The notes under the pieces are model-generated. The model was not told where the DNA came from and ran no database searches. It saw only the letters and a program-made list of their open reading frames with translations. Positions 1-55,800 of a stretch of 55,800 nucleotides of DNA are shown here, piece after piece. The DNA is from an uncultured archaeon (lineage in GTDB: Archaea > Aenigmatarchaeota > Aenigmatarchaeia > GW2011-AR5), in contig CAYJMB010000001.1 of the NCBI GenBank assembly GCA_964371455.1, forward strand, positions 1-55,800, written 5' to 3'. Both the position numbers and the translations under genes were made by a program. Numbering within the stretch: the first letter of the stretch is position 1; each line of letters starts with the position of its first letter.

Positions 1-68
1 CACCTCTGAATTATTGTCAAAAGGAGTATATAAGTCCAGATAAGTTTACATTATCCTGCCCACATGGA

Positions 69-85
69 TTTACAATTTTTGTAAA
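69..85. promoter_or_regulatory. Candidate BlaI/CopY-type operator: perfect dyad TTTACAA-TTT-TTGTAAA
   Basis: Read directly: tttacaatttttgtaaa (69-85) is a perfect inverted repeat with a TACA-N5-TGTA core, about 60 nt upstream of the BlaI-family ORF. An extra GTTTACA half-site lies at 44-50. BlaI/MecI/CopY repressors are known to bind TACA/TGTA dyads. Confidence 0.45.
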
Positions 86-105
86 CAATTTATATCGGTA
101 TGTTC

Positions 106-121
106 ATATATATAAATATAA
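106..121 (+). promoter_or_regulatory. TATA-like A/T block, candidate archaeal promoter for the blaI-like operon
   Basis: atatatataaatataa lies about 25-38 nt upstream of the ATG at 144. This spacing fits an archaeal TATA box driving a leaderless or short-leader mRNA. Confidence 0.35.
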
Positions 122-143
122 TCTGTCCCAAACTCTGATTGCT

Positions 144-524
144 ATGGTGAAAATAAACAAATTAAGATTCGATAAAAAAGGCGCGCAAAGTTTTCTAAGC
201 CCTCTTGAAACTGATACGCTACTTATTCTTTGGAAATTGGAGCAGGCAAGAACTAGGGAAATTCATAAGGTTTTAAGCCGAAGGAAAAAGGTTGCCTTGA
301 CCAGCATCGCAGTTACTCTTGACAGGCTGCATCAGAAGGACTTAGTTACTAGAAAAGTAGAGAACGGCCGGGGCGGCAGCCATTATATATATTCTCCTCG
401 TTTTTCCAGGCAGGAATTTGAGGAATCGATTGTCGACCATACAGTAAACAAGCTTATTAATAATTTCGGACAAGTGGCAGCCAACTACTTTTATAAAAGA
501 TTCTCAAAGGGGCAGGACAAATGA
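144..524 (+). CDS. BlaI/MecI/CopY-family winged-helix transcriptional repressor
   Basis: The 126 aa product has the penicillinase-repressor pattern LSPLETDTLLILW...ARTREIHKVL...ALTSIAVTLDRLHQKDLVTRK...YIYSP. Its TGA overlaps the ATG of the next ORF (ATGA at 521-524). Confidence 0.75.
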   Translation: MVKINKLRFDKKGAQSFLSPLETDTLLILWKLEQARTREIHKVLSRRKKVALTSIAVTLDRLHQKDLVTRKVENGRGGSHYIYSPRFSRQEFEESIVDHTVNKLINNFGQVAANYFYKRFSKGQDK

Positions 525-1270
525 TACTTGGGTGTTTTGCTGGATTTGTTATCGATGCTGATAAATTATTATTAATGACAAGCTCTATCTCTTTTGCGAT
601 AATCACGCTTTTAATTCTCAGCAAATTTAAGCTCTCGACAAAAGCAAAAATAGGTTTTATTTACGGTCATCTCATTTTCCTGTTTTTCCCGTTTGTTGTT
701 TTGACAACAACTGCTGTATGCAGCGTAGGCTGCATGCCCTGTGCAAACAATCTTGCTAACCTTGTGGCGCTAGCTTTGCCGACAACATTATTATTGAGCG
801 CAATAGCCAGCTTTTTTGTTATTCCTGGTTTTTACATGTTCTTTAACAAAAAGGCAGAAATCAAAAATGCGCGTTTGCTCAAATTTGTAAAAGTGCATTC
901 TGCGCGAATAAAAATTCATATGCCTAAAGTATACATTATAGATAATGCAAACCCTGTCGCCTTTTCATTCAGGTCATTCAAGCCTATGGTATTCGTTTCT
1001 GCCAGGCTTACAGAGCTGCTTAATAAAAAAGAGATAGAAGCCGTACTGTTGCACGAGCTGGGGCATTTAAAGCGCAAAGCATCCGTGTTGACAATGTCTG
1101 TTTCCATACTTAGATTTTTCTCTCCTCTTTCGCTTCTTGCAAGATTTCATCACGATTCGGATATAGAAGAAACATATGCGGACAAGTTTGCCATTAGAAT
1201 TCAGAAAACGAACAGGTATATCAGATCCGCTAAAAGAAAGATTGATGAGTTTGAGCAAGCTCAAAGCTGA
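521..1270 (+). CDS. BlaR1-like M56/M48 membrane zinc metalloprotease (peptidase module only, no sensor domain)
   Basis: The 249 aa product has several N-terminal TM segments. It carries an HEXXH motif (LLHELGHLKR) and a downstream E..AD third-ligand-like motif (IEETYADKFA). It is translationally coupled to the BlaI-like gene. Confidence 0.7.
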   Translation: MILGCFAGFVIDADKLLLMTSSISFAIITLLILSKFKLSTKAKIGFIYGHLIFLFFPFVVLTTTAVCSVGCMPCANNLANLVALALPTTLLLSAIASFFVIPGFYMFFNKKAEIKNARLLKFVKVHSARIKIHMPKVYIIDNANPVAFSFRSFKPMVFVSARLTELLNKKEIEAVLLHELGHLKRKASVLTMSVSILRFFSPLSLLARFHHDSDIEETYADKFAIRIQKTNRYIRSAKRKIDEFEQAQS

Positions 1271-1633
1271 AAAAAGCAATCGAGCGTGGAATGGAAATAT
1301 GAAGCCAATAAGATCAAAACTGGAAAGAATGATACTTAATGCGGTCAACCAAAAGAGCGGAGCTTCCGAATTTCTGGCGAATGCTCTATACACGGACATC
1401 TGAGGGAGAAATAGTGAAGTTGTTTGGTAAGAAATGAATTCGGGATACAAAGCATTTGTCAATCCATTAACCGCATGCTCATGAGCGACGTACAAATGCC
1501 CTGCCACAGAGGACGAAATAACACCCGCCTTAATAAGTATCCCTACAGCGCCATCAAAAAGACACAGGATACCATGCGCTATGGATCTGATTAGAACCCT
1601 ATTTTTTGAATCCAAACACAAGTAACACCAGAA

Positions 1634-2020
1634 CTAAATTTTACCTATTTTCAAAGCCCCGAAATCGAAGCCAAAATATCCTTTCTCGCCTTGCTTTGTT
1701 TCGTGAGGCAAAGTACTGTTGACTGCACTTTTCCTTTTGCTGCCTCTATATTCAGCGCCTAGGTTTGTAGTGGCATCGGCTTTTTTGTATTTCCTAGCTG
1801 CGCGCCTTCTCTTTTTCTTTTCGACATCTGAATAGGTGCTGAGGTCTTCCACCAAATCGTCATCAAATAAATCCGTTGCTTCGTCAGAAAGATATGTCTT
1901 GGCAAAAGTGAACTTGCCGGGCTTTTCTTCGGCGAACAGATCTTTTGCGCCTAGATCAGGCTTCTTTAATTTGGTGTTTTCCAATGCCAAAATCTCAGAA
2001 TCGTTATTAATCTTTCTCAT
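1634..2020 (-). CDS. Hypothetical highly charged protein (acidic centre, KKKRRRAARKYKK basic patch)
   Basis: The 128 aa ORF fills an otherwise empty interval. I recognise no family motif. Confidence 0.35.
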   Translation of the reverse strand: MRKINNDSEILALENTKLKKPDLGAKDLFAEEKPGKFTFAKTYLSDEATDLFDDDLVEDLSTYSDVEKKKRRRAARKYKKADATTNLGAEYRGSKRKSAVNSTLPHETKQGEKGYFGFDFGALKIGKI

Positions 2021-2108
2021 ATTCCTTAATAGTATAGTTATTAAATTTAAGCCTAATTGTTAATAACTTCTGGCTCTGCTTTAAATATACTTTATTAACA
2101 ATAGAATT

Positions 2109-2492
2109 ATGCCAATTATAAGCGTTTCACTTGATGCTGAAATCATGCAGGAAGCAGACAGGCTCATTGCAAAGAAAGGTTACAAAGGCCGCTCAGAAAT
2201 TGTGCGCGCGGGCCTCAGAAACCTTATTGCCGATTCCAAGCAGCTCGAAAGCGTACAGGGAAAAATAACGTGCGTCCTCATGATAGTGCATAAAGACAAG
2301 TACGAGGATTTTGTGAGCAGGATAAAGCATAAGTTTGAGTCGCTTGTTATCACTCATCTGCACAGTACACTTCAGGATGAAAAGTGTCTGGACGTCTTCA
2401 TTATTTCCGGTAATGCGGACAAAATAAAATTGCTTGTCAATTCCTACGAAATAAGCAGAAAAATAAATTACATTAAAGCTTTCGTGCCTTAA
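2109..2492 (+). CDS. NikR/CopG-like ribbon-helix-helix regulator with C-terminal ACT-like metal/ligand domain
   Basis: The N-terminus IISVSLDAEIMQEADRLIAKKGYKGRSEIVRAGLRNLI is a typical RHH. The C-terminus has a NikR-like THLH...C patch. Confidence 0.6.
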   Translation: MPIISVSLDAEIMQEADRLIAKKGYKGRSEIVRAGLRNLIADSKQLESVQGKITCVLMIVHKDKYEDFVSRIKHKFESLVITHLHSTLQDEKCLDVFIISGNADKIKLLVNSYEISRKINYIKAFVP

Positions 2493-2503
2493 TTATTTGG
2501 CGT

Positions 2504-3325
2504 CTAGAAAACAGCTTCAACGTAAGCTGCGACAACTACGAGAAATTCTGCTGCGAGGAGGAGGACAAGCGCGTCGAATGCAATCTTCTTAAATTCCCTG
2601 CTCATTGCTTTTTCGCGCAGAACGCCTACAGAAAGGATGCCGCCTGCAAGCCCGGCGATGAAGTATGCGACAATTTCTGGTATGCCATGCAAGGCTATGG
2701 AGCCAAGGCCGACAGGCACGCCATAGAGGTACGCCACAGGGCTTGAAAGTCCTGACTCTATAAAAGACCTTACCAGAAGGCCCACATAAACTGCTATAAC
2801 TGATGCATTCCAGGCGAGGATGAATATTGCTCCTGCGCCGAATGCCAGTGACAAGACAAACATCATGACCATGACCTGCGTGTTATTGAGGAGGAACCTG
2901 ACAAAGTCTGTATTTTCTGTTGCGCTGCCTGAAGGGGAGCCGGAAAAGCTTTTCAGGGTTTCTGTCTGGAGAGAAAACGCAGGCTCTGCGTCTGCATAGA
3001 AAATAAACAAAAAGCTCATAGCTATGATTATGCCAAAGAAGAATGCTGAAAATGAATAGATGAGTTTCTGATGCCTGACAAACAAATTGCCCTGAATTTT
3101 TCTTTCTGCTGCCTGGTCTTCTTTTTCTTCCTCAATCTCAAAGAGCTTCTGGAAGAACGGAACGAAGATGATGGTGAGGAACGCGACAGATAAAATTGAG
3201 GACTGCCCCGGGAAAATGCTCAGTGAGAAAAGGATGGATATTAGTGTGTAGATAAAAGAAACCAGAAAAATCTCCCACGGCCTGTCTTCTGCCTGCTTTG
3301 GGTTGAGAATGGATTCAAGCACCAT
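2504..3325 (-). CDS. SpoIIM/DUF95-family integral membrane protein
   Basis: The 273 aa polytopic protein carries the characteristic ALHGIPEIVAYFIAGLAGG motif. Confidence 0.6.
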   Translation of the reverse strand: MVLESILNPKQAEDRPWEIFLVSFIYTLISILFSLSIFPGQSSILSVAFLTIIFVPFFQKLFEIEEEKEDQAAERKIQGNLFVRHQKLIYSFSAFFFGIIIAMSFLFIFYADAEPAFSLQTETLKSFSGSPSGSATENTDFVRFLLNNTQVMVMMFVLSLAFGAGAIFILAWNASVIAVYVGLLVRSFIESGLSSPVAYLYGVPVGLGSIALHGIPEIVAYFIAGLAGGILSVGVLREKAMSREFKKIAFDALVLLLAAEFLVVVAAYVEAVF

Positions 3326-3493
3326 GATATTTCTTGTGAAAGGCGCTATAAATTACTAATTACTATCAATCCTCAGACTTATCTGTTTGATATAGGTGTC
3401 CTGGTTTGCCGTCAGAATATTCTTTCACTAATTTGAACCTGCCATAACCTGAAGAGCGAATCCTTTAAGTTCTTTTCTGCGACATTCTTTCAG

Positions 3494-4531
3494 ATGGCGA
3501 TAGGTATTGTTGGGTACGGCGCGTACATTCCGCGCTTCAGGATAAAGGTTGAGGAAATAGCAAAGGTCTGGGGCACGGACGCTGCGGCCATAAGAGACGG
3601 GCTTCTTGTTGAGGAAAAGAGCGTGCCTGACCATGATGAGGATACAATAACAATAACTGTGGAAGCTGCGCGGAATGCACTGGTGCGGGCTGGGATAGAT
3701 CCGAAGCTCATTGGCGCTGTTTTTGTAGGCAGCGAGAGCCATCCATATGCAGTGAAGCCTAGCGGAACTGTTGTGGCTGAGGCGCTTGGCATAGGAACAA
3801 CATATACGACTGTAGACACAGAGTTTGCCTGCCGCGCTGGAACAACTTCTATGTACATATGCTACGGTCTTGTGAAGGCTGGAGAGATAGAGAATGGCTT
3901 GGCCGCGGGCGCGGACACTGCACAAGGACAGCCTGGGGATGCGCTGGAATACACAGCTGCTGCAGGCGGAGCCGCTTTTATTATCGGTAAAGACCCGCTG
4001 GCAGAGATAGAAGCATATTTTTCCTTTACATCGGACACGCCGGATTTCTGGAGACGGGAGGGGGAAGAATATCCGAAGCATGGCGCACGATTCACAGGAG
4101 AACCTGCCTATTTCAGGCATGTTGTAAGCGCGACAAAGGGCCTGATGGAGAAGACGGGATTAAGGCAGCAGGATTTCCACCATGTTGTGTTTCATATGCC
4201 GAATGGGAAATTCCCGATGCGCGCCGCAAAACTGCTGGGATTTGATGCCAAGGTATTGGAACATGGACTTCTTGTCAGCAGGATAGGCAATACATATTCT
4301 GGATCATCTTTGCTTGGGCTGACAAGCGTGCTGGATATTGCAAAGCCTGGTGAGAGGGTCTTGGTGACATCGTTTGGTTCAGGTGCGGGGTCGGATGCAT
4401 TTTCATTCATGGTGACAGACAAAATACTGGAAAGAAGGGATAAGGCTCCGAAAACAGAAAGCTACATTGCAAAGAAAACTTATGTTGATTACGGCACTTA
4501 TGCGAAGCTAAGAGGAAAGTTGAAGGTGTGA
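3494..4531 (+). CDS. Hydroxymethylglutaryl-CoA synthase (archaeal type)
   Basis: 345 aa. It has an [17 protein letters not shown] start and a thiolase-fold condensing-enzyme pattern (EFACRAGT..., [11 protein letters not shown]). It lies in the archaeal HMGCS/thiolase/DUF35 neighbourhood. Confidence 0.85.
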
Positions 4532-4536
4532 TAGTT

Positions 4537-4665
4537 ATGGGCGTTGCGGTGACTGATAGGTTCGATGAGAGAAGGATTGAAGCGGGCCGTGAGGATTATA
4601 AAAAGATGGAACGTGCACTGTACTATGATGAAAGGCGGCCTGAAGTTTATGGGGTTGTGATATGA
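4537..4665 (+). CDS. Possible 42-codon small ORF (MGVAVTDRFDERRIEAGREDYKKMERALYYDERRPEVYGVVI)
   Basis: Hand-translated and below the ORF-track cutoff. Its amino-acid composition is balanced, and its TGA overlaps the ATG of the next 42-codon ORF (ATGA at 4662-4665). Confidence 0.25.
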   Translation: MGVAVTDRFDERRIEAGREDYKKMERALYYDERRPEVYGVVI

Positions 4666-4790
4666 TGGCCGAGCTGACTACGCGTGAAATTTCTTTCGTT
4701 GGGAAAATAGCTAGCGGGAAGAAATTGCGGGCACAAGAAATAGGCGAATTGCTGCAGCAGAAATGGTATGTAGATGTGAAAATGATGTGA
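4662..4790 (+). CDS. Possible 42-codon small ORF (MMAELTTREISFVGKIASGKKLRAQEIGELLQQKWYVDVKMM)
   Basis: Hand-translated and coupled to the preceding small ORF. It may contain a short helix-turn-helix-like stretch. I recognise no family. Confidence 0.25.
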   Translation: MMAELTTREISFVGKIASGKKLRAQEIGELLQQKWYVDVKMM

Positions 4791-4817
4791 AAATATGAGG
4801 TGTGAATGGTTGTGAAA
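4774..4817 (+). repeat. Four TGTGAA repeats at about one helical turn spacing
   Basis: GTGAA starts at 4776, 4787, 4802 and 4812 (spacings 11, 15 and 10 nt). The repeats lie in the strand-skewed (C-poor) non-coding tract upstream of the thiolase gene. Confidence 0.4.
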
Positions 4818-5024
4818 AAGATAAATCCTTTCAATGAGAGGATACTGCAAACAGGCGCCTGGAATGTGTAGAACTGAAAAATGCACTGGCGGCTTGTGGG
4901 AAAGATGAAAATCCTGTAATAAAGTCCATAATGTTTGTTGGTAGAGGAAGGTTAAGATTAATTCAGAATGCCCCTACAGCGTTACAATTAATTACTATAA
5001 CAGAACATCTAGGATGCGAATACA

Positions 5025-6200
5025 ATGAAAAACGTGGCAGTAGTTGGTATCGGTCAGACGAAGTTCGGTGAGCACTGGGACAAGTCGCTGAAGGATATGA
5101 TATGCGAGGCTTCGCTTGCTGCTGTGGCGGATGCTGGCGTGGAAAAGAAGGATATTGAAAGCATTTACATTGGAAATATGTCTGCTGGAAGATTTGCAGG
5201 GCAGGAACATCTTGGCGCGCTTGCAGCGGACTGCATAGGCGTGAGTGTGCCGGCGACACGGTACGAAGCTGCGTGCGCTTCGGGCAGCGTGGCTTTCAGG
5301 AATGCGTACAATTCTGTGGCAGCGGGGCAGGAAAAGCTCGTGCTTGTCATAGGTGTGGAAAAGATGACTGATATCAGCATCCCGGCTGCTGTGCTGAGCT
5401 TGGCAGCTGCTGGTGATCAGGAATGGGAGGCTGCGGCGGGGCTGACATTTGCAGGCGCTTACGCGCTCATTGCGAGAAGGCACATGCATGAATTCGGCAC
5501 AACCAGGGAGCAGCTTGCAGCTGTGGCTGTCACAAACCATAAGAATGCTGTTGGAAATCCTTATGCGCAATTTCCTCATGCTGTTGCGCTGCAAGATGTT
5601 CTGGATGCTAACATGATTGCAGAACCCCTTGGCCTGCTGGACTGCTCTCCTATAACAGACGGGGCTGCGGCTGTTGTCGTTGCGGAAGAGGGCATTGCAA
5701 AGAAGTTGAATAATTTGCCGGCATGGGTTCTGGGTTCGGGGCAGGGCGCTGACACGCTTGCGCTGCACAGCAGGAAGTCTCTTGTAGAAATGCAGGCGAC
5801 AAAACAGGCTGCCAAGAGGGCTTTTGAGCAAGCTGGGATAGAAAGGAAAAACATTAATGTTGTGGAGGTACACGACTGCTTTACTATTAATGAGATCATT
5901 GGTTTAGAGGATTTGGGCTTTTGTGAAAAGGGTAAAGGAGGCAAATTTGTTGAGGACAGAAAAATAGAAAAAGATGGTGAGGTTCCTACAAACACGCTCG
6001 GCGGGCTGAAGGCATGCGGGCATCCTGTAGGTGCGACTGGGGTGAGGCAGATTATTGATATCGCGCGCCAGCTCAGGGGCAAGGCGTACAATCAAGTCCA
6101 AGGGGCTCGATACGGCTTGAATCTGAATATCGGAGGGTCTGGGGCGACGGCGGTTGTTAATATTTTTGGGAGTGAGTTGAATGGAAGAGGGTTGGGTTAA
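5025..6200 (+). CDS. Acetyl-CoA C-acetyltransferase (archaeal thiolase)
   Basis: 391 aa. It shows an MKNVAVVGIGQTKFGE start, an active-site-like AACASGS motif and a C-terminal GGLKACGHPVGATG...NIGGSG thiolase signature. Confidence 0.85.
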   Translation: MKNVAVVGIGQTKFGEHWDKSLKDMICEASLAAVADAGVEKKDIESIYIGNMSAGRFAGQEHLGALAADCIGVSVPATRYEAACASGSVAFRNAYNSVAAGQEKLVLVIGVEKMTDISIPAAVLSLAAAGDQEWEAAAGLTFAGAYALIARRHMHEFGTTREQLAAVAVTNHKNAVGNPYAQFPHAVALQDVLDANMIAEPLGLLDCSPITDGAAAVVVAEEGIAKKLNNLPAWVLGSGQGADTLALHSRKSLVEMQATKQAAKRAFEQAGIERKNINVVEVHDCFTINEIIGLEDLGFCEKGKGGKFVEDRKIEKDGEVPTNTLGGLKACGHPVGATGVRQIIDIARQLRGKAYNQVQGARYGLNLNIGGSGATAVVNIFGSELNGRGLG

Positions 6201-6601
6201 TGCCGCACAGGTCTAGTGTTGCGCAGCCATGGAGGATGCAGGCGAGCAGGTACCGGCTTGCGGGCAGTGAGTGTGTTATTTGTAAGAATGTGGATTTTCC
6301 TCCCAGAAGGATTTGCAGTAAGTGTGGAGGGCATGATTTGGTAGAACAAGTTATGAGTGGTGAGGGGGTAATAGAAACATTTACTATAATACATACAGCT
6401 CCTGAAGGATTTGAGGGCACAACACCTTATGCCATTGGACTTATCCGACTGAAAGAGGGGCCACTTATAACAGCGCAAATTGTTGGTGATGCTGAAAATA
6501 TTGAAATTGGAAAAGATGCCAAAGCTGTTTTTAGAAAACTTTATGAGCATGGCAAAGGCGGGCTCATACACTACGGATTCAAATTTGAGGTTGTGGATTA
6601 G
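6200..6601 (+). CDS. DUF35 Zn-ribbon/OB-fold protein (scaffold partner of thiolase/HMGCS)
   Basis: 133 aa. It has a CVICKNVDFPPRRICSKCGG zinc ribbon followed by an OB-fold-like C-terminus. Its start overlaps the thiolase stop. Confidence 0.8.
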   Translation: MPHRSSVAQPWRMQASRYRLAGSECVICKNVDFPPRRICSKCGGHDLVEQVMSGEGVIETFTIIHTAPEGFEGTTPYAIGLIRLKEGPLITAQIVGDAENIEIGKDAKAVFRKLYEHGKGGLIHYGFKFEVVD

Positions 6602-6708
6602 TTTTAGTTTTCGGATTTTAAGGTTGTGAGGTTGTATGAACACGATTCTACTACTAATCTGACTCTTATCAAAACCAATAATTCCAAGAGATTTATGGTG
6701 CTGAGAGG

Positions 6709-6726
6709 CCTTGATTTCTCATGGAG
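6709..6726 (-). repeat. ORB-like element 1 (contains tttctcatgga, the exact inverted copy of 6897-6907)
   Basis: ccttgatttctcatggag. The 11-mer ccttgatttct recurs exactly at 6813-6823, and tttctcatgga (6715-6725) is the reverse complement of tccatgagaaa (6897-6907). Confidence 0.45.
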
Positions 6727-6746
6727 ATGGTTGCTATGAGGTTGTT

Positions 6747-6791
6747 GTTTGTGGTGATTGTTTGTGGGTTCTGGTTTGTGGCGTTTTGTGG
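6747..6791 (+). repeat. Periodic GTTTGTGG repeats (x3 exact plus 1 variant)
   Basis: Exact GTTTGTGG occurs at 6747, 6760 and 6774 (13-14 nt period). A GTTTTGTGG variant lies at 6783-6791. All sit between the inverted ORB-like elements. Confidence 0.5.
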
Positions 6792-6812
6792 GAAAATATG
6801 GAAAACGAACAA

Positions 6813-6828
6813 CCTTGATTTCTTGTAG
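6813..6828 (-). repeat. ORB-like element 2 (direct copy of element 1 core)
   Basis: ccttgatttcttgtag shares the exact 11-mer ccttgatttct with 6709-6719, 104 bp away. Confidence 0.4.
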
Positions 6829-6895
6829 CAATGCAAAATTGAACAACCTATAGTTCTTATAACAATGTTATTGTACAGACAACAACAACAGGAGG

Positions 6896-6915
6896 TTCCA
6901 TGAGAAAAGAGGGGG
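6896..6915 (+). repeat. ORB-like element 3 with G-string (ttccatgagaaaagaggggg)
   Basis: It is in opposite orientation to element 1. The TTCCA...GAAA...GGGGG layout resembles described archaeal origin recognition boxes. Confidence 0.45.
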
Positions 6916-6948
6916 TGTGTTTGGTTTTTGGAAGTATATTTCAAGAAA

Positions 6949-6964
6949 CCTTGGTTTCCGATAG
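6949..6964 (-). repeat. ORB-like element 4 (degenerate: ccttggtttccgatag)
   Basis: It matches the ccttgatttct core at 9 of 11 positions. Confidence 0.3.
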
Positions 6965-7058
6965 AGATAAGTTTATATATGCTGGAAGAGAAATAAGGGT
7001 ATTCTCGGTTTTTTATTATTTTAGTTTTTTGTTTTAATTGTCATGCGGGGGTTGTGGA

Positions 7059-8333
7059 ATGGAATCAGTGACTACTACAGCGACAAATAAGATATCACAT
7101 ATAGCACCGAATATTGCACCGAGCATATCAGCCAACATCTTTTCTCAATACATACAGAACGAAGGCATATTCAAGGACAAAAAATTTCTCTCCTCGTCTT
7201 TTATTCCGCAAACAATTCCACACAGGGAACAAGAGATACAACAGATCAGTTCTGTGCTTGCACCTGTTCTCAAAGGGTACAAACCAAACAACATCTTCAT
7301 TTACGGGACTTGTGGAACAGGGAAAACCATATGCACCAAATTTGTTCTCAATCAGCTTGCAGAGATTTCCAGAAACAAGATCACGACACTTTATGTAAAC
7401 TGCAAGATGAAAAAAGTCGCTGACACAGAATACAGACTATTTGCGCAGATGCTGAAAGACCTCAATGAATTTGTGCCGGATACAGGGTTGCCTACTGATG
7501 TGCTTTACAGAAAATTCTTTGCCAAGATAGAAGAAAGAAAGATGGCCGTAATCATAGTTCTGGATGAGATTGACACGCTGCTGAAAAAGGTTGGTGATGA
7601 GTTCCTCTACAACTTCACACGCATCAACACAGAGCTGATCAAATCGCATGTCACCATCATAGGCATAACAAATGACCTTGCGTGCAGGGACAGGCTGGAT
7701 TCGCGGGTAAAATCATCACTGTCAGAAGAGGAGATCATGTTCAAACCGTACAATGCTGTGCAGTTAAAAGATATACTCGGGACGAGGGCTAAAATGGGAT
7801 TCAGAGATGATACCATTGAAGATGGGGCACTGAGCAAGTGCGCGGCACTGGCTGCGCAGGAACATGGAGACGCGCGTAGGGCTCTGGACCTGCTGAGGGT
7901 TGCAGGAGAAGTAGCAGAGCGCCTCGGTGAAAAGGCTGTTTCAGAAAAGCATGTAGACCTAGCTGAGCAGAAGATAAATCTGGACCGCATCACAGAAGCT
8001 GTGCGCATACAACCCAGACAATCTCAGGCTGTCCTGTACTCTGTCCTGATGCTGGAAAAAAGAAACAAATCGCAAAAGAAATGGGCAGACCTGCGGCTGC
8101 TGACAGGGGATGTTTATAATTCCTACAAAGCTGTGTGCGAGAAAGGCAGTATCAAAGCCCTCACACAGAGGAGGGTCAGTGACCTGATAAGTGAGCTTGA
8201 CATGCTTGGTATAATAAATACAAGGGTCATTTCAAAGGGCAGGCACGGCAGGACGCGTGAGATATCATTAGAAATACCGGACAGCACGCTGGACAAGGTT
8301 GAGAAACTCCTCATGGACAGGTTTGAGTGCTGA
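7059..8333 (+). CDS. orc1: Orc1/Cdc6 replication initiator (AAA+ plus C-terminal winged helix)
   Basis: It has the HREQEI motif, Walker A (IYGTCGTGKT), Walker B (VIIVLDEID), sensor motifs (GDARRALDLLR) and a C-terminal wHTH. The track ORF begins at TTG 7038, but the ATG at 7059 (MESVTTT) is the more likely start. Confidence 0.9.
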   Translation: MESVTTTATNKISHIAPNIAPSISANIFSQYIQNEGIFKDKKFLSSSFIPQTIPHREQEIQQISSVLAPVLKGYKPNNIFIYGTCGTGKTICTKFVLNQLAEISRNKITTLYVNCKMKKVADTEYRLFAQMLKDLNEFVPDTGLPTDVLYRKFFAKIEERKMAVIIVLDEIDTLLKKVGDEFLYNFTRINTELIKSHVTIIGITNDLACRDRLDSRVKSSLSEEEIMFKPYNAVQLKDILGTRAKMGFRDDTIEDGALSKCAALAAQEHGDARRALDLLRVAGEVAERLGEKAVSEKHVDLAEQKINLDRITEAVRIQPRQSQAVLYSVLMLEKRNKSQKKWADLRLLTGDVYNSYKAVCEKGSIKALTQRRVSDLISELDMLGIINTRVISKGRHGRTREISLEIPDSTLDKVEKLLMDRFEC

Positions 8334-8335
8334 TA

Positions 8336-9439
8336 ATGGCAAATACTCAAGGCACGATAGAGGCCTTTTTCAAAAAAGGAAAGCTTCTTACTCCTGAGGC
8401 CCTGCGCTACATGGAAAACAAGGACGTCGAGGGTTTTTTATCAGACAATTACGATCTCATTGTGGACGTAGAAGACCTGCTTGCCAGAGAGGACAAGATA
8501 CACATAATAAGAAACATAACAGAAAAGAAGACAGAAGTCACCACAGCTGATATTGTACGCTTTTACAATTCCAAATATGAGAAAATGAAAAACATAATTA
8601 TCTCACGCCTGCAGAAGAATTTTGTTTCAATAAATAAGCTGGATGCGTACAGGCAGGAAGTCTTTGTCATAGGCATAGTCAGGGACATCAAGGACAATGA
8701 GGGGAAAAAGAACGTGGAGCTTGAAGATTCAACAGGGGCTGTGACAGCTGTCTTTGAGTCTAAAGAAACAGAAGACCTGGAACTGGACGATGTTGTTGCT
8801 GTTCAGGGTATAGCTGCTGGTAAAGTCATATTCGGCAAGAAAATACTATTCCCTGATGTCCCGCTACGGCAACCGACAAAAGGCAGCGGAAAGGCATGTT
8901 TTATCTCTGACCTGCATTTAGACGAGGCGCCAAAGCAGGATCTGGAAAAATTTCTCCGGTGGTTTGAGGGGCAGGACGCAAAATACCTTTTCGTAGTAGG
9001 CGCTGTCGGGGACATGGACACTTTTGAATCACTAATTGATTCTTACTGCAGAAACAAGAAAGTATTTGCCTCGCTGAACAAAGACGAGGACGAGTTTCCA
9101 AGCCTTCCTGTGGCGTTCAAATCAAAAAATATAATATCCCTCAGCAATCCTGCAATGGTCGAAATAAATGGCGTCAAGATCCTGGTTATAAACAATTTTG
9201 ACATTAAAATGCTGAAGAAAAGGCATCTCGGCAATATAAAACCCACTCTGGAAGAAGACCTCATGGCACTAGAAGAACTGCCTGATATTGTACACTGCGG
9301 ACACAGCCATGAAGCAAGCATAACCAACTACAAATCCACGACTATCGTCAACGCAGGATCCCTTCTTACCAGCTTCAGGCCGATACTAGTGGACTTCGCT
9401 ACACGGGAGTGCATGCAGGTTGATCTCGCAAGTTTGTAA
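8336..9439 (+). CDS. DNA polymerase II (PolD) small-subunit DP1-like protein, short form with partly degenerate phosphoesterase motifs
   Basis: It has an OB-fold-like segment (EVFVIGIVRDIKDNEGKKNVELEDSTGAVTAVF). Calcineurin-type motifs I (ISDLHLD), II (GAVGDMD) and V (HCGHSHE) are present, but I saw no clear GNHD motif. At ~368 aa it is shorter than typical DP1. Confidence 0.55.
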   Translation: MANTQGTIEAFFKKGKLLTPEALRYMENKDVEGFLSDNYDLIVDVEDLLAREDKIHIIRNITEKKTEVTTADIVRFYNSKYEKMKNIIISRLQKNFVSINKLDAYRQEVFVIGIVRDIKDNEGKKNVELEDSTGAVTAVFESKETEDLELDDVVAVQGIAAGKVIFGKKILFPDVPLRQPTKGSGKACFISDLHLDEAPKQDLEKFLRWFEGQDAKYLFVVGAVGDMDTFESLIDSYCRNKKVFASLNKDEDEFPSLPVAFKSKNIISLSNPAMVEINGVKILVINNFDIKMLKKRHLGNIKPTLEEDLMALEELPDIVHCGHSHEASITNYKSTTIVNAGSLLTSFRPILVDFATRECMQVDLASL

Positions 9440-9529
9440 GATACAATGATGCGCGTGCGGCTTATTAAAAACATATGGGATGATATCTATAGCATCTGCC
9501 GCAAATAACCTTAAGCAGTTAGGGTTTTC

Positions 9530-12238
9530 ATGGGTGACATAATGAGAATGCAGATAGTTGATGTTGATTACTTTTTTAGTACAAACAGACCAGTCGTGAG
9601 AATTTTCGGCAGGACGCAGAACGGCAATGCCGCCTGTATCCTGTACGACCAGTTAATGCCCTATTTTTATGTCAGGTGCACAGAAGAGCAGGCCGAGAAG
9701 ATCCGCCAGATAAAAGAGGTGCGCAGCGTAGAGGATACAGAGCTGTTCATACCAAAAGGATACCAGGAAAAAAAGAGCCCACTCAAGAAAATTATTTTAT
9801 CCAACCCGCAGGATGTCCCGGGGACACGGGACAAAATATCTGCGCTCGGCATCAGAGAGGTATTTGAGGCAGACATAATGTTCAAGTACAGATTTATGAT
9901 AGACCACGGGCTCTTTGGGATGCAGTGGATAGATGCAGAATGCACAAAAGCCAGCACCAGAGTCGCAAAAGTGCCGACCTATTACGCAACAAAAATAGAG
10001 CCTGTGGAGCAGAGCGGCAACGCAGAGCACAAAATACTCTCTTTTGATATAGAATGCGTTTCAAATGACAGCAAGAGAGTGCCCGACGCAAAGAAAGATC
10101 TCATAGTAATGATATCCATGGCTTTCCATCCCGACTACAAAGGCAAGAAGAATATCGTTTTTGTGGCTAAGCAATTTTTAGGAGAAAACACCAGAGGATT
10201 TGCATCGGAAAGGGACATGCTGGAAGAGTTTGTAAAGATTATTGATGAGTACGACCCTGATATAATAACAGGCTACAATATCAACAATTTTGACTTGCCT
10301 TACTTAACTGAGAGGCTCAGGCAAAATAAAATTTCCCTCAATACAGGCAGGTCTGATAAGCCCATGTTCGGCAGGACAACAGGCATGACTACAGAGTTCG
10401 TGATACCAGGCAGGGTTGTTTTTGATCCTTACCAGATATTAAAGCGCGACCCATGGCTAAAATTCCAGCGCTATGACCTCAATACAGTTGCAAAGAAAAT
10501 GCTGAATGAAGAGAAGCACAACGTTGACTACAGTGAGATGGCATCACTCTGGAACGGCCCACGGGAAGGGCTAAGCAGATTTATAGAGTATGCGAGAAGG
10601 GATGCCGAGCTTTCATTAAGGCTGGTTCTAGAGAAAGGCCTGATAGATAAGTTCTACGAACTCTCGAAGATTTCTGGCGTGCTGCTGCAGGATGTTTTCG
10701 GAGGGCAGACACGCCGGGTGGACACGATGGTATTGCACGAGTTCAAGAAGAGGGGCTTTGTCATGCCTCTCAGCCCTATGAAATCCGATCACATAAAAAG
10801 AGCCAAAGAACGCGACAAGGAGGGACTCAAGGGCGCAATAGTGCTTGAGCCGAAGAGAGGACTACATGCAGATGGCTGCGTGCTTGTGCTGGATTTCAAG
10901 AGCCTGTACCCTTCAATTATGAGAACGTTCAACATTTCACCTGATACGCTGCTGCTGGCAGCCAAAGATGTACCATGCCATATATCACCAACCGGGGCGA
11001 AATTTGTGACGAGCGGAGTACGGATGGGCGTGCTGCCATCACTCCTGACAAACTTAATTGAGACACGTGCAAAAATCAAAAAAGAAATGAAAGCAGCCAC
11101 GGGCGAGCAGAAAAAAATATTGAATGCAAAGCAGCTCGCTATAAAGGACATGGCGAACTCGTACTATGGATATACAGCATACATAAGGGCGCGCCTGTAT
11201 ACAATAGATGTTGCCGCCTCTATCACTGCTTATGGAAGAGAAAACCTTCAGGCAACTAAAAAACTCATAGAAGAAAACTTTGATGTAGAAGTCATTTATG
11301 CAGATACGGATTCTGCATTTCTCAAGACCAAGACAATAAACCTAGACGAGGCAAAGAAACTCGGAGAAGACATAGCACGGTTTGTCACAGAAAACCTGCC
11401 GGGCTATCTGGAGCTCCAATTTGAAAAAATATACAGGACGTTTCTTATACTCACAAAGAAAAGATATGCAGGGCTCAAGTACGAACTCATCGGAGGCAAC
11501 TGGACAGATGAAATAGAGATGCGTGGGATAGAGACTGTCAGGAGAGACTGGTGCCCACTTGTCTCGCAAGTGATGGTGGATGTTCTGGATGTCCTGCTCA
11601 AAGAAGGAGATTTGGAAAAAGCAATAGCTCTTGTTAAGAATGTACTAGAACAACTCCGTCACAATCAAATAGACGTAGACAGGCTCACTATAATAAAAGG
11701 CATTACAAAACATATTGACAGCTACGAGGGCACGCTGCCGCACATTGAGCTGGCAAGAAAAATGGCGATAAGAAACCCGCAGGAAGCGCCAAGAATAGGA
11801 GACAGAATCGGATTTGTTATTGTTAAAGGCAACCAACTGCTATCGAAGCGAGCCGAAGACCCGAAATACGTCAAGAAAAATAACATAGCAATTGATTCTG
11901 ATTACTATATCCACAGCCAGCTGCTACCGCCGCTGGAAAGGATATTCGTGTCAGTTGGTGTGGAGAAAAATGAGATCTTGGGCAGCGGAAGACAGGTCAG
12001 CCTCGGTGATGTCGTGAACGGCGCAAAGAGAAAGATGAAACATGACATAGAAGTCCAGTACAACAATGAAGATGTGCAAGACAAAAAAGAACAGCCACTG
12101 CAAGGATGGGAAGCGTTTGTGTGCAAAAAATGCGCCAAGATTTTCAGGTCAGTCCCGCTTCAAGGGTCATGCGAATGCGGCGGCGAGATACTTATGAGCT
12201 ATCATGGTTCTGTGAGCAACAAGGCTCTTCTGCATTGA
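9530..12238 (+). CDS. polB: Family B DNA polymerase
   Basis: Exo I (SFDIECVS), Exo II (GYNINNFDLPYL) and Exo III (YARRDAEL) are present. So are Pol A (LDFKSLYPSI), Pol B (KQLAIKDMANSYYGY) and Pol C (YADTDS). There is a C-terminal Cys4 finger (CKKC...CECGG) and no intein. Confidence 0.92.
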   Translation: MGDIMRMQIVDVDYFFSTNRPVVRIFGRTQNGNAACILYDQLMPYFYVRCTEEQAEKIRQIKEVRSVEDTELFIPKGYQEKKSPLKKIILSNPQDVPGTRDKISALGIREVFEADIMFKYRFMIDHGLFGMQWIDAECTKASTRVAKVPTYYATKIEPVEQSGNAEHKILSFDIECVSNDSKRVPDAKKDLIVMISMAFHPDYKGKKNIVFVAKQFLGENTRGFASERDMLEEFVKIIDEYDPDIITGYNINNFDLPYLTERLRQNKISLNTGRSDKPMFGRTTGMTTEFVIPGRVVFDPYQILKRDPWLKFQRYDLNTVAKKMLNEEKHNVDYSEMASLWNGPREGLSRFIEYARRDAELSLRLVLEKGLIDKFYELSKISGVLLQDVFGGQTRRVDTMVLHEFKKRGFVMPLSPMKSDHIKRAKERDKEGLKGAIVLEPKRGLHADGCVLVLDFKSLYPSIMRTFNISPDTLLLAAKDVPCHISPTGAKFVTSGVRMGVLPSLLTNLIETRAKIKKEMKAATGEQKKILNAKQLAIKDMANSYYGYTAYIRARLYTIDVAASITAYGRENLQATKKLIEENFDVEVIYADTDSAFLKTKTINLDEAKKLGEDIARFVTENLPGYLELQFEKIYRTFLILTKKRYAGLKYELIGGNWTDEIEMRGIETVRRDWCPLVSQVMVDVLDVLLKEGDLEKAIALVKNVLEQLRHNQIDVDRLTIIKGITKHIDSYEGTLPHIELARKMAIRNPQEAPRIGDRIGFVIVKGNQLLSKRAEDPKYVKKNNIAIDSDYYIHSQLLPPLERIFVSVGVEKNEILGSGRQVSLGDVVNGAKRKMKHDIEVQYNNEDVQDKKEQPLQGWEAFVCKKCAKIFRSVPLQGSCECGGEILMSYHGSVSNKALLH

Positions 12239-12250
12239 GAACGCTCTCTA

Positions 12251-12258
12251 TTTTTTTT
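12251..12258 (+). terminator. Oligo-T (T8) tract, candidate archaeal terminator after polB
   Basis: tttttttt lies 13 nt after the polB stop. Archaeal RNA polymerase terminates at oligo-T tracts. Confidence 0.4.
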
Positions 12259-12343
12259 CTCATAATTTTCTTCGTAAATCAGCTTTGAATCCGAAGCCCC
12301 ACTCTCAGCAAATCTTAAATACAAGAGCGAATAATGAAAATGT

Positions 12344-12535
12344 ATGGCCAACAGGCACATCAAAGTTATCAACGGGAGAAAGTATTACTATGAGTCCATA
12401 AGAAAGGGGAAAAAAGTGACCAGCAGATACCTGGGGCCGGTTGACGAGAGAAAAAGAAAACTAAGAGAGGAACAACCACAGGCGCTAGTTCTTGAGGAAC
12501 AAGAAATAAAGCCAGAAGAAAATTATATTGGATGA
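12344..12535 (+). CDS. Small basic protein (INGRKYYYESIRKGKKVTSRYLG motif), unknown function
   Basis: 63 aa. It has a basic beta-hairpin-like N-terminus and a charged tail. I assign no family confidently. Confidence 0.4.
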   Translation: MANRHIKVINGRKYYYESIRKGKKVTSRYLGPVDERKRKLREEQPQALVLEEQEIKPEENYIG

Positions 12536-12591
12536 AGCTATAAAACGTTAGTTTTAAAAGTATTTACGCTCAAAAATAAGAGGTGGAAGAT

Positions 12592-12768
12592 ATGGCAGAA
12601 CTTCTTGTGGTAAGAAGCAAGGTAAGAGAACTTGCAAAGAAAAAGAAAATGAACATGGGCGCTGATGCTGCTGATGCGCTGAGCAAGGAAGTAGCACGCA
12701 TGGTGGACAGGGCAGCAGAAAGGGCCAAGGCAAACAGAAGGACAACGATAAAAGGAAGGGATATATAA
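12592..12768 (+). CDS. Small histone-fold-like (DUF1931-like) protein
   Basis: MAELLVVRSKVRELAKKKKMNMGADAADALSKEVARMVDRAAERAKANRRTTIKGRDI fits a helix-loop-helix histone-fold half pattern. A GAGGTG Shine-Dalgarno-like motif lies 7 nt before ATG 12592. Confidence 0.45.
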   Translation: MAELLVVRSKVRELAKKKKMNMGADAADALSKEVARMVDRAAERAKANRRTTIKGRDI

Positions 12769-12770
12769 TT

Positions 12771-12808
12771 TTTGATATTTTTTGTTTTATTTTTGCCTTT
12801 CTTTTAAG
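12771..12808 (+). terminator. T-rich tract (several T5-T6 runs), candidate terminator
   Basis: tttttgatattttttgttttatttttgcctttctttt lies directly after the stop at 12768. Confidence 0.35.
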
Positions 12809-12849
12809 AATAACTTTTTTCCGATTTTAATTTTGTATTTACAACAAAC

Positions 12850-14034
12850 TCAAAACGGGTAATAGAAAATTATCGTTGGCAGCAGCAGCACAGCCATGAG
12901 CACAGACATTTTGATTTTTGAGGTGTATGCAAATATTCCCAGCGCCGCGCAGACAACAAATAAAAACAGTCCATAAAAGCCGCTGAACGCTATTACAGCA
13001 ACAACTATAAGCAGGAAGACCAGCTTTGATATCACGACATAGTTAATTCTTTCCATTACATGCAGGAATGCTTTTGCTAGTTTTAATGTGGCAACTGCCA
13101 CGATGCCAGCCGCAAAAAGCGCCGCAAAAAGGACAAGGAACACATCCTGCAATGAAAGAGAAACAAAATTGCTGAGAATGACTGAGGCGCCGCTGCGCGC
13201 CTTGCCTATGAGCCAGAGCGCCACAACGGAAATTATTATATTTGACGTTGCTAATGCGCCGAGCGTAATCAAAAATGACTTTTCATTTTTGTCGACAGTT
13301 GCGATGGACGCTATCTGGCTTGTCCCAACACCGGGCAGCAAGCCGGAAAAAACACCGCCAAGAGAGCCGAAGAGTGCTGCGCGGCTTACGAGACGATGCG
13401 AAACGTACTCATCAGATTTTTCTTTTTCTATATACACGTGTTTCTGCCTGAACTGCATCACGAGCACAGAAGCGCCGAACAAACCAGCAAGAACAGGGAA
13501 AAGAATCACAGAACTGTCCAAGGGAATGCGCGGCAAGTAGATACCAATAAATCCGGATAGCAAGAAACAAACAGCCGAGATAAATTTCTTACTCCCCTCC
13601 TCTGTGAGAACTATGTAGAGGGCGACTGCTGCCAAAATAAAAAACAAAGCCGGCTGCAAGAAATTATAGACAGCAGGGAAAATAAAAATAATCGCAGGAA
13701 AGAACAGAGCGAGCAGCACAACGGAAAGGAGGCTCCCTGTGACTGCGAGCTTCACTGCCTGGTACCCCTGCCCTCTCAGCAGCATTCTGTGGCCTGGCGA
13801 AACAGAGAGCTCTGTGCCCGCCTCAGGCGCGCCGAAAAGAATGGATGGTACGAAATCAGAGACAGAATTCGCAACTGCCATGGCAACAACAAACACAATG
13901 AGGGCGGCCGATGAAGAAAAAGAGAAGAACAGCGGCGCAAGCACGATAAAAAAGTTTGGGTGCAAACCAGGAATAAGGCCGAAGACTATTCCTACTAAAA
14001 TGCCGAGAAGAGCGAAGAGCATGAGCTCCAGCAC
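12850..14034 (-). CDS. TctA/DUF112-family polytopic membrane transporter-like protein
   Basis: The 394 aa protein is very hydrophobic and has repeated G(L)xPG(L/V) motifs (GLIPGLHP, GLLPGVGTSQ) typical of the TctA/DUF112 family. Confidence 0.55.
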   Translation of the reverse strand: MLELMLFALLGILVGIVFGLIPGLHPNFFIVLAPLFFSFSSSAALIVFVVAMAVANSVSDFVPSILFGAPEAGTELSVSPGHRMLLRGQGYQAVKLAVTGSLLSVVLLALFFPAIIFIFPAVYNFLQPALFFILAAVALYIVLTEEGSKKFISAVCFLLSGFIGIYLPRIPLDSSVILFPVLAGLFGASVLVMQFRQKHVYIEKEKSDEYVSHRLVSRAALFGSLGGVFSGLLPGVGTSQIASIATVDKNEKSFLITLGALATSNIIISVVALWLIGKARSGASVILSNFVSLSLQDVFLVLFAALFAAGIVAVATLKLAKAFLHVMERINYVVISKLVFLLIVVAVIAFSGFYGLFLFVVCAALGIFAYTSKIKMSVLMAVLLLPTIIFYYPF

Positions 14035-14096
14035 ATTTTATTCCCCCTAGGATATTCACAGCCAGCCTTTAAATTCGTCGACAAACAAATGATAGT

Positions 14097-14417
14097 ATGT
14101 TTGGAAAGGACCCTAAAAAAATAGAGCAGATGATGAAAAAGATGAATATCAATACGCGGGAAATAGACGCAAGCGAGGTGACAATCAAGGCTGATTCTGG
14201 AGATATAGTTATTGAATCGCCCCAAGTTATGATCATGAATATGATGGGGAGGGACGTTTACCAGATCACAGGAACAGTAAGAAAAGCGCCAAAAGAAGAC
14301 GATGTAAAAATTGTGATGGAACAGACAGGCAGGGACAAGCCAACAGTTGAGAAAAAACTGGAAGAGCTCAACAATGATCTGGCAAAGGCCATCATGGAGC
14401 TGAAGAAGGAGAAATAG
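14097..14417 (+). CDS. nac: Nascent polypeptide-associated complex protein (NAC domain plus UBA)
   Basis: It has the NAC beta-barrel pattern (REIDASEVTIKADSGDIVIESPQVMIMNMMGRDVYQITG) and a C-terminal UBA-like helix bundle. Confidence 0.8.
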   Translation: MFGKDPKKIEQMMKKMNINTREIDASEVTIKADSGDIVIESPQVMIMNMMGRDVYQITGTVRKAPKEDDVKIVMEQTGRDKPTVEKKLEELNNDLAKAIMELKKEK

Positions 14418-14432
14418 AAAGCAGGTGTTACA

Positions 14433-14669
14433 ATGAAAGACGTTTTGAGAGATAAGATGCTCGCAATTGCGCTTCTTTTAATAGGGATAATTTTTGTTAT
14501 AGAAGGCGTGGTTGTCATGTACGTGCTGGGGCTGTTCCCGCCCTTTATTCTGCAATCAAACCCGCAAGTTGCGCAATTCGTGTCCATTGGGTGGGGATAT
14601 GGGATGCTGAAGCTTCTTGTAGGCCTGATAGCTACAGGGACTGCTGGTGCCATTCTTTTTTCACGCTAG
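14433..14669 (+). CDS. Small two-TM membrane protein
   Basis: The 78 aa product has two clear hydrophobic helices and sits tightly after nac. Confidence 0.4.
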   Translation: MKDVLRDKMLAIALLLIGIIFVIEGVVVMYVLGLFPPFILQSNPQVAQFVSIGWGYGMLKLLVGLIATGTAGAILFSR

Positions 14670-14704
14670 ATGGGTTTTTATTTTTGTGTGTGTACTTTTG
14701 ATAT

Positions 14705-16165
14705 ATGCCGGAATATGTGCGCGAGAACTGTGGGTTAACTCTTGCTTATTCTTTACCCGATGCTTACAATGGAATAAAACTTCTCCAACACCGAGGCCAG
14801 GAAGCAACAGGAATTGAGGGTATTAACGGTTACGGAATTGATGCAGTTAAGTGGATAGGAAATGTGGATGCATTTTCCCTGAGCAATTTAGAACGGTTGT
14901 TACCAGGAAGAAATTATAAGATGTTCGCAGCACATGTCAGATATGCAACAAAAGGCAGAAAAGAGAGGCTGCTGCAGGATGCACACCCGCATGTTATTGG
15001 CGGTGAGCGCATTGATCGCAGTACACATGTAATAACGAGGGGCGCAAAGAAATCTATTATACATAATGGTCAGGTGGATCAATACTTTTTAAGAGATATA
15101 GACAGTTCACGACTTTCTTCTGATTGCGATACAGAAGCGCTGCTCCATAAATACCATAATTTAGGACCTGAAGAATTAGTAAAATACATTCCAGGTGCAT
15201 ACTCCGCAATCTTTTTTGATGCGGAAAGAAATGGAGCTATTGTTTTGAGGGATGTTCATGAGATAAGACCATTATGTATCGGAATAAAAGACGGTAAATA
15301 TATATTTGCATCTGAAACGAGGCCGCTGCAAAGACACGGGGGGCGCTATCTTAGAGATGTAAAAGGCGGTGAAATTATATATGTTGATTTTGATGGCAGA
15401 ATTAAGTCAACACAAATTCTCCGGGCCGATCCTAGGCACTGTTTTTTTGAATTTACATATCTTCAATATCCTGATTCTTACATAAGCGGAGTAAAAGTAT
15501 CAGAAGCGAGAAAATGGCTTGGAAGGGCAGCAGCTGACGAATTTCACCCGTCAGGCATAGACATCGTTTCTTATATACCCCAGTCTCCAGAATATGCAGC
15601 AATGGGGTACGCTGAAGCTTATGCTGAAATATATGGACTAAATTTCGATGACATTTTTCAGGGAGTGTTTTATAAAATCTCAGATGAACGAACCTTCATT
15701 AAATCCAAACAAAGTCAAAGAGAAAAGCACATAGAAAGTAATTTGTATATGTATGATAATGCTAATGTTGAAGGGAAAATCGTGCTCTTGGTTGATGACA
15801 GCATAATAAGAGGCACAGAATCTAGACGTGCAGTTTCATTGCTGCGAGAAAAGAATCCTGCTGCTATTTACTTCGTTTCTTATATACCGCCAGTTGGAGT
15901 TATAAAAAATGGTATAAAATCCGGTTGCGAAGAAGGTGTTGATATGCCTCCTGAACCTGAACGATTGCCAGAGCCTTATACATATGCAATAAGAAAAGGC
16001 GGCTCAGTCGATGGCGTAAGAATAGAAATAGGGGCGGATAAAATCCATTACTTATCAAAAGAAAGAATGTTTTCTGCACTCGGTCTGGATGACCGTGCAT
16101 GCCACAGATGCCTAGGCGGCCCTAGAGTTTACACTGTTCCGCAACTTGTTTCTTTGCACGCTTAA
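14705..16165 (+). CDS. purF: Glutamine-PRPP amidotransferase (PurF)-like protein
   Basis: It has an Ntn Cys after a short propeptide (MPEYVREN|CGL), the LQHRGQEATGI motif and a PRT motif (VLLVDDSIIRGTE). Confidence 0.7.
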   Translation: MPEYVRENCGLTLAYSLPDAYNGIKLLQHRGQEATGIEGINGYGIDAVKWIGNVDAFSLSNLERLLPGRNYKMFAAHVRYATKGRKERLLQDAHPHVIGGERIDRSTHVITRGAKKSIIHNGQVDQYFLRDIDSSRLSSDCDTEALLHKYHNLGPEELVKYIPGAYSAIFFDAERNGAIVLRDVHEIRPLCIGIKDGKYIFASETRPLQRHGGRYLRDVKGGEIIYVDFDGRIKSTQILRADPRHCFFEFTYLQYPDSYISGVKVSEARKWLGRAAADEFHPSGIDIVSYIPQSPEYAAMGYAEAYAEIYGLNFDDIFQGVFYKISDERTFIKSKQSQREKHIESNLYMYDNANVEGKIVLLVDDSIIRGTESRRAVSLLREKNPAAIYFVSYIPPVGVIKNGIKSGCEEGVDMPPEPERLPEPYTYAIRKGGSVDGVRIEIGADKIHYLSKERMFSALGLDDRACHRCLGGPRVYTVPQLVSLHA

Positions 16166-16168
16166 TAT

Positions 16169-17758
16169 TCATTTCTTCAAAAACTTCTCCACGATCACGC
16201 TGAAGGCGGGCCTTGCTACAAGCACGCCGATAAGCACGCCGATCATCGTCACTATCGCAAAGCCACGCAGGAGACCAAAGCCGAGAATAGTCAAAGGCAG
16301 CATGGCTGCGATCATAGTGCCAGCAGAGCCGAATATGATAAAGAAGGCGCGCTTGAATTTTTCCTTCATGGTTTCAGCATGCATTTCGCCGCCGCGCAGA
16401 GCCTGGTCTATAATAATGATCTGTGAATTCACGCCAGTGCCTACTGTTGCAATAATAGCCGCGATGGCTGCGAGGTCTATTGTCCAGCCAATAGCTGTGG
16501 CAAGCCCTAAAATAATGAGCACCTCACTCAGTGATGTCGCAACCATGGGCACCACAATGCGGAGCCGTCTGTAACGCAACAGCACTATTACGACAACACC
16601 TATCACTGCACCCAGACCTGCGAGCAATGCGCTCTTTATGAAGCCGGCACCAAGCGTAGGGGATATTGAGTCTATGCTCAGCACCTCTATTGCCGTGGGC
16701 AAGGCGCCGGAGCGCAGGATTGCCTGCAATCTTGCTCTTTCGCGCACTGCTTCCTGGAACGTGTCTGCGCCGCCTGATATGCTTATTTCTGTTTCTGCTC
16801 TCCCTTTTAGTGTGGAGGCAATGTTAAGCGTGTCAATGATCTCACCATCCAGGTAGAGCGAGATTTGCGCGTCCAGATAGTTCCCGAGAGATGCTGCATT
16901 TTTTGTGACTTTTGCAAAACGCTCTGCGCTCTCTGGGCTGATCTGTATTCCGAATGACCACTGGAAACCAGAGCCTGTATTTTCTATCCTGGATCTCTGC
17001 GGGTCAAAGAAGACAGTCCTAATGTCAGAGCCTGAAAAAATGTCAGCTGTCAGATTTGCCCTGCTGGCACTACGGTTGTTGTAGACAAATGTTATGCTGT
17101 CAAGAACGAAGGAATCGCCAGGCTTTACCGTCTTATTTCCGATCGTCGCAACAGAATCTGAAAATGTTATATTGTACTTCTTATCAAGATTGAGAGAACT
17201 AGCAGCGAACGTTATTTTTCCCTCGAACTTTCCCTGGGTTTGCAACAGGTCAACAAGCTCCTGCTTGTTGCCGCCAGCAATACTGATCTCAATAAAATTT
17301 TCCTTGTTTATACTCACAGTACGAAATGTGGCTTCCCGCAGCCCAAAGACATTTATCCTTGTCTGCAAAGTAGACTTGACCTGTTCTGCGACGTCGGGAC
17401 TGCTGTCGTTCAATTTTACCAGTGCGCGGACACCGCCTTTGATGTCGAGCCCAAAGCGCAGATTTGTTGGCTGGACTTCTTCGATATCAATGCCCAGTGT
17501 TCCGTTCGCTCTTAAGAATATATCGCCTTTGTCTGTTTTAAGCTTTACAATGCCTGAATACATTTTGTCAATAAACTGTGGCGTAAACTCTTCACCGTTA
17601 ACTTCATAAACAACCATGCCGACTTTCAGCTGCTCTGGCGCATCTTTGCCGATAAAGGAAATTCTATAACCAGCGGGATTTGGGTTAGGCCCTATAAGCA
17701 GAATGGCTATGACAATGAAGAGGAGCCATAAAAGCACTTTGTAGTTTTTCAATGTCAT
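16169..17758 (-). CDS. secD: Protein-export membrane protein SecD
   Basis: It has a large extracytoplasmic domain followed by a 6-TM C-terminus typical of SecD. The start ATG (MTLKNYKV) overlaps the secF TGA (ATGA at 17755-17758). The track ORF extends further, to 17806. Confidence 0.8.
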   Translation of the reverse strand: MTLKNYKVLLWLLFIVIAILLIGPNPNPAGYRISFIGKDAPEQLKVGMVVYEVNGEEFTPQFIDKMYSGIVKLKTDKGDIFLRANGTLGIDIEEVQPTNLRFGLDIKGGVRALVKLNDSSPDVAEQVKSTLQTRINVFGLREATFRTVSINKENFIEISIAGGNKQELVDLLQTQGKFEGKITFAASSLNLDKKYNITFSDSVATIGNKTVKPGDSFVLDSITFVYNNRSASRANLTADIFSGSDIRTVFFDPQRSRIENTGSGFQWSFGIQISPESAERFAKVTKNAASLGNYLDAQISLYLDGEIIDTLNIASTLKGRAETEISISGGADTFQEAVRERARLQAILRSGALPTAIEVLSIDSISPTLGAGFIKSALLAGLGAVIGVVVIVLLRYRRLRIVVPMVATSLSEVLIILGLATAIGWTIDLAAIAAIIATVGTGVNSQIIIIDQALRGGEMHAETMKEKFKRAFFIIFGSAGTMIAAMLPLTILGFGLLRGFAIVTMIGVLIGVLVARPAFSVIVEKFLKK

Positions 17759-18597
17759 TGTTTCCTCTCCAGGTGCCATTTCAGAATGCCGACATTGGTG
17801 AACCACGTCGCAAACACATCAACAATCAGGCCGATAATAAGCACCAGTGCTATCCTTTCAAGGACAAAAGAACCGGTGATAAAATACAATGCAGACAATG
17901 CAGTCACCGTAGTCACAGTCATGACAAGGCCTGTTTTCATGCCGTTTGCAATCCTTTCAAGCATTTGCAGTTCGCGGGAACGCAGCATGTTAGTTGTAAG
18001 CAGAATATCAGTATCTACTGAATAGCCGATCAGCGTCAGTAAGGCAGCAAGAACAGGGAGCGAGAGTTCTATGCGCAGTACGTTCATGACACCAAGTGTT
18101 ATGCCGATGTCTACAATTACAGACAAGATTACAATGCCTGAAGGAACAGCCGAACGGAATATTGCAAAGACCACAATAGCCATGAGTATAAATGCCACTA
18201 TGAATGCCAACAGTGCCTGCTGGAAAAATATCTCGCCAAGAACAGGGCCAATAGTGCGCACACTTGGTTCGCCTTCAAAACTTACAAGAGCGCGCAATGT
18301 TTCAATTGCCTGCGTTTCATTTGCGCTATAAGGCAAACTAACCTGAAGCGTTTTTGTAATGCCTGACGTCAACTGGACCTTTGCGCCGGGCAGTGCATTT
18401 TCTAGTGCCCGGATATCGGCATCTTTGACAGCCACGCTGACTTGCTTGCCTCCCGTGAGTTCAACGTCCCTTTCAAGGATAAAGCCTGTTGTCAGTGCTG
18501 TGTTAGCCAGGATGACTGCAGAAATTACAAGAGCGATAATAGGCAGCCACATAAGCTTTTTGCTGTACCTATCCACGAACGCAAATATCGAGATCAT
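17755..18597 (-). CDS. secF: Protein-export membrane protein SecF
   Basis: 280 aa with SecF topology and a conserved TM block (LLTLIGYSVDTDILL). It is coupled to secD. Confidence 0.8.
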   Translation of the reverse strand: MISIFAFVDRYSKKLMWLPIIALVISAVILANTALTTGFILERDVELTGGKQVSVAVKDADIRALENALPGAKVQLTSGITKTLQVSLPYSANETQAIETLRALVSFEGEPSVRTIGPVLGEIFFQQALLAFIVAFILMAIVVFAIFRSAVPSGIVILSVIVDIGITLGVMNVLRIELSLPVLAALLTLIGYSVDTDILLTTNMLRSRELQMLERIANGMKTGLVMTVTTVTALSALYFITGSFVLERIALVLIIGLIVDVFATWFTNVGILKWHLERKQ

Positions 18598-18658
18598 TTT
18601 TGGTCACATTAAAGAACTCTTATCAATTATTTAAGTTTGAAACAGTTTTAATTCTAAT

Positions 18659-19747
18659 ATGTACGATGCTATATTTGTTGGCGGCGGCGTTGCCGGCTGC
18701 TACACAGCAAGCCTGCTTCCCAAGCATTTGGACACGCTGGTGCTGGAAAAGGACAAAAAAATCCGGCTGAAGGACAGCGGCATAGTGTCCACGCGCTTTG
18801 ATTCTTTTGTTCAAGAGCCCAGACTCATTAAAAACAAGGTGGATGAGATAGAGTGCATCTCGCCTTCTGGCAAAGCGTTCTCGCTGAAGAGCAGAGAACC
18901 GTTTATTTACATTCTAAAAAGAAAGAAATTTTCCCGTTATCTGAGACAGAAAGCAAAAGAACGCAGCACCTTTAAATGCGAGAACGTTCTTGAAGTCATT
19001 CGGAGGAAAGACTGCGTCACTGTGAGAACAAAAGAAGGCGAATACGATGCAAGAATAGTTGTGGGTTGCGATGGCGCGAACTCTATGGTGCGCAGGAGCA
19101 TGGGCATCAAGCCGCCTATCTTATCTGCAGGCATAATGGTCAAGACAAAAGAGAGGATGGCTGATAAAATAAAGGTGTTCTTTAACAAATATTATTCACC
19201 AGACTATTTTGCCTGGGTCATCCCACAGAATCGCGAATACGGCCTGATAACAGCGAAGCGCCCAAGGGAATATATGAATTATTTTGCTGCCAAGCAAAAG
19301 CTGCCACAGGGAAAGATGTACGCTTATCTTGTGCCTATGGGGATCACGGGAAGCTACGGCCATAGAACTTTACTGATAGGAGATGCGTGCGGCCAGAACA
19401 AGCCTCTGACTGGCGGCGGCATAATGTTCTCCCTTACTGCTGCAAGATTTGCCGCAGAGATAGTAAAAGATGCGTTTCAAGCAAATACATTTTCTGCTGT
19501 CTTTCTAAGCCATTATGAACGATTATGGAAATCACAGTTGCAGAAAGAAATAACCAGGCAGGAGCTTGTAAGAAAAATATACAGGAAACTCACAAACAAT
19601 GATATAGACAGACTGTTTGACGACTTCGGCGCGCACATAGAGATGCTTACCGGGTTTGATTACGACAAATTCAGCCTCTCGTCAGAAAACCTGCCAAAAT
19701 GGAAACTCTTCAAGTTCGCTATTGCAAATGCACGACATTTATTTTGA
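18659..19747 (+). CDS. Geranylgeranyl reductase-family FAD-dependent oxidoreductase
   Basis: It has an N-terminal YDAIFVGGGVAGC dinucleotide fold, GCDGANS, and GDACGQNKPLTGGGI, the pattern of archaeal lipid or prenyl reductases. Confidence 0.75.
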   Translation: MYDAIFVGGGVAGCYTASLLPKHLDTLVLEKDKKIRLKDSGIVSTRFDSFVQEPRLIKNKVDEIECISPSGKAFSLKSREPFIYILKRKKFSRYLRQKAKERSTFKCENVLEVIRRKDCVTVRTKEGEYDARIVVGCDGANSMVRRSMGIKPPILSAGIMVKTKERMADKIKVFFNKYYSPDYFAWVIPQNREYGLITAKRPREYMNYFAAKQKLPQGKMYAYLVPMGITGSYGHRTLLIGDACGQNKPLTGGGIMFSLTAARFAAEIVKDAFQANTFSAVFLSHYERLWKSQLQKEITRQELVRKIYRKLTNNDIDRLFDDFGAHIEMLTGFDYDKFSLSSENLPKWKLFKFAIANARHLF

Positions 19748-19796
19748 CATCCTATTCATTGTCGGCAATCTTATAAAGATTTAAATTGAATCTCAG

Positions 19797-20993
19797 ATGA
19801 TAACGTCTAAATCAGGTGCTTTGATGAACTTTCCCAGCATGCTGAAAAAATACTGGCCTGCAGCGATTGTTCTTGCAATAGTAGTGCTCGGGCTTTATGT
19901 CAGGATTTTTGACTACAGGTTTCCATACCTGCGCAACATAGACTCCTATGCATTCACAAGACAGATTGAAGATGTTGCCAACAATGGTTACCTGCCACAG
20001 CACGATGACATGTCCCTTGCGCCAGCAGGGCAGGACAGGCCTCTGGGGAGAGACCTGTACGTGTACATCATGGCTTACAGCTTTAGTTTTGTGAAGTTCT
20101 TTATCCCTGACTATACCCTGTTCCAATTCCTGATATGGGCACCTGCCTTTATGGCGGCTCTCATGGCAATACCTATGTACTATATAGGCAAGACATTTTA
20201 CGACAGGCGTGCAGGAATACTGGCTGCATTTTTTATTGTCTTTGACATAACAATACTTTCAAGAACACTTGGCGGAGATCCTGACAATGACACTTCGGTC
20301 ATGCTGTTCCCGCTTATAGCCATTGCTCTGTTCCTGCTCGCGTACAAATATACCAATGAAAAAGGCTTTACAAAAAAAGGAATTTTGTATACGGCGCTGG
20401 CTGGCATAGGGCTGGGTGCATGGGGCTATATCTGGAGCGGGTTTTGGTTTGTGATATGGCTCATAGCAGGATTTATCATTGTCAAGATACTCATGAAGCT
20501 CGTTAAGAACAGAAACATAACTGCGATCAAAGGGCTGAAACGGCCGATATTTCTTTTTGCAGCCATGATGACAATATTTTTTGTACTCACTGTGCCGTTT
20601 TTAGGCTCAAGAGTGATTACAGAGACGGTGCAGGGGCCTTTCTCTTTCGGGGATATAAAAAGCGAAGAAAACAGGGAATTTCCCAATGTTTACGTATCTG
20701 TGGCAGAGCTGCAGTCTGGGGGCGGCGTGCGTGAAATCCTGCAGAGGACAAACACGTACCTCTTTATTTTCATGATATTTTCTCTGATATATCTGGCTGT
20801 TTCAGCACTCATGAAACGGGAAGAGCATATTGATACATTCATACTTCTGCTGATATGGTTTGTGGGGCCGCTGATTGCAACAGGCATAGGCATCAGATTT
20901 GCTGTTTTGTTTTCTGCACCTATTGCTATTGGCTCTGCTATATTCATTTCCAAAATATTCAGAATAATTGACGGCGAAGGGGCTGCAGACTAA
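19797..20993 (+). CDS. aglB: Oligosaccharyltransferase AglB/STT3, N-terminal membrane part (ends at in-frame TAA)
   Basis: It has multiple TM segments, an EL1 acidic motif (LRNIDSYAF...NNGYLPQHDD...AP.G) and a second acidic motif (GGDPDNDTS). Confidence 0.7.
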   Translation: MITSKSGALMNFPSMLKKYWPAAIVLAIVVLGLYVRIFDYRFPYLRNIDSYAFTRQIEDVANNGYLPQHDDMSLAPAGQDRPLGRDLYVYIMAYSFSFVKFFIPDYTLFQFLIWAPAFMAALMAIPMYYIGKTFYDRRAGILAAFFIVFDITILSRTLGGDPDNDTSVMLFPLIAIALFLLAYKYTNEKGFTKKGILYTALAGIGLGAWGYIWSGFWFVIWLIAGFIIVKILMKLVKNRNITAIKGLKRPIFLFAAMMTIFFVLTVPFLGSRVITETVQGPFSFGDIKSEENREFPNVYVSVAELQSGGGVREILQRTNTYLFIFMIFSLIYLAVSALMKREEHIDTFILLLIWFVGPLIATGIGIRFAVLFSAPIAIGSAIFISKIFRIIDGEGAAD

Positions 20994-22325
20994 ATGGTTA
21001 ACAAATATCTAGGGAGTGCTATTGGCAGTATAGTGTTTATGGCTGCAGTGTTCCTTGTATACATTGTTTTGTCGTTTCCGTTAACTTATGCAATAGGCTT
21101 TGCAGTGGCGTTTCTGGCTTATATTCCGGCTCTTTACTTTGCCAGCAAGATGGCAAATTTCACAGAGAAAAATTTCACAGATATAACATTCCTGCATCTC
21201 ACTGCAGCAACAATTTTGCTGGCATTTACCTTCTTTAATATGATATTTTTGCTTGTTGTTATCCTCATAGTTGCAATAGCATTCGTGGTAATGAAGACAT
21301 TTTCTATCAGAGATCTTCTAAAGACACTGTTCATGTTTATCATTGTCTTCATAGCAGCGACAACATCTTTCCAACCTGCTGTTGCAATATCAGCTGGCCA
21401 GGGAACAGTGCTCAGCGACAACTGGTGGAACTCACTGAACTGGATAAGGAACAACACAGAAACATGCGCTGTTGTTGCGACATACTGGGACCCGGGGCAC
21501 TTCATCACAGGCATTGCCAAAAGGCCAGTTGTATTTGACGGTGCGTCGCAGAATGCGCTGTGGAATATAACTGCAGCTGCAGGCCTTTCAGACGAAGAGA
21601 TAAGAGAAATAGCGGCGAGCGAGAAGTTCAGGGCAACAAACGTCACTGTTAACGGAGAGGCAAAAACACTTATAGAGACGGCCAGGATACAGGATATAGC
21701 AGCAACGCTGTCAACGGACAACGAGACATTGGCGATAAAGATACTGGAAAAATACAGGAAGCCCGGGTGCGATGAGGTGTATTACCTCGCAACTGCAGAC
21801 CTTGTAGGGAAAAGTTTCTGGTGGACATACTTCTGGTCATGGAATCCCATTGACAAAGGATGCGCGACTCCTATGTCACAGATGGGACTGAGGCAAGCCA
21901 GACCTTCAACAACGGGAGGCATAACTTATGTTTACGAGGGCGGAATCCCAGCAGGCTGCAACAGACAGGCACCAGGACAGGTGATAATCAACCAGCAGAA
22001 CGAATCCTTGCAGGCATTTGTCCTTCGTGGCAACCAACTTGAGCCGGTGGAGCAGTTTGTTTATTTCACTAACCAGGGCGGTATACTCAGAACCCAGCCC
22101 AATGCGCCTGTAAAGGGCATGATCTTCATGGAGCCGAACAGACAAGGAGTTATTTTCATCCCAGAAGAGATCAAAGATTCTATGTTTACAAAGATGTTCC
22201 TCTTCAATGGACAGGGGCTGGAGCGCTTTCAATTTGTGGATTCCTGGGGCGGGGAGATAAAGTTGTTTAGGATAAGATTTAACAACGCGACAGCTAACAT
22301 CACTATGCTTCATAGTTTGCTCTAG
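20994..22325 (+). CDS. aglB: Oligosaccharyltransferase AglB/STT3, C-terminal part with WWDYG-type motif
   Basis: It has further TM segments, then a VATYWDPGHFI (WWDYG-variant) motif and a soluble C-terminal domain. It starts with an ATG directly after, and in frame with, the TAA of the preceding ORF. Confidence 0.7.
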   Translation: MVNKYLGSAIGSIVFMAAVFLVYIVLSFPLTYAIGFAVAFLAYIPALYFASKMANFTEKNFTDITFLHLTAATILLAFTFFNMIFLLVVILIVAIAFVVMKTFSIRDLLKTLFMFIIVFIAATTSFQPAVAISAGQGTVLSDNWWNSLNWIRNNTETCAVVATYWDPGHFITGIAKRPVVFDGASQNALWNITAAAGLSDEEIREIAASEKFRATNVTVNGEAKTLIETARIQDIAATLSTDNETLAIKILEKYRKPGCDEVYYLATADLVGKSFWWTYFWSWNPIDKGCATPMSQMGLRQARPSTTGGITYVYEGGIPAGCNRQAPGQVIINQQNESLQAFVLRGNQLEPVEQFVYFTNQGGILRTQPNAPVKGMIFMEPNRQGVIFIPEEIKDSMFTKMFLFNGQGLERFQFVDSWGGEIKLFRIRFNNATANITMLHSLL

Positions 22326-22375
22326 TAGACCTACGATTTGCAACAACTTATATTCCTTTGTTTCAGAATAACAAC

Positions 22376-23890
22376 ATGAACTATGCAGAAAGGCTCTTTA
22401 AGGGCAGCACTGTTGTATTTGCAGCAGCTATACTGGCAGCTGTGCTTGGGTATTTGCTCAGACTATTCATCGCACGCAACCTATCTGTAACAGATTTCGG
22501 GCTGCTGTATTCTATATTTGTGTTTATTGCTTTCTTCTCCCTGTTCAAGGACATGGGACTCGGCCCCACACTTGTCAAATTTCTTGCAGAATTTTCAGTG
22601 ACAGAAAACAAAGATAAAATCAAATCTTCTATTTTGGCTGTTGGAGTGGTACAGCTCATTGTTGCAGTTGCCATCATGGTACCGATAATAATTTTTTCTG
22701 ATGCAATAGCAATAACATACTTTAAGACCAGCGCAGCATCAGCCCCCCTGCAGTTCATCGCTCTTTCATTTGTTATCGGGACAACGCTTACAACATTACA
22801 GCATGCCGCTCAGGGCCTTGGCCATGTAAAGATTTACTCACTCGTAGAGCCCATCAGGATAGTTGTCTCTTTTGTATTTGTTTTTCTTTTTGTATACATG
22901 GGTGTTATAGGTGTCAGCTATGCGTACGTCTTGGGCGCAGTTGCGTCTGTAATATTCCTGGCATCTGGACTAAAACGGAACAAAAAAATTACAGGCAAAG
23001 CCGTTTTTGACGGGGCGCTTTTCAAGCAACTAATGAAATTTGGCATACCTGTTTTTATTGGCGGGTTATCCTCGCTGCTTTTATTTTATACAGACACGAT
23101 AGTGCTCACAGTGTTTCGCGGGCTTGAAGATGTCGGGCTTTACCAAGCAGCTCTTCCTACATCACAACTACTATGGGTGCTTGCTAACTCGCTGGCTGTG
23201 ATACTTCTGCCTCTGGTATCAGAAATGTGGGCAAAGAAGCATACACGTGAGATATCAGCGACGCTGGGCTTGATGTCAAAATTCGCATTTGCGATAGTGA
23301 TCCCTTTAGCAATCATAATAATCGCCTTTGCAAGTGACATATTAATCATACTGTTTGGTCAGGCTTATGCACCTGCTGCGATAGCGCTGCAAATACTTGC
23401 GATAAACTCCATGTTTTATACGCTTTTTGTCGTATTTTCCAATTCACTTATAGCTGTTGACAAGCCTGTATCAAATACAAAAATAACTGTTTTTATATCT
23501 ATACTAAATCTTGTATTGAATATACTATTTATTCCGCAGTACGGCATAGTTGCTGCTGCTCTGTCAACTCTGCTGGCTTACTTTATCGGCACAGTGCTCG
23601 CTTTTTATGCATTAAGAAAGAGGGTGCAGGTACGAATGGATACAATTTCACTAGCAAAGATATTTGCGGGCGGCATGATGTCGCTGATGATAATTTTTGC
23701 CATTAAGACAATACTTATTTTCAATATCTGGGCTGAGATCATTGTGTCGCTTGCTGCCGGGCTTGTGTTTTATTCTGTTTTTATTTTGCGTACAAAAGGA
23801 CTAACAAAAGAAGAACTAAAATTTTTGCAAAAATTGAAGATACCTTTTCCAAACTTCGCTGTAAAAATACTGGCGAAATTGGCTTCTTAA
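22376..23890 (+). CDS. Wzx/MOP-family polysaccharide (lipid-linked oligosaccharide) flippase
   Basis: About 505 aa with 12-14 TM segments and the typical polysaccharide-biosynthesis-protein layout. The ATG at 22376 is preferred over TTG 22358. Confidence 0.7.
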   Translation: MNYAERLFKGSTVVFAAAILAAVLGYLLRLFIARNLSVTDFGLLYSIFVFIAFFSLFKDMGLGPTLVKFLAEFSVTENKDKIKSSILAVGVVQLIVAVAIMVPIIIFSDAIAITYFKTSAASAPLQFIALSFVIGTTLTTLQHAAQGLGHVKIYSLVEPIRIVVSFVFVFLFVYMGVIGVSYAYVLGAVASVIFLASGLKRNKKITGKAVFDGALFKQLMKFGIPVFIGGLSSLLLFYTDTIVLTVFRGLEDVGLYQAALPTSQLLWVLANSLAVILLPLVSEMWAKKHTREISATLGLMSKFAFAIVIPLAIIIIAFASDILIILFGQAYAPAAIALQILAINSMFYTLFVVFSNSLIAVDKPVSNTKITVFISILNLVLNILFIPQYGIVAAALSTLLAYFIGTVLAFYALRKRVQVRMDTISLAKIFAGGMMSLMIIFAIKTILIFNIWAEIIVSLAAGLVFYSVFILRTKGLTKEELKFLQKLKIPFPNFAVKILAKLAS

Positions 23891-23938
23891 GATTTTCTTA
23901 TATGCTTGTGATATGGACATGATAGGCAGTGACATGAT

Positions 23939-24838
23939 ATGAAGGTGTGCGTTACAGGCGGAAGCGGGTTTATCGGTACTCACCTAGCCAGAGCACTGAT
24001 TACAGAGGGTCGTGGTGTTTCTGTGATAGACAAAGTAAGACCGGCTACCAGCATCGTTAATAACATAAATATTTTCCAGTGCGATCTTACTAGAAGTTTT
24101 AATACTTCTATATTTAGCGCCGATGCTGTTTTCCATTTCGCAGCTTCGGTTGATGTGAAGAAAAGCATGGAAAACCCTATGGAAAGCATAGAGAACAATG
24201 TTATTGCCACGCAAAATGTTCTGGATGCGTGCAGAAAGCAGGATGTAAAGAAAATAGTCTTTGCATCTACATCAACCGTTTACGGGAATGCGGACAAGAT
24301 CCCTACATCAGAAGACGCGGAACTGAGGCCCGTATCTGTTTACGGTGCCACAAAAGCGGCATGTGAAATGCTCATCAGGTCTTACTATGAAACATATGGA
24401 ATTGATGCACTTATACTTCGGTACGCTAACATCTATGGCCCGGGCAGCAGGCAAGGTGTCGTACAGGATTTTGTCAAAAAACTGTCTGCCGACACCTCGC
24501 AGTTAGAAATACTGGGAAATGGAATGCAGAGCAAATCTTACCTGTACATTGATGACGCTATTGCAGCGACACTATTGGCAGCAAACACAAAAGGGTGGAA
24601 TGTGTTCAATATAGGATCTGAAAAGCAGACAACAGTAAAGGAAATAGCAGAGATGGTCATAGATGCTATAGGGTTAACAAACGTGCAATTAAAATTCAGC
24701 AATGGAGTCAGCGGCTGGCCAGGAGATGTGCCAAGATTTTTGCTAGATGTAACAAAGATTAAGGCGCTTGGCTGGCAGGAGAAAACAGATATCAGAACAG
24801 GCGTCAGGCAATATGTGGAGTGGCTGGTGAGGCGATGA
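23939..24838 (+). CDS. NAD-dependent nucleotide-sugar epimerase/dehydratase (extended SDR)
   Basis: It has the VTGGSGFIGTHL Rossmann motif and a catalytic YGATK (YxxxK). Confidence 0.8.
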   Translation: MKVCVTGGSGFIGTHLARALITEGRGVSVIDKVRPATSIVNNINIFQCDLTRSFNTSIFSADAVFHFAASVDVKKSMENPMESIENNVIATQNVLDACRKQDVKKIVFASTSTVYGNADKIPTSEDAELRPVSVYGATKAACEMLIRSYYETYGIDALILRYANIYGPGSRQGVVQDFVKKLSADTSQLEILGNGMQSKSYLYIDDAIAATLLAANTKGWNVFNIGSEKQTTVKEIAEMVIDAIGLTNVQLKFSNGVSGWPGDVPRFLLDVTKIKALGWQEKTDIRTGVRQYVEWLVRR

Positions 24839-25698
24839 GCATACTTGTGGCAGGCAGCGCAGGATTTATAGGATCACATTTAATGGAGAGGCTGCCACAT
24901 GCAGAGACGTTCGACATCAAGACAGGACAGAATGGCCTGGACTTTGATCTTGTTAAGCGATGCGTAAAAAACAAAGAACTGGTTTTTCATCTTGCAAATA
25001 TGCCTGCCCACAGGCTTAGTGTTGAGAACCCTTACGAGATTGCCAAGAACAATTTCATGATAACGCTGAATTTTGCAGAGGCATGCAGGCAGTCTGACAC
25101 GAAGATGGTTTTTGCTTCTTCATTCAGCGTCTACGGGAAGCAGGCGCCGCCTTTCAGAGAAGACATGCCGATGCAGCCTGACACGCCTTACGGAGTGACA
25201 AAACAGGCTTGCGAGGAGATGCTAAAAATGTACAATGAAACTTACGGGATGGACATCATAATTGTCAGGCCCAGCAATGTATGGGGCAGCAGGGACTACC
25301 TACACGAACCGCTACAGGTGCTGCCGACATGGATAAACAATGCAAGGGACGGCAAGCCGCTGATCGTTTTCGGCGGGAACACGACAAGGGACTTCACACA
25401 CATCAATGATTTTATTGCAGGCATACTTCTTGCGAGTCAAAGAAACGGATGGGACATCTTTAACTTGGCTGCTGGAAAAGAGATTAAGCTTTTGGATATT
25501 GCGAAAGCTGTTTCAGACAATGTTACAGTAAAACCGCTGCCAAAATACGAGGCTGAGAGATGGTCTGGAGACAACACAAAAGCACGGACAGTTTTAGGCT
25601 GGGAACCGGAAACAGAGTTCTGGAGCGCGTTCCGGCAGTACTGCAGGGAGAGGTTAGGGAAAGAAATCATTTTCCCTGAAGAAAGCAATTTCACGTAA
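24835..25698 (+). CDS. NAD-dependent nucleotide-sugar epimerase/dehydratase (extended SDR), second copy
   Basis: It has VAGSAGFIGSHL and YGVTK motifs. Its ATG overlaps the preceding TGA (ATGA at 24835-24838). Confidence 0.8.
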   Translation: MSILVAGSAGFIGSHLMERLPHAETFDIKTGQNGLDFDLVKRCVKNKELVFHLANMPAHRLSVENPYEIAKNNFMITLNFAEACRQSDTKMVFASSFSVYGKQAPPFREDMPMQPDTPYGVTKQACEEMLKMYNETYGMDIIIVRPSNVWGSRDYLHEPLQVLPTWINNARDGKPLIVFGGNTTRDFTHINDFIAGILLASQRNGWDIFNLAAGKEIKLLDIAKAVSDNVTVKPLPKYEAERWSGDNTKARTVLGWEPETEFWSAFRQYCRERLGKEIIFPEESNFT

Positions 25699-25759
25699 AC
25701 ACTTCATTTTTTGCTCTATTCCTAAAACACTTTAAAAGGCTTTGATATTAGAATAGGTC

Positions 25760-26830
25760 ATGTCCAGGATTGTATGCGCACTTGGCAGAGTAGCATTTAC
25801 GTACAAGAAGAAAGAGCCGCCTAAAAAGATAGACAAGATACTCTTTCTCAAGATTGGAGCCCTTGGTGACGTGCTAATGACTACACCGCTCGTGAGGGCG
25901 ATCAGAAAGAAATTTATTCATGCCACAATTGATTACGCCTGCGGCAAGTCTTTTGCGAGTGCACTGCAATATAACAAAAACATCAATTACCTTATTCCAT
26001 TTGATGAACGAATATTTTTTAACAATGACTTTTCAGAACTAAGGAAGCTTGCTGTCAGGCTGAGGGGAAACAGGTATGATGTTATTTTTGTCCTGGATAA
26101 ACACTGGGCCGCAGGCTTGTTTGCGGCGCGGTGCGGCACTTTCAGGATAGGACTTGACAGATTTGGCGAAGGCTTTGCCAATAACCTCAATGTTTATTAC
26201 AGGCAGAACAAGCATGACATTGATGCATATCTTGACTTGGGCATATATTTCAGGGCAAAGCCTGCAGGCAGGGAAATGGACATAGCAATAACAAAACAAG
26301 ACAGGAAATTTGCACAGCGCGTCTGCAGCAAAAAATACATCGTCATTGCGCCTGGCGGGGCAAAAAATACAGGGCAGAGGGCGAAGATAAAGATCTGGCC
26401 CAAGGAAAATTACCTTCGTGTCGTAGACGCGTTATCTAAAAAATTTACTATCGTGCTTGTTGGCAACAAAAACGATAAAAAAATATCTTCCTGGATACGG
26501 AAACGCGCAAAGAACAAAAAGAAAATAAAGGACCTCTGCGGCAAAACAACAGTTGGGCAGACAGGGGCTGTCATGGCATTGTGCAAATTTGTAATCTGCA
26601 ACGATTCCGGGGCCATGCATATAGCATCGTGCGTGAACAACAATATTATATCTTTGTTTGGTCCGACAAATCCTCATGTGCTAGCACCTCTTAACAAGGG
26701 CAGTATATTCATCTGGAAGGAACAGAGGGCATGCTACGACATATACGGCAGATTCGGTACATGCAATAAGAACATAATGAAGAAAATCACTGTGGAGGAT
26801 GTGCTCAATGCGGCAAAAAGATACCAATAG
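25760..26830 (+). CDS. GT9-family glycosyltransferase (heptosyltransferase-like)
   Basis: The N-terminus has KILFLKIGALGDVLMTTPLVRAI. The C-terminus has DLCGKTTVGQTGAVMALCKFVICNDSGAMHIASC...LFGPTNP, the hallmark GT9 pattern. Confidence 0.7.
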   Translation: MSRIVCALGRVAFTYKKKEPPKKIDKILFLKIGALGDVLMTTPLVRAIRKKFIHATIDYACGKSFASALQYNKNINYLIPFDERIFFNNDFSELRKLAVRLRGNRYDVIFVLDKHWAAGLFAARCGTFRIGLDRFGEGFANNLNVYYRQNKHDIDAYLDLGIYFRAKPAGREMDIAITKQDRKFAQRVCSKKYIVIAPGGAKNTGQRAKIKIWPKENYLRVVDALSKKFTIVLVGNKNDKKISSWIRKRAKNKKKIKDLCGKTTVGQTGAVMALCKFVICNDSGAMHIASCVNNNIISLFGPTNPHVLAPLNKGSIFIWKEQRACYDIYGRFGTCNKNIMKKITVEDVLNAAKRYQ

Positions 26831-27917
26831 TCCGGGCAGCGCTATTAAAAAAGTGCTGATTATCAAAGGACCAGGAATAGGAGATGTTATAACATCTGTG
26901 CCGCTGGCCAGAAACTTCAAGCAGATACTAGGATGCGAGGTCCATATGCTGGAGGAATTCCCGCCTGAGAAGCAAGGAAAGGTTCTGATCAAAAACTGCC
27001 CTTACATAGACAAGATTGCAAGAATTGACTATAACATCTGGTACCTGAGGCCACATAGCGGGCATTTTTTGCGCGAGTTGTTTACACTAAGGTTCATTCC
27101 AGATGCATTCAGATTTATTCGCGATATCGCAAAACTAAGAAACGAAAAATACGATTTAGTGTTTGAGGGATTTCCCGGAACGCGGAATACGTACCTCCTG
27201 ACAAAATTCATCGGAGCAAAACTCAAGATATGCTGCGCAAGCCATCCTGCGAGGAAACTATACGACGAGTCTGTTGATATAACTGGCAAAAACATTGTCC
27301 AGCTAGAAAACAGCATTTTTGAACTGTTTGGCACCAAACTGACAGACGAAAAGCTTAAACTAGAAGTATTCTTTGACAAAGACCACATGAAGAAAACAGC
27401 AGATACAGTACTGAATGAACATGGGATAACAAAAAAATTGCCAATAGTCGGCATTAATACCGGACACAGTTATAAGAAGTGGCAGAATGTTAAATGGGCC
27501 AGGCTCATAGACAGCATTTCCGGGGCTGCTGTTGTGCTTGTCGGCGACAAAGAGCAGTCTGCAGACAGCAAGGAAATCCAGGCGCTCTGCAAGACAAAGT
27601 TTATAGACCTTACGGGGAAACTGAAACTGGAAGAGACTGCAGCAATTATGGAAAGAATGAGGATTTTCATATGCACAAATGGCGGGCTCACATGGATAGC
27701 TGCGGCCCTTGGTCTACCCACTGTAGTAGTGAGCGGGCCTACACCATACTGGTGGGACCCGCACACAAAAAACTGCAAAGTAGTAAGGAAAGCTGGGAAG
27801 ACATTTTATGAGCAGGAACAATATTCATGGCTTCAGCATGCACGCACAGATGACATTACAATAGAAGATGTAACGAAAGCGGCAAAAGAACTAGGGGAAC
27901 GCTATGGGAAAAATTGA
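26799..27917 (+). CDS. GT9-family glycosyltransferase (heptosyltransferase-like), second copy
   Basis: It has KVLIIKGPGIGDVITSVPLARNF and DLTGKLKLEETAAIMERMRIFICTNGGLTWIAAALGLPTVVVSGPT. Confidence 0.65.
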   Translation: MCSMRQKDTNSPGSAIKKVLIIKGPGIGDVITSVPLARNFKQILGCEVHMLEEFPPEKQGKVLIKNCPYIDKIARIDYNIWYLRPHSGHFLRELFTLRFIPDAFRFIRDIAKLRNEKYDLVFEGFPGTRNTYLLTKFIGAKLKICCASHPARKLYDESVDITGKNIVQLENSIFELFGTKLTDEKLKLEVFFDKDHMKKTADTVLNEHGITKKLPIVGINTGHSYKKWQNVKWARLIDSISGAAVVLVGDKEQSADSKEIQALCKTKFIDLTGKLKLEETAAIMERMRIFICTNGGLTWIAAALGLPTVVVSGPTPYWWDPHTKNCKVVRKAGKTFYEQEQYSWLQHARTDDITIEDVTKAAKELGERYGKN

Positions 27918-28980
27918 TATCATAGTATGCAGTCACAACAATGAGGACATTATTTCCAGGTGCCTGGACAGCGTAAAAAAACAAACATTCAAGGATTTTA
28001 ATTGCATTCTGGTTGATGACAATTCTTCTGACGGCACAGCGGATATCGTCAAAAGCAAATACAGATGGGTTAAAATTATAAAGAAAGACGGGCAGACAGG
28101 ACCTACGATAAGCAGGAACACGGCAATAGAACTCACTGAAGGAGAATTCATTGCTACACTCGACAGTGATGTACAGCTGGACAGGAACTGGCTCAGAGAA
28201 CAAGTGAAACTCCTGCAATCAGATGCAAGCATTGGCATAGCAGCTTCTAAAATTCTTTATTCATGGGACACACAAAGAATAAATTCCTGCGGAGGCGGCA
28301 TGACAAAAGAGGGTTTCGGCTTTGACATCCTTTGCGGAGAAGATGTTGGCAAACAAAAAGTTTATCTCCGGCCTGTTCTGTATGGCCACAGCGCAGCGAT
28401 GCTGGTCAGGAGAAAGATGCTGCAAGAAATCGGCATTTTTGACAGCACTTACTTTTACGGCAATGAAGATACGGACATCGGGTGGAGGGCGAACATTGCC
28501 TGCTGGAAGGTGATGTTCAATCCAATGGCAATTGCGTACCATGACGAGAATGCTACAATAAAAAATATGGCATGGAGTACCACGTTTCATGGCACCAAAA
28601 ACAGGATAAGGTCCTTAATTAAAAATTACTCCAGCACAAATGTGATCAAATATTTGCCGATTCACATGCTTATGGTTTTGGGCAAGACAGCAGTCAGCAA
28701 CAACAAATCAGCACGATTAAATGCTATTGCATGGAATACTGCGCATATCTTATCAACACTAAAGGAACGGCAGCATGTCCAGAAAACAAGGAAGATAGGC
28801 GACAAGGATATTATGACACATGTATTTTCCGAGAAACTACCCATGAAAAGAAAACAGCAAAATGACACTTCATTTTTTGCACCAAAAAAGAAGTTAGTGC
28901 TGATATCAACAAAGCTTTATATCACTATCCAAAACATAGTAAAAATCTTGTTTAACTATAACCAGGTGAAAGAATGGTGA
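27904..28980 (+). CDS. GT2-family glycosyltransferase
   Basis: It has IDIIVCSHNNEDIISRCLDSVKKQTFKDFNCILVDDNSSDGT and a DSD (DxD) motif. Confidence 0.75.
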   Translation: MGKIDIIVCSHNNEDIISRCLDSVKKQTFKDFNCILVDDNSSDGTADIVKSKYRWVKIIKKDGQTGPTISRNTAIELTEGEFIATLDSDVQLDRNWLREQVKLLQSDASIGIAASKILYSWDTQRINSCGGGMTKEGFGFDILCGEDVGKQKVYLRPVLYGHSAAMLVRRKMLQEIGIFDSTYFYGNEDTDIGWRANIACWKVMFNPMAIAYHDENATIKNMAWSTTFHGTKNRIRSLIKNYSSTNVIKYLPIHMLMVLGKTAVSNNKSARLNAIAWNTAHILSTLKERQHVQKTRKIGDKDIMTHVFSEKLPMKRKQQNDTSFFAPKKKLVLISTKLYITIQNIVKILFNYNQVKEW

Positions 28981-30398
28981 AGATACTCATATGCGACTTG
29001 CCATGGAAAGGCAAGAAGTATGCAGGCAGGACAGGCATGCGCTGGGCGCATACGTCAAACAAGGAGCCTGTTGTAAGCTTCAGACCGTTTCCGTTTTATC
29101 TTGCCACGACTGCGGCCGTGCTGGAAAACGGGGGACACGAAGTAATGATTCTGGATGCGCTCGCCGAGCGCCTGGTCGACGAAACATTTTTCAAGAGGGC
29201 TGTTAACTTTCAGCCAGATTTTATTCTCGCAGAAGTTCACACACCTTCTTACAACAACGACAGATTTTATTTTGCAGAGCTGAAGAAAGCGACAGGCGCC
29301 AAGAATATTTTTGCAGGGCCGCACACGACAGCCATGCCGGAGCAGGTGCTTAAGGAAAATCCAGGAGTGGCTGATTTTGTTGTGATTTCTGAGTACGATT
29401 TTCTGGCTTTGGACATTGTTGAGGGACGCACTGGTGAAGGCATTGTCAAGCAGCACGAGGTCACAGACATAAACAACATACCATGGCCTGCTAGACATTT
29501 GTTCAAGATGAACTTATATAATGAAGTTTTTTGCAGAGAATACCCAAATATACAATTAATGGGTTCGCGTGGCTGCCCATTTATGTGTACATACTGTAAT
29601 GTATTCACAATGAACAACTTTACCCGCAAACAAAGGACAAGACATCCGAAAGATATATGGGACGAAGCTGAATTTTTAATAGCTAAATATAAACCGAAAG
29701 AGCTCTACTTTGATGACGACATAATAAATGCCACACCAAAATGGTTTGATGCATTTCTCCAAGAGAAGATTGACAGGGGTATTGATATCCCATTCACATG
29801 CATGGGCCACGTAAATATCAGCGAGCAGCTGCTAGAAAAAATGAAACAGGCGAACTGCGTCGGATGGAAACTGGGTATAGAATCTACAGATGATAATGTG
29901 CTCCGGACTCTAAGGAAAGGGACAAATCATGCTATTCAGATGAGAACACTCAGCAAATGCAAGGAACTCGGAATAAAATGCCATCTCAATTTCTGTATAG
30001 GGCTGCCTGGCGATACAGAAGACAGTGTAAGGAAAACGTTGGAATTTGCAGAAACATGGGGAGATCACTATCAGGTAAGCATTGCTGCCCCATTGCCCGG
30101 AACAGAACTTTTTGAGGATGCGCTGAAGAACACGTGGATACAGGAAATAAACTGGGACGAATTTGACGGTATGGAGGACGCCATCATACAGTACCCGCAT
30201 CTGCCTATTGAAACGCTCAAGAAACTGGCTATGAGGGGCCAAAGCAATACGTACAAGAAAATCCTGCTCACGGGAGAGTGGAAGAAATACGTAAAGATGA
30301 TTTACAATGAAAGAGGCGTGGCAGGCGTTGCCAAGCTGGTTTTCATCCGCGGCCCCGGGATAACAAAAGAGATACTGTTTTCTCGCAGCAGTGATTAG
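28974..30398 (+). CDS. B12-binding-domain radical SAM enzyme (intein-free paralogue)
   Basis: It has an N-terminal Rossmann-like cobalamin-binding-type domain. This is followed by GSRGCPFMCTYC (CX3CX2C) and a radical SAM core (ELYFDDDIIN). Confidence 0.75.
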   Translation: MVKILICDLPWKGKKYAGRTGMRWAHTSNKEPVVSFRPFPFYLATTAAVLENGGHEVMILDALAERLVDETFFKRAVNFQPDFILAEVHTPSYNNDRFYFAELKKATGAKNIFAGPHTTAMPEQVLKENPGVADFVVISEYDFLALDIVEGRTGEGIVKQHEVTDINNIPWPARHLFKMNLYNEVFCREYPNIQLMGSRGCPFMCTYCNVFTMNNFTRKQRTRHPKDIWDEAEFLIAKYKPKELYFDDDIINATPKWFDAFLQEKIDRGIDIPFTCMGHVNISEQLLEKMKQANCVGWKLGIESTDDNVLRTLRKGTNHAIQMRTLSKCKELGIKCHLNFCIGLPGDTEDSVRKTLEFAETWGDHYQVSIAAPLPGTELFEDALKNTWIQEINWDEFDGMEDAIIQYPHLPIETLKKLAMRGQSNTYKKILLTGEWKKYVKMIYNERGVAGVAKLVFIRGPGITKEILFSRSSD

Positions 30399-30446
30399 TG
30401 ACAGGAAAGGCACAAGGCTAAATTTCTTTCTGCAAGAGATATCGGT

Positions 30447-31481
30447 ATGTACTATGACATTAGAATGAGATATGCGAAGGAGGAGAAGACAAGGATCAGA
30501 CAAATAGAGGAAGATATACAGCGAGCACTAAAGGAGATCATAAATATTATTAGAGACAAATTCAGCAACTATGTACTTTCTTTCGGGCTTACAGGACCTA
30601 TGGCGCACGGTGAAGGCACTATATTTTTTCAGCAGGATCAAATAACTGGCAGCGATATAGATCTTGCGATTGTGACAAAATACCGTTCGCTTAGAAAACA
30701 GAAAGCACTGGAAAGAGAAATCAAAATAGCATTTTCTTGTTCAGGCTTGGAGGCGGGACCGCTGTTTTTTGCACCGAGCATATTTGATAGGCCTGATCTG
30801 CTCTTTGTGGAATACGCGAAAGCAGGAAAAGTTCTCTTTGGTGAGAAAGTCAGATGCAATAAAGATATAGCTGTCTGGGAAGCTGCAAAGATACTTACAT
30901 CACGATGCGGCGCATTTTTTGATTCCGTTTCATTCAATAGCGGAATAAAGTTCTCTCAGAAATTTCCTTATGCATGGTCAAAATCTGTCATGGCTGCTGC
31001 AGAGGCTATGCTCGTGCTGGAAAACAGATATGCATTCTCCATTCAGGCACGCACGATGAAGATAAAGAATTCCAAATATGCGAAACTCATGCCTGGATTT
31101 CTAAATCTCTATCAAAAGGCATATACATGCAGGTATTCTGGAAGGATGCCGCAACAAAAAGGTCTTATTGAGAAAACAGCAAATTTTATCTCTTTCGCGT
31201 TTGAAGAGACAGCCAAGAAGCTGGCTGAGAAGAGCGGGAGAGATATTGCAAATCTCAGTGCGCCGTTTCCCAGCATAATTTCCACACGCTTTTTCTATTT
31301 CATAAATATGCTTAAGAATGAGCATCTAAGCATCCCGCTCTCCGAACCTTTGGTTAAAGAATTCGCAGAAATGGGAAAAATGTTTGGACAGCTCAGATCC
31401 AGTGAGATTCCAGAAGAAAAAACAAGGCAGCGCGTTGTACGATTATGGAAACATGCAGAGAGATTCTGGTTGCCTTATTAA
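30447..31481 (+). CDS. Pol-beta-superfamily nucleotidyltransferase-fold protein with helical C-terminal domain
   Basis: GLTGPMAHGEGT...GSDIDLAIV fits the hG[GS]-x(n)-D-x-D minimal NTase signature. The rest is alpha-helical and has no motif I recognise. Confidence 0.4.
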   Translation: MYYDIRMRYAKEEKTRIRQIEEDIQRALKEIINIIRDKFSNYVLSFGLTGPMAHGEGTIFFQQDQITGSDIDLAIVTKYRSLRKQKALEREIKIAFSCSGLEAGPLFFAPSIFDRPDLLFVEYAKAGKVLFGEKVRCNKDIAVWEAAKILTSRCGAFFDSVSFNSGIKFSQKFPYAWSKSVMAAAEAMLVLENRYAFSIQARTMKIKNSKYAKLMPGFLNLYQKAYTCRYSGRMPQQKGLIEKTANFISFAFEETAKKLAEKSGRDIANLSAPFPSIISTRFFYFINMLKNEHLSIPLSEPLVKEFAEMGKMFGQLRSSEIPEEKTRQRVVRLWKHAERFWLPY

Positions 31482-31502
31482 TTGTCACCATGTACACATA
31501 CC

Positions 31503-32654
31503 TTACGCCACTGTTGCCATTTTTATAAACTTGAATAATTCCACTACCTTGATCTCTTTCTTACGCACAGGCAAGTTAGTCACAAAAATTCCTTTAGAAT
31601 CCGGGAACATCGGATCAAAACCATGCCATCCCTTCAGGCCGCCTTTTATCGGCGCAAAGTAATCCGGGAAGATGCGCGTTTCAGGGTCTGCGAGAAATAT
31701 CAGATCGCCATAACGCTTTTTATTTTTGAAGTCTATTCTGTACTTTTTGAGCAATTTGCTGTCAAGAAATGTTATTCCTTTTACACTTGCCAGTTTTGAT
31801 ATGATGCGCTGTTTTATTTCTTCTGTTGATGGCCAGAACCTTGCCATTGTAGAGTCATAGAATGCAATGTAATCTCTGCCGTTTTTTAGCCCTGCTGCTG
31901 ATAAAATTTTTTGGATGTTAATAAAATTCTTCACTTCGCACATGCCATGGTCAGAAAACAGCAGGAAATTTACTTTGGTGCCCATCTGCTTTGCATTTTC
32001 AAGAAGTTCCTTTATTTTCTTATCGGCCTTCATGAGATAGTCCACTACCTGCCTTGAAAAGGGACCATGGATATGGCCGAGCTCATCAGAGCGATATAAG
32101 TAGAAGAAATCTACCTCGCTGTCTGTAAGAGACATGTCTTCTAGCCTGTTGTACTCGCCAAAATAGTCTGCGGAATCCGATTGCTTTGAGTAGGTGATGC
32201 CTTTTCTGTCCAGCATTTCAAATATTGTGCCTGTGGTCTCCAAAGGATTATTGGAGAAGTAAGGCGCCATTTCAATTGGAATTGCAGGAGGCAGGGGCAC
32301 AACTTTATTTTTGATGAATTTTGGTAGAAGTTTCCTGCAACTAGGAAGCAGGAAATACGGGGCTTTCATTGCAGCTAAAACATTTTTTCTGATGAAATGC
32401 GTCGGCAAAAATTTCAATGACCATGTCCATTTAAACGGTGAGTGCTCAGGATCATAATAAAATGTTGTGAACATACCATGCTCGTCCTGATACTTGCCGC
32501 TCCAGATGCTGGGGTGGATGCCTATGCTGTAGCCCAGCATAGAAACAACAGCAGCATAAGAATGCTTTTTGGCAAAGGCAGTTGTAAAAGGCATGCTTAC
32601 TTTCATCTGTTTTGGGTTCACGCCATCGATCAAAATCACTATTGTTTTTGCCAT
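31503..32654 (-). CDS. Alkaline-phosphatase-superfamily enzyme (type I phosphodiesterase/nucleotide pyrophosphatase-like)
   Basis: It has an N-terminal IVILIDGVNP metal/nucleophile region and an LLFSDHGM motif. Confidence 0.6.
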   Translation of the reverse strand: MAKTIVILIDGVNPKQMKVSMPFTTAFAKKHSYAAVVSMLGYSIGIHPSIWSGKYQDEHGMFTTFYYDPEHSPFKWTWSLKFLPTHFIRKNVLAAMKAPYFLLPSCRKLLPKFIKNKVVPLPPAIPIEMAPYFSNNPLETTGTIFEMLDRKGITYSKQSDSADYFGEYNRLEDMSLTDSEVDFFYLYRSDELGHIHGPFSRQVVDYLMKADKKIKELLENAKQMGTKVNFLLFSDHGMCEVKNFINIQKILSAAGLKNGRDYIAFYDSTMARFWPSTEEIKQRIISKLASVKGITFLDSKLLKKYRIDFKNKKRYGDLIFLADPETRIFPDYFAPIKGGLKGWHGFDPMFPDSKGIFVTNLPVRKKEIKVVELFKFIKMATVA

Positions 32655-32688
32655 GCTAATATGCTAAATGATAATTTTTAATAGCAAT

Positions 32689-33327
32689 TTAGCTGCGACG
32701 AGAAGTTTTCCTTACCACTGTCAGCAAGAACGGCATACCTGCGACACTGATCTTGCGCGTAACGTGTGCATAAGGGAGCTTTCTTAGATACCCTTCTATG
32801 CGCGTTCCCGTATAGCCTACCTTTTCAAATATGACAAGGCTGCCATTGCTCTGCAACATTGTATCTATATTTTTTGCTACCTGACCGACATACTTTTCCG
32901 GAATATAGGGCAGTATACCAATGCATAAGATGAGGTCATATTTCCCGCTGCAGTAACTGATGATATCTTGCTGGAGGAACCTGACTTTTCTGTTGTTATG
33001 TCTGGCTACTTTCAGCGCTGTTGCAGAAATATCAACTGCTGTTACAGTTGGCACGGTATCTGCAAGCTTCCCCGCTATAAAACCATAGCCACAACCTAAG
33101 TCCAGTGCAGACCTGTATCGCCTACGAGGGATGTATGTGACAACATCTTCTGCAATTCTTTTGTGGTATTTAAGGGAACCGAAGCCCTTTCTCTTTTTGT
33201 ATGTATGCTCAAATCTCTGTCTCCTCAGGAAGGAAAATCTGTTCAGGCCGTATCTATACAACCTGCTCGCAAACCTGTAGAGCCTACACATACAAACAAC
33301 TCTGTGCAGAAACAATAAGAACTTCAT
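32689..33327 (-). CDS. Class I SAM-dependent methyltransferase
   Basis: It has the motif I sequence ALDLGCGYGFIAG. Its start overlaps the stop of the upstream DUF4346 gene. Confidence 0.7.
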   Translation of the reverse strand: MKFLLFLHRVVCMCRLYRFASRLYRYGLNRFSFLRRQRFEHTYKKRKGFGSLKYHKRIAEDVVTYIPRRRYRSALDLGCGYGFIAGKLADTVPTVTAVDISATALKVARHNNRKVRFLQQDIISYCSGKYDLILCIGILPYIPEKYVGQVAKNIDTMLQSNGSLVIFEKVGYTGTRIEGYLRKLPYAHVTRKISVAGMPFLLTVVRKTSRRS

Positions 33328-33737
33328 TTAGGGACTTTCTTTTGCAGCCACAACACTTCAGGAAATTCTCCAGATACCGAACCGTCCTGTACGTATTTTA
33401 CGCCCAGCTTCATGCAGATCCAGGCGCGTGCCAGTTCCTTGCCAAGATAGGCTGCGTGATCCATGCGCGAGACGATGCCCTCATCAATTATCCGCTGATA
33501 AATATGATGAGGAAGTCTGCCTTTCACCAGTATTTTTATGCTGTTGACATCGTCGTATTCACAAATACCTACTTCTATTTCTTGCGTTTCTTCATTAATA
33601 CGAATTAGAAAATAGCCGACAGGATCTGCTATCCATTCGTACGTCTTGTCGTCCGCATTGATTACTTTTGCGTTGTTCCATTGAATTGCATTCCAAATAT
33701 ATTTCTTTACATCTTCTGCCATTTTAATCATCTTCAA
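33324..33737 (-). CDS. Stand-alone DUF4346-like protein
   Basis: DPVGYFLIRINEETQEIEV...HAAYLGKELARAW...KYVQDG matches my recollection of the DUF4346 signature (DPxGYF...HAAYLGRELxxAE...YxQD). This domain is normally found at the C-terminus of pterin-binding/MtrA-like proteins. Confidence 0.5.
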   Translation of the reverse strand: MKMIKMAEDVKKYIWNAIQWNNAKVINADDKTYEWIADPVGYFLIRINEETQEIEVGICEYDDVNSIKILVKGRLPHHIYQRIIDEGIVSRMDHAAYLGKELARAWICMKLGVKYVQDGSVSGEFPEVLWLQKKVPK

Positions 33738-33740
33738 AAC

Positions 33741-35915
33741 TCAATAGTATGTCATCCCTTCTTTTATGGCCTCGCGCCCCTTTTTACAGAACTCTAAAAT
33801 CTCTTCAGCAGTAAGATTATTATGTTTGATAAGAATCTGGTTTGCGCCACCTTTGCCGACCTGGTAGTAATTTTCCCAGTTGCTGTCTTGCGGCTTTATG
33901 ATTTCTATGCCAAAATTCTGCGGATTTTCCCAGAGCGGAGTTGCTGGAAAAGGCGTGAGTGGATAGAAATCGCAATATTCTATTTTTAAAGACTTTGCAA
34001 ATTCGATTGTCTGCTGTATGGTTTCCCTTGTTTCGCCGGGCAGGCCTATAATAAAGAAGCCTTTTACCTTAATGCCCAGGTCATGGCACCAGTTCACTGT
34101 TTGTCGTGTTCTTTCCAGACTGGCGCCTTTGCGGATATTCCTGAGAATCTGTTCATTGCCGGACTCAAAACCGAAGCTCAAGACGTCGCAACCTGCTGAT
34201 TTCATTGCTTTGAGCAGCTCATAATCTACGAGGTCCACGCGCGTAGTGGCGCGCCACTTGACCGGCGGTAGGCGTTCTTTTATTAATCTACAGATTTCAT
34301 AGACACGCTGCTTGTTGAATGTGAATATATCATCAACAAAATAAAATGCATGTATGTTGTACTTGTTCACCAAGAGCTCAAGCTCGTTTACGACATTTTC
34401 AGGACTTCTCGGCCGCCACTTCTTTATTTTGGCAGAGCCGCAGTTATGAACTAGCACATAATTAGCAAAAAAATTGTTGTGCGGTTTACAATTCAGGTTG
34501 TAAACGACCGTTTTTCCATAAAAATTTTTTATCTTTTTAACTTTCATGCCATTTGTAATGAAACTGCCTACCTTGTTTATAATGTGATCTGCTCCTTTTT
34601 GCAAGTCATGGCCCCAAACAACTAAAGTTTCATAGCCATTGTCCAAATAATATTTTAGTTTTTTCTCATCTTTTTCTGTCTGTCCGCTAAAGCCACAATC
34701 CTTGCATTTATGCCAATAACAACCAAAAAATTCTATTATCTTTTTCTTTTCTACGTGTACCCAGTCGGGAAAGAAAGTCCCTACAGGTCTTTCAAAAAAT
34801 GAAGTATATAAAAATTGATTCGGGAACTTTTCCTGAATAATTTCATTCAAGCGTAATTCTTCTTTATTCTCTATGCGCGCCCTTACTTTATGAAATCTCT
34901 CCCTCTGATTTTCTGGAGGATTCGCCATAGGATTATTTGTCAGTGCAATAACTCTCTGCCTTTCGCTAACCATCCGGCGACCTGCCTCTGTTTCTAGATA
35001 ATAAACAATTTCTTCACGTCCCCTCGTTTCCTCTTCTGTGGGAATATGAACTGGCATTTTTTTATTGAAAGAAATTTTATCTTTCGGGGTGATATGATGC
35101 AAGATATTGCCTGGTTTTATTTTGCCTGCTGCAACCCATTCTCCAGCGATGTAAAATGGATGTTCTGGAGTCGTTTTAATTAATGTGCCATCTTCCAGAG
35201 TTATTTCCAACATTTCATTGACACTTCTTTTAAATACTTCCTTCACTTCCGTTTCAACCAATAGGCCACCATCAAATGCAATCATTTTGTCTCCTATTTG
35301 GATATCTTTTATTTTTTTGTTGGGCGAGTTTGATGTGATAACCGTCGTGTTGCCATCCAGACAAAACACGCATCCATAAACACAGCCACGACTGGATGAG
35401 ATTGTAATCGCTTTCTCACCGCCAATAAGCATGGAGTACCTTTCAAGCTTGATGCCCTCGTAATCAGGGAGTGGCAATGTGTCCAGATTTTCTATCGGCG
35501 ACGACACTATTATTTTGATGTTCGGCCTTTCTTCTATAATTTTTTTAAGTCCGTTTTCCCCATCACCAACTACAACATAGTCAAATGCTTCAAGGGTTGG
35601 TTTTTCATTTGGGATGTCTGTGACGTGATTTCCGCCAGCAACAAGAAGACCCTGGAAGCCGGCAGCACGAATCTCTTTTGCCATGGTTATGCAGTTTTTA
35701 TAATTTGGCGTTGAAACAGAAATGCAGACAATATCAGGCTTTTCACATTTTATTGCTTCCATCAACTGTTCTTTGGTTTCGTGATTCATGTCAAATAGCT
35801 CTGTTTCATGGTCTATGCTTTTGAGATAAGAAGACAGGTAAGCAATTCCTAAAGGAGGGCGGTCTCCAGGATTCTCAAGAAACCAATCATGCGGGCTGAT
35901 AAGAAACGCTAACAT
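33741..35915 (-). CDS. B12-binding-domain radical SAM enzyme interrupted by an intein
   Basis: The N-extein is a B12-type domain ending ...SSRGCVYGCVF. The C-extein reads CGSAKIKKWRPRSPENVV...FYFVDDIF..., a standard radical SAM core. The 307 aa insertion carries intein blocks. Confidence 0.8.
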   Translation of the reverse strand: MLAFLISPHDWFLENPGDRPPLGIAYLSSYLKSIDHETELFDMNHETKEQLMEAIKCEKPDIVCISVSTPNYKNCITMAKEIRAAGFQGLLVAGGNHVTDIPNEKPTLEAFDYVVVGDGENGLKKIIEERPNIKIIVSSPIENLDTLPLPDYEGIKLERYSMLIGGEKAITISSSRGCVYGCVFCLDGNTTVITSNSPNKKIKDIQIGDKMIAFDGGLLVETEVKEVFKRSVNEMLEITLEDGTLIKTTPEHPFYIAGEWVAAGKIKPGNILHHITPKDKISFNKKMPVHIPTEEETRGREEIVYYLETEAGRRMVSERQRVIALTNNPMANPPENQRERFHKVRARIENKEELRLNEIIQEKFPNQFLYTSFFERPVGTFFPDWVHVEKKKIIEFFGCYWHKCKDCGFSGQTEKDEKKLKYYLDNGYETLVVWGHDLQKGADHIINKVGSFITNGMKVKKIKNFYGKTVVYNLNCKPHNNFFANYVLVHNCGSAKIKKWRPRSPENVVNELELLVNKYNIHAFYFVDDIFTFNKQRVYEICRLIKERLPPVKWRATTRVDLVDYELLKAMKSAGCDVLSFGFESGNEQILRNIRKGASLERTRQTVNWCHDLGIKVKGFFIIGLPGETRETIQQTIEFAKSLKIEYCDFYPLTPFPATPLWENPQNFGIEIIKPQDSNWENYYQVGKGGANQILIKHNNLTAEEILEFCKKGREAIKEGMTYY
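34443..35363 (-). mobile_element. Class-1 intein (307 aa) with Vsr-like PD-(D/E)xK nuclease domain
   Basis: Block A is CLDGNTTVIT, block B is TTPEHPFYI, and blocks F/G are VVYNLNCKPHNNFFANYVLVHN, followed by a +1 Cys. Boundaries were verified at the nucleotide level (tgt at 35363-35361; aac|tgc at 34445-34440). The internal PDWVHVEKKKIIEFFGCYWHKCKDC...LDNGYETLVVWGHDL resembles the Vsr core. Confidence 0.8.
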
Positions 35916-35936
35916 TATTCCAACACCTCTGATTCA

Positions 35937-36632
35937 TCACTTTCTTGCTTTTATTATAAATATCATGGCAAATCTGTCAGGCACTGTATTGGCGAGCCGT
36001 ATTTTCAAACCAAAAGGAAGAAGGTGCAAGCCATACGCTACTGTATGTATACAGAATTTTTTAATGCTTTTAAGCTTAATCATGTCTTTGATTGTTTCTT
36101 TTTCAAGGAAGCCTGGCGTATATTCAATTTCTTTTACTTTCAGGCCTGCATCTTTTAAAGCCTGCAGTGCATCGGTAAGATACCATCTTTTTTTATGATG
36201 GACACCGTCTGCCGGCAGGTTTGGAACACCGAGTACCAGCATGCCACCTGGCTTGAGGCATTTTCTTATCTGCCTGAGCATGCTCACAGGTTTTTCTATA
36301 TGCTCAATTGTCTCAAAACAGATAACAATATCAAATGAGTTTTCACGCACAGGATACCTGCCCTGCACATCTGACTGGATTGTTTTGAAGCCGCGTCGGC
36401 GTGCTTCTGTTAAACCAGATTTTGATATGTCCAACACAGTTGCTTTTTTCACACCCAGCCATTCAAGAAACTGCCCATTGCCACCGCCAACATCAAGAAC
36501 CTTAAGATCATCAGAAGGCTTGATAAAACCCTTGATGTGGCTATAGCGCAAGTCGTAGTAATCCATACCGCGCTGTATGTGTTCCTCTTCCCAATAATGT
36601 TCATAATATTTTTCGTAATCAAAGTGTTTCAT
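35937..36632 (-). CDS. Class I SAM-dependent methyltransferase
   Basis: It has the motif I sequence VLDVGGGNGQFL and DIVICFETIEHI. Confidence 0.75.
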   Translation of the reverse strand: MKHFDYEKYYEHYWEEEHIQRGMDYYDLRYSHIKGFIKPSDDLKVLDVGGGNGQFLEWLGVKKATVLDISKSGLTEARRRGFKTIQSDVQGRYPVRENSFDIVICFETIEHIEKPVSMLRQIRKCLKPGGMLVLGVPNLPADGVHHKKRWYLTDALQALKDAGLKVKEIEYTPGFLEKETIKDMIKLKSIKKFCIHTVAYGLHLLPFGLKIRLANTVPDRFAMIFIIKARK

Positions 36633-37356
36633 TCTTCAGCACCACAAAGGCTTCCCTGAGTGTCATGAACTCTACTTTTAGTTTCGCTAAATTTTCTATC
36701 AAATCTTTAAATTTCGCAAAATTTTTGTACTGATGATAGGCATGCAAACCGAGAACAAATATGCCATTTTTGGATGCCACGCTCTTGATGATGTAGTTTT
36801 TTATGACAGAATAATCGTCTTCGTTCACGTCCATCTGCCACTGTCTGGGCAGGCGCAGCCAAGGTATCTCGTAAAGTGCGCCAAAATGCATGAGCTTTTT
36901 TACTGGATAAAATGTGCCTATAGAAGAGTCCAAGACAAAACCCGCATTTTTTACATTTTCTATTGATTGTTTATCCTTTGATGTCCATGGAAAACGCCAT
37001 GACTTGACGTTACCATCGTACATGCTAAGTTCTTTGTAGCACTGCAATGCACTCTGATAATTTTTCTCCCTTTCTTCTCTGGAGTGAGAGATGCTATGAC
37101 CCCCTATTTCATGCGCCATTCCCACCAGCTGCTTAATAATTTCTGGCTCTGTCTGGTTGATGGTAAGAAAGAAGGTTGCCGGAATATTCTTGGATTTCAG
37201 ATATTCTGCCAATTCAATGCTTTTGCTGTCCACGTAGTCATCAAATGTCAACACAACGATTTTTCTTTTGGTCTGTCTGGAGAATTTGTAGGCCGGGTAT
37301 CCTGACAGCCTCTTGAAAAAGAAATATGCCCTGATGAACACAGGACTCACCACCAT
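36619..37356 (-). CDS. Polysaccharide deacetylase (NodB/CE4-like)
   Basis: It has VVLTFDDYVDS (TFDD motif) and GGHSISH (His motif). Confidence 0.7.
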   Translation of the reverse strand: MVVSPVFIRAYFFFKRLSGYPAYKFSRQTKRKIVVLTFDDYVDSKSIELAEYLKSKNIPATFFLTINQTEPEIIKQLVGMAHEIGGHSISHSREEREKNYQSALQCYKELSMYDGNVKSWRFPWTSKDKQSIENVKNAGFVLDSSIGTFYPVKKLMHFGALYEIPWLRLPRQWQMDVNEDDYSVIKNYIIKSVASKNGIFVLGLHAYHQYKNFAKFKDLIENLAKLKVEFMTLREAFVVLKNETL

Positions 37357-38396
37357 GCAACCTGCGCGGCGCGATAAAGCTTACTACAACCCCGGCACAG
37401 AGCAACTTTGTCACCCATTTTCTGCTGGTGCAAATCTCTTATTTTAGAATAGAGTTCCCCGTTCCATACTTCGGATAAACTCCGTTTGCTGGCGTCGCCT
37501 AAAATAACCTTTCCGTCAAAATCCACACAACATAATGCGACTTTCCCGCTGCTCAGCACAATCATTTCATTCCACAAGCGCCTGCAGGGATAGACGATTT
37601 TTGATCTCTCCACCTCAAGCTCACCCTCGTGCCCTTCCCCCTCCCTGTTGTCAACAATACCGAAATCATATCCATCTACTATGCCATCCCAGAGATTCTT
37701 GAACAAATCAAGCTCATGATAGTTCTCCTTCTGAATCGTACAGTTGACTTCGATCATTGGCTCTACCATACCGTGCCTATTTCTCTCCTCCACCAAATTC
37801 CTTATGTTAGATACGACTACATCAAATTTCCCATTGACACGGATTTTCTCATAAGTTTCCTTTGTTCCGCCGTCGAAACTGAATATAATTTTATTGGGAG
37901 GGTTTGCAAGAAGCTTGTTAATCTTTTCACTGTTCAGGACAGTGCCATTTGAGTAAAACATGACATACATATCCTGGCCCCTCACGAAGCTTATGCGCTC
38001 AAAGATCAGGTGATCGAGAAACGGCTCGCTGTAAAAAGAGAGTATTATTGTGTTTACACCCATTTTCTTCGCGTCAAGCACGATCTTCTTGAATAGTTCC
38101 ATAGGCATGACGGTCTTCTGCCGTGTCATGTCCTTGTACGGACACATAATGCATTTCAGATTGCAGAGGTTGAATGTTTCTATGGAGATCGCCTGCGGGA
38201 TCTGGACATCCTTTAGAACAGCATTTATCCTTCTTGTGTATATCTTGTCGTATGCAATGTAAAACGGGTACCTGTTGATCAGTGCAAACATAAGTTTTTT
38301 CAGGCTGTAATGGTTGTTCGCAAACTGCTTGAAGGAATGATAGAGTTTTTGCATAATAATCACCAATTTCTCGCTAAATGGGCAACATATAATCAC
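37347..38396 (-). CDS. Radical SAM enzyme with SPASM/twitch-type C-terminal Cys-rich domain
   Basis: It has CNLKCIMCPY (CX3CX2C). The C-terminus has CCVDFDGKVILGDASKRSLSEVWNG...CRGC. The real start is possibly M15 (38354). Confidence 0.75.
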   Translation of the reverse strand: MIICCPFSEKLVIIMQKLYHSFKQFANNHYSLKKLMFALINRYPFYIAYDKIYTRRINAVLKDVQIPQAISIETFNLCNLKCIMCPYKDMTRQKTVMPMELFKKIVLDAKKMGVNTIILSFYSEPFLDHLIFERISFVRGQDMYVMFYSNGTVLNSEKINKLLANPPNKIIFSFDGGTKETYEKIRVNGKFDVVVSNIRNLVEERNRHGMVEPMIEVNCTIQKENYHELDLFKNLWDGIVDGYDFGIVDNREGEGHEGELEVERSKIVYPCRRLWNEMIVLSSGKVALCCVDFDGKVILGDASKRSLSEVWNGELYSKIRDLHQQKMGDKVALCRGCSKLYRAAQVAWW

Positions 38397-38522
38397 TAAA
38401 TGGAATAGACTTAAAAATCAATGTCTCCCTGTATATTATAAAGGCTTTTTGGGGCGAACAATGAACTAAATGCAAAACAAAGTTTCCAACTATTTTTAAC
38501 CTTTGCTGTGCAGTGAATTCCA

Positions 38523-39287
38523 ATGACAAGATTAAGCGCGATAGTACTCACGCACAATGCGAGCGGCACGATAAAGGACGTGCTAGCGCAGCTGGACAAA
38601 GCCGCCGACGAAATAATCATAGTGGACGATAACAGCGACGACAACACAACAGAGATCGCCAGAAAGCTAGTACCCAAAGTGAAAATAATAAATCACAAAC
38701 TCACCAACCACGGGGAGCAGAGGAATATAGGCTACGCACATGCAAGCGGAGAATGGCTTGCATGGGTAGATGACGACGAGATATGGGATGACAACCTCGT
38801 AGAGGAAACCAAAAAAATAAAGGAGCTTGACGGGTACGGATACGACGGCTTCGAGTTCCTGTTCAAAACGCCGGTCCTCGGGAATGTTGTCGAGGATGAG
38901 TGGCATATGCGTTTATTCAGAAAAGGGAAAGGGAAAAATACCTCCGCTTTCCATACAACGGTTGAAATGCTACCAGGCTCCAAAATAAAGCGGGTAAGAA
39001 ACGGGCATGTACTGCACCTGACATGGCATGGAGTGGAGCCGTGGCTCAGGAAGCATATATTTTACTCAAAAATGGACGCCGACAGCTACCTTGAGCGCGG
39101 GCTGAACGTCAGCCCCTGGAAAATGATTGGCATGTTCTTTTTCGTATTCTTCAAAAGGCTCCGGCTTGCAAGGTTCGGCATATCGGGAATCACATGGGCA
39201 TTCGCGGCGAGCACTTCGTGGCTTTTCAAGGCGTGCTTTTTGGTCGAGGCGCGGCAAAAGAGAAAACAGCGAATAAGAGCTAAGTAA
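38523..39287 (+). CDS. GT2-family glycosyltransferase (small, WaaE/KdtX-like size)
   Basis: It has LSAIVLTHNASGTIKDVLAQLDKAADEIIIVDDNSDDNT and DDDE. Confidence 0.75.
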   Translation: MTRLSAIVLTHNASGTIKDVLAQLDKAADEIIIVDDNSDDNTTEIARKLVPKVKIINHKLTNHGEQRNIGYAHASGEWLAWVDDDEIWDDNLVEETKKIKELDGYGYDGFEFLFKTPVLGNVVEDEWHMRLFRKGKGKNTSAFHTTVEMLPGSKIKRVRNGHVLHLTWHGVEPWLRKHIFYSKMDADSYLERGLNVSPWKMIGMFFFVFFKRLRLARFGISGITWAFAASTSWLFKACFLVEARQKRKQRIRAK

Positions 39288-39363
39288 TTTGGGGATTTAC
39301 ATGAGAAGTTGGTTCAGTTGTCACTAACATGAGCTGTCAAGTCTTTTGGATATAAATTCTTAA

Positions 39364-39678
39364 ATCCCGTTAGAACTAAATGACGAGCCTCTATGTAATA
39401 GAGGCGTATTCCCGTTTCTAGTTGGAGATAAAGGCACGAAGTTACGTGTTGACGCATATTTTCGTAATTTTAATCTTGTTGTAGAATACGACGGAAAACA
39501 ACATTTTGAAGATGTCAAAAATATGAATAGAAGACCTGGAAGAGCAGAACAGAGAAAAAGGTATGACGAACTAAGAAATAACTTTGCAAAAGAAGGAAAA
39601 TATAAGCTCATACGAGTTTCTTACAAAGAATCTTTAACATTAGCGAGTCCTACAATCAGCTTTACCGAAAGTCAATAA
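39364..39678 (+). pseudogene. Start-less PD-(D/E)xK (Vsr/DUF559-like) nuclease fragment
   Basis: The hand-translated open frame runs from just after the stop at 39361-39363 to the TAA at 39676-39678. It reads ...LRVDAYFRNFNLVVEYDGKQHF...RYDELRNNFAKEGKYKLIRVSY.... There is no ATG/GTG/TTG start before the nuclease core. Confidence 0.45.
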
Positions 39679-39693
39679 CTTTACAGCTTACGG

Positions 39694-40686
39694 CTATTCA
39701 ACAGCCCCAAGCTGCCTTAGCGCATTTGAAAACGGCAGTCTGCTTCTAGAGTACGCTCTGGCTAATTTCTTGAAAGTCGTTGCAAGTGTTTCATGTTTTA
39801 CAACAAAGCGCGAGAAGCGGTCAAATAAGGGAGTGAAAATGAAATAACCCTTCAGGTAGTAATTGCGCCTGAGCTTGTGAAGGACGTCAAGGGTTTTCGC
39901 GTACTCGCTGACTTTTACTTTTGTCGGTGTTCCTTTCTTTGCAAAGAGCCTTACTGAGGAGCCGCGAACAAGCTTAACAATATCGAAGCCGTTCATCTTG
40001 AGAACAGCAGACAGGGTTGCAGGAGAATAGTAATAAGGATGCGCAATGTCGCAGCTTTGTTCAAATCGGCCATAGAATTCATGCACATTAGGGACTTCGA
40101 TATACAAAATGCCATCGTCGGCAAGCAGGTTGCGCAGCTTCCTGAGTACTGAATGCGGGTCTGTTATGTGCTCAAAAACATGAACAAGCGTTATGAAAGA
40201 GTACTCCTTGTGAATTCTTGCTTCTTCTAGAAGTACCGGAATTATTTTAATACCGAATTTCTTCTTCCCGTGATCTGCAAAGGTTTTTGTGGGTTCCAGG
40301 CCTTCTGCCTGCCAACCCATTTGACTGAACTTATATGGCAGGTAGCCCGCAGAGCAGCCGATATCGAGGTACGATTTTATTTTTAGTGTCCTTAGGTCTA
40401 CCGACCTGATAAAAAAGTCTGTTTTTTCCTCTGCGCCGCGGAGACTTCTCTCGTCAAGGGCTTGTGTAGGCTTTTCTGTCCCGCTTGCCAGTTTTCTGTA
40501 AGCTGGAGACGAGTAGAACTTGGAGTATTCATTTTTCGTCATTCTTGGATTCAGGAAAACAAGCCCACAATTTTTGCATATTACTGTATTTGCTTTAATT
40601 TTTTTATTCTTTGTCCTCGTTTCTAGGATTTCGTTCTTGTCAGGACCAGAACCGCAAAGAGCACATGAAACAGTTTCCATGATCAT
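39694..40686 (-). CDS. Class I SAM-dependent methyltransferase with N-terminal zinc ribbon
   Basis: It has a CALCGS...CKNCGLVFLNP zinc ribbon, the motif I sequence YLDIGCSAGY, and ITLVHVFEHI. Confidence 0.75.
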   Translation of the reverse strand: MIMETVSCALCGSGPDKNEILETRTKNKKIKANTVICKNCGLVFLNPRMTKNEYSKFYSSPAYRKLASGTEKPTQALDERSLRGAEEKTDFFIRSVDLRTLKIKSYLDIGCSAGYLPYKFSQMGWQAEGLEPTKTFADHGKKKFGIKIIPVLLEEARIHKEYSFITLVHVFEHITDPHSVLRKLRNLLADDGILYIEVPNVHEFYGRFEQSCDIAHPYYYSPATLSAVLKMNGFDIVKLVRGSSVRLFAKKGTPTKVKVSEYAKTLDVLHKLRRNYYLKGYFIFTPLFDRFSRFVVKHETLATTFKKLARAYSRSRLPFSNALRQLGAVE

Positions 40687-41540
40687 ACCATCTTTTTCAA
40701 ATAAGAAAAATATCGGACAATTGAATATTTCAATGCGTAATATATGAAAGGCCCTTTCAGGTGCAGGTACTTGCGCAAAAATTTGTAGTGCTTTTTCCAG
40801 AAATATATGTTATTCTTAAATAGCGAGAATTCTATCTCTATTTTTTTCTGCGTCCTGCAGCCGCCTGCCCGGCTCAAATAGTTAAGATGCCACACAAATG
40901 CCTTGTTGCAAAAGACTATCTTGAAACCTGCTTTCAGCGCTGAAACATACAGATCTGTTTCCTCCCTGTGGTAATTGCCGCCTATTTTTTCGTCGTAGCG
41001 CAACTTACTAAAAACGCTTCTGCGGAACAGCGCAAAGGGCAAAAGGGTATGAATGGGAATATTCCTGCCCAGGTCAACAGAGAAATTGACGTCTGTGGGG
41101 TAGCAGATGTAGAGATCCTTGTCTGCAGTTCTTTGCGCCCTTTTCATGGCAGAAGCTTTAGTTTCTCCTTGGTACACGAAAATCTGCCTGCCGCCTATGA
41201 TATCTGCGTTCTCTTTTTCCATGTTTTCCATAAGGATTGCAACATAATCCGGCGTGAATTCGACGTCGTCCTCGCCGAAGATTATGAAGTCGCCGGTTGC
41301 ATGAGCAATGCCGTAATTCCGCGCCCCCGGCAGTCCGAGCCTTTTTTCAGGGGAGAGATATTTTATTACCTTGTGATTTTTTATGATGTCTTTAATGTCG
41401 TTGAAGGCAAACCCGCCGTCGTCCACAATGATGATTTCCTTTACAAACTTCTGATTCAGATAAGAAGGCAATGTATTCTTGATAACATCCCCTCTTTTGT
41501 ATGTTGGAATAATGATGCTTACTGTTTTCATGCCGACCAC
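40683..41540 (-). CDS. GT2-family glycosyltransferase
   Basis: It has VSIIIPTYKRGDVIKNTLPSYLNQKFVKEIIIVDDGG and EDD. Confidence 0.75.
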   Translation of the reverse strand: MVGMKTVSIIIPTYKRGDVIKNTLPSYLNQKFVKEIIIVDDGGFAFNDIKDIIKNHKVIKYLSPEKRLGLPGARNYGIAHATGDFIIFGEDDVEFTPDYVAILMENMEKENADIIGGRQIFVYQGETKASAMKRAQRTADKDLYICYPTDVNFSVDLGRNIPIHTLLPFALFRRSVFSKLRYDEKIGGNYHREETDLYVSALKAGFKIVFCNKAFVWHLNYLSRAGGCRTQKKIEIEFSLFKNNIYFWKKHYKFLRKYLHLKGPFIYYALKYSIVRYFSYLKKMV

Positions 41541-41620
41541 AATAATTAAAGAAGCGAAAGATTCTTGTAGTCAAGCCATTGGCAGGAAACCATTTAAGTA
41601 TTACATATTCATACTTAGCT

Positions 41621-42337
41621 ATGAAAGATAAAATTGCGATTTCACTCAGCAAAGATATTATAGAAAAGATAGACAGAAAAATAGACGGCACAAATATCCG
41701 CAGCAGAAGCCAGGCTATTGAGGTTCTTATTAAGAGAGGGCTCATGGCAGAGCATGTGGACACAGCTGTTTTGCTGCTCAGCCAGATGCACTCGCATATC
41801 CCTCTAATGCTCTTCAAGTCTTCTACTGTGTTAGATCAGCAAATAGAATTCCTGAAGAAGAACAGGATAAATAATATATACATTATAGCTCAAGGAAATC
41901 TGAACACAGACAAGGCTGTCGTGATAAGGACAAAAGAGGCGAAAAACGGAGACGCATTGCGCCAGGCAAAGAATATCGCAAAAAATAATTTTATAGTTAT
42001 GAGCGGCGACATATACACCAACTTTAATCTTACTGACATGGTCGCCAAGCATGTTAATTCAGGCAAGCTCGCGACAGTGGGGCTTATAAGCTCGGCTACA
42101 CCATCCAAATATGGAACTGCTGTGCTGGAGGGCGACTTGGTTGCTGCTTTTGCAGAAAAACCAAAGCGTCCTGTATCGCATGTCATCAATGCAGGTATTT
42201 ACATTTTCAGCCCCGAAGTTTTCAGCATTATGAAGGGTTCGATAGAGCGAAATGTCCTGCCAGAGCTGGCGAAAAAGAAACAACTGGTCGGATATTTTGC
42301 TACAGGCGAGTATGTACATTTTGGAGAGAGGAAATAA
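41621..42337 (+). CDS. Ribbon-helix-helix (CopG-like) domain fused to a degenerate sugar-phosphate nucleotidyltransferase-like domain
   Basis: The N-terminus KIAISLSKDIIEKIDRKIDGTNIRSRSQAIEVLIKRGL is an RHH. The remainder aligns with NTP-transferase folds (GDALRQAK, MSGDIYTNF, SKYGTAVLEGD..AFAEKPKRP..HVINAGIYIFSPEVF). The G-x-G-T-R-L loop is replaced by LLLSQMHSHIPL. The ATG at 41621 is preferred over TTG 41579. Confidence 0.55.
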   Translation: MKDKIAISLSKDIIEKIDRKIDGTNIRSRSQAIEVLIKRGLMAEHVDTAVLLLSQMHSHIPLMLFKSSTVLDQQIEFLKKNRINNIYIIAQGNLNTDKAVVIRTKEAKNGDALRQAKNIAKNNFIVMSGDIYTNFNLTDMVAKHVNSGKLATVGLISSATPSKYGTAVLEGDLVAAFAEKPKRPVSHVINAGIYIFSPEVFSIMKGSIERNVLPELAKKKQLVGYFATGEYVHFGERK

Positions 42338-42358
42338 TTTATCAAGCAATAAAATTGA

Positions 42359-43429
42359 CTATAACTTTACCAAATCCTTGGATGCTTCTATAACATCTTC
42401 TACTTTCAGATTCTTCATGTGTTCATGATTACATTCTGGAAACTGGGCGCGAAATGGCAGGATGCATGGGAGGCCGCTGTCTTTTCTCAGACTGACGCAG
42501 TGCTGACCATAAGGGCCAAAGCGTTCCGGTACGTTGGGGCCGAAGAGCCCTACAGTTGGGATACCCATGGCAGCTGCTATGTGCATGGGGCCGGAGTCAT
42601 TGGCTATCACTAATTTCATTTTTGAGAATAGGTACGCAAGCTCATTAATGGAAAGATGGCCGCTAAGGTCTTTTATTCTGTTTCTATACTTACAGAGGCT
42701 GATGATTCTTTTGTTTATGTCCTTTTCATTTTCAGCACCAACCAGATAAACAGCCCAGCCCCTGCTTGCGAAAAAATCACAGATCTTTGCAAAATTCTCC
42801 TCAGGCCATCTTCTTGTTGTGGATGTAGATGCAGAGCCTGCATGTATGGCCAGAGCGTTTTGCTGAAATTTTATTGCGGACGGTTTGGAGAATACCGGGA
42901 CAAGCGCTTTTGGGGCAGGAAAGTACGAAAAAGCGGAAAATATCCTGTAAAAAGACAGCACTGCATGTTCGTTCTCGTTAATTTTGACCGAGCACGTGTA
43001 GAGATGACGGCGATTGTCGAGGCCATAGCGTTTCTGCGCGCCAGAAAGAGCGCTGAGCACAGCAGAGAATTTCATATATGGATCTGCATCAATTGCAACA
43101 GAGAACCGGAATTTTCTTATGGACAATATTGTTGAGATGGCTTTGAAGGGATTAGTGAAATTAAAGACAACAACCTCATCTATGAATTTCTGATTTTCAA
43201 AAACTGCTTTGTTCTCCTCGGTGCAGATTACTGTTATTGTATGGCCTTTATCTTTTATGGCTTTGATGCATGGCAACACTAAAACACTCTCGCCAATTGC
43301 CCATAGTTTTATGATGAGGACATTTTTGTTCGCTGCATTATTTTGCAAGAATGGCAGGAGCAGCCAGCACAGCATATAAAGAAACATGCCAACATACCTG
43401 TCCAGCATACGCAAAATTTTTGGCTGCAT
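42359..43429 (-). CDS. GT9-family glycosyltransferase (heptosyltransferase-like), third copy
   Basis: It has NVLIIKLWAIGESVLVLPCIKAI and DLSGHLSINELAYLFSKMKLVIANDSGPMHIAAAMGIPTVGLFGPNVP. Confidence 0.7.
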   Translation of the reverse strand: MQPKILRMLDRYVGMFLYMLCWLLLPFLQNNAANKNVLIIKLWAIGESVLVLPCIKAIKDKGHTITVICTEENKAVFENQKFIDEVVVFNFTNPFKAISTILSIRKFRFSVAIDADPYMKFSAVLSALSGAQKRYGLDNRRHLYTCSVKINENEHAVLSFYRIFSAFSYFPAPKALVPVFSKPSAIKFQQNALAIHAGSASTSTTRRWPEENFAKICDFFASRGWAVYLVGAENEKDINKRIISLCKYRNRIKDLSGHLSINELAYLFSKMKLVIANDSGPMHIAAAMGIPTVGLFGPNVPERFGPYGQHCVSLRKDSGLPCILPFRAQFPECNHEHMKNLKVEDVIEASKDLVKL

Positions 43430-43433
43430 AACA

Positions 43434-44219
43434 TCATTTCCCGTCTGGAGAAGGCGGAGGAATTATCAGATTATCGTGCGCCAACTTGTTTGCCTCTTCG
43501 TATGCCTGTAGCGTGCCGATGTCTATCCAGAATGTTATCTTTTCTGTAAAACCGGCAAGCTTACCTTTTGCAGCAAGCAAGGGGAAAAGACTATCCTCTA
43601 TTTTGATTTCCCTGTCCTCTACCAGCTCTTCTACTTCATCTAATTCAAGAATATAGTACGCAGCGTTTGCCAACAGCGATTCAGGAACACGGGGCTTTTC
43701 AACGAATTTTTCTATCAGCGTAAAGCCGACCTCTTTTTTGATATTGGCTACCCCAAGGCGCTTTGCATTCTCTTCCGTGACTTCAAACAAGGCAACAGTT
43801 GCTGATGTGCCCAGGGCAGCGCGGCATTCTTTATGATAATCCAGCAGATCGGCTACGTTCACGTCAGAAAGGCTGTCCCCATAGGCGACGACAACAGGAC
43901 CTGATTGCAGGCCGCATTCTCTTAAAACTTTTTTTAAATCACCTGCTGTTTCTTTCTGTTCTGTCCTGACCGTCCTGATTGCTCCGCTGTATTTCTCACC
44001 CAGATACTTTTCTATGCAAAAGGCCTGGATTCTGGATAATTCATCTATGTTGCCTGCTATTGCCACTATGATTTCGTCTATTTCGCTGCTTTTTTTCAGG
44101 TTGCCTATGACCCAATCTATGATGGGAACACCTTTCACGGGGAGAAGAGGCTTAGGCACTCCATAAGTAAGCGGCCGCAACCTTGTGCCCTTGCCTGCAG
44201 CAAGAATTATAGCTTTCAT
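43434..44219 (-). CDS. Sugar-1-phosphate nucleotidyltransferase
   Basis: It has the canonical loop MKAIILAAGKGTRLRPLTYGVPKPLLPV, then YGDSLSDVN and EKFVEKP. Sugar specificity cannot be determined from the sequence. Confidence 0.8.
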   Translation of the reverse strand: MKAIILAAGKGTRLRPLTYGVPKPLLPVKGVPIIDWVIGNLKKSSEIDEIIVAIAGNIDELSRIQAFCIEKYLGEKYSGAIRTVRTEQKETAGDLKKVLRECGLQSGPVVVAYGDSLSDVNVADLLDYHKECRAALGTSATVALFEVTEENAKRLGVANIKKEVGFTLIEKFVEKPRVPESLLANAAYYILELDEVEELVEDREIKIEDSLFPLLAAKGKLAGFTEKITFWIDIGTLQAYEEANKLAHDNLIIPPPSPDGK

Positions 44220-44510
44220 CTAACAACCTCCAGCACCAAATCTCCGAGCGTTTGGAAAATGAATGTTCATGTATTTACTGCATCCCTTTAGGGCAGTGTC
44301 TTTCGACCATATCTCTTCTATTTCAGAGGCTTTTGATTCGCTGTGAACGCCAATAGCCAGCTGAATAGTGTTGTCAAATAATGCAGCAAAAAGTGAGATA
44401 ATCGGTGATAGTGGAGACGTTGTTGCGTTACGTATCCCCAAATCAACTATTGCTTGCTGGGCTGCTTGTTCTGTGTAAGTTCCTTGAGGCCCGAGGTATC
44501 CTATCTCCAT
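44220..44510 (-). pseudogene. Prephenate-dehydratase-like relic (96 codons)
   Basis: MEIGYLGPQGTYTEQAAQQAI matches the PDT N-terminal signature (xxxYLGPxGTFxxxAA). The product is far too short, and it lacks the catalytic TRF region and the ACT domain. It is wedged between ugd and the NTP-transferase gene. Confidence 0.35.
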
Positions 44511-44514
44511 ATAA

Positions 44515-45819
44515 TCACCAGCAAACTCCTTCAGAACCTGAGACCTGCGCCTTGTCAAGGATGCAGCGGCCTTCTATGATGATTTTATTTTTCATAGAAG
44601 AAAAGTCGCTGTCCGCAAGCTCAGAAAATTCTTCCCATGCCGTCAGGATGAGACAGGCGTCTGCACCTTCTAGGGCTTCTTTTATAGAACTGACGTACTT
44701 TACAGTAGGAAATATCTTTTTCATGTTTTCATTTGCGAGAGGATCGTAAGCATAGATGATGGCATTTAGCTGGCGGAGCTCGCGGATGGTGTCAATAGCA
44801 ATAGAATCCCGGACATCGCCTGTGTTTTCCTTGAACGCCAGACCAAGAAGGGCTATCTTTTTTCCTGCAGGATTGATTTTGGTTTTCAGGATCTCTATGA
44901 TCTTTCTTTTCTGGATTTCGTTTGCTTTCATAACTGCGTCCAGCACATACGATGGCTCATTTTTCTCCCTGAAGAGAGAAGTCAGGGCCGAAATGTCCTT
45001 TGGGAAGCAGGAGCCACCGAAGCCGCAGCCTGCATTGAGGAAATAGGGGGATATGCGCTTGTCGTAACCCATACCGCGCGCAACTTCATAGATGTCAATG
45101 CCAAGCTTCTTGCAGAGGTTGCCCAATTCATTGATAAATGTCACCTTGGTTGCGAGGAATGCGTTAGACGCGTACTTTATCATTGCCGCTGTTTTTAGAG
45201 ACGTCCGCATGACAGGCGCGCCGAAATCCGCGTAGAGATTTTCAATGACATCGCCACTTCTTTTGTCAAATTCGCCAATGACGATGCGGTCCGGGTTCAT
45301 GAAATCGTGAAGAGCGAAACCCTCGCGCAGAAACTCCGGGTTCATGGCGATGCCGAAATCTGTGCCAGCGCGCTTGCCTGATGCCCTTTCTATAATTTTT
45401 GCAGCCTCTTCTGCTGTGCCTGGGAGAACTGTGGATTTGATGCAGATGACATGGTAAGCATTTTTGGTTTTAATCGCAGCAGCAATAGCATCAGCAGCAC
45501 TGGCGATCTGGCTCACGTCTATGGACCCATCCGGCTTTGACGGCGTACCGACGCAGATGAACGTTATGTCCGAGTTCTGGACTGCGTGTGTATAATCGGC
45601 AGTTGCAAAAATGAGTTTTTTACCAAGCGCTTCCTTGAGGCTGTCTGCTATATTTTCTTCGTAGAATGGCGGAATGCCTTTATTTATGTCGTTGACTTTC
45701 TCCTCATCCCTGTCGATACAGATACAGCTGTGACCATGATGGGCGAGACCTAAAGCAGTGCTCAAGCCTACATAACCTGCGCCTACTATGGAGATTTTCA
45801 TGATTATCTTCTTTAGCAA
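44515..45819 (-). CDS. ugd: UDP-glucose/GDP-mannose dehydrogenase-family enzyme (UDP-glucose 6-dehydrogenase-like)
   Basis: It has KISIVGAGYVGL, a catalytic FGGSCFPKD motif and a C-terminal UDP-binding domain. The likely start is M7 (45801). Confidence 0.85.
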   Translation of the reverse strand: MLKKIIMKISIVGAGYVGLSTALGLAHHGHSCICIDRDEEKVNDINKGIPPFYEENIADSLKEALGKKLIFATADYTHAVQNSDITFICVGTPSKPDGSIDVSQIASAADAIAAAIKTKNAYHVICIKSTVLPGTAEEAAKIIERASGKRAGTDFGIAMNPEFLREGFALHDFMNPDRIVIGEFDKRSGDVIENLYADFGAPVMRTSLKTAAMIKYASNAFLATKVTFINELGNLCKKLGIDIYEVARGMGYDKRISPYFLNAGCGFGGSCFPKDISALTSLFREKNEPSYVLDAVMKANEIQKRKIIEILKTKINPAGKKIALLGLAFKENTGDVRDSIAIDTIRELRQLNAIIYAYDPLANENMKKIFPTVKYVSSIKEALEGADACLILTAWEEFSELADSDFSSMKNKIIIEGRCILDKAQVSGSEGVCW

Positions 45820-45906
45820 TAGATGGAACTTTTTTAAGCTTCGCTCCCTGCTTATATTTTAGGACAAAAAGTGAACTATATATTTGGATACTGTCAGTTT
45901 TTGGGA

Positions 45907-46434
45907 TCATAAATTAACAACCAGTTTTGCGGCGGCAAGCAGGTCATCAGCAACAGCATCAGGTTTAGTGCCTTCATAATTCACACCGTAGCCGGTTCGC
46001 ACAAGGATGGTTTTGCAGCCTGCGCGCTTACCCATCTCTATATCAAGGGGCTTGTCGCCTACGACATAAGAGTCAGACAGACTGATGCCGTAGTCTTTTA
46101 CAGCACTTTCTAACATACCTGTATTAGGTTTTCTGCATTCACAGAGATCTAAAGGATGGTGCGTACAGCAATATACCTCAGTTATATGACCACCTGATTT
46201 TTCTATTTCTGTTCTCATCCTGCTGTGGATGTCAAGAAGGTCTTCTTTACTAATAATGCCACGTGCAACACCGCTCTGGTTTGTGACAACAAATATCATG
46301 TAGCTGTTCTGCGAGAGCAAAGCTATTGCTTCTTTAGAGCCTGGCAAAAAATAAAATTCATTCCAACTTTTAATGTAATTTTCGCTTTCTCTATTTACCG
46401 TTCCATCGCGATCCAGGAAGACTGCTTTTATCAT
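45907..46434 (-). CDS. gmhB: D-glycero-D-manno-heptose 1,7-bisphosphate phosphatase
   Basis: It has HAD motif I (FLDRDGTVN), the GmhB-specific Zn finger and motif (CCTHHPLDLCECRKPNTGM) and VGDKPLDIEMG. The start at MIKAVFLDRDG (46434) is preferred over the track start at 46497. Confidence 0.8.
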   Translation of the reverse strand: MIKAVFLDRDGTVNRESENYIKSWNEFYFLPGSKEAIALLSQNSYMIFVVTNQSGVARGIISKEDLLDIHSRMRTEIEKSGGHITEVYCCTHHPLDLCECRKPNTGMLESAVKDYGISLSDSYVVGDKPLDIEMGKRAGCKTILVRTGYGVNYEGTKPDAVADDLLAAAKLVVNL

Positions 46435-46451
46435 GACAACACCATGTACAC

Positions 46452-47066
46452 TTACCTGTTGCTGTCTTTTGAGAAAATATCCTTTACACCAAGCCAAATC
46501 CAGTGGAGAAGTTCAAAGTAACTAATTTGAACATTCTGCGTATCACCAGAAGGAATTACTATGGCTATATCAGAACGACCCACAATTTCATGACTCAACT
46601 CACCGTTTCCAACAATGCCAATTCGGTAAATTCCCATACATTTCGCGAGATCCAGTGCTCTCCTCACGTTAACAGCTTTGCCGCTTGTGCTTATTCCATA
46701 GATCACATCACCTGCTTTACCCATCGTTCGTAGCTGATATTCAAAGGCGTGTTGGTCTCCGTAATCATTAGAGATTGCTGTGACAGAAGACGCATCCGTT
46801 AACGACAAAGAACGAAACATTACACCTTCATAAGGCAGCGTATCACGAAATTCTCCTGCAAAATGCTGGGAATCTGCCGCACTTCCCCCATTGCCGCAGA
46901 AGTAAGCAGCGCCACCTGACCGAAAAACATCTGCAGTCAATATAAGAGCTCTTGCCACTTGGTCAAAAACTCCTGCTTCTTCAAATGCACTTCTTACTTT
47001 TGTATGTGCCTTATATCTCCGTTTCAAATTTCCAATCAGCTCTTGATCTATCTCGCTATTTACCAT
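46452..47066 (-). CDS. gmhA: Phosphoheptose (sedoheptulose-7-phosphate) isomerase
   Basis: It is a SIS domain carrying the GmhA signature YFCGNGGSAADSQHFAGEF, and its 204 aa length fits. Confidence 0.8.
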   Translation of the reverse strand: MVNSEIDQELIGNLKRRYKAHTKVRSAFEEAGVFDQVARALILTADVFRSGGAAYFCGNGGSAADSQHFAGEFRDTLPYEGVMFRSLSLTDASSVTAISNDYGDQHAFEYQLRTMGKAGDVIYGISTSGKAVNVRRALDLAKCMGIYRIGIVGNGELSHEIVGRSDIAIVIPSGDTQNVQISYFELLHWIWLGVKDIFSKDSNR

Positions 47067-47392
47067 CTAACCATCTCCTCTGTTCTTCCAGAAAATATTG
47101 AATTGGCCTGTCGTCTTTTGGGTACAATCGTGTCAATTCGGGTCCAATGCCCAAGTCTTTCAGTACTTTTGTCGTTAGTTGCTACAATTAATATTCCTCC
47201 GTTAGCGTGTCGCTGCAAGAACTCTTTTGCCTCTTCCAAGGCATTTGCGTGATGTGGTCTCACTGGATTGAAAGTGCCTACAGCTATTCCTGATTTCTTT
47301 CCTCGTTCCTTATAACTAGCAATTAATGTTCCAGCCTTATACAGGCTTATTACTTTTTCCATTTGCATACACTTCCAGTACCTTTTCAACAA
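47060..47392 (-). pseudogene. Truncated, degenerate paralogue of the adjacent heptose-1-P adenylyltransferase (cytidylyltransferase fold)
   Basis: IAVGTFNPVRPHHANALEEAKEF...ILIVATNDKS parallels the neighbour's VTTNGCFDILHIGHVRYLAEAKKL...VLMVGMNSDVS. However, the HxGH motif is RPHH and the C-terminal half is missing. It overlaps both flanking genes. Confidence 0.35.
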
Positions 47393-47837
47393 TATTTGTT
47401 GTAGACTTGCCTTCTGTTTTTGGGATCAGCACGACTTTGCCGCCTGCCTTTTCCACAGCACCTTTTTCTACACAATCCTTGATGCTATAGTCCCTGCCGC
47501 TGGCCTTGACGTGAACATCTGGCTTGATTTTTTCTACCCACTTGTTTGGCGTTTCGTCATCGAAAAGGAAAACGCAGTCTACTGATTTTATAGCATTGAG
47601 CATTTCTGCACGTTCTCTTTCCGGTATTATTGGCCTCTTCTCGCCTTTGAGCTTTCTCGCCGATACATCAGAGTTCATTCCCACCATAAGAACATCTCCC
47701 AGCTTTTTGGCTTCTGCCAAATAGCGGACATGACCTATGTGCAGAATATCAAAACAGCCATTTGTGGTAACAATCTTTTTACACTGCTTTCTACACTTAT
47801 CTGCGATTTTTATTGCTTCTTTCAAAGAGACGATCAT
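47337..47837 (-). CDS. hldC: D-glycero-beta-D-manno-heptose 1-phosphate adenylyltransferase (RfaE/HldE domain II type)
   Basis: It has the cytidylyltransferase signature TNGCFDILHIGHVRYL, GMNSDVSARKLKGEKRPI and a C-terminal KSTTNIVEKV. Confidence 0.8.
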   Translation of the reverse strand: MIVSLKEAIKIADKCRKQCKKIVTTNGCFDILHIGHVRYLAEAKKLGDVLMVGMNSDVSARKLKGEKRPIIPERERAEMLNAIKSVDCVFLFDDETPNKWVEKIKPDVHVKASGRDYSIKDCVEKGAVEKAGGKVVLIPKTEGKSTTNIVEKVLEVYANGKSNKPV

Positions 47838-47841
47838 TTAA

Positions 47842-48885
47842 TCACCAATTTTCCCAACTGTTATCAACAATTTTGCAGCCCTTTTTCAACTCGGCGAGAA
47901 GTTCTCTAGTTGTTAGTGTCTGTGTTCCGGATCTTCCAACAACAACACTTGCTGCATAATTTGATATAACTGCGGACTCACGCATACTGGCACCAGACAG
48001 GACAGCTGATGTAAACGCACTTGTAACTGTATCACCAGCTCCTGTGACATCCTGGACCTGCTTGTTATCTTTAATTGCACTAATTTGGACAAATCCTTTA
48101 GCGTCGTACAAAACCATACCCTCAGACCCTTTTGTTAGCAGCAAAGCATCTATGCGCTCGTTCTGCAATATACTGCGCGCTGCAATATGTTCTGGCATAC
48201 GTCTGTATCCATTGTGCCTTGCCATCTCTGACAAGTTTGGTTTCAAGAGTGTTGCGTTTCTATACTTTGAGAACTCGGCTTTCGGATCAACCGCGACAAA
48301 TTTACCTTGTTTTTTCGCTAAAGAGATTACATACTGGCACAGTCGAGGCGTGACAAAACCTTTGTCGTAGTCAGAAACGATCACCCCGTCAACATCGGCG
48401 ATTATTTTTTTTACCTTTAACATAGCGGATTTTTCTACCTTAGATGAAATCGGTTCTGTGTCCTCAGTGTCATTTCTGAATATATGCTGATTCTCACTTT
48501 CCGGCCAATTAAGCTCTTTTAAAATGCGCTCATCTACGCTAGTTGCTATCCCTCTTTCTTTTAATGTAGTCTTTCTTTTATTATCCACAATGAAGAGCGG
48601 CTCAATCCCACATTCTTTTATTTTTTGCTGCAAATACAACGCATTTTGGTCTTTCCCAATGACTGAGCAAAGATAAACAATGCCGCCGAGTGCTGCAACA
48701 TTTGCTGCAACGTTACCACAACCACCAGGGCTGTATACATCCCGCTCCCTTTCCAGTATGGGAATATTAGCTTCCGGAGAGCGCCTGCGCACGATTCCAT
48801 AAATTGTATGGTCTAACATCACATCGCCCACGACCAGTACAGAATGCCCGGGCATAGCACTCACAATGCTAACATAATTTGTCAT
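47842..48885 (-). CDS. hldA: D-glycero-beta-D-manno-heptose 7-phosphate kinase (RfaE/HldE domain I type, PfkB family)
   Basis: It has VLVVGDVMLDHTIYG, GGCGNVAANVAALGG and a C-terminal DVTGAGDTV ribokinase-family motif. Confidence 0.75.
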   Translation of the reverse strand: MTNYVSIVSAMPGHSVLVVGDVMLDHTIYGIVRRRSPEANIPILERERDVYSPGGCGNVAANVAALGGIVYLCSVIGKDQNALYLQQKIKECGIEPLFIVDNKRKTTLKERGIATSVDERILKELNWPESENQHIFRNDTEDTEPISSKVEKSAMLKVKKIIADVDGVIVSDYDKGFVTPRLCQYVISLAKKQGKFVAVDPKAEFSKYRNATLLKPNLSEMARHNGYRRMPEHIAARSILQNERIDALLLTKGSEGMVLYDAKGFVQISAIKDNKQVQDVTGAGDTVTSAFTSAVLSGASMRESAVISNYAASVVVGRSGTQTLTTRELLAELKKGCKIVDNSWENW

Positions 48886-48979
48886 ACTTTTTCATACTTT
48901 ATTAGTCTTTAAATACGTTGTGGAGCAGGGAGGCAATTTTCATAAAAGGTTTATTAGGCAGGCAGAGCCATGTAAATGT

Positions 48980-49591
48980 ATGAGGATTCTCAAGTCTTTC
49001 CCTGTTCAGGACAAGAAAACAGAGCAGGTGTCCAAGGTTTTTGATGCCGCGATAACTAAATTTGACTATCCATGGAGATTTGGCAGAATGGAGCTGCACC
49101 TCAGGGACGAAAACAAAGTCATGGCAAACGAAGAGGCGGGCATAATTGTTCTGGACTACAACGATGTCTTTATTCAGGCAATGGATGCCAAAGGGACTGC
49201 TGTCCTTATAATGAGGGCGCTATTCACGTTGATTACAAGAGAGATCTGCGGCAGCTTGCCCACTGTTATAGAAGATATTATTGCCAACAGAGAGATGATC
49301 AGGCAGGGATATGGCGACGCGCTTGTTTACTACTACTACCAGAAAAATATCAGTGAGCCAAGGCCATCCACCGCGGAAGATGATGTGCCCTGGCTGAGTT
49401 TCTACATCGATGACAGATACAATTCTGATTTTTTCAGACAGCAGAGAAAAGATAATAATGGGGCAGGAGATATGAACAATCTTGTAGAATGCCTCAAGCA
49501 AGACTTAACAGACAGAGACAAGCTAGGTACGGCGCTGCGCGTTTACTATGCGCTTAGAAAAGAAAAATTGCTCGTGTCAGGACTCGTGTGA
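48980..49591 (+). CDS. Hypothetical protein, no recognisable motif
   Basis: About 203 aa counted from ATG 48980 (the track ORF begins at GTG 48920). Its stop overlaps the GTG of the next ORF. Confidence 0.4.
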   Translation: MRILKSFPVQDKKTEQVSKVFDAAITKFDYPWRFGRMELHLRDENKVMANEEAGIIVLDYNDVFIQAMDAKGTAVLIMRALFTLITREICGSLPTVIEDIIANREMIRQGYGDALVYYYYQKNISEPRPSTAEDDVPWLSFYIDDRYNSDFFRQQRKDNNGAGDMNNLVECLKQDLTDRDKLGTALRVYYALRKEKLLVSGLV

Positions 49592-49596
49592 GGACC

Positions 49597-50403
49597 ATGC
49601 AGATAATCAAATATAAATGGGAGAACTGGAGGCCGCACTTCATTTTAAGGGATGAAGACGCGTTGGAAAAACTCGCACTGCTTGGCAGCGATGTCAGTTT
49701 CCACATTGGCAAGAAGCTGTGCACAGGCTTCGTGCGTGATGGCAAGCACTCCCCCTGCAAAAACAGGCGAGAAACAGAGGATATGTGCAACGAGTGCAAG
49801 CTTGAGGATGAATATTTCTTCTGCATACGGTGCGACGGCTCTGAATGTATAAACAGGAAAAAAAGAGACGAGTGCAAGAAAAATTATTATTATATTTACC
49901 TTGCTGCATTCGGACCATTGCTGAAAGTAGGTGTCTCACATGAATTTCGGTTGCTGGAGAGGCTGGTGGAGCAGGGGGCAGACTTCGGGGCGAAGATAGC
50001 AAGGGTGCAGGATGGCAAGCTTGTCAGGGCTATGGAACAGGAGATTAAGAAAGAGATAAAAATTGCTGACAGGATAACAGGCGAGCAGAAGTTTAGCACG
50101 CTTTTCGGGAACCCCAACGTTGCTGTTGCAAACATTTACAGGGCTATTTCTCTTCTGAAAACAAACGGGTTTGCCAAGCACCTGTCAGGGCCTGAGGTTT
50201 ATGATCTGAGGGAATACTATAATCTGCAGAATGTTATGTCACAGCCGCAAGAGATGGCAGTGCAAGAAGGATTGGACATTGCGGGCCGCGTGGTTTCTGC
50301 CAAGGGCAACCTGATAATCCTGCAGAAAGAAAAAATGTTCTTTTCTGTAAATGCGCACAGGCTGGTGGGCAGGGAAATAATACCATCAACGATTGTAATT
50401 TAA
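49597..50403 (+). CDS. Cys-rich (zinc-ribbon) protein, DUF2797-like
   Basis: It has Cys clusters (CKNRRETEDMCNEC...CIRCDGSEC). These are followed by YYIYLAAFGPLLKVGVSHEFRLLERLVEQGADFGAKIA, which resembles my recollection of DUF2797. Confidence 0.4.
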   Translation: MQIIKYKWENWRPHFILRDEDALEKLALLGSDVSFHIGKKLCTGFVRDGKHSPCKNRRETEDMCNECKLEDEYFFCIRCDGSECINRKKRDECKKNYYYIYLAAFGPLLKVGVSHEFRLLERLVEQGADFGAKIARVQDGKLVRAMEQEIKKEIKIADRITGEQKFSTLFGNPNVAVANIYRAISLLKTNGFAKHLSGPEVYDLREYYNLQNVMSQPQEMAVQEGLDIAGRVVSAKGNLIILQKEKMFFSVNAHRLVGREIIPSTIVI

Positions 50404-50426
50404 GATTTCAGCGCGTTATTAACATC

Positions 50427-51077
50427 ATGGAAGTCTTCAAGGGCATTCATATCATTCCTGGCATTGCCCACGACTCCAACATATACATAATTGATAACGA
50501 GATCGTTGTTGATACAGGAACAGGCGAATTCTTCCACCAAAACCGCAGAGATATTGAGAAAGCACTTGATATCAAAAGACTCAAGCTCATTGCCAATACA
50601 CACTACCACTTTGACCATACAGGAGGGAACAAGAAATTCCGAGACTGGCTGCGCGTGCCGATAGCGGTGCACCAAGCGGACAAGGATTTCATAGAACGAG
50701 GGAGAACGCTTGCTGAGTCCTTCAAGCAGGTTGCCAAGATTGTTACCATAGACAAAGAGCTCAGGGATGAAGATGTCATCACCACAGAAAATTTTGAGCT
50801 TTCTGTTCTGCACACGCCAGGGCACAGCGCTGGCAGCATCTGCATCTATGAACCGCAGAACAAGATACTCATATCCGGGGACACGCTTTTTGAAAATGCT
50901 GCGGGCAGGACAGATTTGCCAGGAGGCAACTACAATGAGATGAAGTTCTCGCTAGAGAAACTCGCAAAATATAACATTCAGTATCTTTTCCCTGGGCACG
51001 GCGCGCCCAAGACAGGCGGCGTGAACTTCCTGATAAAAAAGCTCCTCACGACGCTGGAGACAGCGACGATGATATAA
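50427..51077 (+). CDS. Metallo-beta-lactamase-fold hydrolase
   Basis: It has THYHFDHTGG (HxHxDH), HTPGHSAGS, GDTLF and PGHG. Confidence 0.8.
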   Translation: MEVFKGIHIIPGIAHDSNIYIIDNEIVVDTGTGEFFHQNRRDIEKALDIKRLKLIANTHYHFDHTGGNKKFRDWLRVPIAVHQADKDFIERGRTLAESFKQVAKIVTIDKELRDEDVITTENFELSVLHTPGHSAGSICIYEPQNKILISGDTLFENAAGRTDLPGGNYNEMKFSLEKLAKYNIQYLFPGHGAPKTGGVNFLIKKLLTTLETATMI

Positions 51078-51125
51078 ATATGCAGGATGGAATTTTCTTC
51101 TTCCAGTTCTCTATTTTTTATTACG

Positions 51126-52145
51126 CTATTTGACAGCAATAATCTTCTCCTTCTCGCCGATACTGAACTTCACGGGCAGGAACTTCTCTATGACCCAGAT
51201 GTTCGTCCTTGTGTGGCTTGTGATTTTCGGCACTCTGATTCTGCTGGGCGGGGCAAGGGCCATGTAAGGAAGGAGCTGGTCTTCTGCGTATTCATCCACT
51301 GCAGCAGCGGAAGCGATTTCAGCAAGCAGTTGTTTGGCTGCTTCTTCTCCGACTTTTTCTGCCGGCTTTGATTTTTCTCCCAAGGCACTGGCGCCGATAA
51401 CCGACTGCTCAGAGACAGCTTCAAGCTCTATGCCGGAGCCTGGCGATGCGGTGTCTAAATACAGCACATTTATTTCTGACGCTATGTCTGTATTGGCCAT
51501 AAGCTCTTTGACTGCAGCGTTCTTCTGGCGTTCTGCGACTTTTGCCTGTGACAAGCTTTTGGATGCATGCGAGATTCCTGATATCCTGACAAATTTTCCT
51601 CGCTCTGCCAGATTTAACGGAATGAGCTTTTTAGGAAATATTTCTGCCTCAGCTACAGCTCCGCCTGCGGGATAGTATCCGTATTTTTTGATGTTTATGC
51701 GTGCCTGATAACCCATTTTATTGAGCAATGGCAGCAAAACATTCTTTGTGTAATTCAATGGCGGTGCCCATTTGCCATGCGTGGCGCCGCCTGAGAATTT
51801 AATTGTGACAGGGCCTTCTGCATGCAGTGCAGCGATCATCATCGACTGCAGGACAAGGCCTATGCTGCCTGCGGTCGGAATTTTTACCTGTATTTCCCCA
51901 GATTTTATTTTCTTCGGGACAAATTCTATTTCTGTGCTACCGATTTCTAAACCAACGGCATCAGCATCACATAAGGCTGCTACTGCTTTTATTGCTTCCA
52001 GGTGCTGGTGCTTGAGACCTGGCTGAGGCCTGCCTTTGCGTATGTTGAAGATTCTGCAGGGCTGCTGCGTGACTGCTGAGAGGGCTATTGATGTTCTGAC
52101 TATCTGACCCCCAGCTTCCCCGACTGATCCGTCTATTTCGATCAT
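51126..52145 (-). CDS. rtcA: RNA 3'-terminal phosphate cyclase
   Basis: It has MIEIDGSVGEAGGQIVRTSIALSAV...IFNIRKGRPQPGLKHQHL, the canonical RtcA N-terminus. Its 339 aa length fits. Confidence 0.85.
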   Translation of the reverse strand: MIEIDGSVGEAGGQIVRTSIALSAVTQQPCRIFNIRKGRPQPGLKHQHLEAIKAVAALCDADAVGLEIGSTEIEFVPKKIKSGEIQVKIPTAGSIGLVLQSMMIAALHAEGPVTIKFSGGATHGKWAPPLNYTKNVLLPLLNKMGYQARINIKKYGYYPAGGAVAEAEIFPKKLIPLNLAERGKFVRISGISHASKSLSQAKVAERQKNAAVKELMANTDIASEINVLYLDTASPGSGIELEAVSEQSVIGASALGEKSKPAEKVGEEAAKQLLAEIASAAAVDEYAEDQLLPYMALAPPSRIRVPKITSHTRTNIWVIEKFLPVKFSIGEKEKIIAVK

Positions 52146-52224
52146 CTATGCCACTCTCAACTGCTCCATAGGCAACAATAGTCAATAAAGATAAAAAGAT
52201 TTCTTCCTCTAAAAATACTGGGGT

Positions 52225-52473
52225 GTGGCTGTGAGGCTTGTTAATCTGAGGGATGCCATTATTCTTTCAATGCTGCAGGACGGTTTTCAGTCAAAACAAG
52301 ACATTGAGCGCAAGTTCGGTATGCAGAAGTCTGTGGCACGACAATCGCTTTCTGTATTAAAAACATCAGGACTCATTGCAAAACAGAGGATAAACGGCAA
52401 TGACTTCTACCTCATTACAGACAAAGGGAACAAATCCATAAAGAAGGTTTACCAGAGGCTCAGCCTTGTGTGA
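52225..52473 (+). CDS. Small winged-helix DNA-binding protein
   Basis: ILSMLQDGFQSKQDIERKFGMQKSVARQSLSVLKTSGLIAKQ..NGNDFYLITDKG fits the wHTH pattern. It has a GTG start and is divergent from rtcA. Confidence 0.45.
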   Translation: MAVRLVNLRDAIILSMLQDGFQSKQDIERKFGMQKSVARQSLSVLKTSGLIAKQRINGNDFYLITDKGNKSIKKVYQRLSLV

Positions 52474-52533
52474 TCCGTTTCCAAACAAATGATACTATCA
52501 ACTTAAGGGTCTGTTGACAAATATGAATACATC

Positions 52534-53772
52534 TTAAATATCAACTGTTTCGCCGTTTGCGGGCGCATGGGCTTCAATGCCCAGATTAGATGAAATATCT
52601 TTTGCGAATTTTTGGCAATCGTCTCCGTGGACGCAGATCACTGTCTCTGGCCGGAGCTTCTCAATGATTTTGTAGAGGCCGGATTTGTCTGTGTGGGCAC
52701 TCAAGTCAAGCTTGTGCAAGCCGCACTTCACTCCGAAACGTTCATCAAGATTTTCGAAGATGGAGGTCTGCATCAAATTTCTGCCAGGCGTGCCCTCTAT
52801 GAGGAAGCCTGTGAATATGACTTTTGAATTGATATCGTCTTTTATTTCGCGCAGGTAATGCACAGCCGGGCCGCCGCCCAGCATGCCTGCTGAGGAGACT
52901 ATGACCTGGTGCCTGCGCAGGGCATTGAACCGCTCTTCATTGGATTTGATAAAATTAACCTTAGACATAATATTCCTCAGCTTTTTCGCGTTTTTCAGGT
53001 GCGCTCCATAGTCCTCAATAATCTCGCTTGCAGCTTTTACCATCCCGTCTATGGCAATGGTATCTGCATACTTTTCTAGAATAAGGAGAACTTCCTGGGA
53101 CCGGCCTACTGCAAAGACAGGAAACAGGACTGAACCTTCATTGGAAAGAGCTTCTTCAACGCAGTCCAGCAGTTTTCTTTCTTCCCCTTTCCTATCAGGA
53201 TGATTTTTGTGGCCATAGGTGCTCTCTGTGATGAGGATGTCTGCTTTCTTTGGGAGCACACAGCCATGCAAGAGATTGCTCTCATGCGTCTGGATATCAC
53301 CTGTGTAGAATATGCGCTTTTTTCCCTCGAGATAAATGCCAGCTGAGCCTGGAATATGGCCTGCATCATAGAGCTGGCATTTCATGTTGCCAAGAGTAAA
53401 ATGCTCACCGTACCTGACGATCTTGGTGTAGCGTATCATTTTTTTCAGGTCTTGCTTGGAAAATGCAGGATCAAATCCCTCCTTCCTCGCAACTTTCATG
53501 GAGTCCTTGATGAGGAGGGCAGAGAGCTCAAGCGTGACATCTGTCATGTATATGGGCGGCTTGGCTTTGCGGAAGAGCAGAGGAGTGCCGCCGCAATGAT
53601 CCAGATGGGCATGCGACAGCACAGCAAAATCCGGCTTGCAGTCAAGAGGAAATTTTGGCGGCACTGGCTCGATCTTTGTGCCATAATCAAGGACAACAGA
53701 TTTTTTGTCTTGGAGTAAGATAGCGCTGCGACCTACTTCCTGGCCTGCGCCTAGGATTGTGATCTTGGACAT
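52534..53772 (-). CDS. Beta-CASP-family MBL ribonuclease (aCPSF2-like)
   Basis: It has ITILGAGQEVGRSAILL, SHAHLDHCGG and beta-CASP motifs (ESTYG..., HGD at the C-terminus). It is 412 aa. Confidence 0.8.
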   Translation of the reverse strand: MSKITILGAGQEVGRSAILLQDKKSVVLDYGTKIEPVPPKFPLDCKPDFAVLSHAHLDHCGGTPLLFRKAKPPIYMTDVTLELSALLIKDSMKVARKEGFDPAFSKQDLKKMIRYTKIVRYGEHFTLGNMKCQLYDAGHIPGSAGIYLEGKKRIFYTGDIQTHESNLLHGCVLPKKADILITESTYGHKNHPDRKGEERKLLDCVEEALSNEGSVLFPVFAVGRSQEVLLILEKYADTIAIDGMVKAASEIIEDYGAHLKNAKKLRNIMSKVNFIKSNEERFNALRRHQVIVSSAGMLGGGPAVHYLREIKDDINSKVIFTGFLIEGTPGRNLMQTSIFENLDERFGVKCGLHKLDLSAHTDKSGLYKIIEKLRPETVICVHGDDCQKFAKDISSNLGIEAHAPANGETVDI

Positions 53773-54140
53773 TATGTAGAACCTCTTTTCTTTTTTGATT
53801 GCGACTATTAATAAAACAATCGAGATTGTCGAATGATCGCAATCCTGAATTATTTGACAACAAACAATCTCAACAAAGACACGTAGACCTGCCCAATAGA
53901 TTTAAAAACATGCCGCTCAAAGAAATCTTAGAGGCGATCACATGGACTACGATTATCAGCCGAAGGCGAGAAGCTTGGTCCAGTGTTAGCCAGGGCTCTG
54001 AACAAAAATCAGATACTGATTCTAAATGAAGTCGTAAAAGAAAGCGGCAACATAACAAACATCCTGAAGAATGTTTCTGATATGCGGGACAGGTTCAAGT
54101 CCGGCTGAGGGGACTAAAAGGAAAGAGAGGAGGAATCTAG

Positions 54141-54514
54141 ATGGAAGATGATTTGAAGGAAAGGCTTCTTGAACTTGTCAGGACGCACCCTGCTATAAAC
54201 AACAAGTTTCTCACTCGGTTCGCAAAGGGTGAGGCAATAAAAGAGTAAGTAGAAAGATTTGCCATAGAATTTTATCACTTTCTCAGATCGATAGGAATAG
54301 AGCCGATGCAAATAATAAAGAGACCGATGCTCAAGGCAACAAAGGCTTGGATTGATGCACAATCCACAGGGAATTGGAAGAGAAGCATGAGGATGCAATG
54401 GACGTCGTTGCAAACATGCTCAAGCCAGAGGCAGAACAATCGTTTAGGAGAGGAGTACTGGATGTGCTGAATGCTGAGGCATACTTTTGGTCTGGCATTT
54501 CTATGAAGAATTAA
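54141..54514 (+). pseudogene. Decayed heme-oxygenase-like (TenA/PqqC-like 'iron-containing redox enzyme') gene remnant
   Basis: MEDDLKERLLELVRTHPAINNKFLTRFAKGEAIKE is followed by a TAA at 54246-54248. It then continues in frame as VERFAIEFYHFLRS..., and a second frame carries ...EEKHEDAMDVVANMLKPEAEQSFRRGVLDVLNAEAYFWSGI. The gene therefore has an in-frame stop plus a frameshift. Confidence 0.35.
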
Positions 54515-54555
54515 CTTAAAAATAACAGAAATAAAGTAAGTTTAAGGGACAGGAT

Positions 54556-55635
54556 ATGGATTTGGAAAGAAGAATCGACTTGATAAAGAAACCGCCTACA
54601 GAGGAAATCATTACAGAGCAGGATTTGCGAGCACTTCTGGAAACAAAACAGAGGCCAGCAGCCTATGACGGGTTCGAGCCCAGCGGATTGCTGCACCTCG
54701 GTTCCGGAGTTGTCAGGGCGATAAAAATAAACGACTTCCTCGAAGCAAAAGTAGATTTTATTCTGTGGGTAGCGGACTGGTTTGGTTACATAAATAACAA
54801 GATGGGTGGCGACCTAGAGCTCATAAAAAAAGTAGGGGAGTATTTCATAGAGGGATGGAAAGCCTGTGGCGTTGACATCAAAAGAGTCAAGATACTGTGG
54901 ACAAGCGATGCTGTTAAAGACCCTGACTACTGGAAGGGTGTCATTGATGTTGCCAAGATTGCTACAGTACAGAGAACAATAAGGGCAAGCCCGATAATGG
55001 GGAGAAGCGAGGCCGACATAAAATATACTGCACAGCTTTTCTATCCCATGATGCAGGCATGGGATCCATTTTATTTCAAAGCCGATATATTACAACTCGG
55101 AATGGACCAGAGGCATGCAACGATACTATCCAGGGAATTGGCAGAAAAGCTCGGGCAGACACCAAGAGTTTGTGTGCACCACCACCTGCTTGCGGGCCTG
55201 CAGGGCCCCAAAGGCAGAATGGGGCAAGAGACAGCAACGCTTCAAATAGAGGATAAGATGAGTAAATCGAAGCCGCAGACTGCAATATTCATACATGACA
55301 GCGCAAAGGAAATAGAGGAAAAGATAAACAAGGCATTCTGCCCTGAAAAAACTATTGACGGGAACCCTCTGCTGGAAATCTGGAAATACGTAATTCTGAG
55401 GAAATTTGATTCAAGAACAATCAGCAGACCAGAAAAATTTGGCGGGGATATTGAGATCGCAAATTACCAGGAACTGGAGAATATGTTTAAAGAAGGCAAG
55501 ATTCATCCGTTAGATCTGAAGAAGGAAACATCTATTGCGGTAGATGAAATTTTAAAACCCGTCAGGAAACATTTTGAAAAACCGAAGGCAAAAAAACTCT
55601 ACGAGACTGTGAAGAATGCTCAGGTAACAAGATGA
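54556..55635 (+). CDS. tyrS: Tyrosyl-tRNA synthetase (archaeal type)
   Basis: It has YDGFEPSGLLHLGS (HIGH-type), KMSKSKP, RPEKFGGDIEI and HPLDLK. These align well with my recollection of the M. jannaschii TyrRS sequence. Confidence 0.85.
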   Translation: MDLERRIDLIKKPPTEEIITEQDLRALLETKQRPAAYDGFEPSGLLHLGSGVVRAIKINDFLEAKVDFILWVADWFGYINNKMGGDLELIKKVGEYFIEGWKACGVDIKRVKILWTSDAVKDPDYWKGVIDVAKIATVQRTIRASPIMGRSEADIKYTAQLFYPMMQAWDPFYFKADILQLGMDQRHATILSRELAEKLGQTPRVCVHHHLLAGLQGPKGRMGQETATLQIEDKMSKSKPQTAIFIHDSAKEIEEKINKAFCPEKTIDGNPLLEIWKYVILRKFDSRTISRPEKFGGDIEIANYQELENMFKEGKIHPLDLKKETSIAVDEILKPVRKHFEKPKAKKLYETVKNAQVTR

Positions 55636-55643
55636 AGTCTGCA

Positions 55644-55800
55644 TCAAGAGCTAAAATCGTGTAAGTACTTGTCAAGATTTATTTTGCCGTTTTTTACTTT
55701 GATGCCATCTTTTTTCAGCAACCCAACTTTCTTCTGATACTTTTTGCCAGAGATAACGCGGCTAAAAATCTGACGGAACTGCCTTTTGATGTTATTCGAA
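55644..55800 (-). CDS. 3' end of a gene running off the window (C-terminal 51 codons)
   Basis: Hand translation of the minus strand gives ...NIKRQFRQIFSRVISGKKYQKKVGLLKKDGIKVKNGKINLDKYLHDFSS, with a stop at 55644-55646. The partial sequence does not allow a family call. Confidence 0.3.
   Translation of the reverse strand, partial: SNNIKRQFRQIFSRVISGKKYQKKVGLLKKDGIKVKNGKINLDKYLHDFSS

Follow-up and report, generated by a model that had tools for sequence, protein, structure and literature searches.

The locus considered here raises the question of what a protein does when a short segment resembling a DNA-binding domain is joined to the fold of a sugar nucleotidyltransferase, and in particular whether it acts as an enzyme or as a regulator. 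The original prediction was that a pseudo-enzyme had been recruited as the ligand sensor of a transcription factor, and this reading was supported, with the ribbon-helix-helix (RHH) profile match, the conserved start, the lost catalytic loop and an operator at the gene's own promoter all holding. We propose that the protein, as a one-component transcription factor, represses the genes for making ADP-heptose and for transferring heptose, and that its pseudo-enzyme domain would sense a heptose metabolite. To this reading, drawn from sequence comparison and predicted structure, we assign a probability of roughly 60%.

That the open reading frame encodes both an RHH_1 domain and an NTP_transferase fold was confirmed. 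Translation probably does not begin at an in-frame TTG at 41579, upstream of the ATG, since homologues open with M-x-K-x-K-I-A-I-S-L; the ATG itself is conserved and lies upstream of the RHH segment, and the fusion is therefore not removed by a downstream start. The same protein sequence was recovered from three independent assemblies, the best 120 of the homologues listed are full length and the RHH segment is the best-conserved part of the protein across 77 sequences, so the fusion is not an artefact of assembly or gene calling. A search for the same fusion in other archaea found a conserved family in at least 255 species-level genomes, and all family records bearing a phylum name are from DPANN. 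Many records from metagenome-assembled genomes are labelled “uncultured Methanosarcinales archaeon,” a label that we did not take at face value; these loci share gene order and operators with loci from Woesearchaeota and Nanoarchaeota. The features discussed below are collected in Table 1, where the window is the whole 55,800-nucleotide stretch of DNA that was analysed.

Table 1. Positions of the fusion gene, its domains and motifs, the candidate control elements and the neighbouring genes in the window.
Feature	Positions	Strand	Remarks and basis
RHH/NTP-transferase-like fusion gene	41621..42337	+	238 aa plus stop, ATG start; ORF list, sequence, Pfam
RHH DNA-binding domain, aa 1-45	41621..41755	+	putative beta-strand K4-I-A-I-S-L9; RHH_1, AF2, hhalign, conservation
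Sugar-1-phosphate nucleotidyltransferase-like domain, aa 46-238	41756..42334	+	predicted catalytically dead; Pfam, AF2, Foldseek
Signature-loop remnant SQMHSHIPL, aa 54-62	41780..41806	+	family consensus KGEHQxxAL; alignment A1, PDB profile alignment, 77 members
S128-G129-D130	42002..42010	+	counterpart of first metal-binding Asp motif; S128 and D130 invariant, G129 98% (77 members)
E179-K180-P181	42155..42163	+	sugar-phosphate-binding Lys motif; E179 and K180 invariant, P181 90%
H233	42317..42319	+	invariant in family; occupies site of second metal-binding Asp in enzymes
TATA-like ATTTAA (putative)	41592..41597	+	centred ~26 nt before regulator ATG; sequence
Candidate operator O1, GTATTACATATTCATAC	41598..41614		2-mismatch palindrome copy, 6 nt before regulator ATG; Aenigmarchaeota footprint
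Candidate operator O2	48882..48899		two copies of TCATACTT in direct orientation, 10 bp apart; reads GTATGA on hldA strand
TATA box TTTAAATA of hldA operon (putative)	48909..48916	-	centred ~27 nt before hldA ATG; sequence
Predicted target operon, hldA to GT9, 6.5 kb	42359..48885	-	Pfam; gene set recurs around family members at 80 other loci
hldA (PfkB)	47842-48885	-	Pfam
hldC (CTP_transf_like)	47337-47837	-	Pfam
gmhA (SIS_2)	46452-47066	-	Pfam
gmhB (HAD)	45907-46497	-	Pfam
UDP-sugar dehydrogenase	44515-45819	-	Pfam
Intact NTP_transferase	43434-44219	-	Pfam
GT9 heptosyltransferase	42359-43429	-	Pfam
Divergent GT2 glycosyltransferase gene	40683..41540	-	Pfam Glycos_transf_2; common 80-bp intergenic region with regulator

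The nucleotidyltransferase-like domain keeps the fold of its enzyme relatives without their catalytic loop. Pfam NTP_transferase (PF00483) matches aa 31-209 (E 1.8e-20, 74 bits) at profile positions 23-193 of 245 only, and profile positions 1-22, which span the GxGTRL stretch, find no match in the fusion protein. The AF2 model (pLDDT 88.2, pTM 0.80) exceeds a pLDDT of 90 across most of this domain, and its top Foldseek matches are GDP-mannose pyrophosphorylases (VTC1/GMPPB, E 4e-17, query-normalised TM-score 0.70), showing that the predicted structure retains the nucleotidyltransferase fold; RmlA, ST0452 and HddC are among the further matches. The likeness that had been drawn to the paralogue at 43434..44219 also held (25% identity, E 6e-9), with an alignment that begins only after the PKPL position, while the paralogue itself has AAGKGTRLRPLT...PKPL and matches the Pfam profile from position 1. 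All of the NTP-transferase motifs originally listed are present in the fusion protein, namely NGDAL, SGD, EKP and NAGIYI (aa 190-195, with A191 97% conserved in 77 members). Likewise, the nucleotide-binding signature is indeed replaced, as had been claimed: the GGxGTRLRPLTxxxPKPL of enzymes becomes LLSQMHSHIPL, which lacks PKPL and is ~9 residues shorter. This loss is family-wide, with GxG[TS]R found in 0 of 77 members and the alignment of the family profile to GMPPB/VTC1 (PDB) opening only after PKPL. Within the remnant H57 is 90% conserved, and toward the C-terminus the W-x-D-x-G of enzymes is replaced by G-E-Y-x-H (GFWMDIGQ in GMPPB against GEYVHFGE by phmmer).

The remainder of the active site has fared differently, as D130, E179, K180, N190, G192, Y194 and E209 are invariant in the 77 members, which suggests a sugar-phosphate pocket under selection. 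The C-terminal domain would derive from a sugar-1-phosphate nucleotidyltransferase that has lost its NTP-binding catalytic loop and one metal ligand, and from these losses, together with the invariant pocket, we infer that it does not catalyse but instead binds a manno-heptose metabolite. It could be argued that the domain senses no small molecule at all and is an oligomerisation scaffold, or that it binds a partner enzyme to sense flux in the manner of GMPPA and GMPPB. Nucleotidyltransferases of the same fold are dimers or tetramers, which fits the 10-bp-spaced, multi-heptad operators described below, Foldseek also matches the non-catalytic GMPPA subunit and AGPase, and a sequence search matches eIF2B epsilon and gamma, which are non-catalytic uses of the fold. 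However, in the enzymes the sugar-phosphate and metal site is lined by the very residues that are invariant here. A scaffold role alone is hard to reconcile with this pattern, and we consider this explanation unlikely.

The gene neighbourhood points to the pathway concerned. Within 10 kb of 80 family loci we found GT9 in 65, HldA in 63, and HldC and GmhB in 52 each. In most loci the regulator gene and an ADP-heptose operon (isomerase, hldD, hldA, gmhB, hldC) are arranged divergently, the operon having a nucleotidyltransferase gene of its own, and the immediate divergent neighbour is the first enzyme of the heptose pathway in 52 of 68 loci (GmhA in 27, a cupin isomerase in 25). In the window the heptose-operon promoter and operator sit 6.5 kb from the regulator, at ~48.9 kb, and the divergent gene encodes GT2, across a gap that was predicted to be about 80 bp and is exactly 80 bp (41541..41620). 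A divergent GT2 gene adjoins the regulator at just 2 of the 68 loci, and no convincing TATA box for the one in the window could be placed relative to O1; on both counts GT2 was set aside as the main target. The original proposal that the protein controls the surrounding glycan island is thus upheld as regards a conserved operator at its own promoter but shifts in its target, since the predicted ADP-heptose biosynthesis and heptosyltransferase operon, rather than the neighbouring GT2 gene, is the best-supported candidate. A separate, bona fide HldC adenylyltransferase is encoded in 39 of the 46 loci for which 6 kb or more of upstream sequence is available, as well as in the window, so the heptose pathway is complete without the fusion protein. 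The idea that the fusion protein is a missing nucleotidyltransferase, which arose from one locus (L003) where none was seen nearby, was rejected on these counts.

These results also bear on the possibility of a bifunctional trigger enzyme, that is, an active sugar-1-phosphate nucleotidyltransferase (e.g., for heptose-1-P) with a non-canonical site that also binds DNA like PutA, BirA and NadR. The remote fusions P0179 and P0201 have a full GGxGxRLxPLT..PKxL loop with a Pfam match from profile position 1-2, and a phosphomannomutase-like gene follows P0179. In the family itself SGD, EKP and NAGIY are kept, there are weak matches to HddC, heptose-1-P guanylyltransferase, and a new catalytic arrangement that uses H57, H144 and H233, counted together as conserved His residues of the family, may be conceivable. 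Nevertheless, in 77 of 77 members ~9 residues are missing from the loop where enzymes have their catalytic Arg and Lys, and a His stands in place of the second metal-binding Asp. Scores against NCBIfam equivalog models are far under their cut-offs (HddC 28.2 against 300, man1P_GTase 59.2 against 440 and Arch_glmU 64.3 against 292), and the pathway does not need the protein as an enzyme. We therefore regard an active enzyme as improbable in this subfamily and return to the repressor with a pseudo-enzyme sensor as the preferred reading.

For the N-terminal ~45 aa, a CopG/NikR-type RHH had been proposed, and the Pfam RHH_1 profile (PF01402) matches aa 7-39 at 25.2 bits (E 1.5e-5), passing the curated threshold of 20.5; 15 of 30 family members match the same profile (E up to 0.01). 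Helix B begins at R27-S-R-S-Q-A32, a segment that is invariant in the 77 sequences. The AF2 monomer has helices at residues 11-20 and 29-43, and residues 1-10 are extended (pLDDT 67-78), although no strand is assigned there, which is expected because the dimer partner is absent from the model. Comparison by hhalign to the RHH segment of Pyrococcus horikoshii NikR gives a probability of 88%, a sequence search of the RHH part alone against the PDB gives a single weak match to the same protein (E 0.93), and a profile of 20 RHH segments did not recover any RHH structure from the PDB. The parallel with NikR architecture, an RHH followed by a non-RHH domain, is thus best described as resemblance rather than membership. 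In keeping with this, the NCBIfam NikR models match the RHH part alone and reach 14.4-17.5 bits, where their cut-offs are 83-175.

The DNA upstream of the gene also bears on a regulatory role. Of 76 upstream regions, 50 contain a perfect copy of a 17-bp palindrome, GTATGAA-N3-TTCATAC, and the heptad TTCATAC occurs in 61 of 77 such regions against 1.4 expected, with a density of 10.4 per kb upstream and 0.137 per kb elsewhere (76-fold enrichment). Only 7 other perfect copies of the palindrome exist in 1.14 Mb, all elsewhere within the same loci, and the extra copies whose flanks were inspected stand next to a TATA-like box where a divergently read gene begins. For both the regulator gene and the heptose operon, the palindrome separates the TATA box from the start. 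Two or three heptads are grouped at 10-bp intervals, in inverted or direct orientation, and such repeats are found at the regulator's own start in Aenigmarchaeota, Woesearchaeota and Nanoarchaeota. In the window, both mismatches of O1 fall in the left half-site, and the ATTTAAG sequence overlapping the TATA-like element is kept in 4 of 5 aligned upstream regions, the fifth (L001) having one inserted A. With ATTTAA ~26 nt before the ATG, the transcript is probably leaderless and O1 would sit between the TATA element and the start. O2 heads the 6.5-kb operon, the hldA ATG (48885..48883) falling within its first repeat. At the hldA start TCATACTTTTTCATACTT is invariant in three other Aenigmarchaeota loci, and upstream of hldA TTAAATA is invariant in alignment A5. 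Both O1 and O2 are invariant footprints in otherwise diverged Aenigmarchaeota intergenic DNA. When the window is searched alone, matches to the 17-mer at 3 mismatches or fewer (2 against 2.97 expected), to TTCATAC (7 against 7.16) and to TCATACTT (4 against 1.82) are not significant, and for this reason the case for the operators rests on the comparison between genomes (76 loci). That the fusion protein does not bind these palindromes, its RHH being a protein-interaction or antitoxin-like module and the repeats promoter elements or the sites of another regulator, would agree with the limited reach of the RHH_1 and PDB profile matches but is highly improbable, as the repeats track the regulator gene across all three of these lineages, stay at the heptose operon even where it has moved 6.5 kb away, share the half-site of NikR, the closest RHH, and have a counterpart in a remote fusion subfamily where three GTATGAC heptads precede the gene's own ATG, while a toxin partner gene is absent.

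How might such a repressor work? As a dimer, the NikR-like RHH would recognise the heptad TTCATAC/GTATGAA. The pairing or tripling of heptads at 10 bp suggests that at least two RHH dimers, linked via the nucleotidyltransferase-like domains, could occupy one face of the DNA. Protein bound at O1 and O2 would block recruitment of RNA polymerase, resulting in autorepression as well as repression of the operon. NikR is a repressor whose effector acts as a co-repressor, and we propose the same for the fusion protein. The likeliest ligand would be ADP-heptose, as the end product of the pathway, with heptose 1-phosphate and heptose 1,7-bisphosphate as alternatives.

Several known systems share parts of this arrangement. 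The Escherichia coli NikR operator is GTATGA-N16-TCATAC (PMC7055735). Its half-site is common to the family heptad, although the spacing in the family is N3 or that of 10-bp direct repeats. The RHH patterns are similar ([RK]-[VI]-x-I-[ST]-L...NRSEAIR in NikR, KIAISL...SRSQAIE in the fusion protein), and in both cases the RHH precedes a C-terminal oligomerising domain that senses, or in the fusion protein would sense, a ligand. However, the C-terminal domain of NikR is ACT-like and binds nickel where the fusion protein has a nucleotidyltransferase fold, and its target is nickel uptake rather than a sugar pathway. The omega repressor of plasmid pSM19035 is an RHH protein that binds 7-bp heptads in direct or inverted repeats, one dimer per heptad. 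Family sites similarly contain the same heptad in both orientations, but omega heptads are contiguous (7-bp period, against 10 bp in the family) and omega has no sensor domain. PutA is trifunctional, and PutA, BirA and NadR each join a DNA-binding domain to an enzyme of the regulated pathway, an arrangement by which the remote relatives with intact loops may work. PutA is described as autorepressing and as having an N-terminal RHH (PMC5293562). The enzyme folds of these three proteins are unrelated to that of the fusion protein, and the window subfamily differs in having lost the catalytic loop.

Sensing by a degenerate enzyme fold also has precedents. GMPPA is an inactive paralogue of GDP-mannose pyrophosphorylase that senses the NDP-manno-sugar product of the pathway and exerts feedback on GMPPB; the title of its PDB entry, 7d72, names a GDP-mannose-bound complex. 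It has the same fold as the fusion protein and is among its structural and sequence matches, but it acts allosterically on GMPPB, lacks a DNA-binding domain and has a C-terminal left-handed beta-helix, whereas feedback by the fusion protein would act on transcription. NrtR (Nudix-like), Bacillus subtilis PurR (phosphoribosyltransferase-like), ROK proteins (sugar-kinase-like) and SorC/CggR combine enzyme-fold metabolite sensors, often catalytically degenerate, with DNA-binding domains. In these regulators the sensor fold governs the pathway in which its ligand is made or consumed, as is proposed here, but they use helix-turn-helix domains and other enzyme folds, and neither an RHH nor a sugar nucleotidyltransferase fold is known to us in any of them. 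In literature searches of incomplete coverage we did not find a description of this fusion or of heptose regulation in archaea, nor an earlier report of a transcriptional sensor for ADP-heptose or heptose bisphosphate.

The window protein is one subfamily within a larger set of RHH-nucleotidyltransferase fusions, and the remote members P0179, P0192, P0201, P0213 and P0250 retain catalytic motifs. Two examples of how the beta-strand sequence and the DNA repeat go together among the fusions are KIAISL with TCATAC and KVSISV with CCTAC. Loops of the relatives can be classed, approximately, as intact, half-decayed or deleted. These classes are all that we used from a pass with an RHH regular expression, which misses many true RHHs and was judged too narrow because HMM matches start at profile positions 1-7 in nearly every full-length representative. 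As some relatives have an intact loop, the ancestral protein was probably an enzyme. More tentatively, at slightly less than an even chance, DPANN, together with one or more organisms whose neighbour genes are of bacterial type, may hold a large, undescribed superfamily of RHH-nucleotidyltransferase regulators that couple NDP-sugar or sugar-phosphate pools to transcription. Such a superfamily would form a series from active trigger enzymes to pseudo-enzymes, the loop having been lost or shortened in many ways, in which the window subfamily would be a repressor that responds to ADP-heptose or heptose bisphosphate and uses a NikR-type DNA code.

Family members are annotated in source databases as NDP-sugar pyrophosphorylase, mannose-1-phosphate guanylyltransferase or nucleotidyltransferase, so that a metabolic reconstruction would enter a regulator among the enzymes. 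ADP-heptose, a precursor of the cell envelope, also acts in bacteria as an agonist of innate immunity, and a biosensor might be built on a protein whose specific binding of ADP-heptose is read out by its binding to DNA. Very little is known of gene regulation in DPANN archaea, which are uncultured or difficult to grow, and here sequence alone has yielded predictions of a regulator, of the operator and operon on which it would act, and of a few candidate ligands. Finally, relatives with intact, half-decayed and deleted loops offer a view of an enzyme becoming a sensor.

The RHH-NTP protein, the product of a gene joining a ribbon-helix-helix (RHH) segment to a nucleotidyltransferase-like domain, carries both parts that the original prediction had assigned to it. 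Pfam places RHH_1 at residues 7-39 (E 1.5e-5; 25.2 bits, cut-off 20.5) and NTP_transferase at residues 31-209 (E 1.8e-20), the latter over profile positions 23-193 of 245 only. The RHH segment is the best-conserved part of the family, with R27-S-R-S-Q-A32 invariant in 77 sequences, and homologues begin M-x-K-x-K-I-A-I-S-L. Because they share this N-terminus and the conserved RHH, the true start is placed ahead of the RHH, making the fusion one translated protein. The identical protein occurs in three independent assemblies, and 382 matches were obtained among 5.8 billion proteins; the best 120 of the 382 are all 235-289 aa with at least 97% query coverage, and those with a named source come from Aenigmarchaeota, Woesearchaeota and Nanoarchaeota. 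With one genome per species scanned, relatives turned up in at least 255 genomes, the records bearing a phylum name being all DPANN; the many labeled "uncultured Methanosarcinales" were given no weight in this statement. The fusion is a conserved family and not an artefact.

As had been proposed, the remainder of the protein resembles the intact nucleotidyltransferase encoded ~1 kb away (25% identity, E 6e-9), and the NGDAL, SGD, EKP and NAGIYI motifs are all present. This paralogue matches NTP_transferase from profile position 1 and has AAGKGTRLRPLT...PKPL; the alignment of the two proteins begins only past the PKPL position. NCBIfam enzyme models all score below threshold on the RHH-NTP protein (e.g., HddC, 28 bits vs. 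a cut-off of 300). An AF2 model built with 30 family sequences (mean pLDDT 88.2, pTM 0.80; residues 42-44, the linker, being the sole low-confidence stretch) matched the GDP-mannose pyrophosphorylases VTC1 and GMPPB best in a Foldseek search of the PDB (E ~4e-17, query-normalised TM-score 0.70), followed by GMPPA, RmlA, ST0452, AGPase and HddC. Against GMPPB and VTC1, the family profile aligns only from chain residue 25, past PKPL; counting back from there, ~9 residues are deleted and LL-K-G-E-H-Q-x-x-A-L stands in for the enzymes' GGxGTRLRPLTxxxPKPL. This takes away the loop Arg and Lys that established work has identified as catalytic in RmlA and GlmU-type enzymes, and GxG[TS]R was found in none of 77 family members. 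Where the enzymes have their second metal-binding Asp (W-x-D-x-G), the family has an invariant H233 (G-E-Y-x-H), one of three His conserved in the window protein's subfamily along with H57 and H144. S128, D130, Y164-G165, E179, K180, N190, G192, Y194, and E209 show no or almost no variation in the 77 members, and their counterparts in the enzymes line the metal and sugar-phosphate site. From this pattern we infer a domain that would still bind a sugar phosphate or NDP-sugar without nucleotidyl transfer, and the predicted pseudo-enzyme is in all likelihood catalytically dead. Family members appear in source databases under the names "nucleotidyltransferase family protein," "mannose-1-phosphate guanylyltransferase" or "NDP-sugar pyrophosphorylase family protein"; as the catalytic loop is missing, these labels are probably wrong.

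The DNA upstream of the family genes carries a recurring motif. In the 140 nt before 77 of them, TTCATAC is present in 61 regions (1.4 expected from shuffles) and its complement GTATGAA in 44 (0.55 expected). Two sites recur in a conserved layout. Site A, the perfect palindrome GTATGAA-N3-TTCATAC, lies beside the divergent operon and just 3' of the BRE and TATA pair on that operon's strand, while site B lies between the TATA box and the regulator ATG and consists of two to three heptad-like repeats, 10 bp apart, ending in TTCATAC. The perfect 17-mer occurs within 320 nt upstream in 50/76 loci (66/76 with up to two mismatches) and only seven other perfect copies exist in 1.14 Mb, all farther upstream in their own loci; those whose flanks were inspected sit next to a TATA-like box where a divergently read gene begins, and several of these loci have another gene directly upstream of the regulator. 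Overall, heptads occur at 10.4 per kb over the 200 nt upstream vs. 0.137 per kb elsewhere. In some loci a gene on the same strand directly precedes the regulator, such as a glucokinase gene in L028 (4-nt overlap) and an EamA-family transporter gene in L030 (2-nt gap), both of which would probably be co-transcribed with it.

Two predicted operators of this kind are found in the window, O1 at the regulator's own promoter and O2 at the start of hldA, and three of the four window copies of TCATACTT fall in these promoters. O1 lies directly 3' of a TATA-like ATTTAA, and 6 nt separate it from the ATG; the TATA center is ~26 nt from this ATG, which fits a leaderless transcript. Comparison with four other upstream regions, three from Aenigmatarchaeota and one from a MAG with the site ~58 nt before its own ATG, left the block from TTTAAGTAT to TTCATACT as the sole conserved stretch, the rest being 49% identical. 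The hldA ATG falls inside the first O2 repeat, with a TTTAAATA box centered ~27 nt upstream, and the hldA starts of three other Aenigmarchaeota loci share TCATACTTTTTCATACTT and the TATA box without change. The operator stays with the heptose operon even in the window lineage, in which that operon has ceased to be the divergent neighbor of the regulator.

Coordinates of the features discussed (in the window unless a contig is named)
Feature	Location	Strand	Detail
RHH-NTP gene	41621..42337	+	ATG start, 238 aa
O1	41598-41614		GTATTACATATTCATAC; 2 mismatches to family palindrome
TATA-like ATTTAA	41592-41597		
O2	48881-48899		GTCATACTTTTTCATACTT; two direct TCATACTT repeats, 10 bp apart, spanning 48882-48899
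Heptosyltransferase	42359-43429	-	Glyco_transf_9 (GT9)
Intact nucleotidyltransferase (paralogue)	43434-44219	-	NTP_transferase
UDP-sugar dehydrogenase	44515-45819	-	UDPG_MGDP_dh
gmhB	45907-46497	-	HAD
gmhA	46452-47066	-	SIS_2
110-aa ORF	47060-47392	-	weak CTP_transf_like match, E 0.0066
hldC	47337-47837	-	CTP_transf_like
hldA	47842-48885	-	PfkB
223-aa gene, then DUF2797 gene	48920-50403	+	first gene without Pfam match
Glycan island	35937-40686		left of GT2
Radical SAM/SPASM gene	37347-38396		in glycan island
Cupin gene	L011 9506-9862	-	
Cupin gene	L010 9448-9864	-	
Cupin gene	L021 9501-9869	-	
Cupin gene	L064 2032-2391	-	
Cupin gene	L050 1722-2141	-	
Further Cupin_2 gene	L001 13816-14226		
>2360-aa protein	L003 1-4641	-	Hint and intein-splicing domains
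Glucokinase	L028 8964-9998	+	
EamA-family transporter	L030 3819-4679	+	
P0179	L086 3394-4233		intact loop; precedes phosphomannomutase-like (PGM/PMM) gene
P0213	L089 2598-3446		intact loop; precedes UDP-GlcNAc 2-epimerase-like (Epimerase_2) gene and second nucleotidyltransferase
P0213 upstream heptads	L089 2555-2600		
P0201	L090 6001-6873		intact loop; beside RmlC and GHMP kinase
P0201 upstream repeats	L090 5968-5990		
P0192	L088 1216-2052		intact loop

The target of the regulator is where the original prediction needs amending. It had proposed a candidate sugar-nucleotide-sensing regulator of the glycan island and had noted a GT2 gene divergent across an 80-bp gap. The gene and gap are as described and the regulator reading is supported; the likely target, however, is not the adjoining GT2 gene but the ADP-heptose and heptosyltransferase operon. 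The minus strand of the window encodes the full ADP-heptose pathway by Pfam, in a gene string ending 22 bp past the stop codon of the RHH-NTP gene. When ORFs within 10 kb of 80 family loci were searched with window proteins, GT9 was found at 65, HldA at 63, HldC and GmhB at 52 each, HldD at 43, and GmhA at 35. The usual order is hldC, gmhB, hldA, (hldD) and isomerase, all minus-strand, followed by the plus-strand RHH gene and a minus-strand GT9, with the first pathway enzyme as immediate divergent neighbor in 52/68 loci (GmhA in 27, a small cupin-type isomerase in 25). Of 46 loci with 6 kb or more of upstream sequence, 39 have HldC, and the pathway therefore needs no nucleotidyltransferase role from the RHH-NTP protein.

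Several observations concern the genes around these operons. The heptose operon does not always begin with GmhA (SIS); about half of the Woesearchaeota and Nanoarchaeota loci have in first place a gene for a cupin of 118-139 aa, weakly similar to D-lyxose isomerase and mannose-6-phosphate isomerase, which may be a non-orthologous replacement of sedoheptulose-7-phosphate isomerase. The 110-aa ORF between gmhA and hldC possibly represents a second HldC-like gene in degenerate form; two HldC-like matches occur in the orthologous locus L005. The 223-aa gene is divergent from hldA, shares with it a 34-bp promoter region holding O2 and, with its DUF2797 partner, trails the heptose operon in L001 and L004 too. 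Beside its radical SAM/SPASM gene the glycan island has a second GT2 and a methyltransferase, with more ORFs at 35937-37356, and the orthologous stretch of L004 also has a B12-binding radical SAM gene, more methyltransferases and a polysaccharide deacetylase; this gene content suggests an unusually modified glycan. On a Woesearchaeota contig, the gene for the >2360-aa Hint protein adjoins the heptose operon.

When a factor is bound between the TATA box and the transcription start of an archaeal gene, it generally prevents recruitment of RNA polymerase. All operators found sit in this interval, and for this reason we propose that the RHH-NTP protein would act as an autorepressor and as a repressor of the heptose operon. 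The probability that it is a DNA-binding regulator of the heptose genes is put at about 0.85. The same heptad is inverted in site A and direct in site B and O2, with a 10-bp period, a pattern suggesting that each heptad takes one RHH dimer and that the enzyme-like domains join these into a dimer of dimers or a larger assembly. Sensing of a small sugar metabolite is somewhat favored. ADP-heptose itself is a tentative choice of ligand, preferred because co-repression by the end product would be the simplest logic for a biosynthetic operon, as in NikR and MetJ; heptose-1-phosphate or heptose-1,7-bisphosphate is also possible, and the extra conserved His residues could hold an additional phosphate.

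Pseudo-enzyme sensors are not without precedent. GMPPA, an inactive paralogue of the same fold, is a feedback sensor of GDP-mannose, but it acts on an enzyme and not on DNA. NrtR, Bacillus subtilis PurR and the ROK repressors work on the same principle, but with helix-turn-helix domains and different folds. The anticipated parallel to NikR is borne out as likeness, not as membership: the Escherichia coli operator, GTATGA-N16-TCATAC (PMC7055735), shares its half-site with the family operators, and the RHH domains are weakly alike (E 0.93; hhalign 88%; NCBIfam NikR models 14-18 bits on the N-terminus). By analogy the RHH-NTP protein would work like NikR, yet it is no NikR member because the sensor domain differs. 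PutA is the known RHH-enzyme fusion (PMC5293562). Its enzyme part is active, whereas that of the RHH-NTP protein is predicted to be dead. A literature search of incomplete coverage returned no paper on an RHH-nucleotidyltransferase regulator or on regulation of archaeal heptose synthesis. One-component regulators with an enzyme-derived sensor are a known type, within which the RHH-NTP form is new.

The wider superfamily was surveyed in a full scan of 1.84 billion representatives, which yielded 182 proteins at E <=1e-30; among the 150 listed most match from the RHH to the C-terminus, ~17 being fragments of 107-227 aa. By approximate regular expressions, the loop (GGxGxRLxPLT...PKxL) is intact in ~11 of 133 full-length representatives, partial in seven and lost in varied ways in 115. 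Intact-loop members match Pfam from profile position 1-2 and occur in other sugar contexts; the remote fusions P0179, P0213, P0201, and P0192 are, judging from their sequences, candidate DNA-binding "trigger enzymes." The P0201 host is probably a bacterium, as its contig also carries trigger factor and ClpP genes. Three GTATGA[CT] heptads with a 10-bp period lie between the TATA box and ATG of P0213, and P0201 combines a different beta-strand, KVSISV, with two upstream TCCTACTTTT repeats, a hint of co-variation between heptad sequence and the strand residues of the RHH. Overall, the observation behind the original prediction is confirmed and its interpretation supported, and the window protein seems to mark the endpoint of a route leading from a DNA-binding enzyme to a pure sensor.

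Follow-up and report, generated by a model that had tools for sequence, protein, structure and literature searches.

The GDP-D-glycero-alpha-D-manno-heptose pathway consists of GmhA, the GHMP kinase HddA, GmhB and HddC, and serves the S-layer glycan of Aneurinibacillus and the capsule of Campylobacter. ADP-heptose synthesis by archaeal enzymes in vitro has been published (Tang et al., Science 2024, as summarized in the commentaries PMC11461863 and PMC11573728), and according to these summaries, sets of pathway enzymes taken from single organisms, at least one per kingdom and including archaea, synthesise ADP-heptose. In Methanococcus maripaludis KA1 and JJ, ADP-heptose clusters are located inside glycan-biosynthesis regions, with AglB encoded in the genome (PMC12667266), and the N-linked glycan of Thermoplasma acidophilum is listed as containing heptose in a review (PMC11407970). 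With the Methanococcus clusters and the Thermoplasma N-glycan heptose already known, the archaeal ADP-heptose pathway itself is no longer new, and the novelty implied in a preliminary description of the locus considered here was overstated, archaeal ADP-heptose synthesis having been published. The reason why archaea make manno-heptose "remains elusive" in the words of the authors of the cross-kingdom heptose study, as given in PMC11573728. The repeated linkage of the pathway to GT9 glycosyltransferases, a flippase and an oligosaccharyltransferase described below offers a testable answer, namely that heptose is a glycan building block, and names candidate transferases.

The window analysed is a stretch of 55,800 nucleotides from an uncultured Aenigmatarchaeota (DPANN) archaeon; every named relative of its polymerase belongs to Ca. 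Aenigmarchaeota, in agreement with the archaeal origin proposed earlier. An ORF check of positions 45907-48885 on the minus strand recovered the four intact genes reported there, encoding HldA, HldC, GmhA and GmhB, and all motifs quoted for them were found by string search. The tight co-directional packing on the minus strand also holds, but for five ORFs rather than the four reported, ORF-X having been missed: hldA and hldC are separated by a 4-nt gap, ORF-X shares 26 nt with hldC and 7 nt with gmhA, and a 17-nt gap lies between gmhA and gmhB. The features of the cluster are as follows.

45907..46434 (ORF to 46497), minus strand: gmhB, beta-heptose-1,7-bisphosphate 7-phosphatase (HAD; NF006506)
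46452..47066, minus strand: gmhA, sedoheptulose-7-phosphate isomerase (SIS_2) of a divergent subclade, 204 aa (NF010546, TIGR00441)
47060..47362 (alternative start 47392), minus strand: ORF-X, truncated, motif-degenerate paralogue of the N-terminal half of HldC, 100-110 aa
47337..47837, minus strand: hldC, heptose-1-phosphate adenylyltransferase with cytidylyltransferase-like fold, 166 aa (TIGR02199)
47842..48885, minus strand: hldA-like gene, heptose-7-phosphate kinase (PfkB), 347 aa (TIGR02198, 289 bits)

The profile E-values of HldA, HldC, GmhA and GmhB (4e-86, 2e-55, 2e-31 and 3e-55, respectively) exclude family matches by chance. Other PfkB, SIS, HAD and cytidylyltransferase subfamilies, which the preliminary description had raised as competing assignments, were checked for each protein, and all four favour the heptose enzymes. 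HldA scores 288.9 bits against TIGR02198 (rfaE_dom_I), under the equivalog cut-off of 345, and was rejected as a ribokinase (64 bits versus 289 for heptose-7-phosphate kinase, a gap of more than 220 bits); in the PDB it is closest to the HldA of Burkholderia (4E84, E = 3e-39), the next PfkB kinase following at 8e-14. The motifs VLVVGDVMLD at residue 16 (GDxxLD) and DVTGAGDT at residue 279 (GAGDT), both located by string search, correspond to the GD(x)xLD and catalytic-Asp (T/S)GAGD motifs of the PfkB fold, to which HldA belongs with an HldA as its nearest solved homologue. [quoted passage not shown] HldC exceeds the equivalog cut-off of TIGR02199 (rfaE_dom_II; 186.7 versus 181.5 bits), has 5X9Q as top PDB match (E = 1e-28), and carries the string-searched motif TNGCFDILHIGHVRYL at residue 25 together with the nucleotidyltransferase motifs HIGH (HxGH) at residues 33-36 and KSTT (xSTT) at residues 144-147; FAD synthetase models reach at most 21 bits. 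GmhB reaches 186.7 bits against the beta-type model NF006506 (cut-off 178), the alpha-type phosphatase being rejected at 105 bits against a cut-off of 250 (NF050049), and its best PDB matches are 3L8H, 4PNH and 3L8E, with HisB-N behind. String search located FLDRDGTVN at residue 27 (DRDGT nucleophile) and the zinc loop CTHHPLDLCECRKP (CxH...CxC). Translation of gmhB more likely starts at an internal ATG (46434), for a product of 175 aa, and an independent gene caller chose the equivalent ATG on related contigs.

GmhA belongs to a divergent subclade, scoring 109 bits against NF010546 (cut-off 276) and 107 bits against TIGR00441 (cut-off 209), both under cut-off. GmhA models are nevertheless the top four profiles for this protein, ahead of DiaA at 67 bits; the model for KpsF/arabinose-5-phosphate isomerase gave no match at all, and the 13 best PDB matches are phosphoheptose isomerases, again ahead of DiaA. 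The motif CGNGGSAADSQHFAGEF was found by string search at residue 57. H68, E72, Q180 and H188 align with H61, E65, Q175 and H183 of Neisseria gonorrhoeae GmhA, whose roles in zinc binding and catalysis have been described (PMC5387315), and the zinc and catalytic residues are thus conserved. The QExH box, which follows the last beta-strand and is present in the aligned structures from C. jejuni, N. gonorrhoeae and B. pseudomallei, is missing from the window's GmhA, which reads QISY at this position, as compared with QIGY in the related locus L007, QQCY in L010 and the canonical QEMH in L008. The same GmhA subclade occurs in L010 and L012 inside HddA-type heptose cassettes with GT9s, which is consistent with a first step shared between the two types of cassette.

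ORF-X occupies the 270-nt interval between hldC and gmhA, and was also called on Logan contigs, as a 100-aa gene. It aligns with residues 2-89 of HldC at 26% identity (E = 2e-5), has RPHH in place of HxGH, and matches Pfam CTP_transf_like with a sub-threshold 17 bits. Its counterpart in L007 is 169 aa long and contains GTFNPARRHH; the L008 cluster has no ORF-X. Judged by its sequence, ORF-X is most likely an inactive, decaying remnant of an HldC duplication.

The heptose genes form part of a glycan island (19797-48885) that also encodes three GT9 heptosyltransferases, a MOP flippase and STT3/AglB. The preliminary description had placed them in an island headed by AglB and a flippase; the association is stronger than it claimed, with the three GT9s and a linkage that recurs in relatives, but its "AglB" is on the opposite strand, at a distance of about 24 kb, and comprises two ORFs. 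The remaining features are listed below.

19797..20993, plus strand: N-terminal membrane half of STT3/AglB, in its own gene (Pfam STT3, 93 bits)
20994..22325, plus strand: C-terminal half of STT3/AglB with the YWDPG variant of the catalytic motif (human STT3A residues 471-550, E = 3e-5)
22358..23890, plus strand: MOP-family flippase, Wzx/MurJ-like (Pfam Polysacc_synt 100 bits, MurJ 49 bits)
23939..24838 and 24820..25698, plus strand: two SDR epimerase/dehydratase genes (best matches dTDP-glucose dehydratase, GalE or LegB)
25760..26830, plus strand: GT9 heptosyltransferase a (PF01075 120 bits; TIGR02195 124.6 versus 134.6)
26799..27917, plus strand: GT9 heptosyltransferase b (PF01075 73 bits)
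42359..43429, minus strand: GT9 heptosyltransferase c (PF01075 123 bits)
43434..44219, minus strand: sugar-1-phosphate nucleotidyltransferase, AglF/GalU-like (Pfam NTP_transferase 115 bits)
44220..44558, minus strand: ORF in a 295-nt insertion, a gene fragment with only the N-terminal part of prephenate dehydratase (Pfam PDT 41 bits, residues 19-69)
44515..45819, minus strand: UDP-glucose 6-dehydrogenase, AglM-like (NF041297 475 bits, below 670; TIGR03026 460 bits, above 190)

The N-terminal AglB ORF aligns with residues 2-260 and 383-448 of A. fulgidus AglB-L (3WAJ), and its TAA directly adjoins the ATG of the C-terminal ORF, so that no single polypeptide with both AglB membrane and C-terminal domains is encoded here. 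The YWDPG of the C-terminal half aligns across the WWDYG of STT3A, and a 58% orthologue of this half in L008 is likewise a separate gene. The division of AglB between two genes is shared by 65 of 66 related loci. All three GT9 proteins exceed the PF01075 gathering threshold of 22 bits, and all remain below the equivalog cut-offs of the LPS heptosyltransferases I, II and III, the nearest approach being that to TIGR02195; an acceptor different from LPS is expected in an archaeon. GT9 c, which in NCBIfam best matches LPS heptosyltransferases I and II but stays below cut-off, is 55% identical to the GT9 adjoining gmhB in L008 and likely consumes ADP-heptose, while GT9 a and b have orthologues of 70% and 66% in L013, that of GT9 a lying downstream of AglB and the flippase. 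The nucleotidyltransferase at 43434..44219, all of whose NCBIfam matches are below cut-off and ambiguous, probably supplies UDP-glucose; neither of the window's two NTP-transferases qualifies as HddC (60 bits versus a cut-off of 300). The AglM-like dehydrogenase is syntenic in L007 (78%), where a 33-nt spacer stands in place of the 295-nt insertion. Within the locus, to which the search was confined, no HldD/GmhD was found, the two island SDRs scoring 104 and 81 bits against the TIGR02197 cut-off of 274.6.

The heptose cluster is found at the same site in L006, L007 and L008. In L008 it belongs to a compact island of about 11 kb with the order hldA-hldC-gmhA-gmhB-GT9-NTP-GT9-GT2-flippase-MT-AglB(C)-AglB(N), and flippase orthologues follow AglB in L008, L013, L040 and L072. 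In the independent loci L077, L038, L013, L040 and L072, heptose cassettes or GT9s adjoin AglB. This recurring linkage of heptose genes, GT9s, flippase and STT3 supports the entry of heptose into a lipid-linked glycan, as the preliminary description had suggested from the placement of the genes, and the GT9s in the island point the same way. At the same chromosomal site, L010, L012 and L038 carry, with the GmhA subclade and GT9s, an HddA-like kinase that reaches 266 bits against NF049969, the next family scoring 112. The donor specificity of GT9s in this clade is uncertain, because those of L010 and L012 accompany a GDP-heptose-like cassette.

The comparisons above establish that the genes are present, which families they belong to, that catalytic residues are conserved and that the linkage is kept in other genomes; for the enzyme activities, the nucleotide, the acceptor and the N-glycan destination, we infer the following steps. 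GmhA would convert sedoheptulose-7-phosphate to heptose-7-phosphate, the PfkB kinase HldA would phosphorylate C1 to give the beta-1,7-bisphosphate, GmhB would remove the 7-phosphate, and HldC would transfer AMP from ATP to yield ADP-D,D-heptose; kinase and transferase are separate proteins and no HldD epimerase is evident, which makes the D,D isomer the probable product. The three GT9s of the island would then add heptose to a lipid-linked oligosaccharide at the cytoplasmic face, the MOP flippase would translocate it, and the two-subunit STT3/AglB would transfer it, most likely to asparagine residues of surface proteins. We assign this reading, an NDP-heptose route feeding GT9s, flippase and split AglB, a probability of roughly 0.7. 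An NDP-heptose is very probably made, the GT9s probably use it for a surface glycan, and the chances that this glycan is an N-glycan transferred by AglB are about even. Counting against the reading are the sub-cut-off scores of GmhA, HldA and all three GT9s, the uncertain donor of the GT9s, the missing QExH box of GmhA, the anomalous divergence of HldA, the signs of flux at the locus and the scarcity of heptose or GT9 genes near AglB in the clade (both described below), and the 24 kb, with many other glycan genes, between the heptose genes and AglB.

In bacteria, ADP- and GDP-heptose go into LPS, capsules and the O-glycans of S-layers, and serve in the heptosylation of autotransporters. A functional pathway might place heptose outside an AglB-dependent N-glycan: in a polysaccharide or capsule exported by a Wzx-type route, in a glycolipid, or in glycans O-linked to proteins of the S-layer or pili. 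Polysaccharide export is another role of the MOP flippase family, and the flippase and glycosyltransferases of the island could equally act on a polysaccharide or glycolipid; moreover, the methyltransferases, radical SAM/SPASM enzymes, deacetylase and phosphodiesterase of the island are typical of polysaccharide loci, and most AglB loci of the clade lack nearby heptose genes, such that among 22 long AglB loci only about 3 show heptose or GT9 genes within 10 kb. We nevertheless regard such a destination as unlikely, since split AglB and flippase directly adjoin heptose cassettes or GT9s in all five independent loci named above and in L008, no Wzy-type polymerase or chain-length regulator was recognised among the scanned ORFs, although two of these lack a Pfam match, and heptose in an archaeal N-glycan has a chemical precedent according to the review PMC11407970.

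The nucleotide allows a second departure from the preferred route. The C-terminal motif of HldC reads KTEGKSTT and has Lys at the place taken by Arg in STTR5 enzymes; this NTP-promiscuous subclass, which occurs in archaea, has Arg at position 5 of (F/L)xxGRSTT (PMC11573728). HldC falls outside the STTR5 definition, having Lys at position 5 and also Lys instead of F/L at position 1. As the basic Lys is kept in L007 (KIEGKSTT) and L008 (KEAGKSTT), the product might be CDP- or UDP-heptose, instead of or in addition to ADP-heptose. This is improbable, since the published STTR5 hallmark is Arg specifically, HldC passes the adenylyltransferase equivalog TIGR02199, and ADP-heptose was made by all tested enzymes from every kingdom according to the commentary PMC11461863.

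It is very improbable that the cluster is only a remnant, decaying or without function, or that at least one of the four proteins acts on a non-heptose substrate as a member of another PfkB, SIS or HAD subfamily: GmhA and HldA do fall under curated cut-offs, and compared with L007 the window has its own lesions, in that ORF-X is truncated, a piece of prephenate dehydratase has been inserted and HldA has diverged strongly, but all four ORFs encode full-length products whose catalytic motifs are intact, identical proteins were found in four other sequencing runs, the margins over other subfamilies are large, and GmhA, GmhB and HldC are 67-80% conserved in L007. The truncation of ORF-X and the gene-fragment insertion do indicate a locus in flux, in which some decay is possible. 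By sequence comparison, HldA and GmhA diverge far more than the neighbouring genes, HldA being only 37-38% identical to its positional orthologues in L006, L007 and L008. The heptose genes may plausibly have been acquired from bacteria; any transfer is old, because several related genomes carry the cluster at this same chromosomal position.

Returning to the reading with heptose in an AglB-dependent glycan, a wider version can be put forward only tentatively: Aenigmatarchaeota would carry an N-linked surface glycan with NDP-heptose as precursor, assembled by GT9s on a lipid carrier and transferred by a split YWDPG oligosaccharyltransferase, with exchange between ADP-beta (HldA/HldC) and GDP-alpha-like (HddA) modules and piecemeal replacement of HldA and GmhA. 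If correct, this would describe a way in which episymbiotic archaea vary their surface glycan, give a reason for archaeal manno-heptose and provide the first two-piece STT3. A variable heptose-containing surface glycan could matter biologically, because DPANN cell-surface structures are thought to mediate host attachment (10.1101/2023.10.27.564410).

With the bacterial ADP-heptose pathway, the window shares the four enzyme families and the predicted chemistry, and GT9s are assumed to be the consumers in both. Among solved structures the nearest are 4E84 (Burkholderia) for HldA, 5X9Q for HldC, the bacterial 1TK9, 5I01 and 2X3Y for GmhA, and 3L8H, 4PNH and 3L8E for GmhB, and identity to bacterial homologues is about 40-46%. 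The window differs in its archaeal host, which lacks an outer membrane and LPS, in the absence of a recognised HldD from the locus, in its STT3/AglB-flippase glycosylation island instead of an LPS core locus, and in QISY for QExH in GmhA and Lys at the STTR5 position in HldC. Its enzymes share only roughly 40% identity with characterised ones, and the Lys variant of HldC and the variant active-site box of GmhA make them useful test cases for specificity rules. The GDP-heptose pathway has the GmhA step in common with the cluster, whereas the window contains a PfkB/HldC (beta, ADP) and not a GHMP/NTP-transferase (alpha, GDP) cassette. An archaeal Asn-linked glycan with heptose has its chemical precedent in Thermoplasma, but according to the review PMC11407970 that heptose is a different isomer, for which the part bearing on this glycan describes no genetic link to an HldA/HldC pathway. 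The NDP-heptose system of Methanococcus maripaludis is likewise archaeal with a heptose cluster in a glycan region; compared by published descriptions, the window differs in belonging to the DPANN lineage Aenigmatarchaeota rather than to a euryarchaeal methanogen, and in linking three GT9s and a split AglB to the heptose genes.

The heptose block (45907-48885, minus strand) had been recognised in the preliminary description as a packed, co-directional gene set, and each motif quoted there is present in its expected protein. The count of four genes has to be amended, since a fifth ORF, designated ORF-X, had been missed. With the protein lengths of the four pathway genes as in the ORF listing, the block reads:

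47842..48885, minus strand: hldA, 347 aa
47337..47837, minus strand: hldC, 166 aa
47060..47362, minus strand: ORF-X, 100 aa from ATG or 110 aa from an upstream TTG
46452..47066, minus strand: gmhA, 204 aa
45907..46497, minus strand: gmhB, 196 aa

The spacing of the junctions is operon-like (hldA-hldC, 4-nt gap; hldC-ORF-X, 26-nt overlap; ORF-X-gmhA, 7-nt overlap; gmhA-gmhB, 17-nt gap). Translation of gmhB probably starts at an internal ATG at coordinate 46434, yielding 175 aa, because gmhB then no longer overlaps gmhA and an independent gene caller chose this position on related contigs. An identical HldC in the same gene order was found by contig-index look-up on other contigs (runs ERR4904390-92 and ERR3478686), which apparently represent the same organism and therefore add no evolutionary depth.

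A heptose family is the best NCBIfam match, by a wide margin, for all four pathway proteins, and two of the four pass the curated cut-offs. HldC reaches 186.7 bits with TIGR02199 (cut-off 181.5; next family glycerol-3-phosphate cytidylyltransferase, 54.5) and GmhB 186.7 bits with the beta-type model NF006506 (cut-off 178; next the alpha-type GmhB model, 105, with a cut-off of 250). HldA is a near miss (TIGR02198, 288.9 bits; cut-off 345; next family ribokinase, 64), and GmhA is clearly divergent (NF010546 and TIGR00441, 109 and 107 bits; cut-offs 276 and 209; next family DiaA, 67). Pfam resolves the superfamilies only (PfkB, CTP_transf_like, SIS_2, and HAD). Among solved structures, HldA matches best the Burkholderia HldA 4E84 (E=3e-39; next kinase 8e-14), and GmhB matches 3L8H, 4PNH, and 3L8E above HisB-N. 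The best structural match of HldC is 5X9Q (E=1e-28), deposited as 'putative cytidylyltransferase', which bears an RSTT motif and which we take to be HldC of B. pseudomallei. For GmhA, 13 phosphoheptose isomerases rank above DiaA; its residues H68, E72, Q180, and H188 align with the zinc and catalytic residues H61, E65, Q175, and H183 of the Neisseria gonorrhoeae enzyme (PMC5387315), and QISY stands where a QExH box is expected. The alternatives named for these proteins, i.e. ribokinase, KpsF, and FAD synthetase-like enzymes, thus find no support in profile and structure matches; the original observation is confirmed and its interpretation supported, with the corrections given here.

The specificity motif of HldC is KTEGKSTT, with lysine where NTP-promiscuous enzymes carry arginine (as defined in PMC11573728), and the lysine is also present in the related archaeal loci L007 and L008. 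The nucleotide of the predicted NDP-heptose is uncertain, ADP being assumed. Neither NTP-transferase of the window is supported as an HddC (60 bits against a cut-off of 300); both are more likely AglF/GalU-like, since an AglM-like dehydrogenase adjoins.

The heptose block closes a single large glycan island extending from 19797 to 48885. The island context of AglB and flippase had been described correctly, and to it have to be added three GT9 proteins, putative heptosyltransferases, that had gone uncited:

19797..20993, plus strand: STT3/AglB N-half, 398 aa
20994..22325, plus strand: STT3/AglB C-half, 443 aa
22358..23890, plus strand: MOP-family flippase
25760..26830, plus strand: GT9a
26799..27917, plus strand: GT9b
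42359..43429, minus strand: GT9c

Two SDRs lie between the flippase and GT9a. GT9b is followed by GT2s, B12/radical-SAM and SPASM enzymes, methyltransferases, a deacetylase, a phosphodiesterase, the second NTP-transferase, GT9c, an NTP-transferase, and the AglM-like UDP-glucose dehydrogenase, after which the heptose block begins. We infer that GT9a, GT9b, and GT9c are the natural consumers of ADP-heptose. Profile scores do not support HldD among the island's SDRs and no convincing HldD was found in the window, so that D,D-heptose is the default prediction. The island also encodes a 724-aa B12-binding radical SAM protein (33741..35915, minus strand) with an intein between its B12-binding and radical SAM domains (Intein_splicing, Hint, and PT-HINT matches over residues ~184-491) and a 344-aa protein with no Pfam family (30447..31481, plus strand). 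Between the genes for the UDP-glucose dehydrogenase and the NTP-transferase, 295 nt (44220..44558, minus strand) code for no more of a prephenate dehydratase than its N-terminal ~50 residues; as the spacer at this position is 33 nt in L007, it is an inserted gene fragment.

AglB is split. The N-half comprises the STT3 membrane domain and aligns with residues 2-260 and 383-448 of A. fulgidus AglB-L; the C-half starts directly after the TAA stop, and its YWDPGH motif aligns with WWDYG of human STT3A. Of 66 related metagenomic loci (among L008 and L013-L086), 65 have the halves as separate ORFs and one, L058, has them fused; the search patterns behind this count lie in the C-half and are hence unbiased between split and fused forms, but select for YWDPGHF or LSDNWWN motifs. 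Read-through by pyrrolysine or selenocysteine is rejected in view of the TAA stop, the use of all three stop codons in the relatives, and junctions that mostly change frame, with short overlaps. No description of a split AglB was found in the AglB and DPANN literature searched, the principal phylogenetic study of the protein (Nikolayev et al. 2020) lying outside that set.

The window further encodes Orc1/Cdc6, a family-B DNA polymerase, an HMG-CoA synthase/thiolase/DUF35 trio, SecDF, RtcA, and a beta-CASP nuclease. The nuclease has two relatives among species-representative genomes, one 85% identical, on a syntenic contig of a MAG from groundwater that carries the label Candidatus Aenigmatarchaeota, and one of 75% identity entered as 'uncultured archaeon'. 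The polymerase has named relatives in Ca. Aenigmarchaeota or Aenigmatarchaeota only (>15 MAGs with differing locus-tag prefixes, including GW2011_AR5); these labels, like those of the nuclease relatives, are the depositors' own. Aenigmatarchaeota are placed in the DPANN kingdom Nanobdellati. Scans for tRNAs and Rfam families gave no match in the window and hence no RNA-based taxonomic marker. The polymerase (9530..12238, plus strand; 902 aa) is intein-free; several close relatives, including one 83% identical, measure 1300-1390 aa and contain an intein and LAGLIDADG domains.

The heptose cluster occupies the same chromosomal site in L006, L007, and L008, adjoining DUF2797, MBL, RtcA, beta-CASP, and aaRS genes, so that any acquisition must be older than the split between them. 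The L008 island is packed into about 11 kb, in the order hldA-hldC-gmhA-gmhB-GT9-NTP-GT9-GT2-flippase-methyltransferase-AglB(C)-AglB(N). A 223-aa ORF with no Pfam family, divergent from hldA (48920..49591, plus strand), is kept beside the cluster in all three loci (49-83% identity in L006 and L007). Identities to the window are as follows:

L007: flanks 73-93%, HldA 37%, HldC 67.5%, GmhA 80%, GmhB 77%, Ugd 78%, NTP-transferase 82%
L008: flanks about 70%, HldA 38%, HldC 59%, GmhA 33%, GmhB 44%

By these values, the divergence of the block is mosaic. HldA is 37-38% identical to its positional orthologues in the three loci, which share one HldA type, compared with 67-82% for the neighbouring genes in L007. 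Among 5.8 billion proteins, no match other than HldA itself exceeds 43% identity, and its best named matches are bacterial. In a neighbour-joining tree it sits on a long branch next to the clade of L006, L007, and L008, which fits replacement and fast divergence alike. Third-position GC is 0.33-0.42 in the heptose block (45907..48885), 0.40 in the flippase, and 0.48-0.58 in the housekeeping flank (48920..55635); the low value of the block is compatible with a foreign origin and no proof of it.

ORF-X fills the 270-nt interval between hldC and gmhA, overlapping both neighbours. Its match to HldC (26% identity, E=2e-5) covers the N-terminal half, with RPHH in place of HIGH and the C-terminal half missing. 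In L007, the nearest relative, where the interval measures 733 nt, the counterpart (17113..17622) has 169 aa and a likewise altered motif (GTFNPARRHH), and only its first 67-81 residues align with ORF-X; L008 has no counterpart. Most economically, ORF-X is a duplicate of HldC that arose in the lineage of the window and L007, lost the canonical motif, and was truncated in the window. It is probably decaying; the full-length form found in L007 may have a function.

With the AglB C-half as query, 76 loci were retrieved from metagenomes. L077 carries the full HldA/HldC/GmhA/GmhB set and a GT9 within 6.3 kb of AglB; L038 has an HddA-type set immediately after AglB (11778..15654), with no GT9 detected; and L013, L040, and L072 have GT9 pairs or triplets after AglB and flippase. 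Association of heptose or GT9 genes with AglB is recurrent and in the minority (three of the 22 loci that are ≥15 kb long), which makes heptose an accessory component of the glycan in this clade. The GmhA subclade of the window has six members (81% and 52-57% identity, followed by bacterial GmhAs at ≤46%). Two of them, in the related archaeal genomes L010 (8972..16271) and L012 (1796..8930), occupy the chromosomal site of the cluster but belong to another kind of cassette, in which GmhA is accompanied by an HddA-like GHMP kinase (266 bits; next family 112), a HAD-IIB phosphatase, an NTP-transferase, an SDR with heptose epimerase as best model, and two GT9s. This cassette resembles the GDP-alpha-heptose route. 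As the first step is common to both routes, the occurrence of the subclade in HddA-type cassettes supports the function of the window GmhA, and ADP-type and GDP-like activation modules appear to be interchangeable in the clade.

The analysis shows which genes are present, their families, the conservation of key residues, and a linkage kept across genomes; on this basis, the following pathway and glycan steps are predicted. GmhA would convert S7P to heptose-7-P, HldA would phosphorylate it to beta-heptose-1,7-bisphosphate, GmhB would yield beta-heptose-1-P, and HldC would form ADP-D,D-heptose. The GT9 enzymes would transfer heptose onto a lipid-linked oligosaccharide, which would be translocated by the MOP flippase and transferred to protein by the two-subunit AglB.

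Tang et al. (Science 2024; as summarised in PMC11461863 and PMC11573728) report functional archaeal NDP-heptose enzymes, naming Methanococcus maripaludis, and describe as unknown why archaea make manno-heptose. In M. maripaludis KA1 and JJ, ADP-heptose clusters lie inside glycan-biosynthesis regions (PMC12667266), and the N-glycan of Thermoplasma acidophilum includes a heptose (PMC11407970). The pathway in an archaeon is therefore not new in kind. Literature searches returned no publication on an archaeal heptosyltransferase with AglB, only incidental mentions for DPANN with heptose, and no link between Aenigmatarchaeota or DPANN and heptose pathways. What is added here to the known archaeal systems is the linkage of GT9 genes with AglB and the exchange of cassettes.
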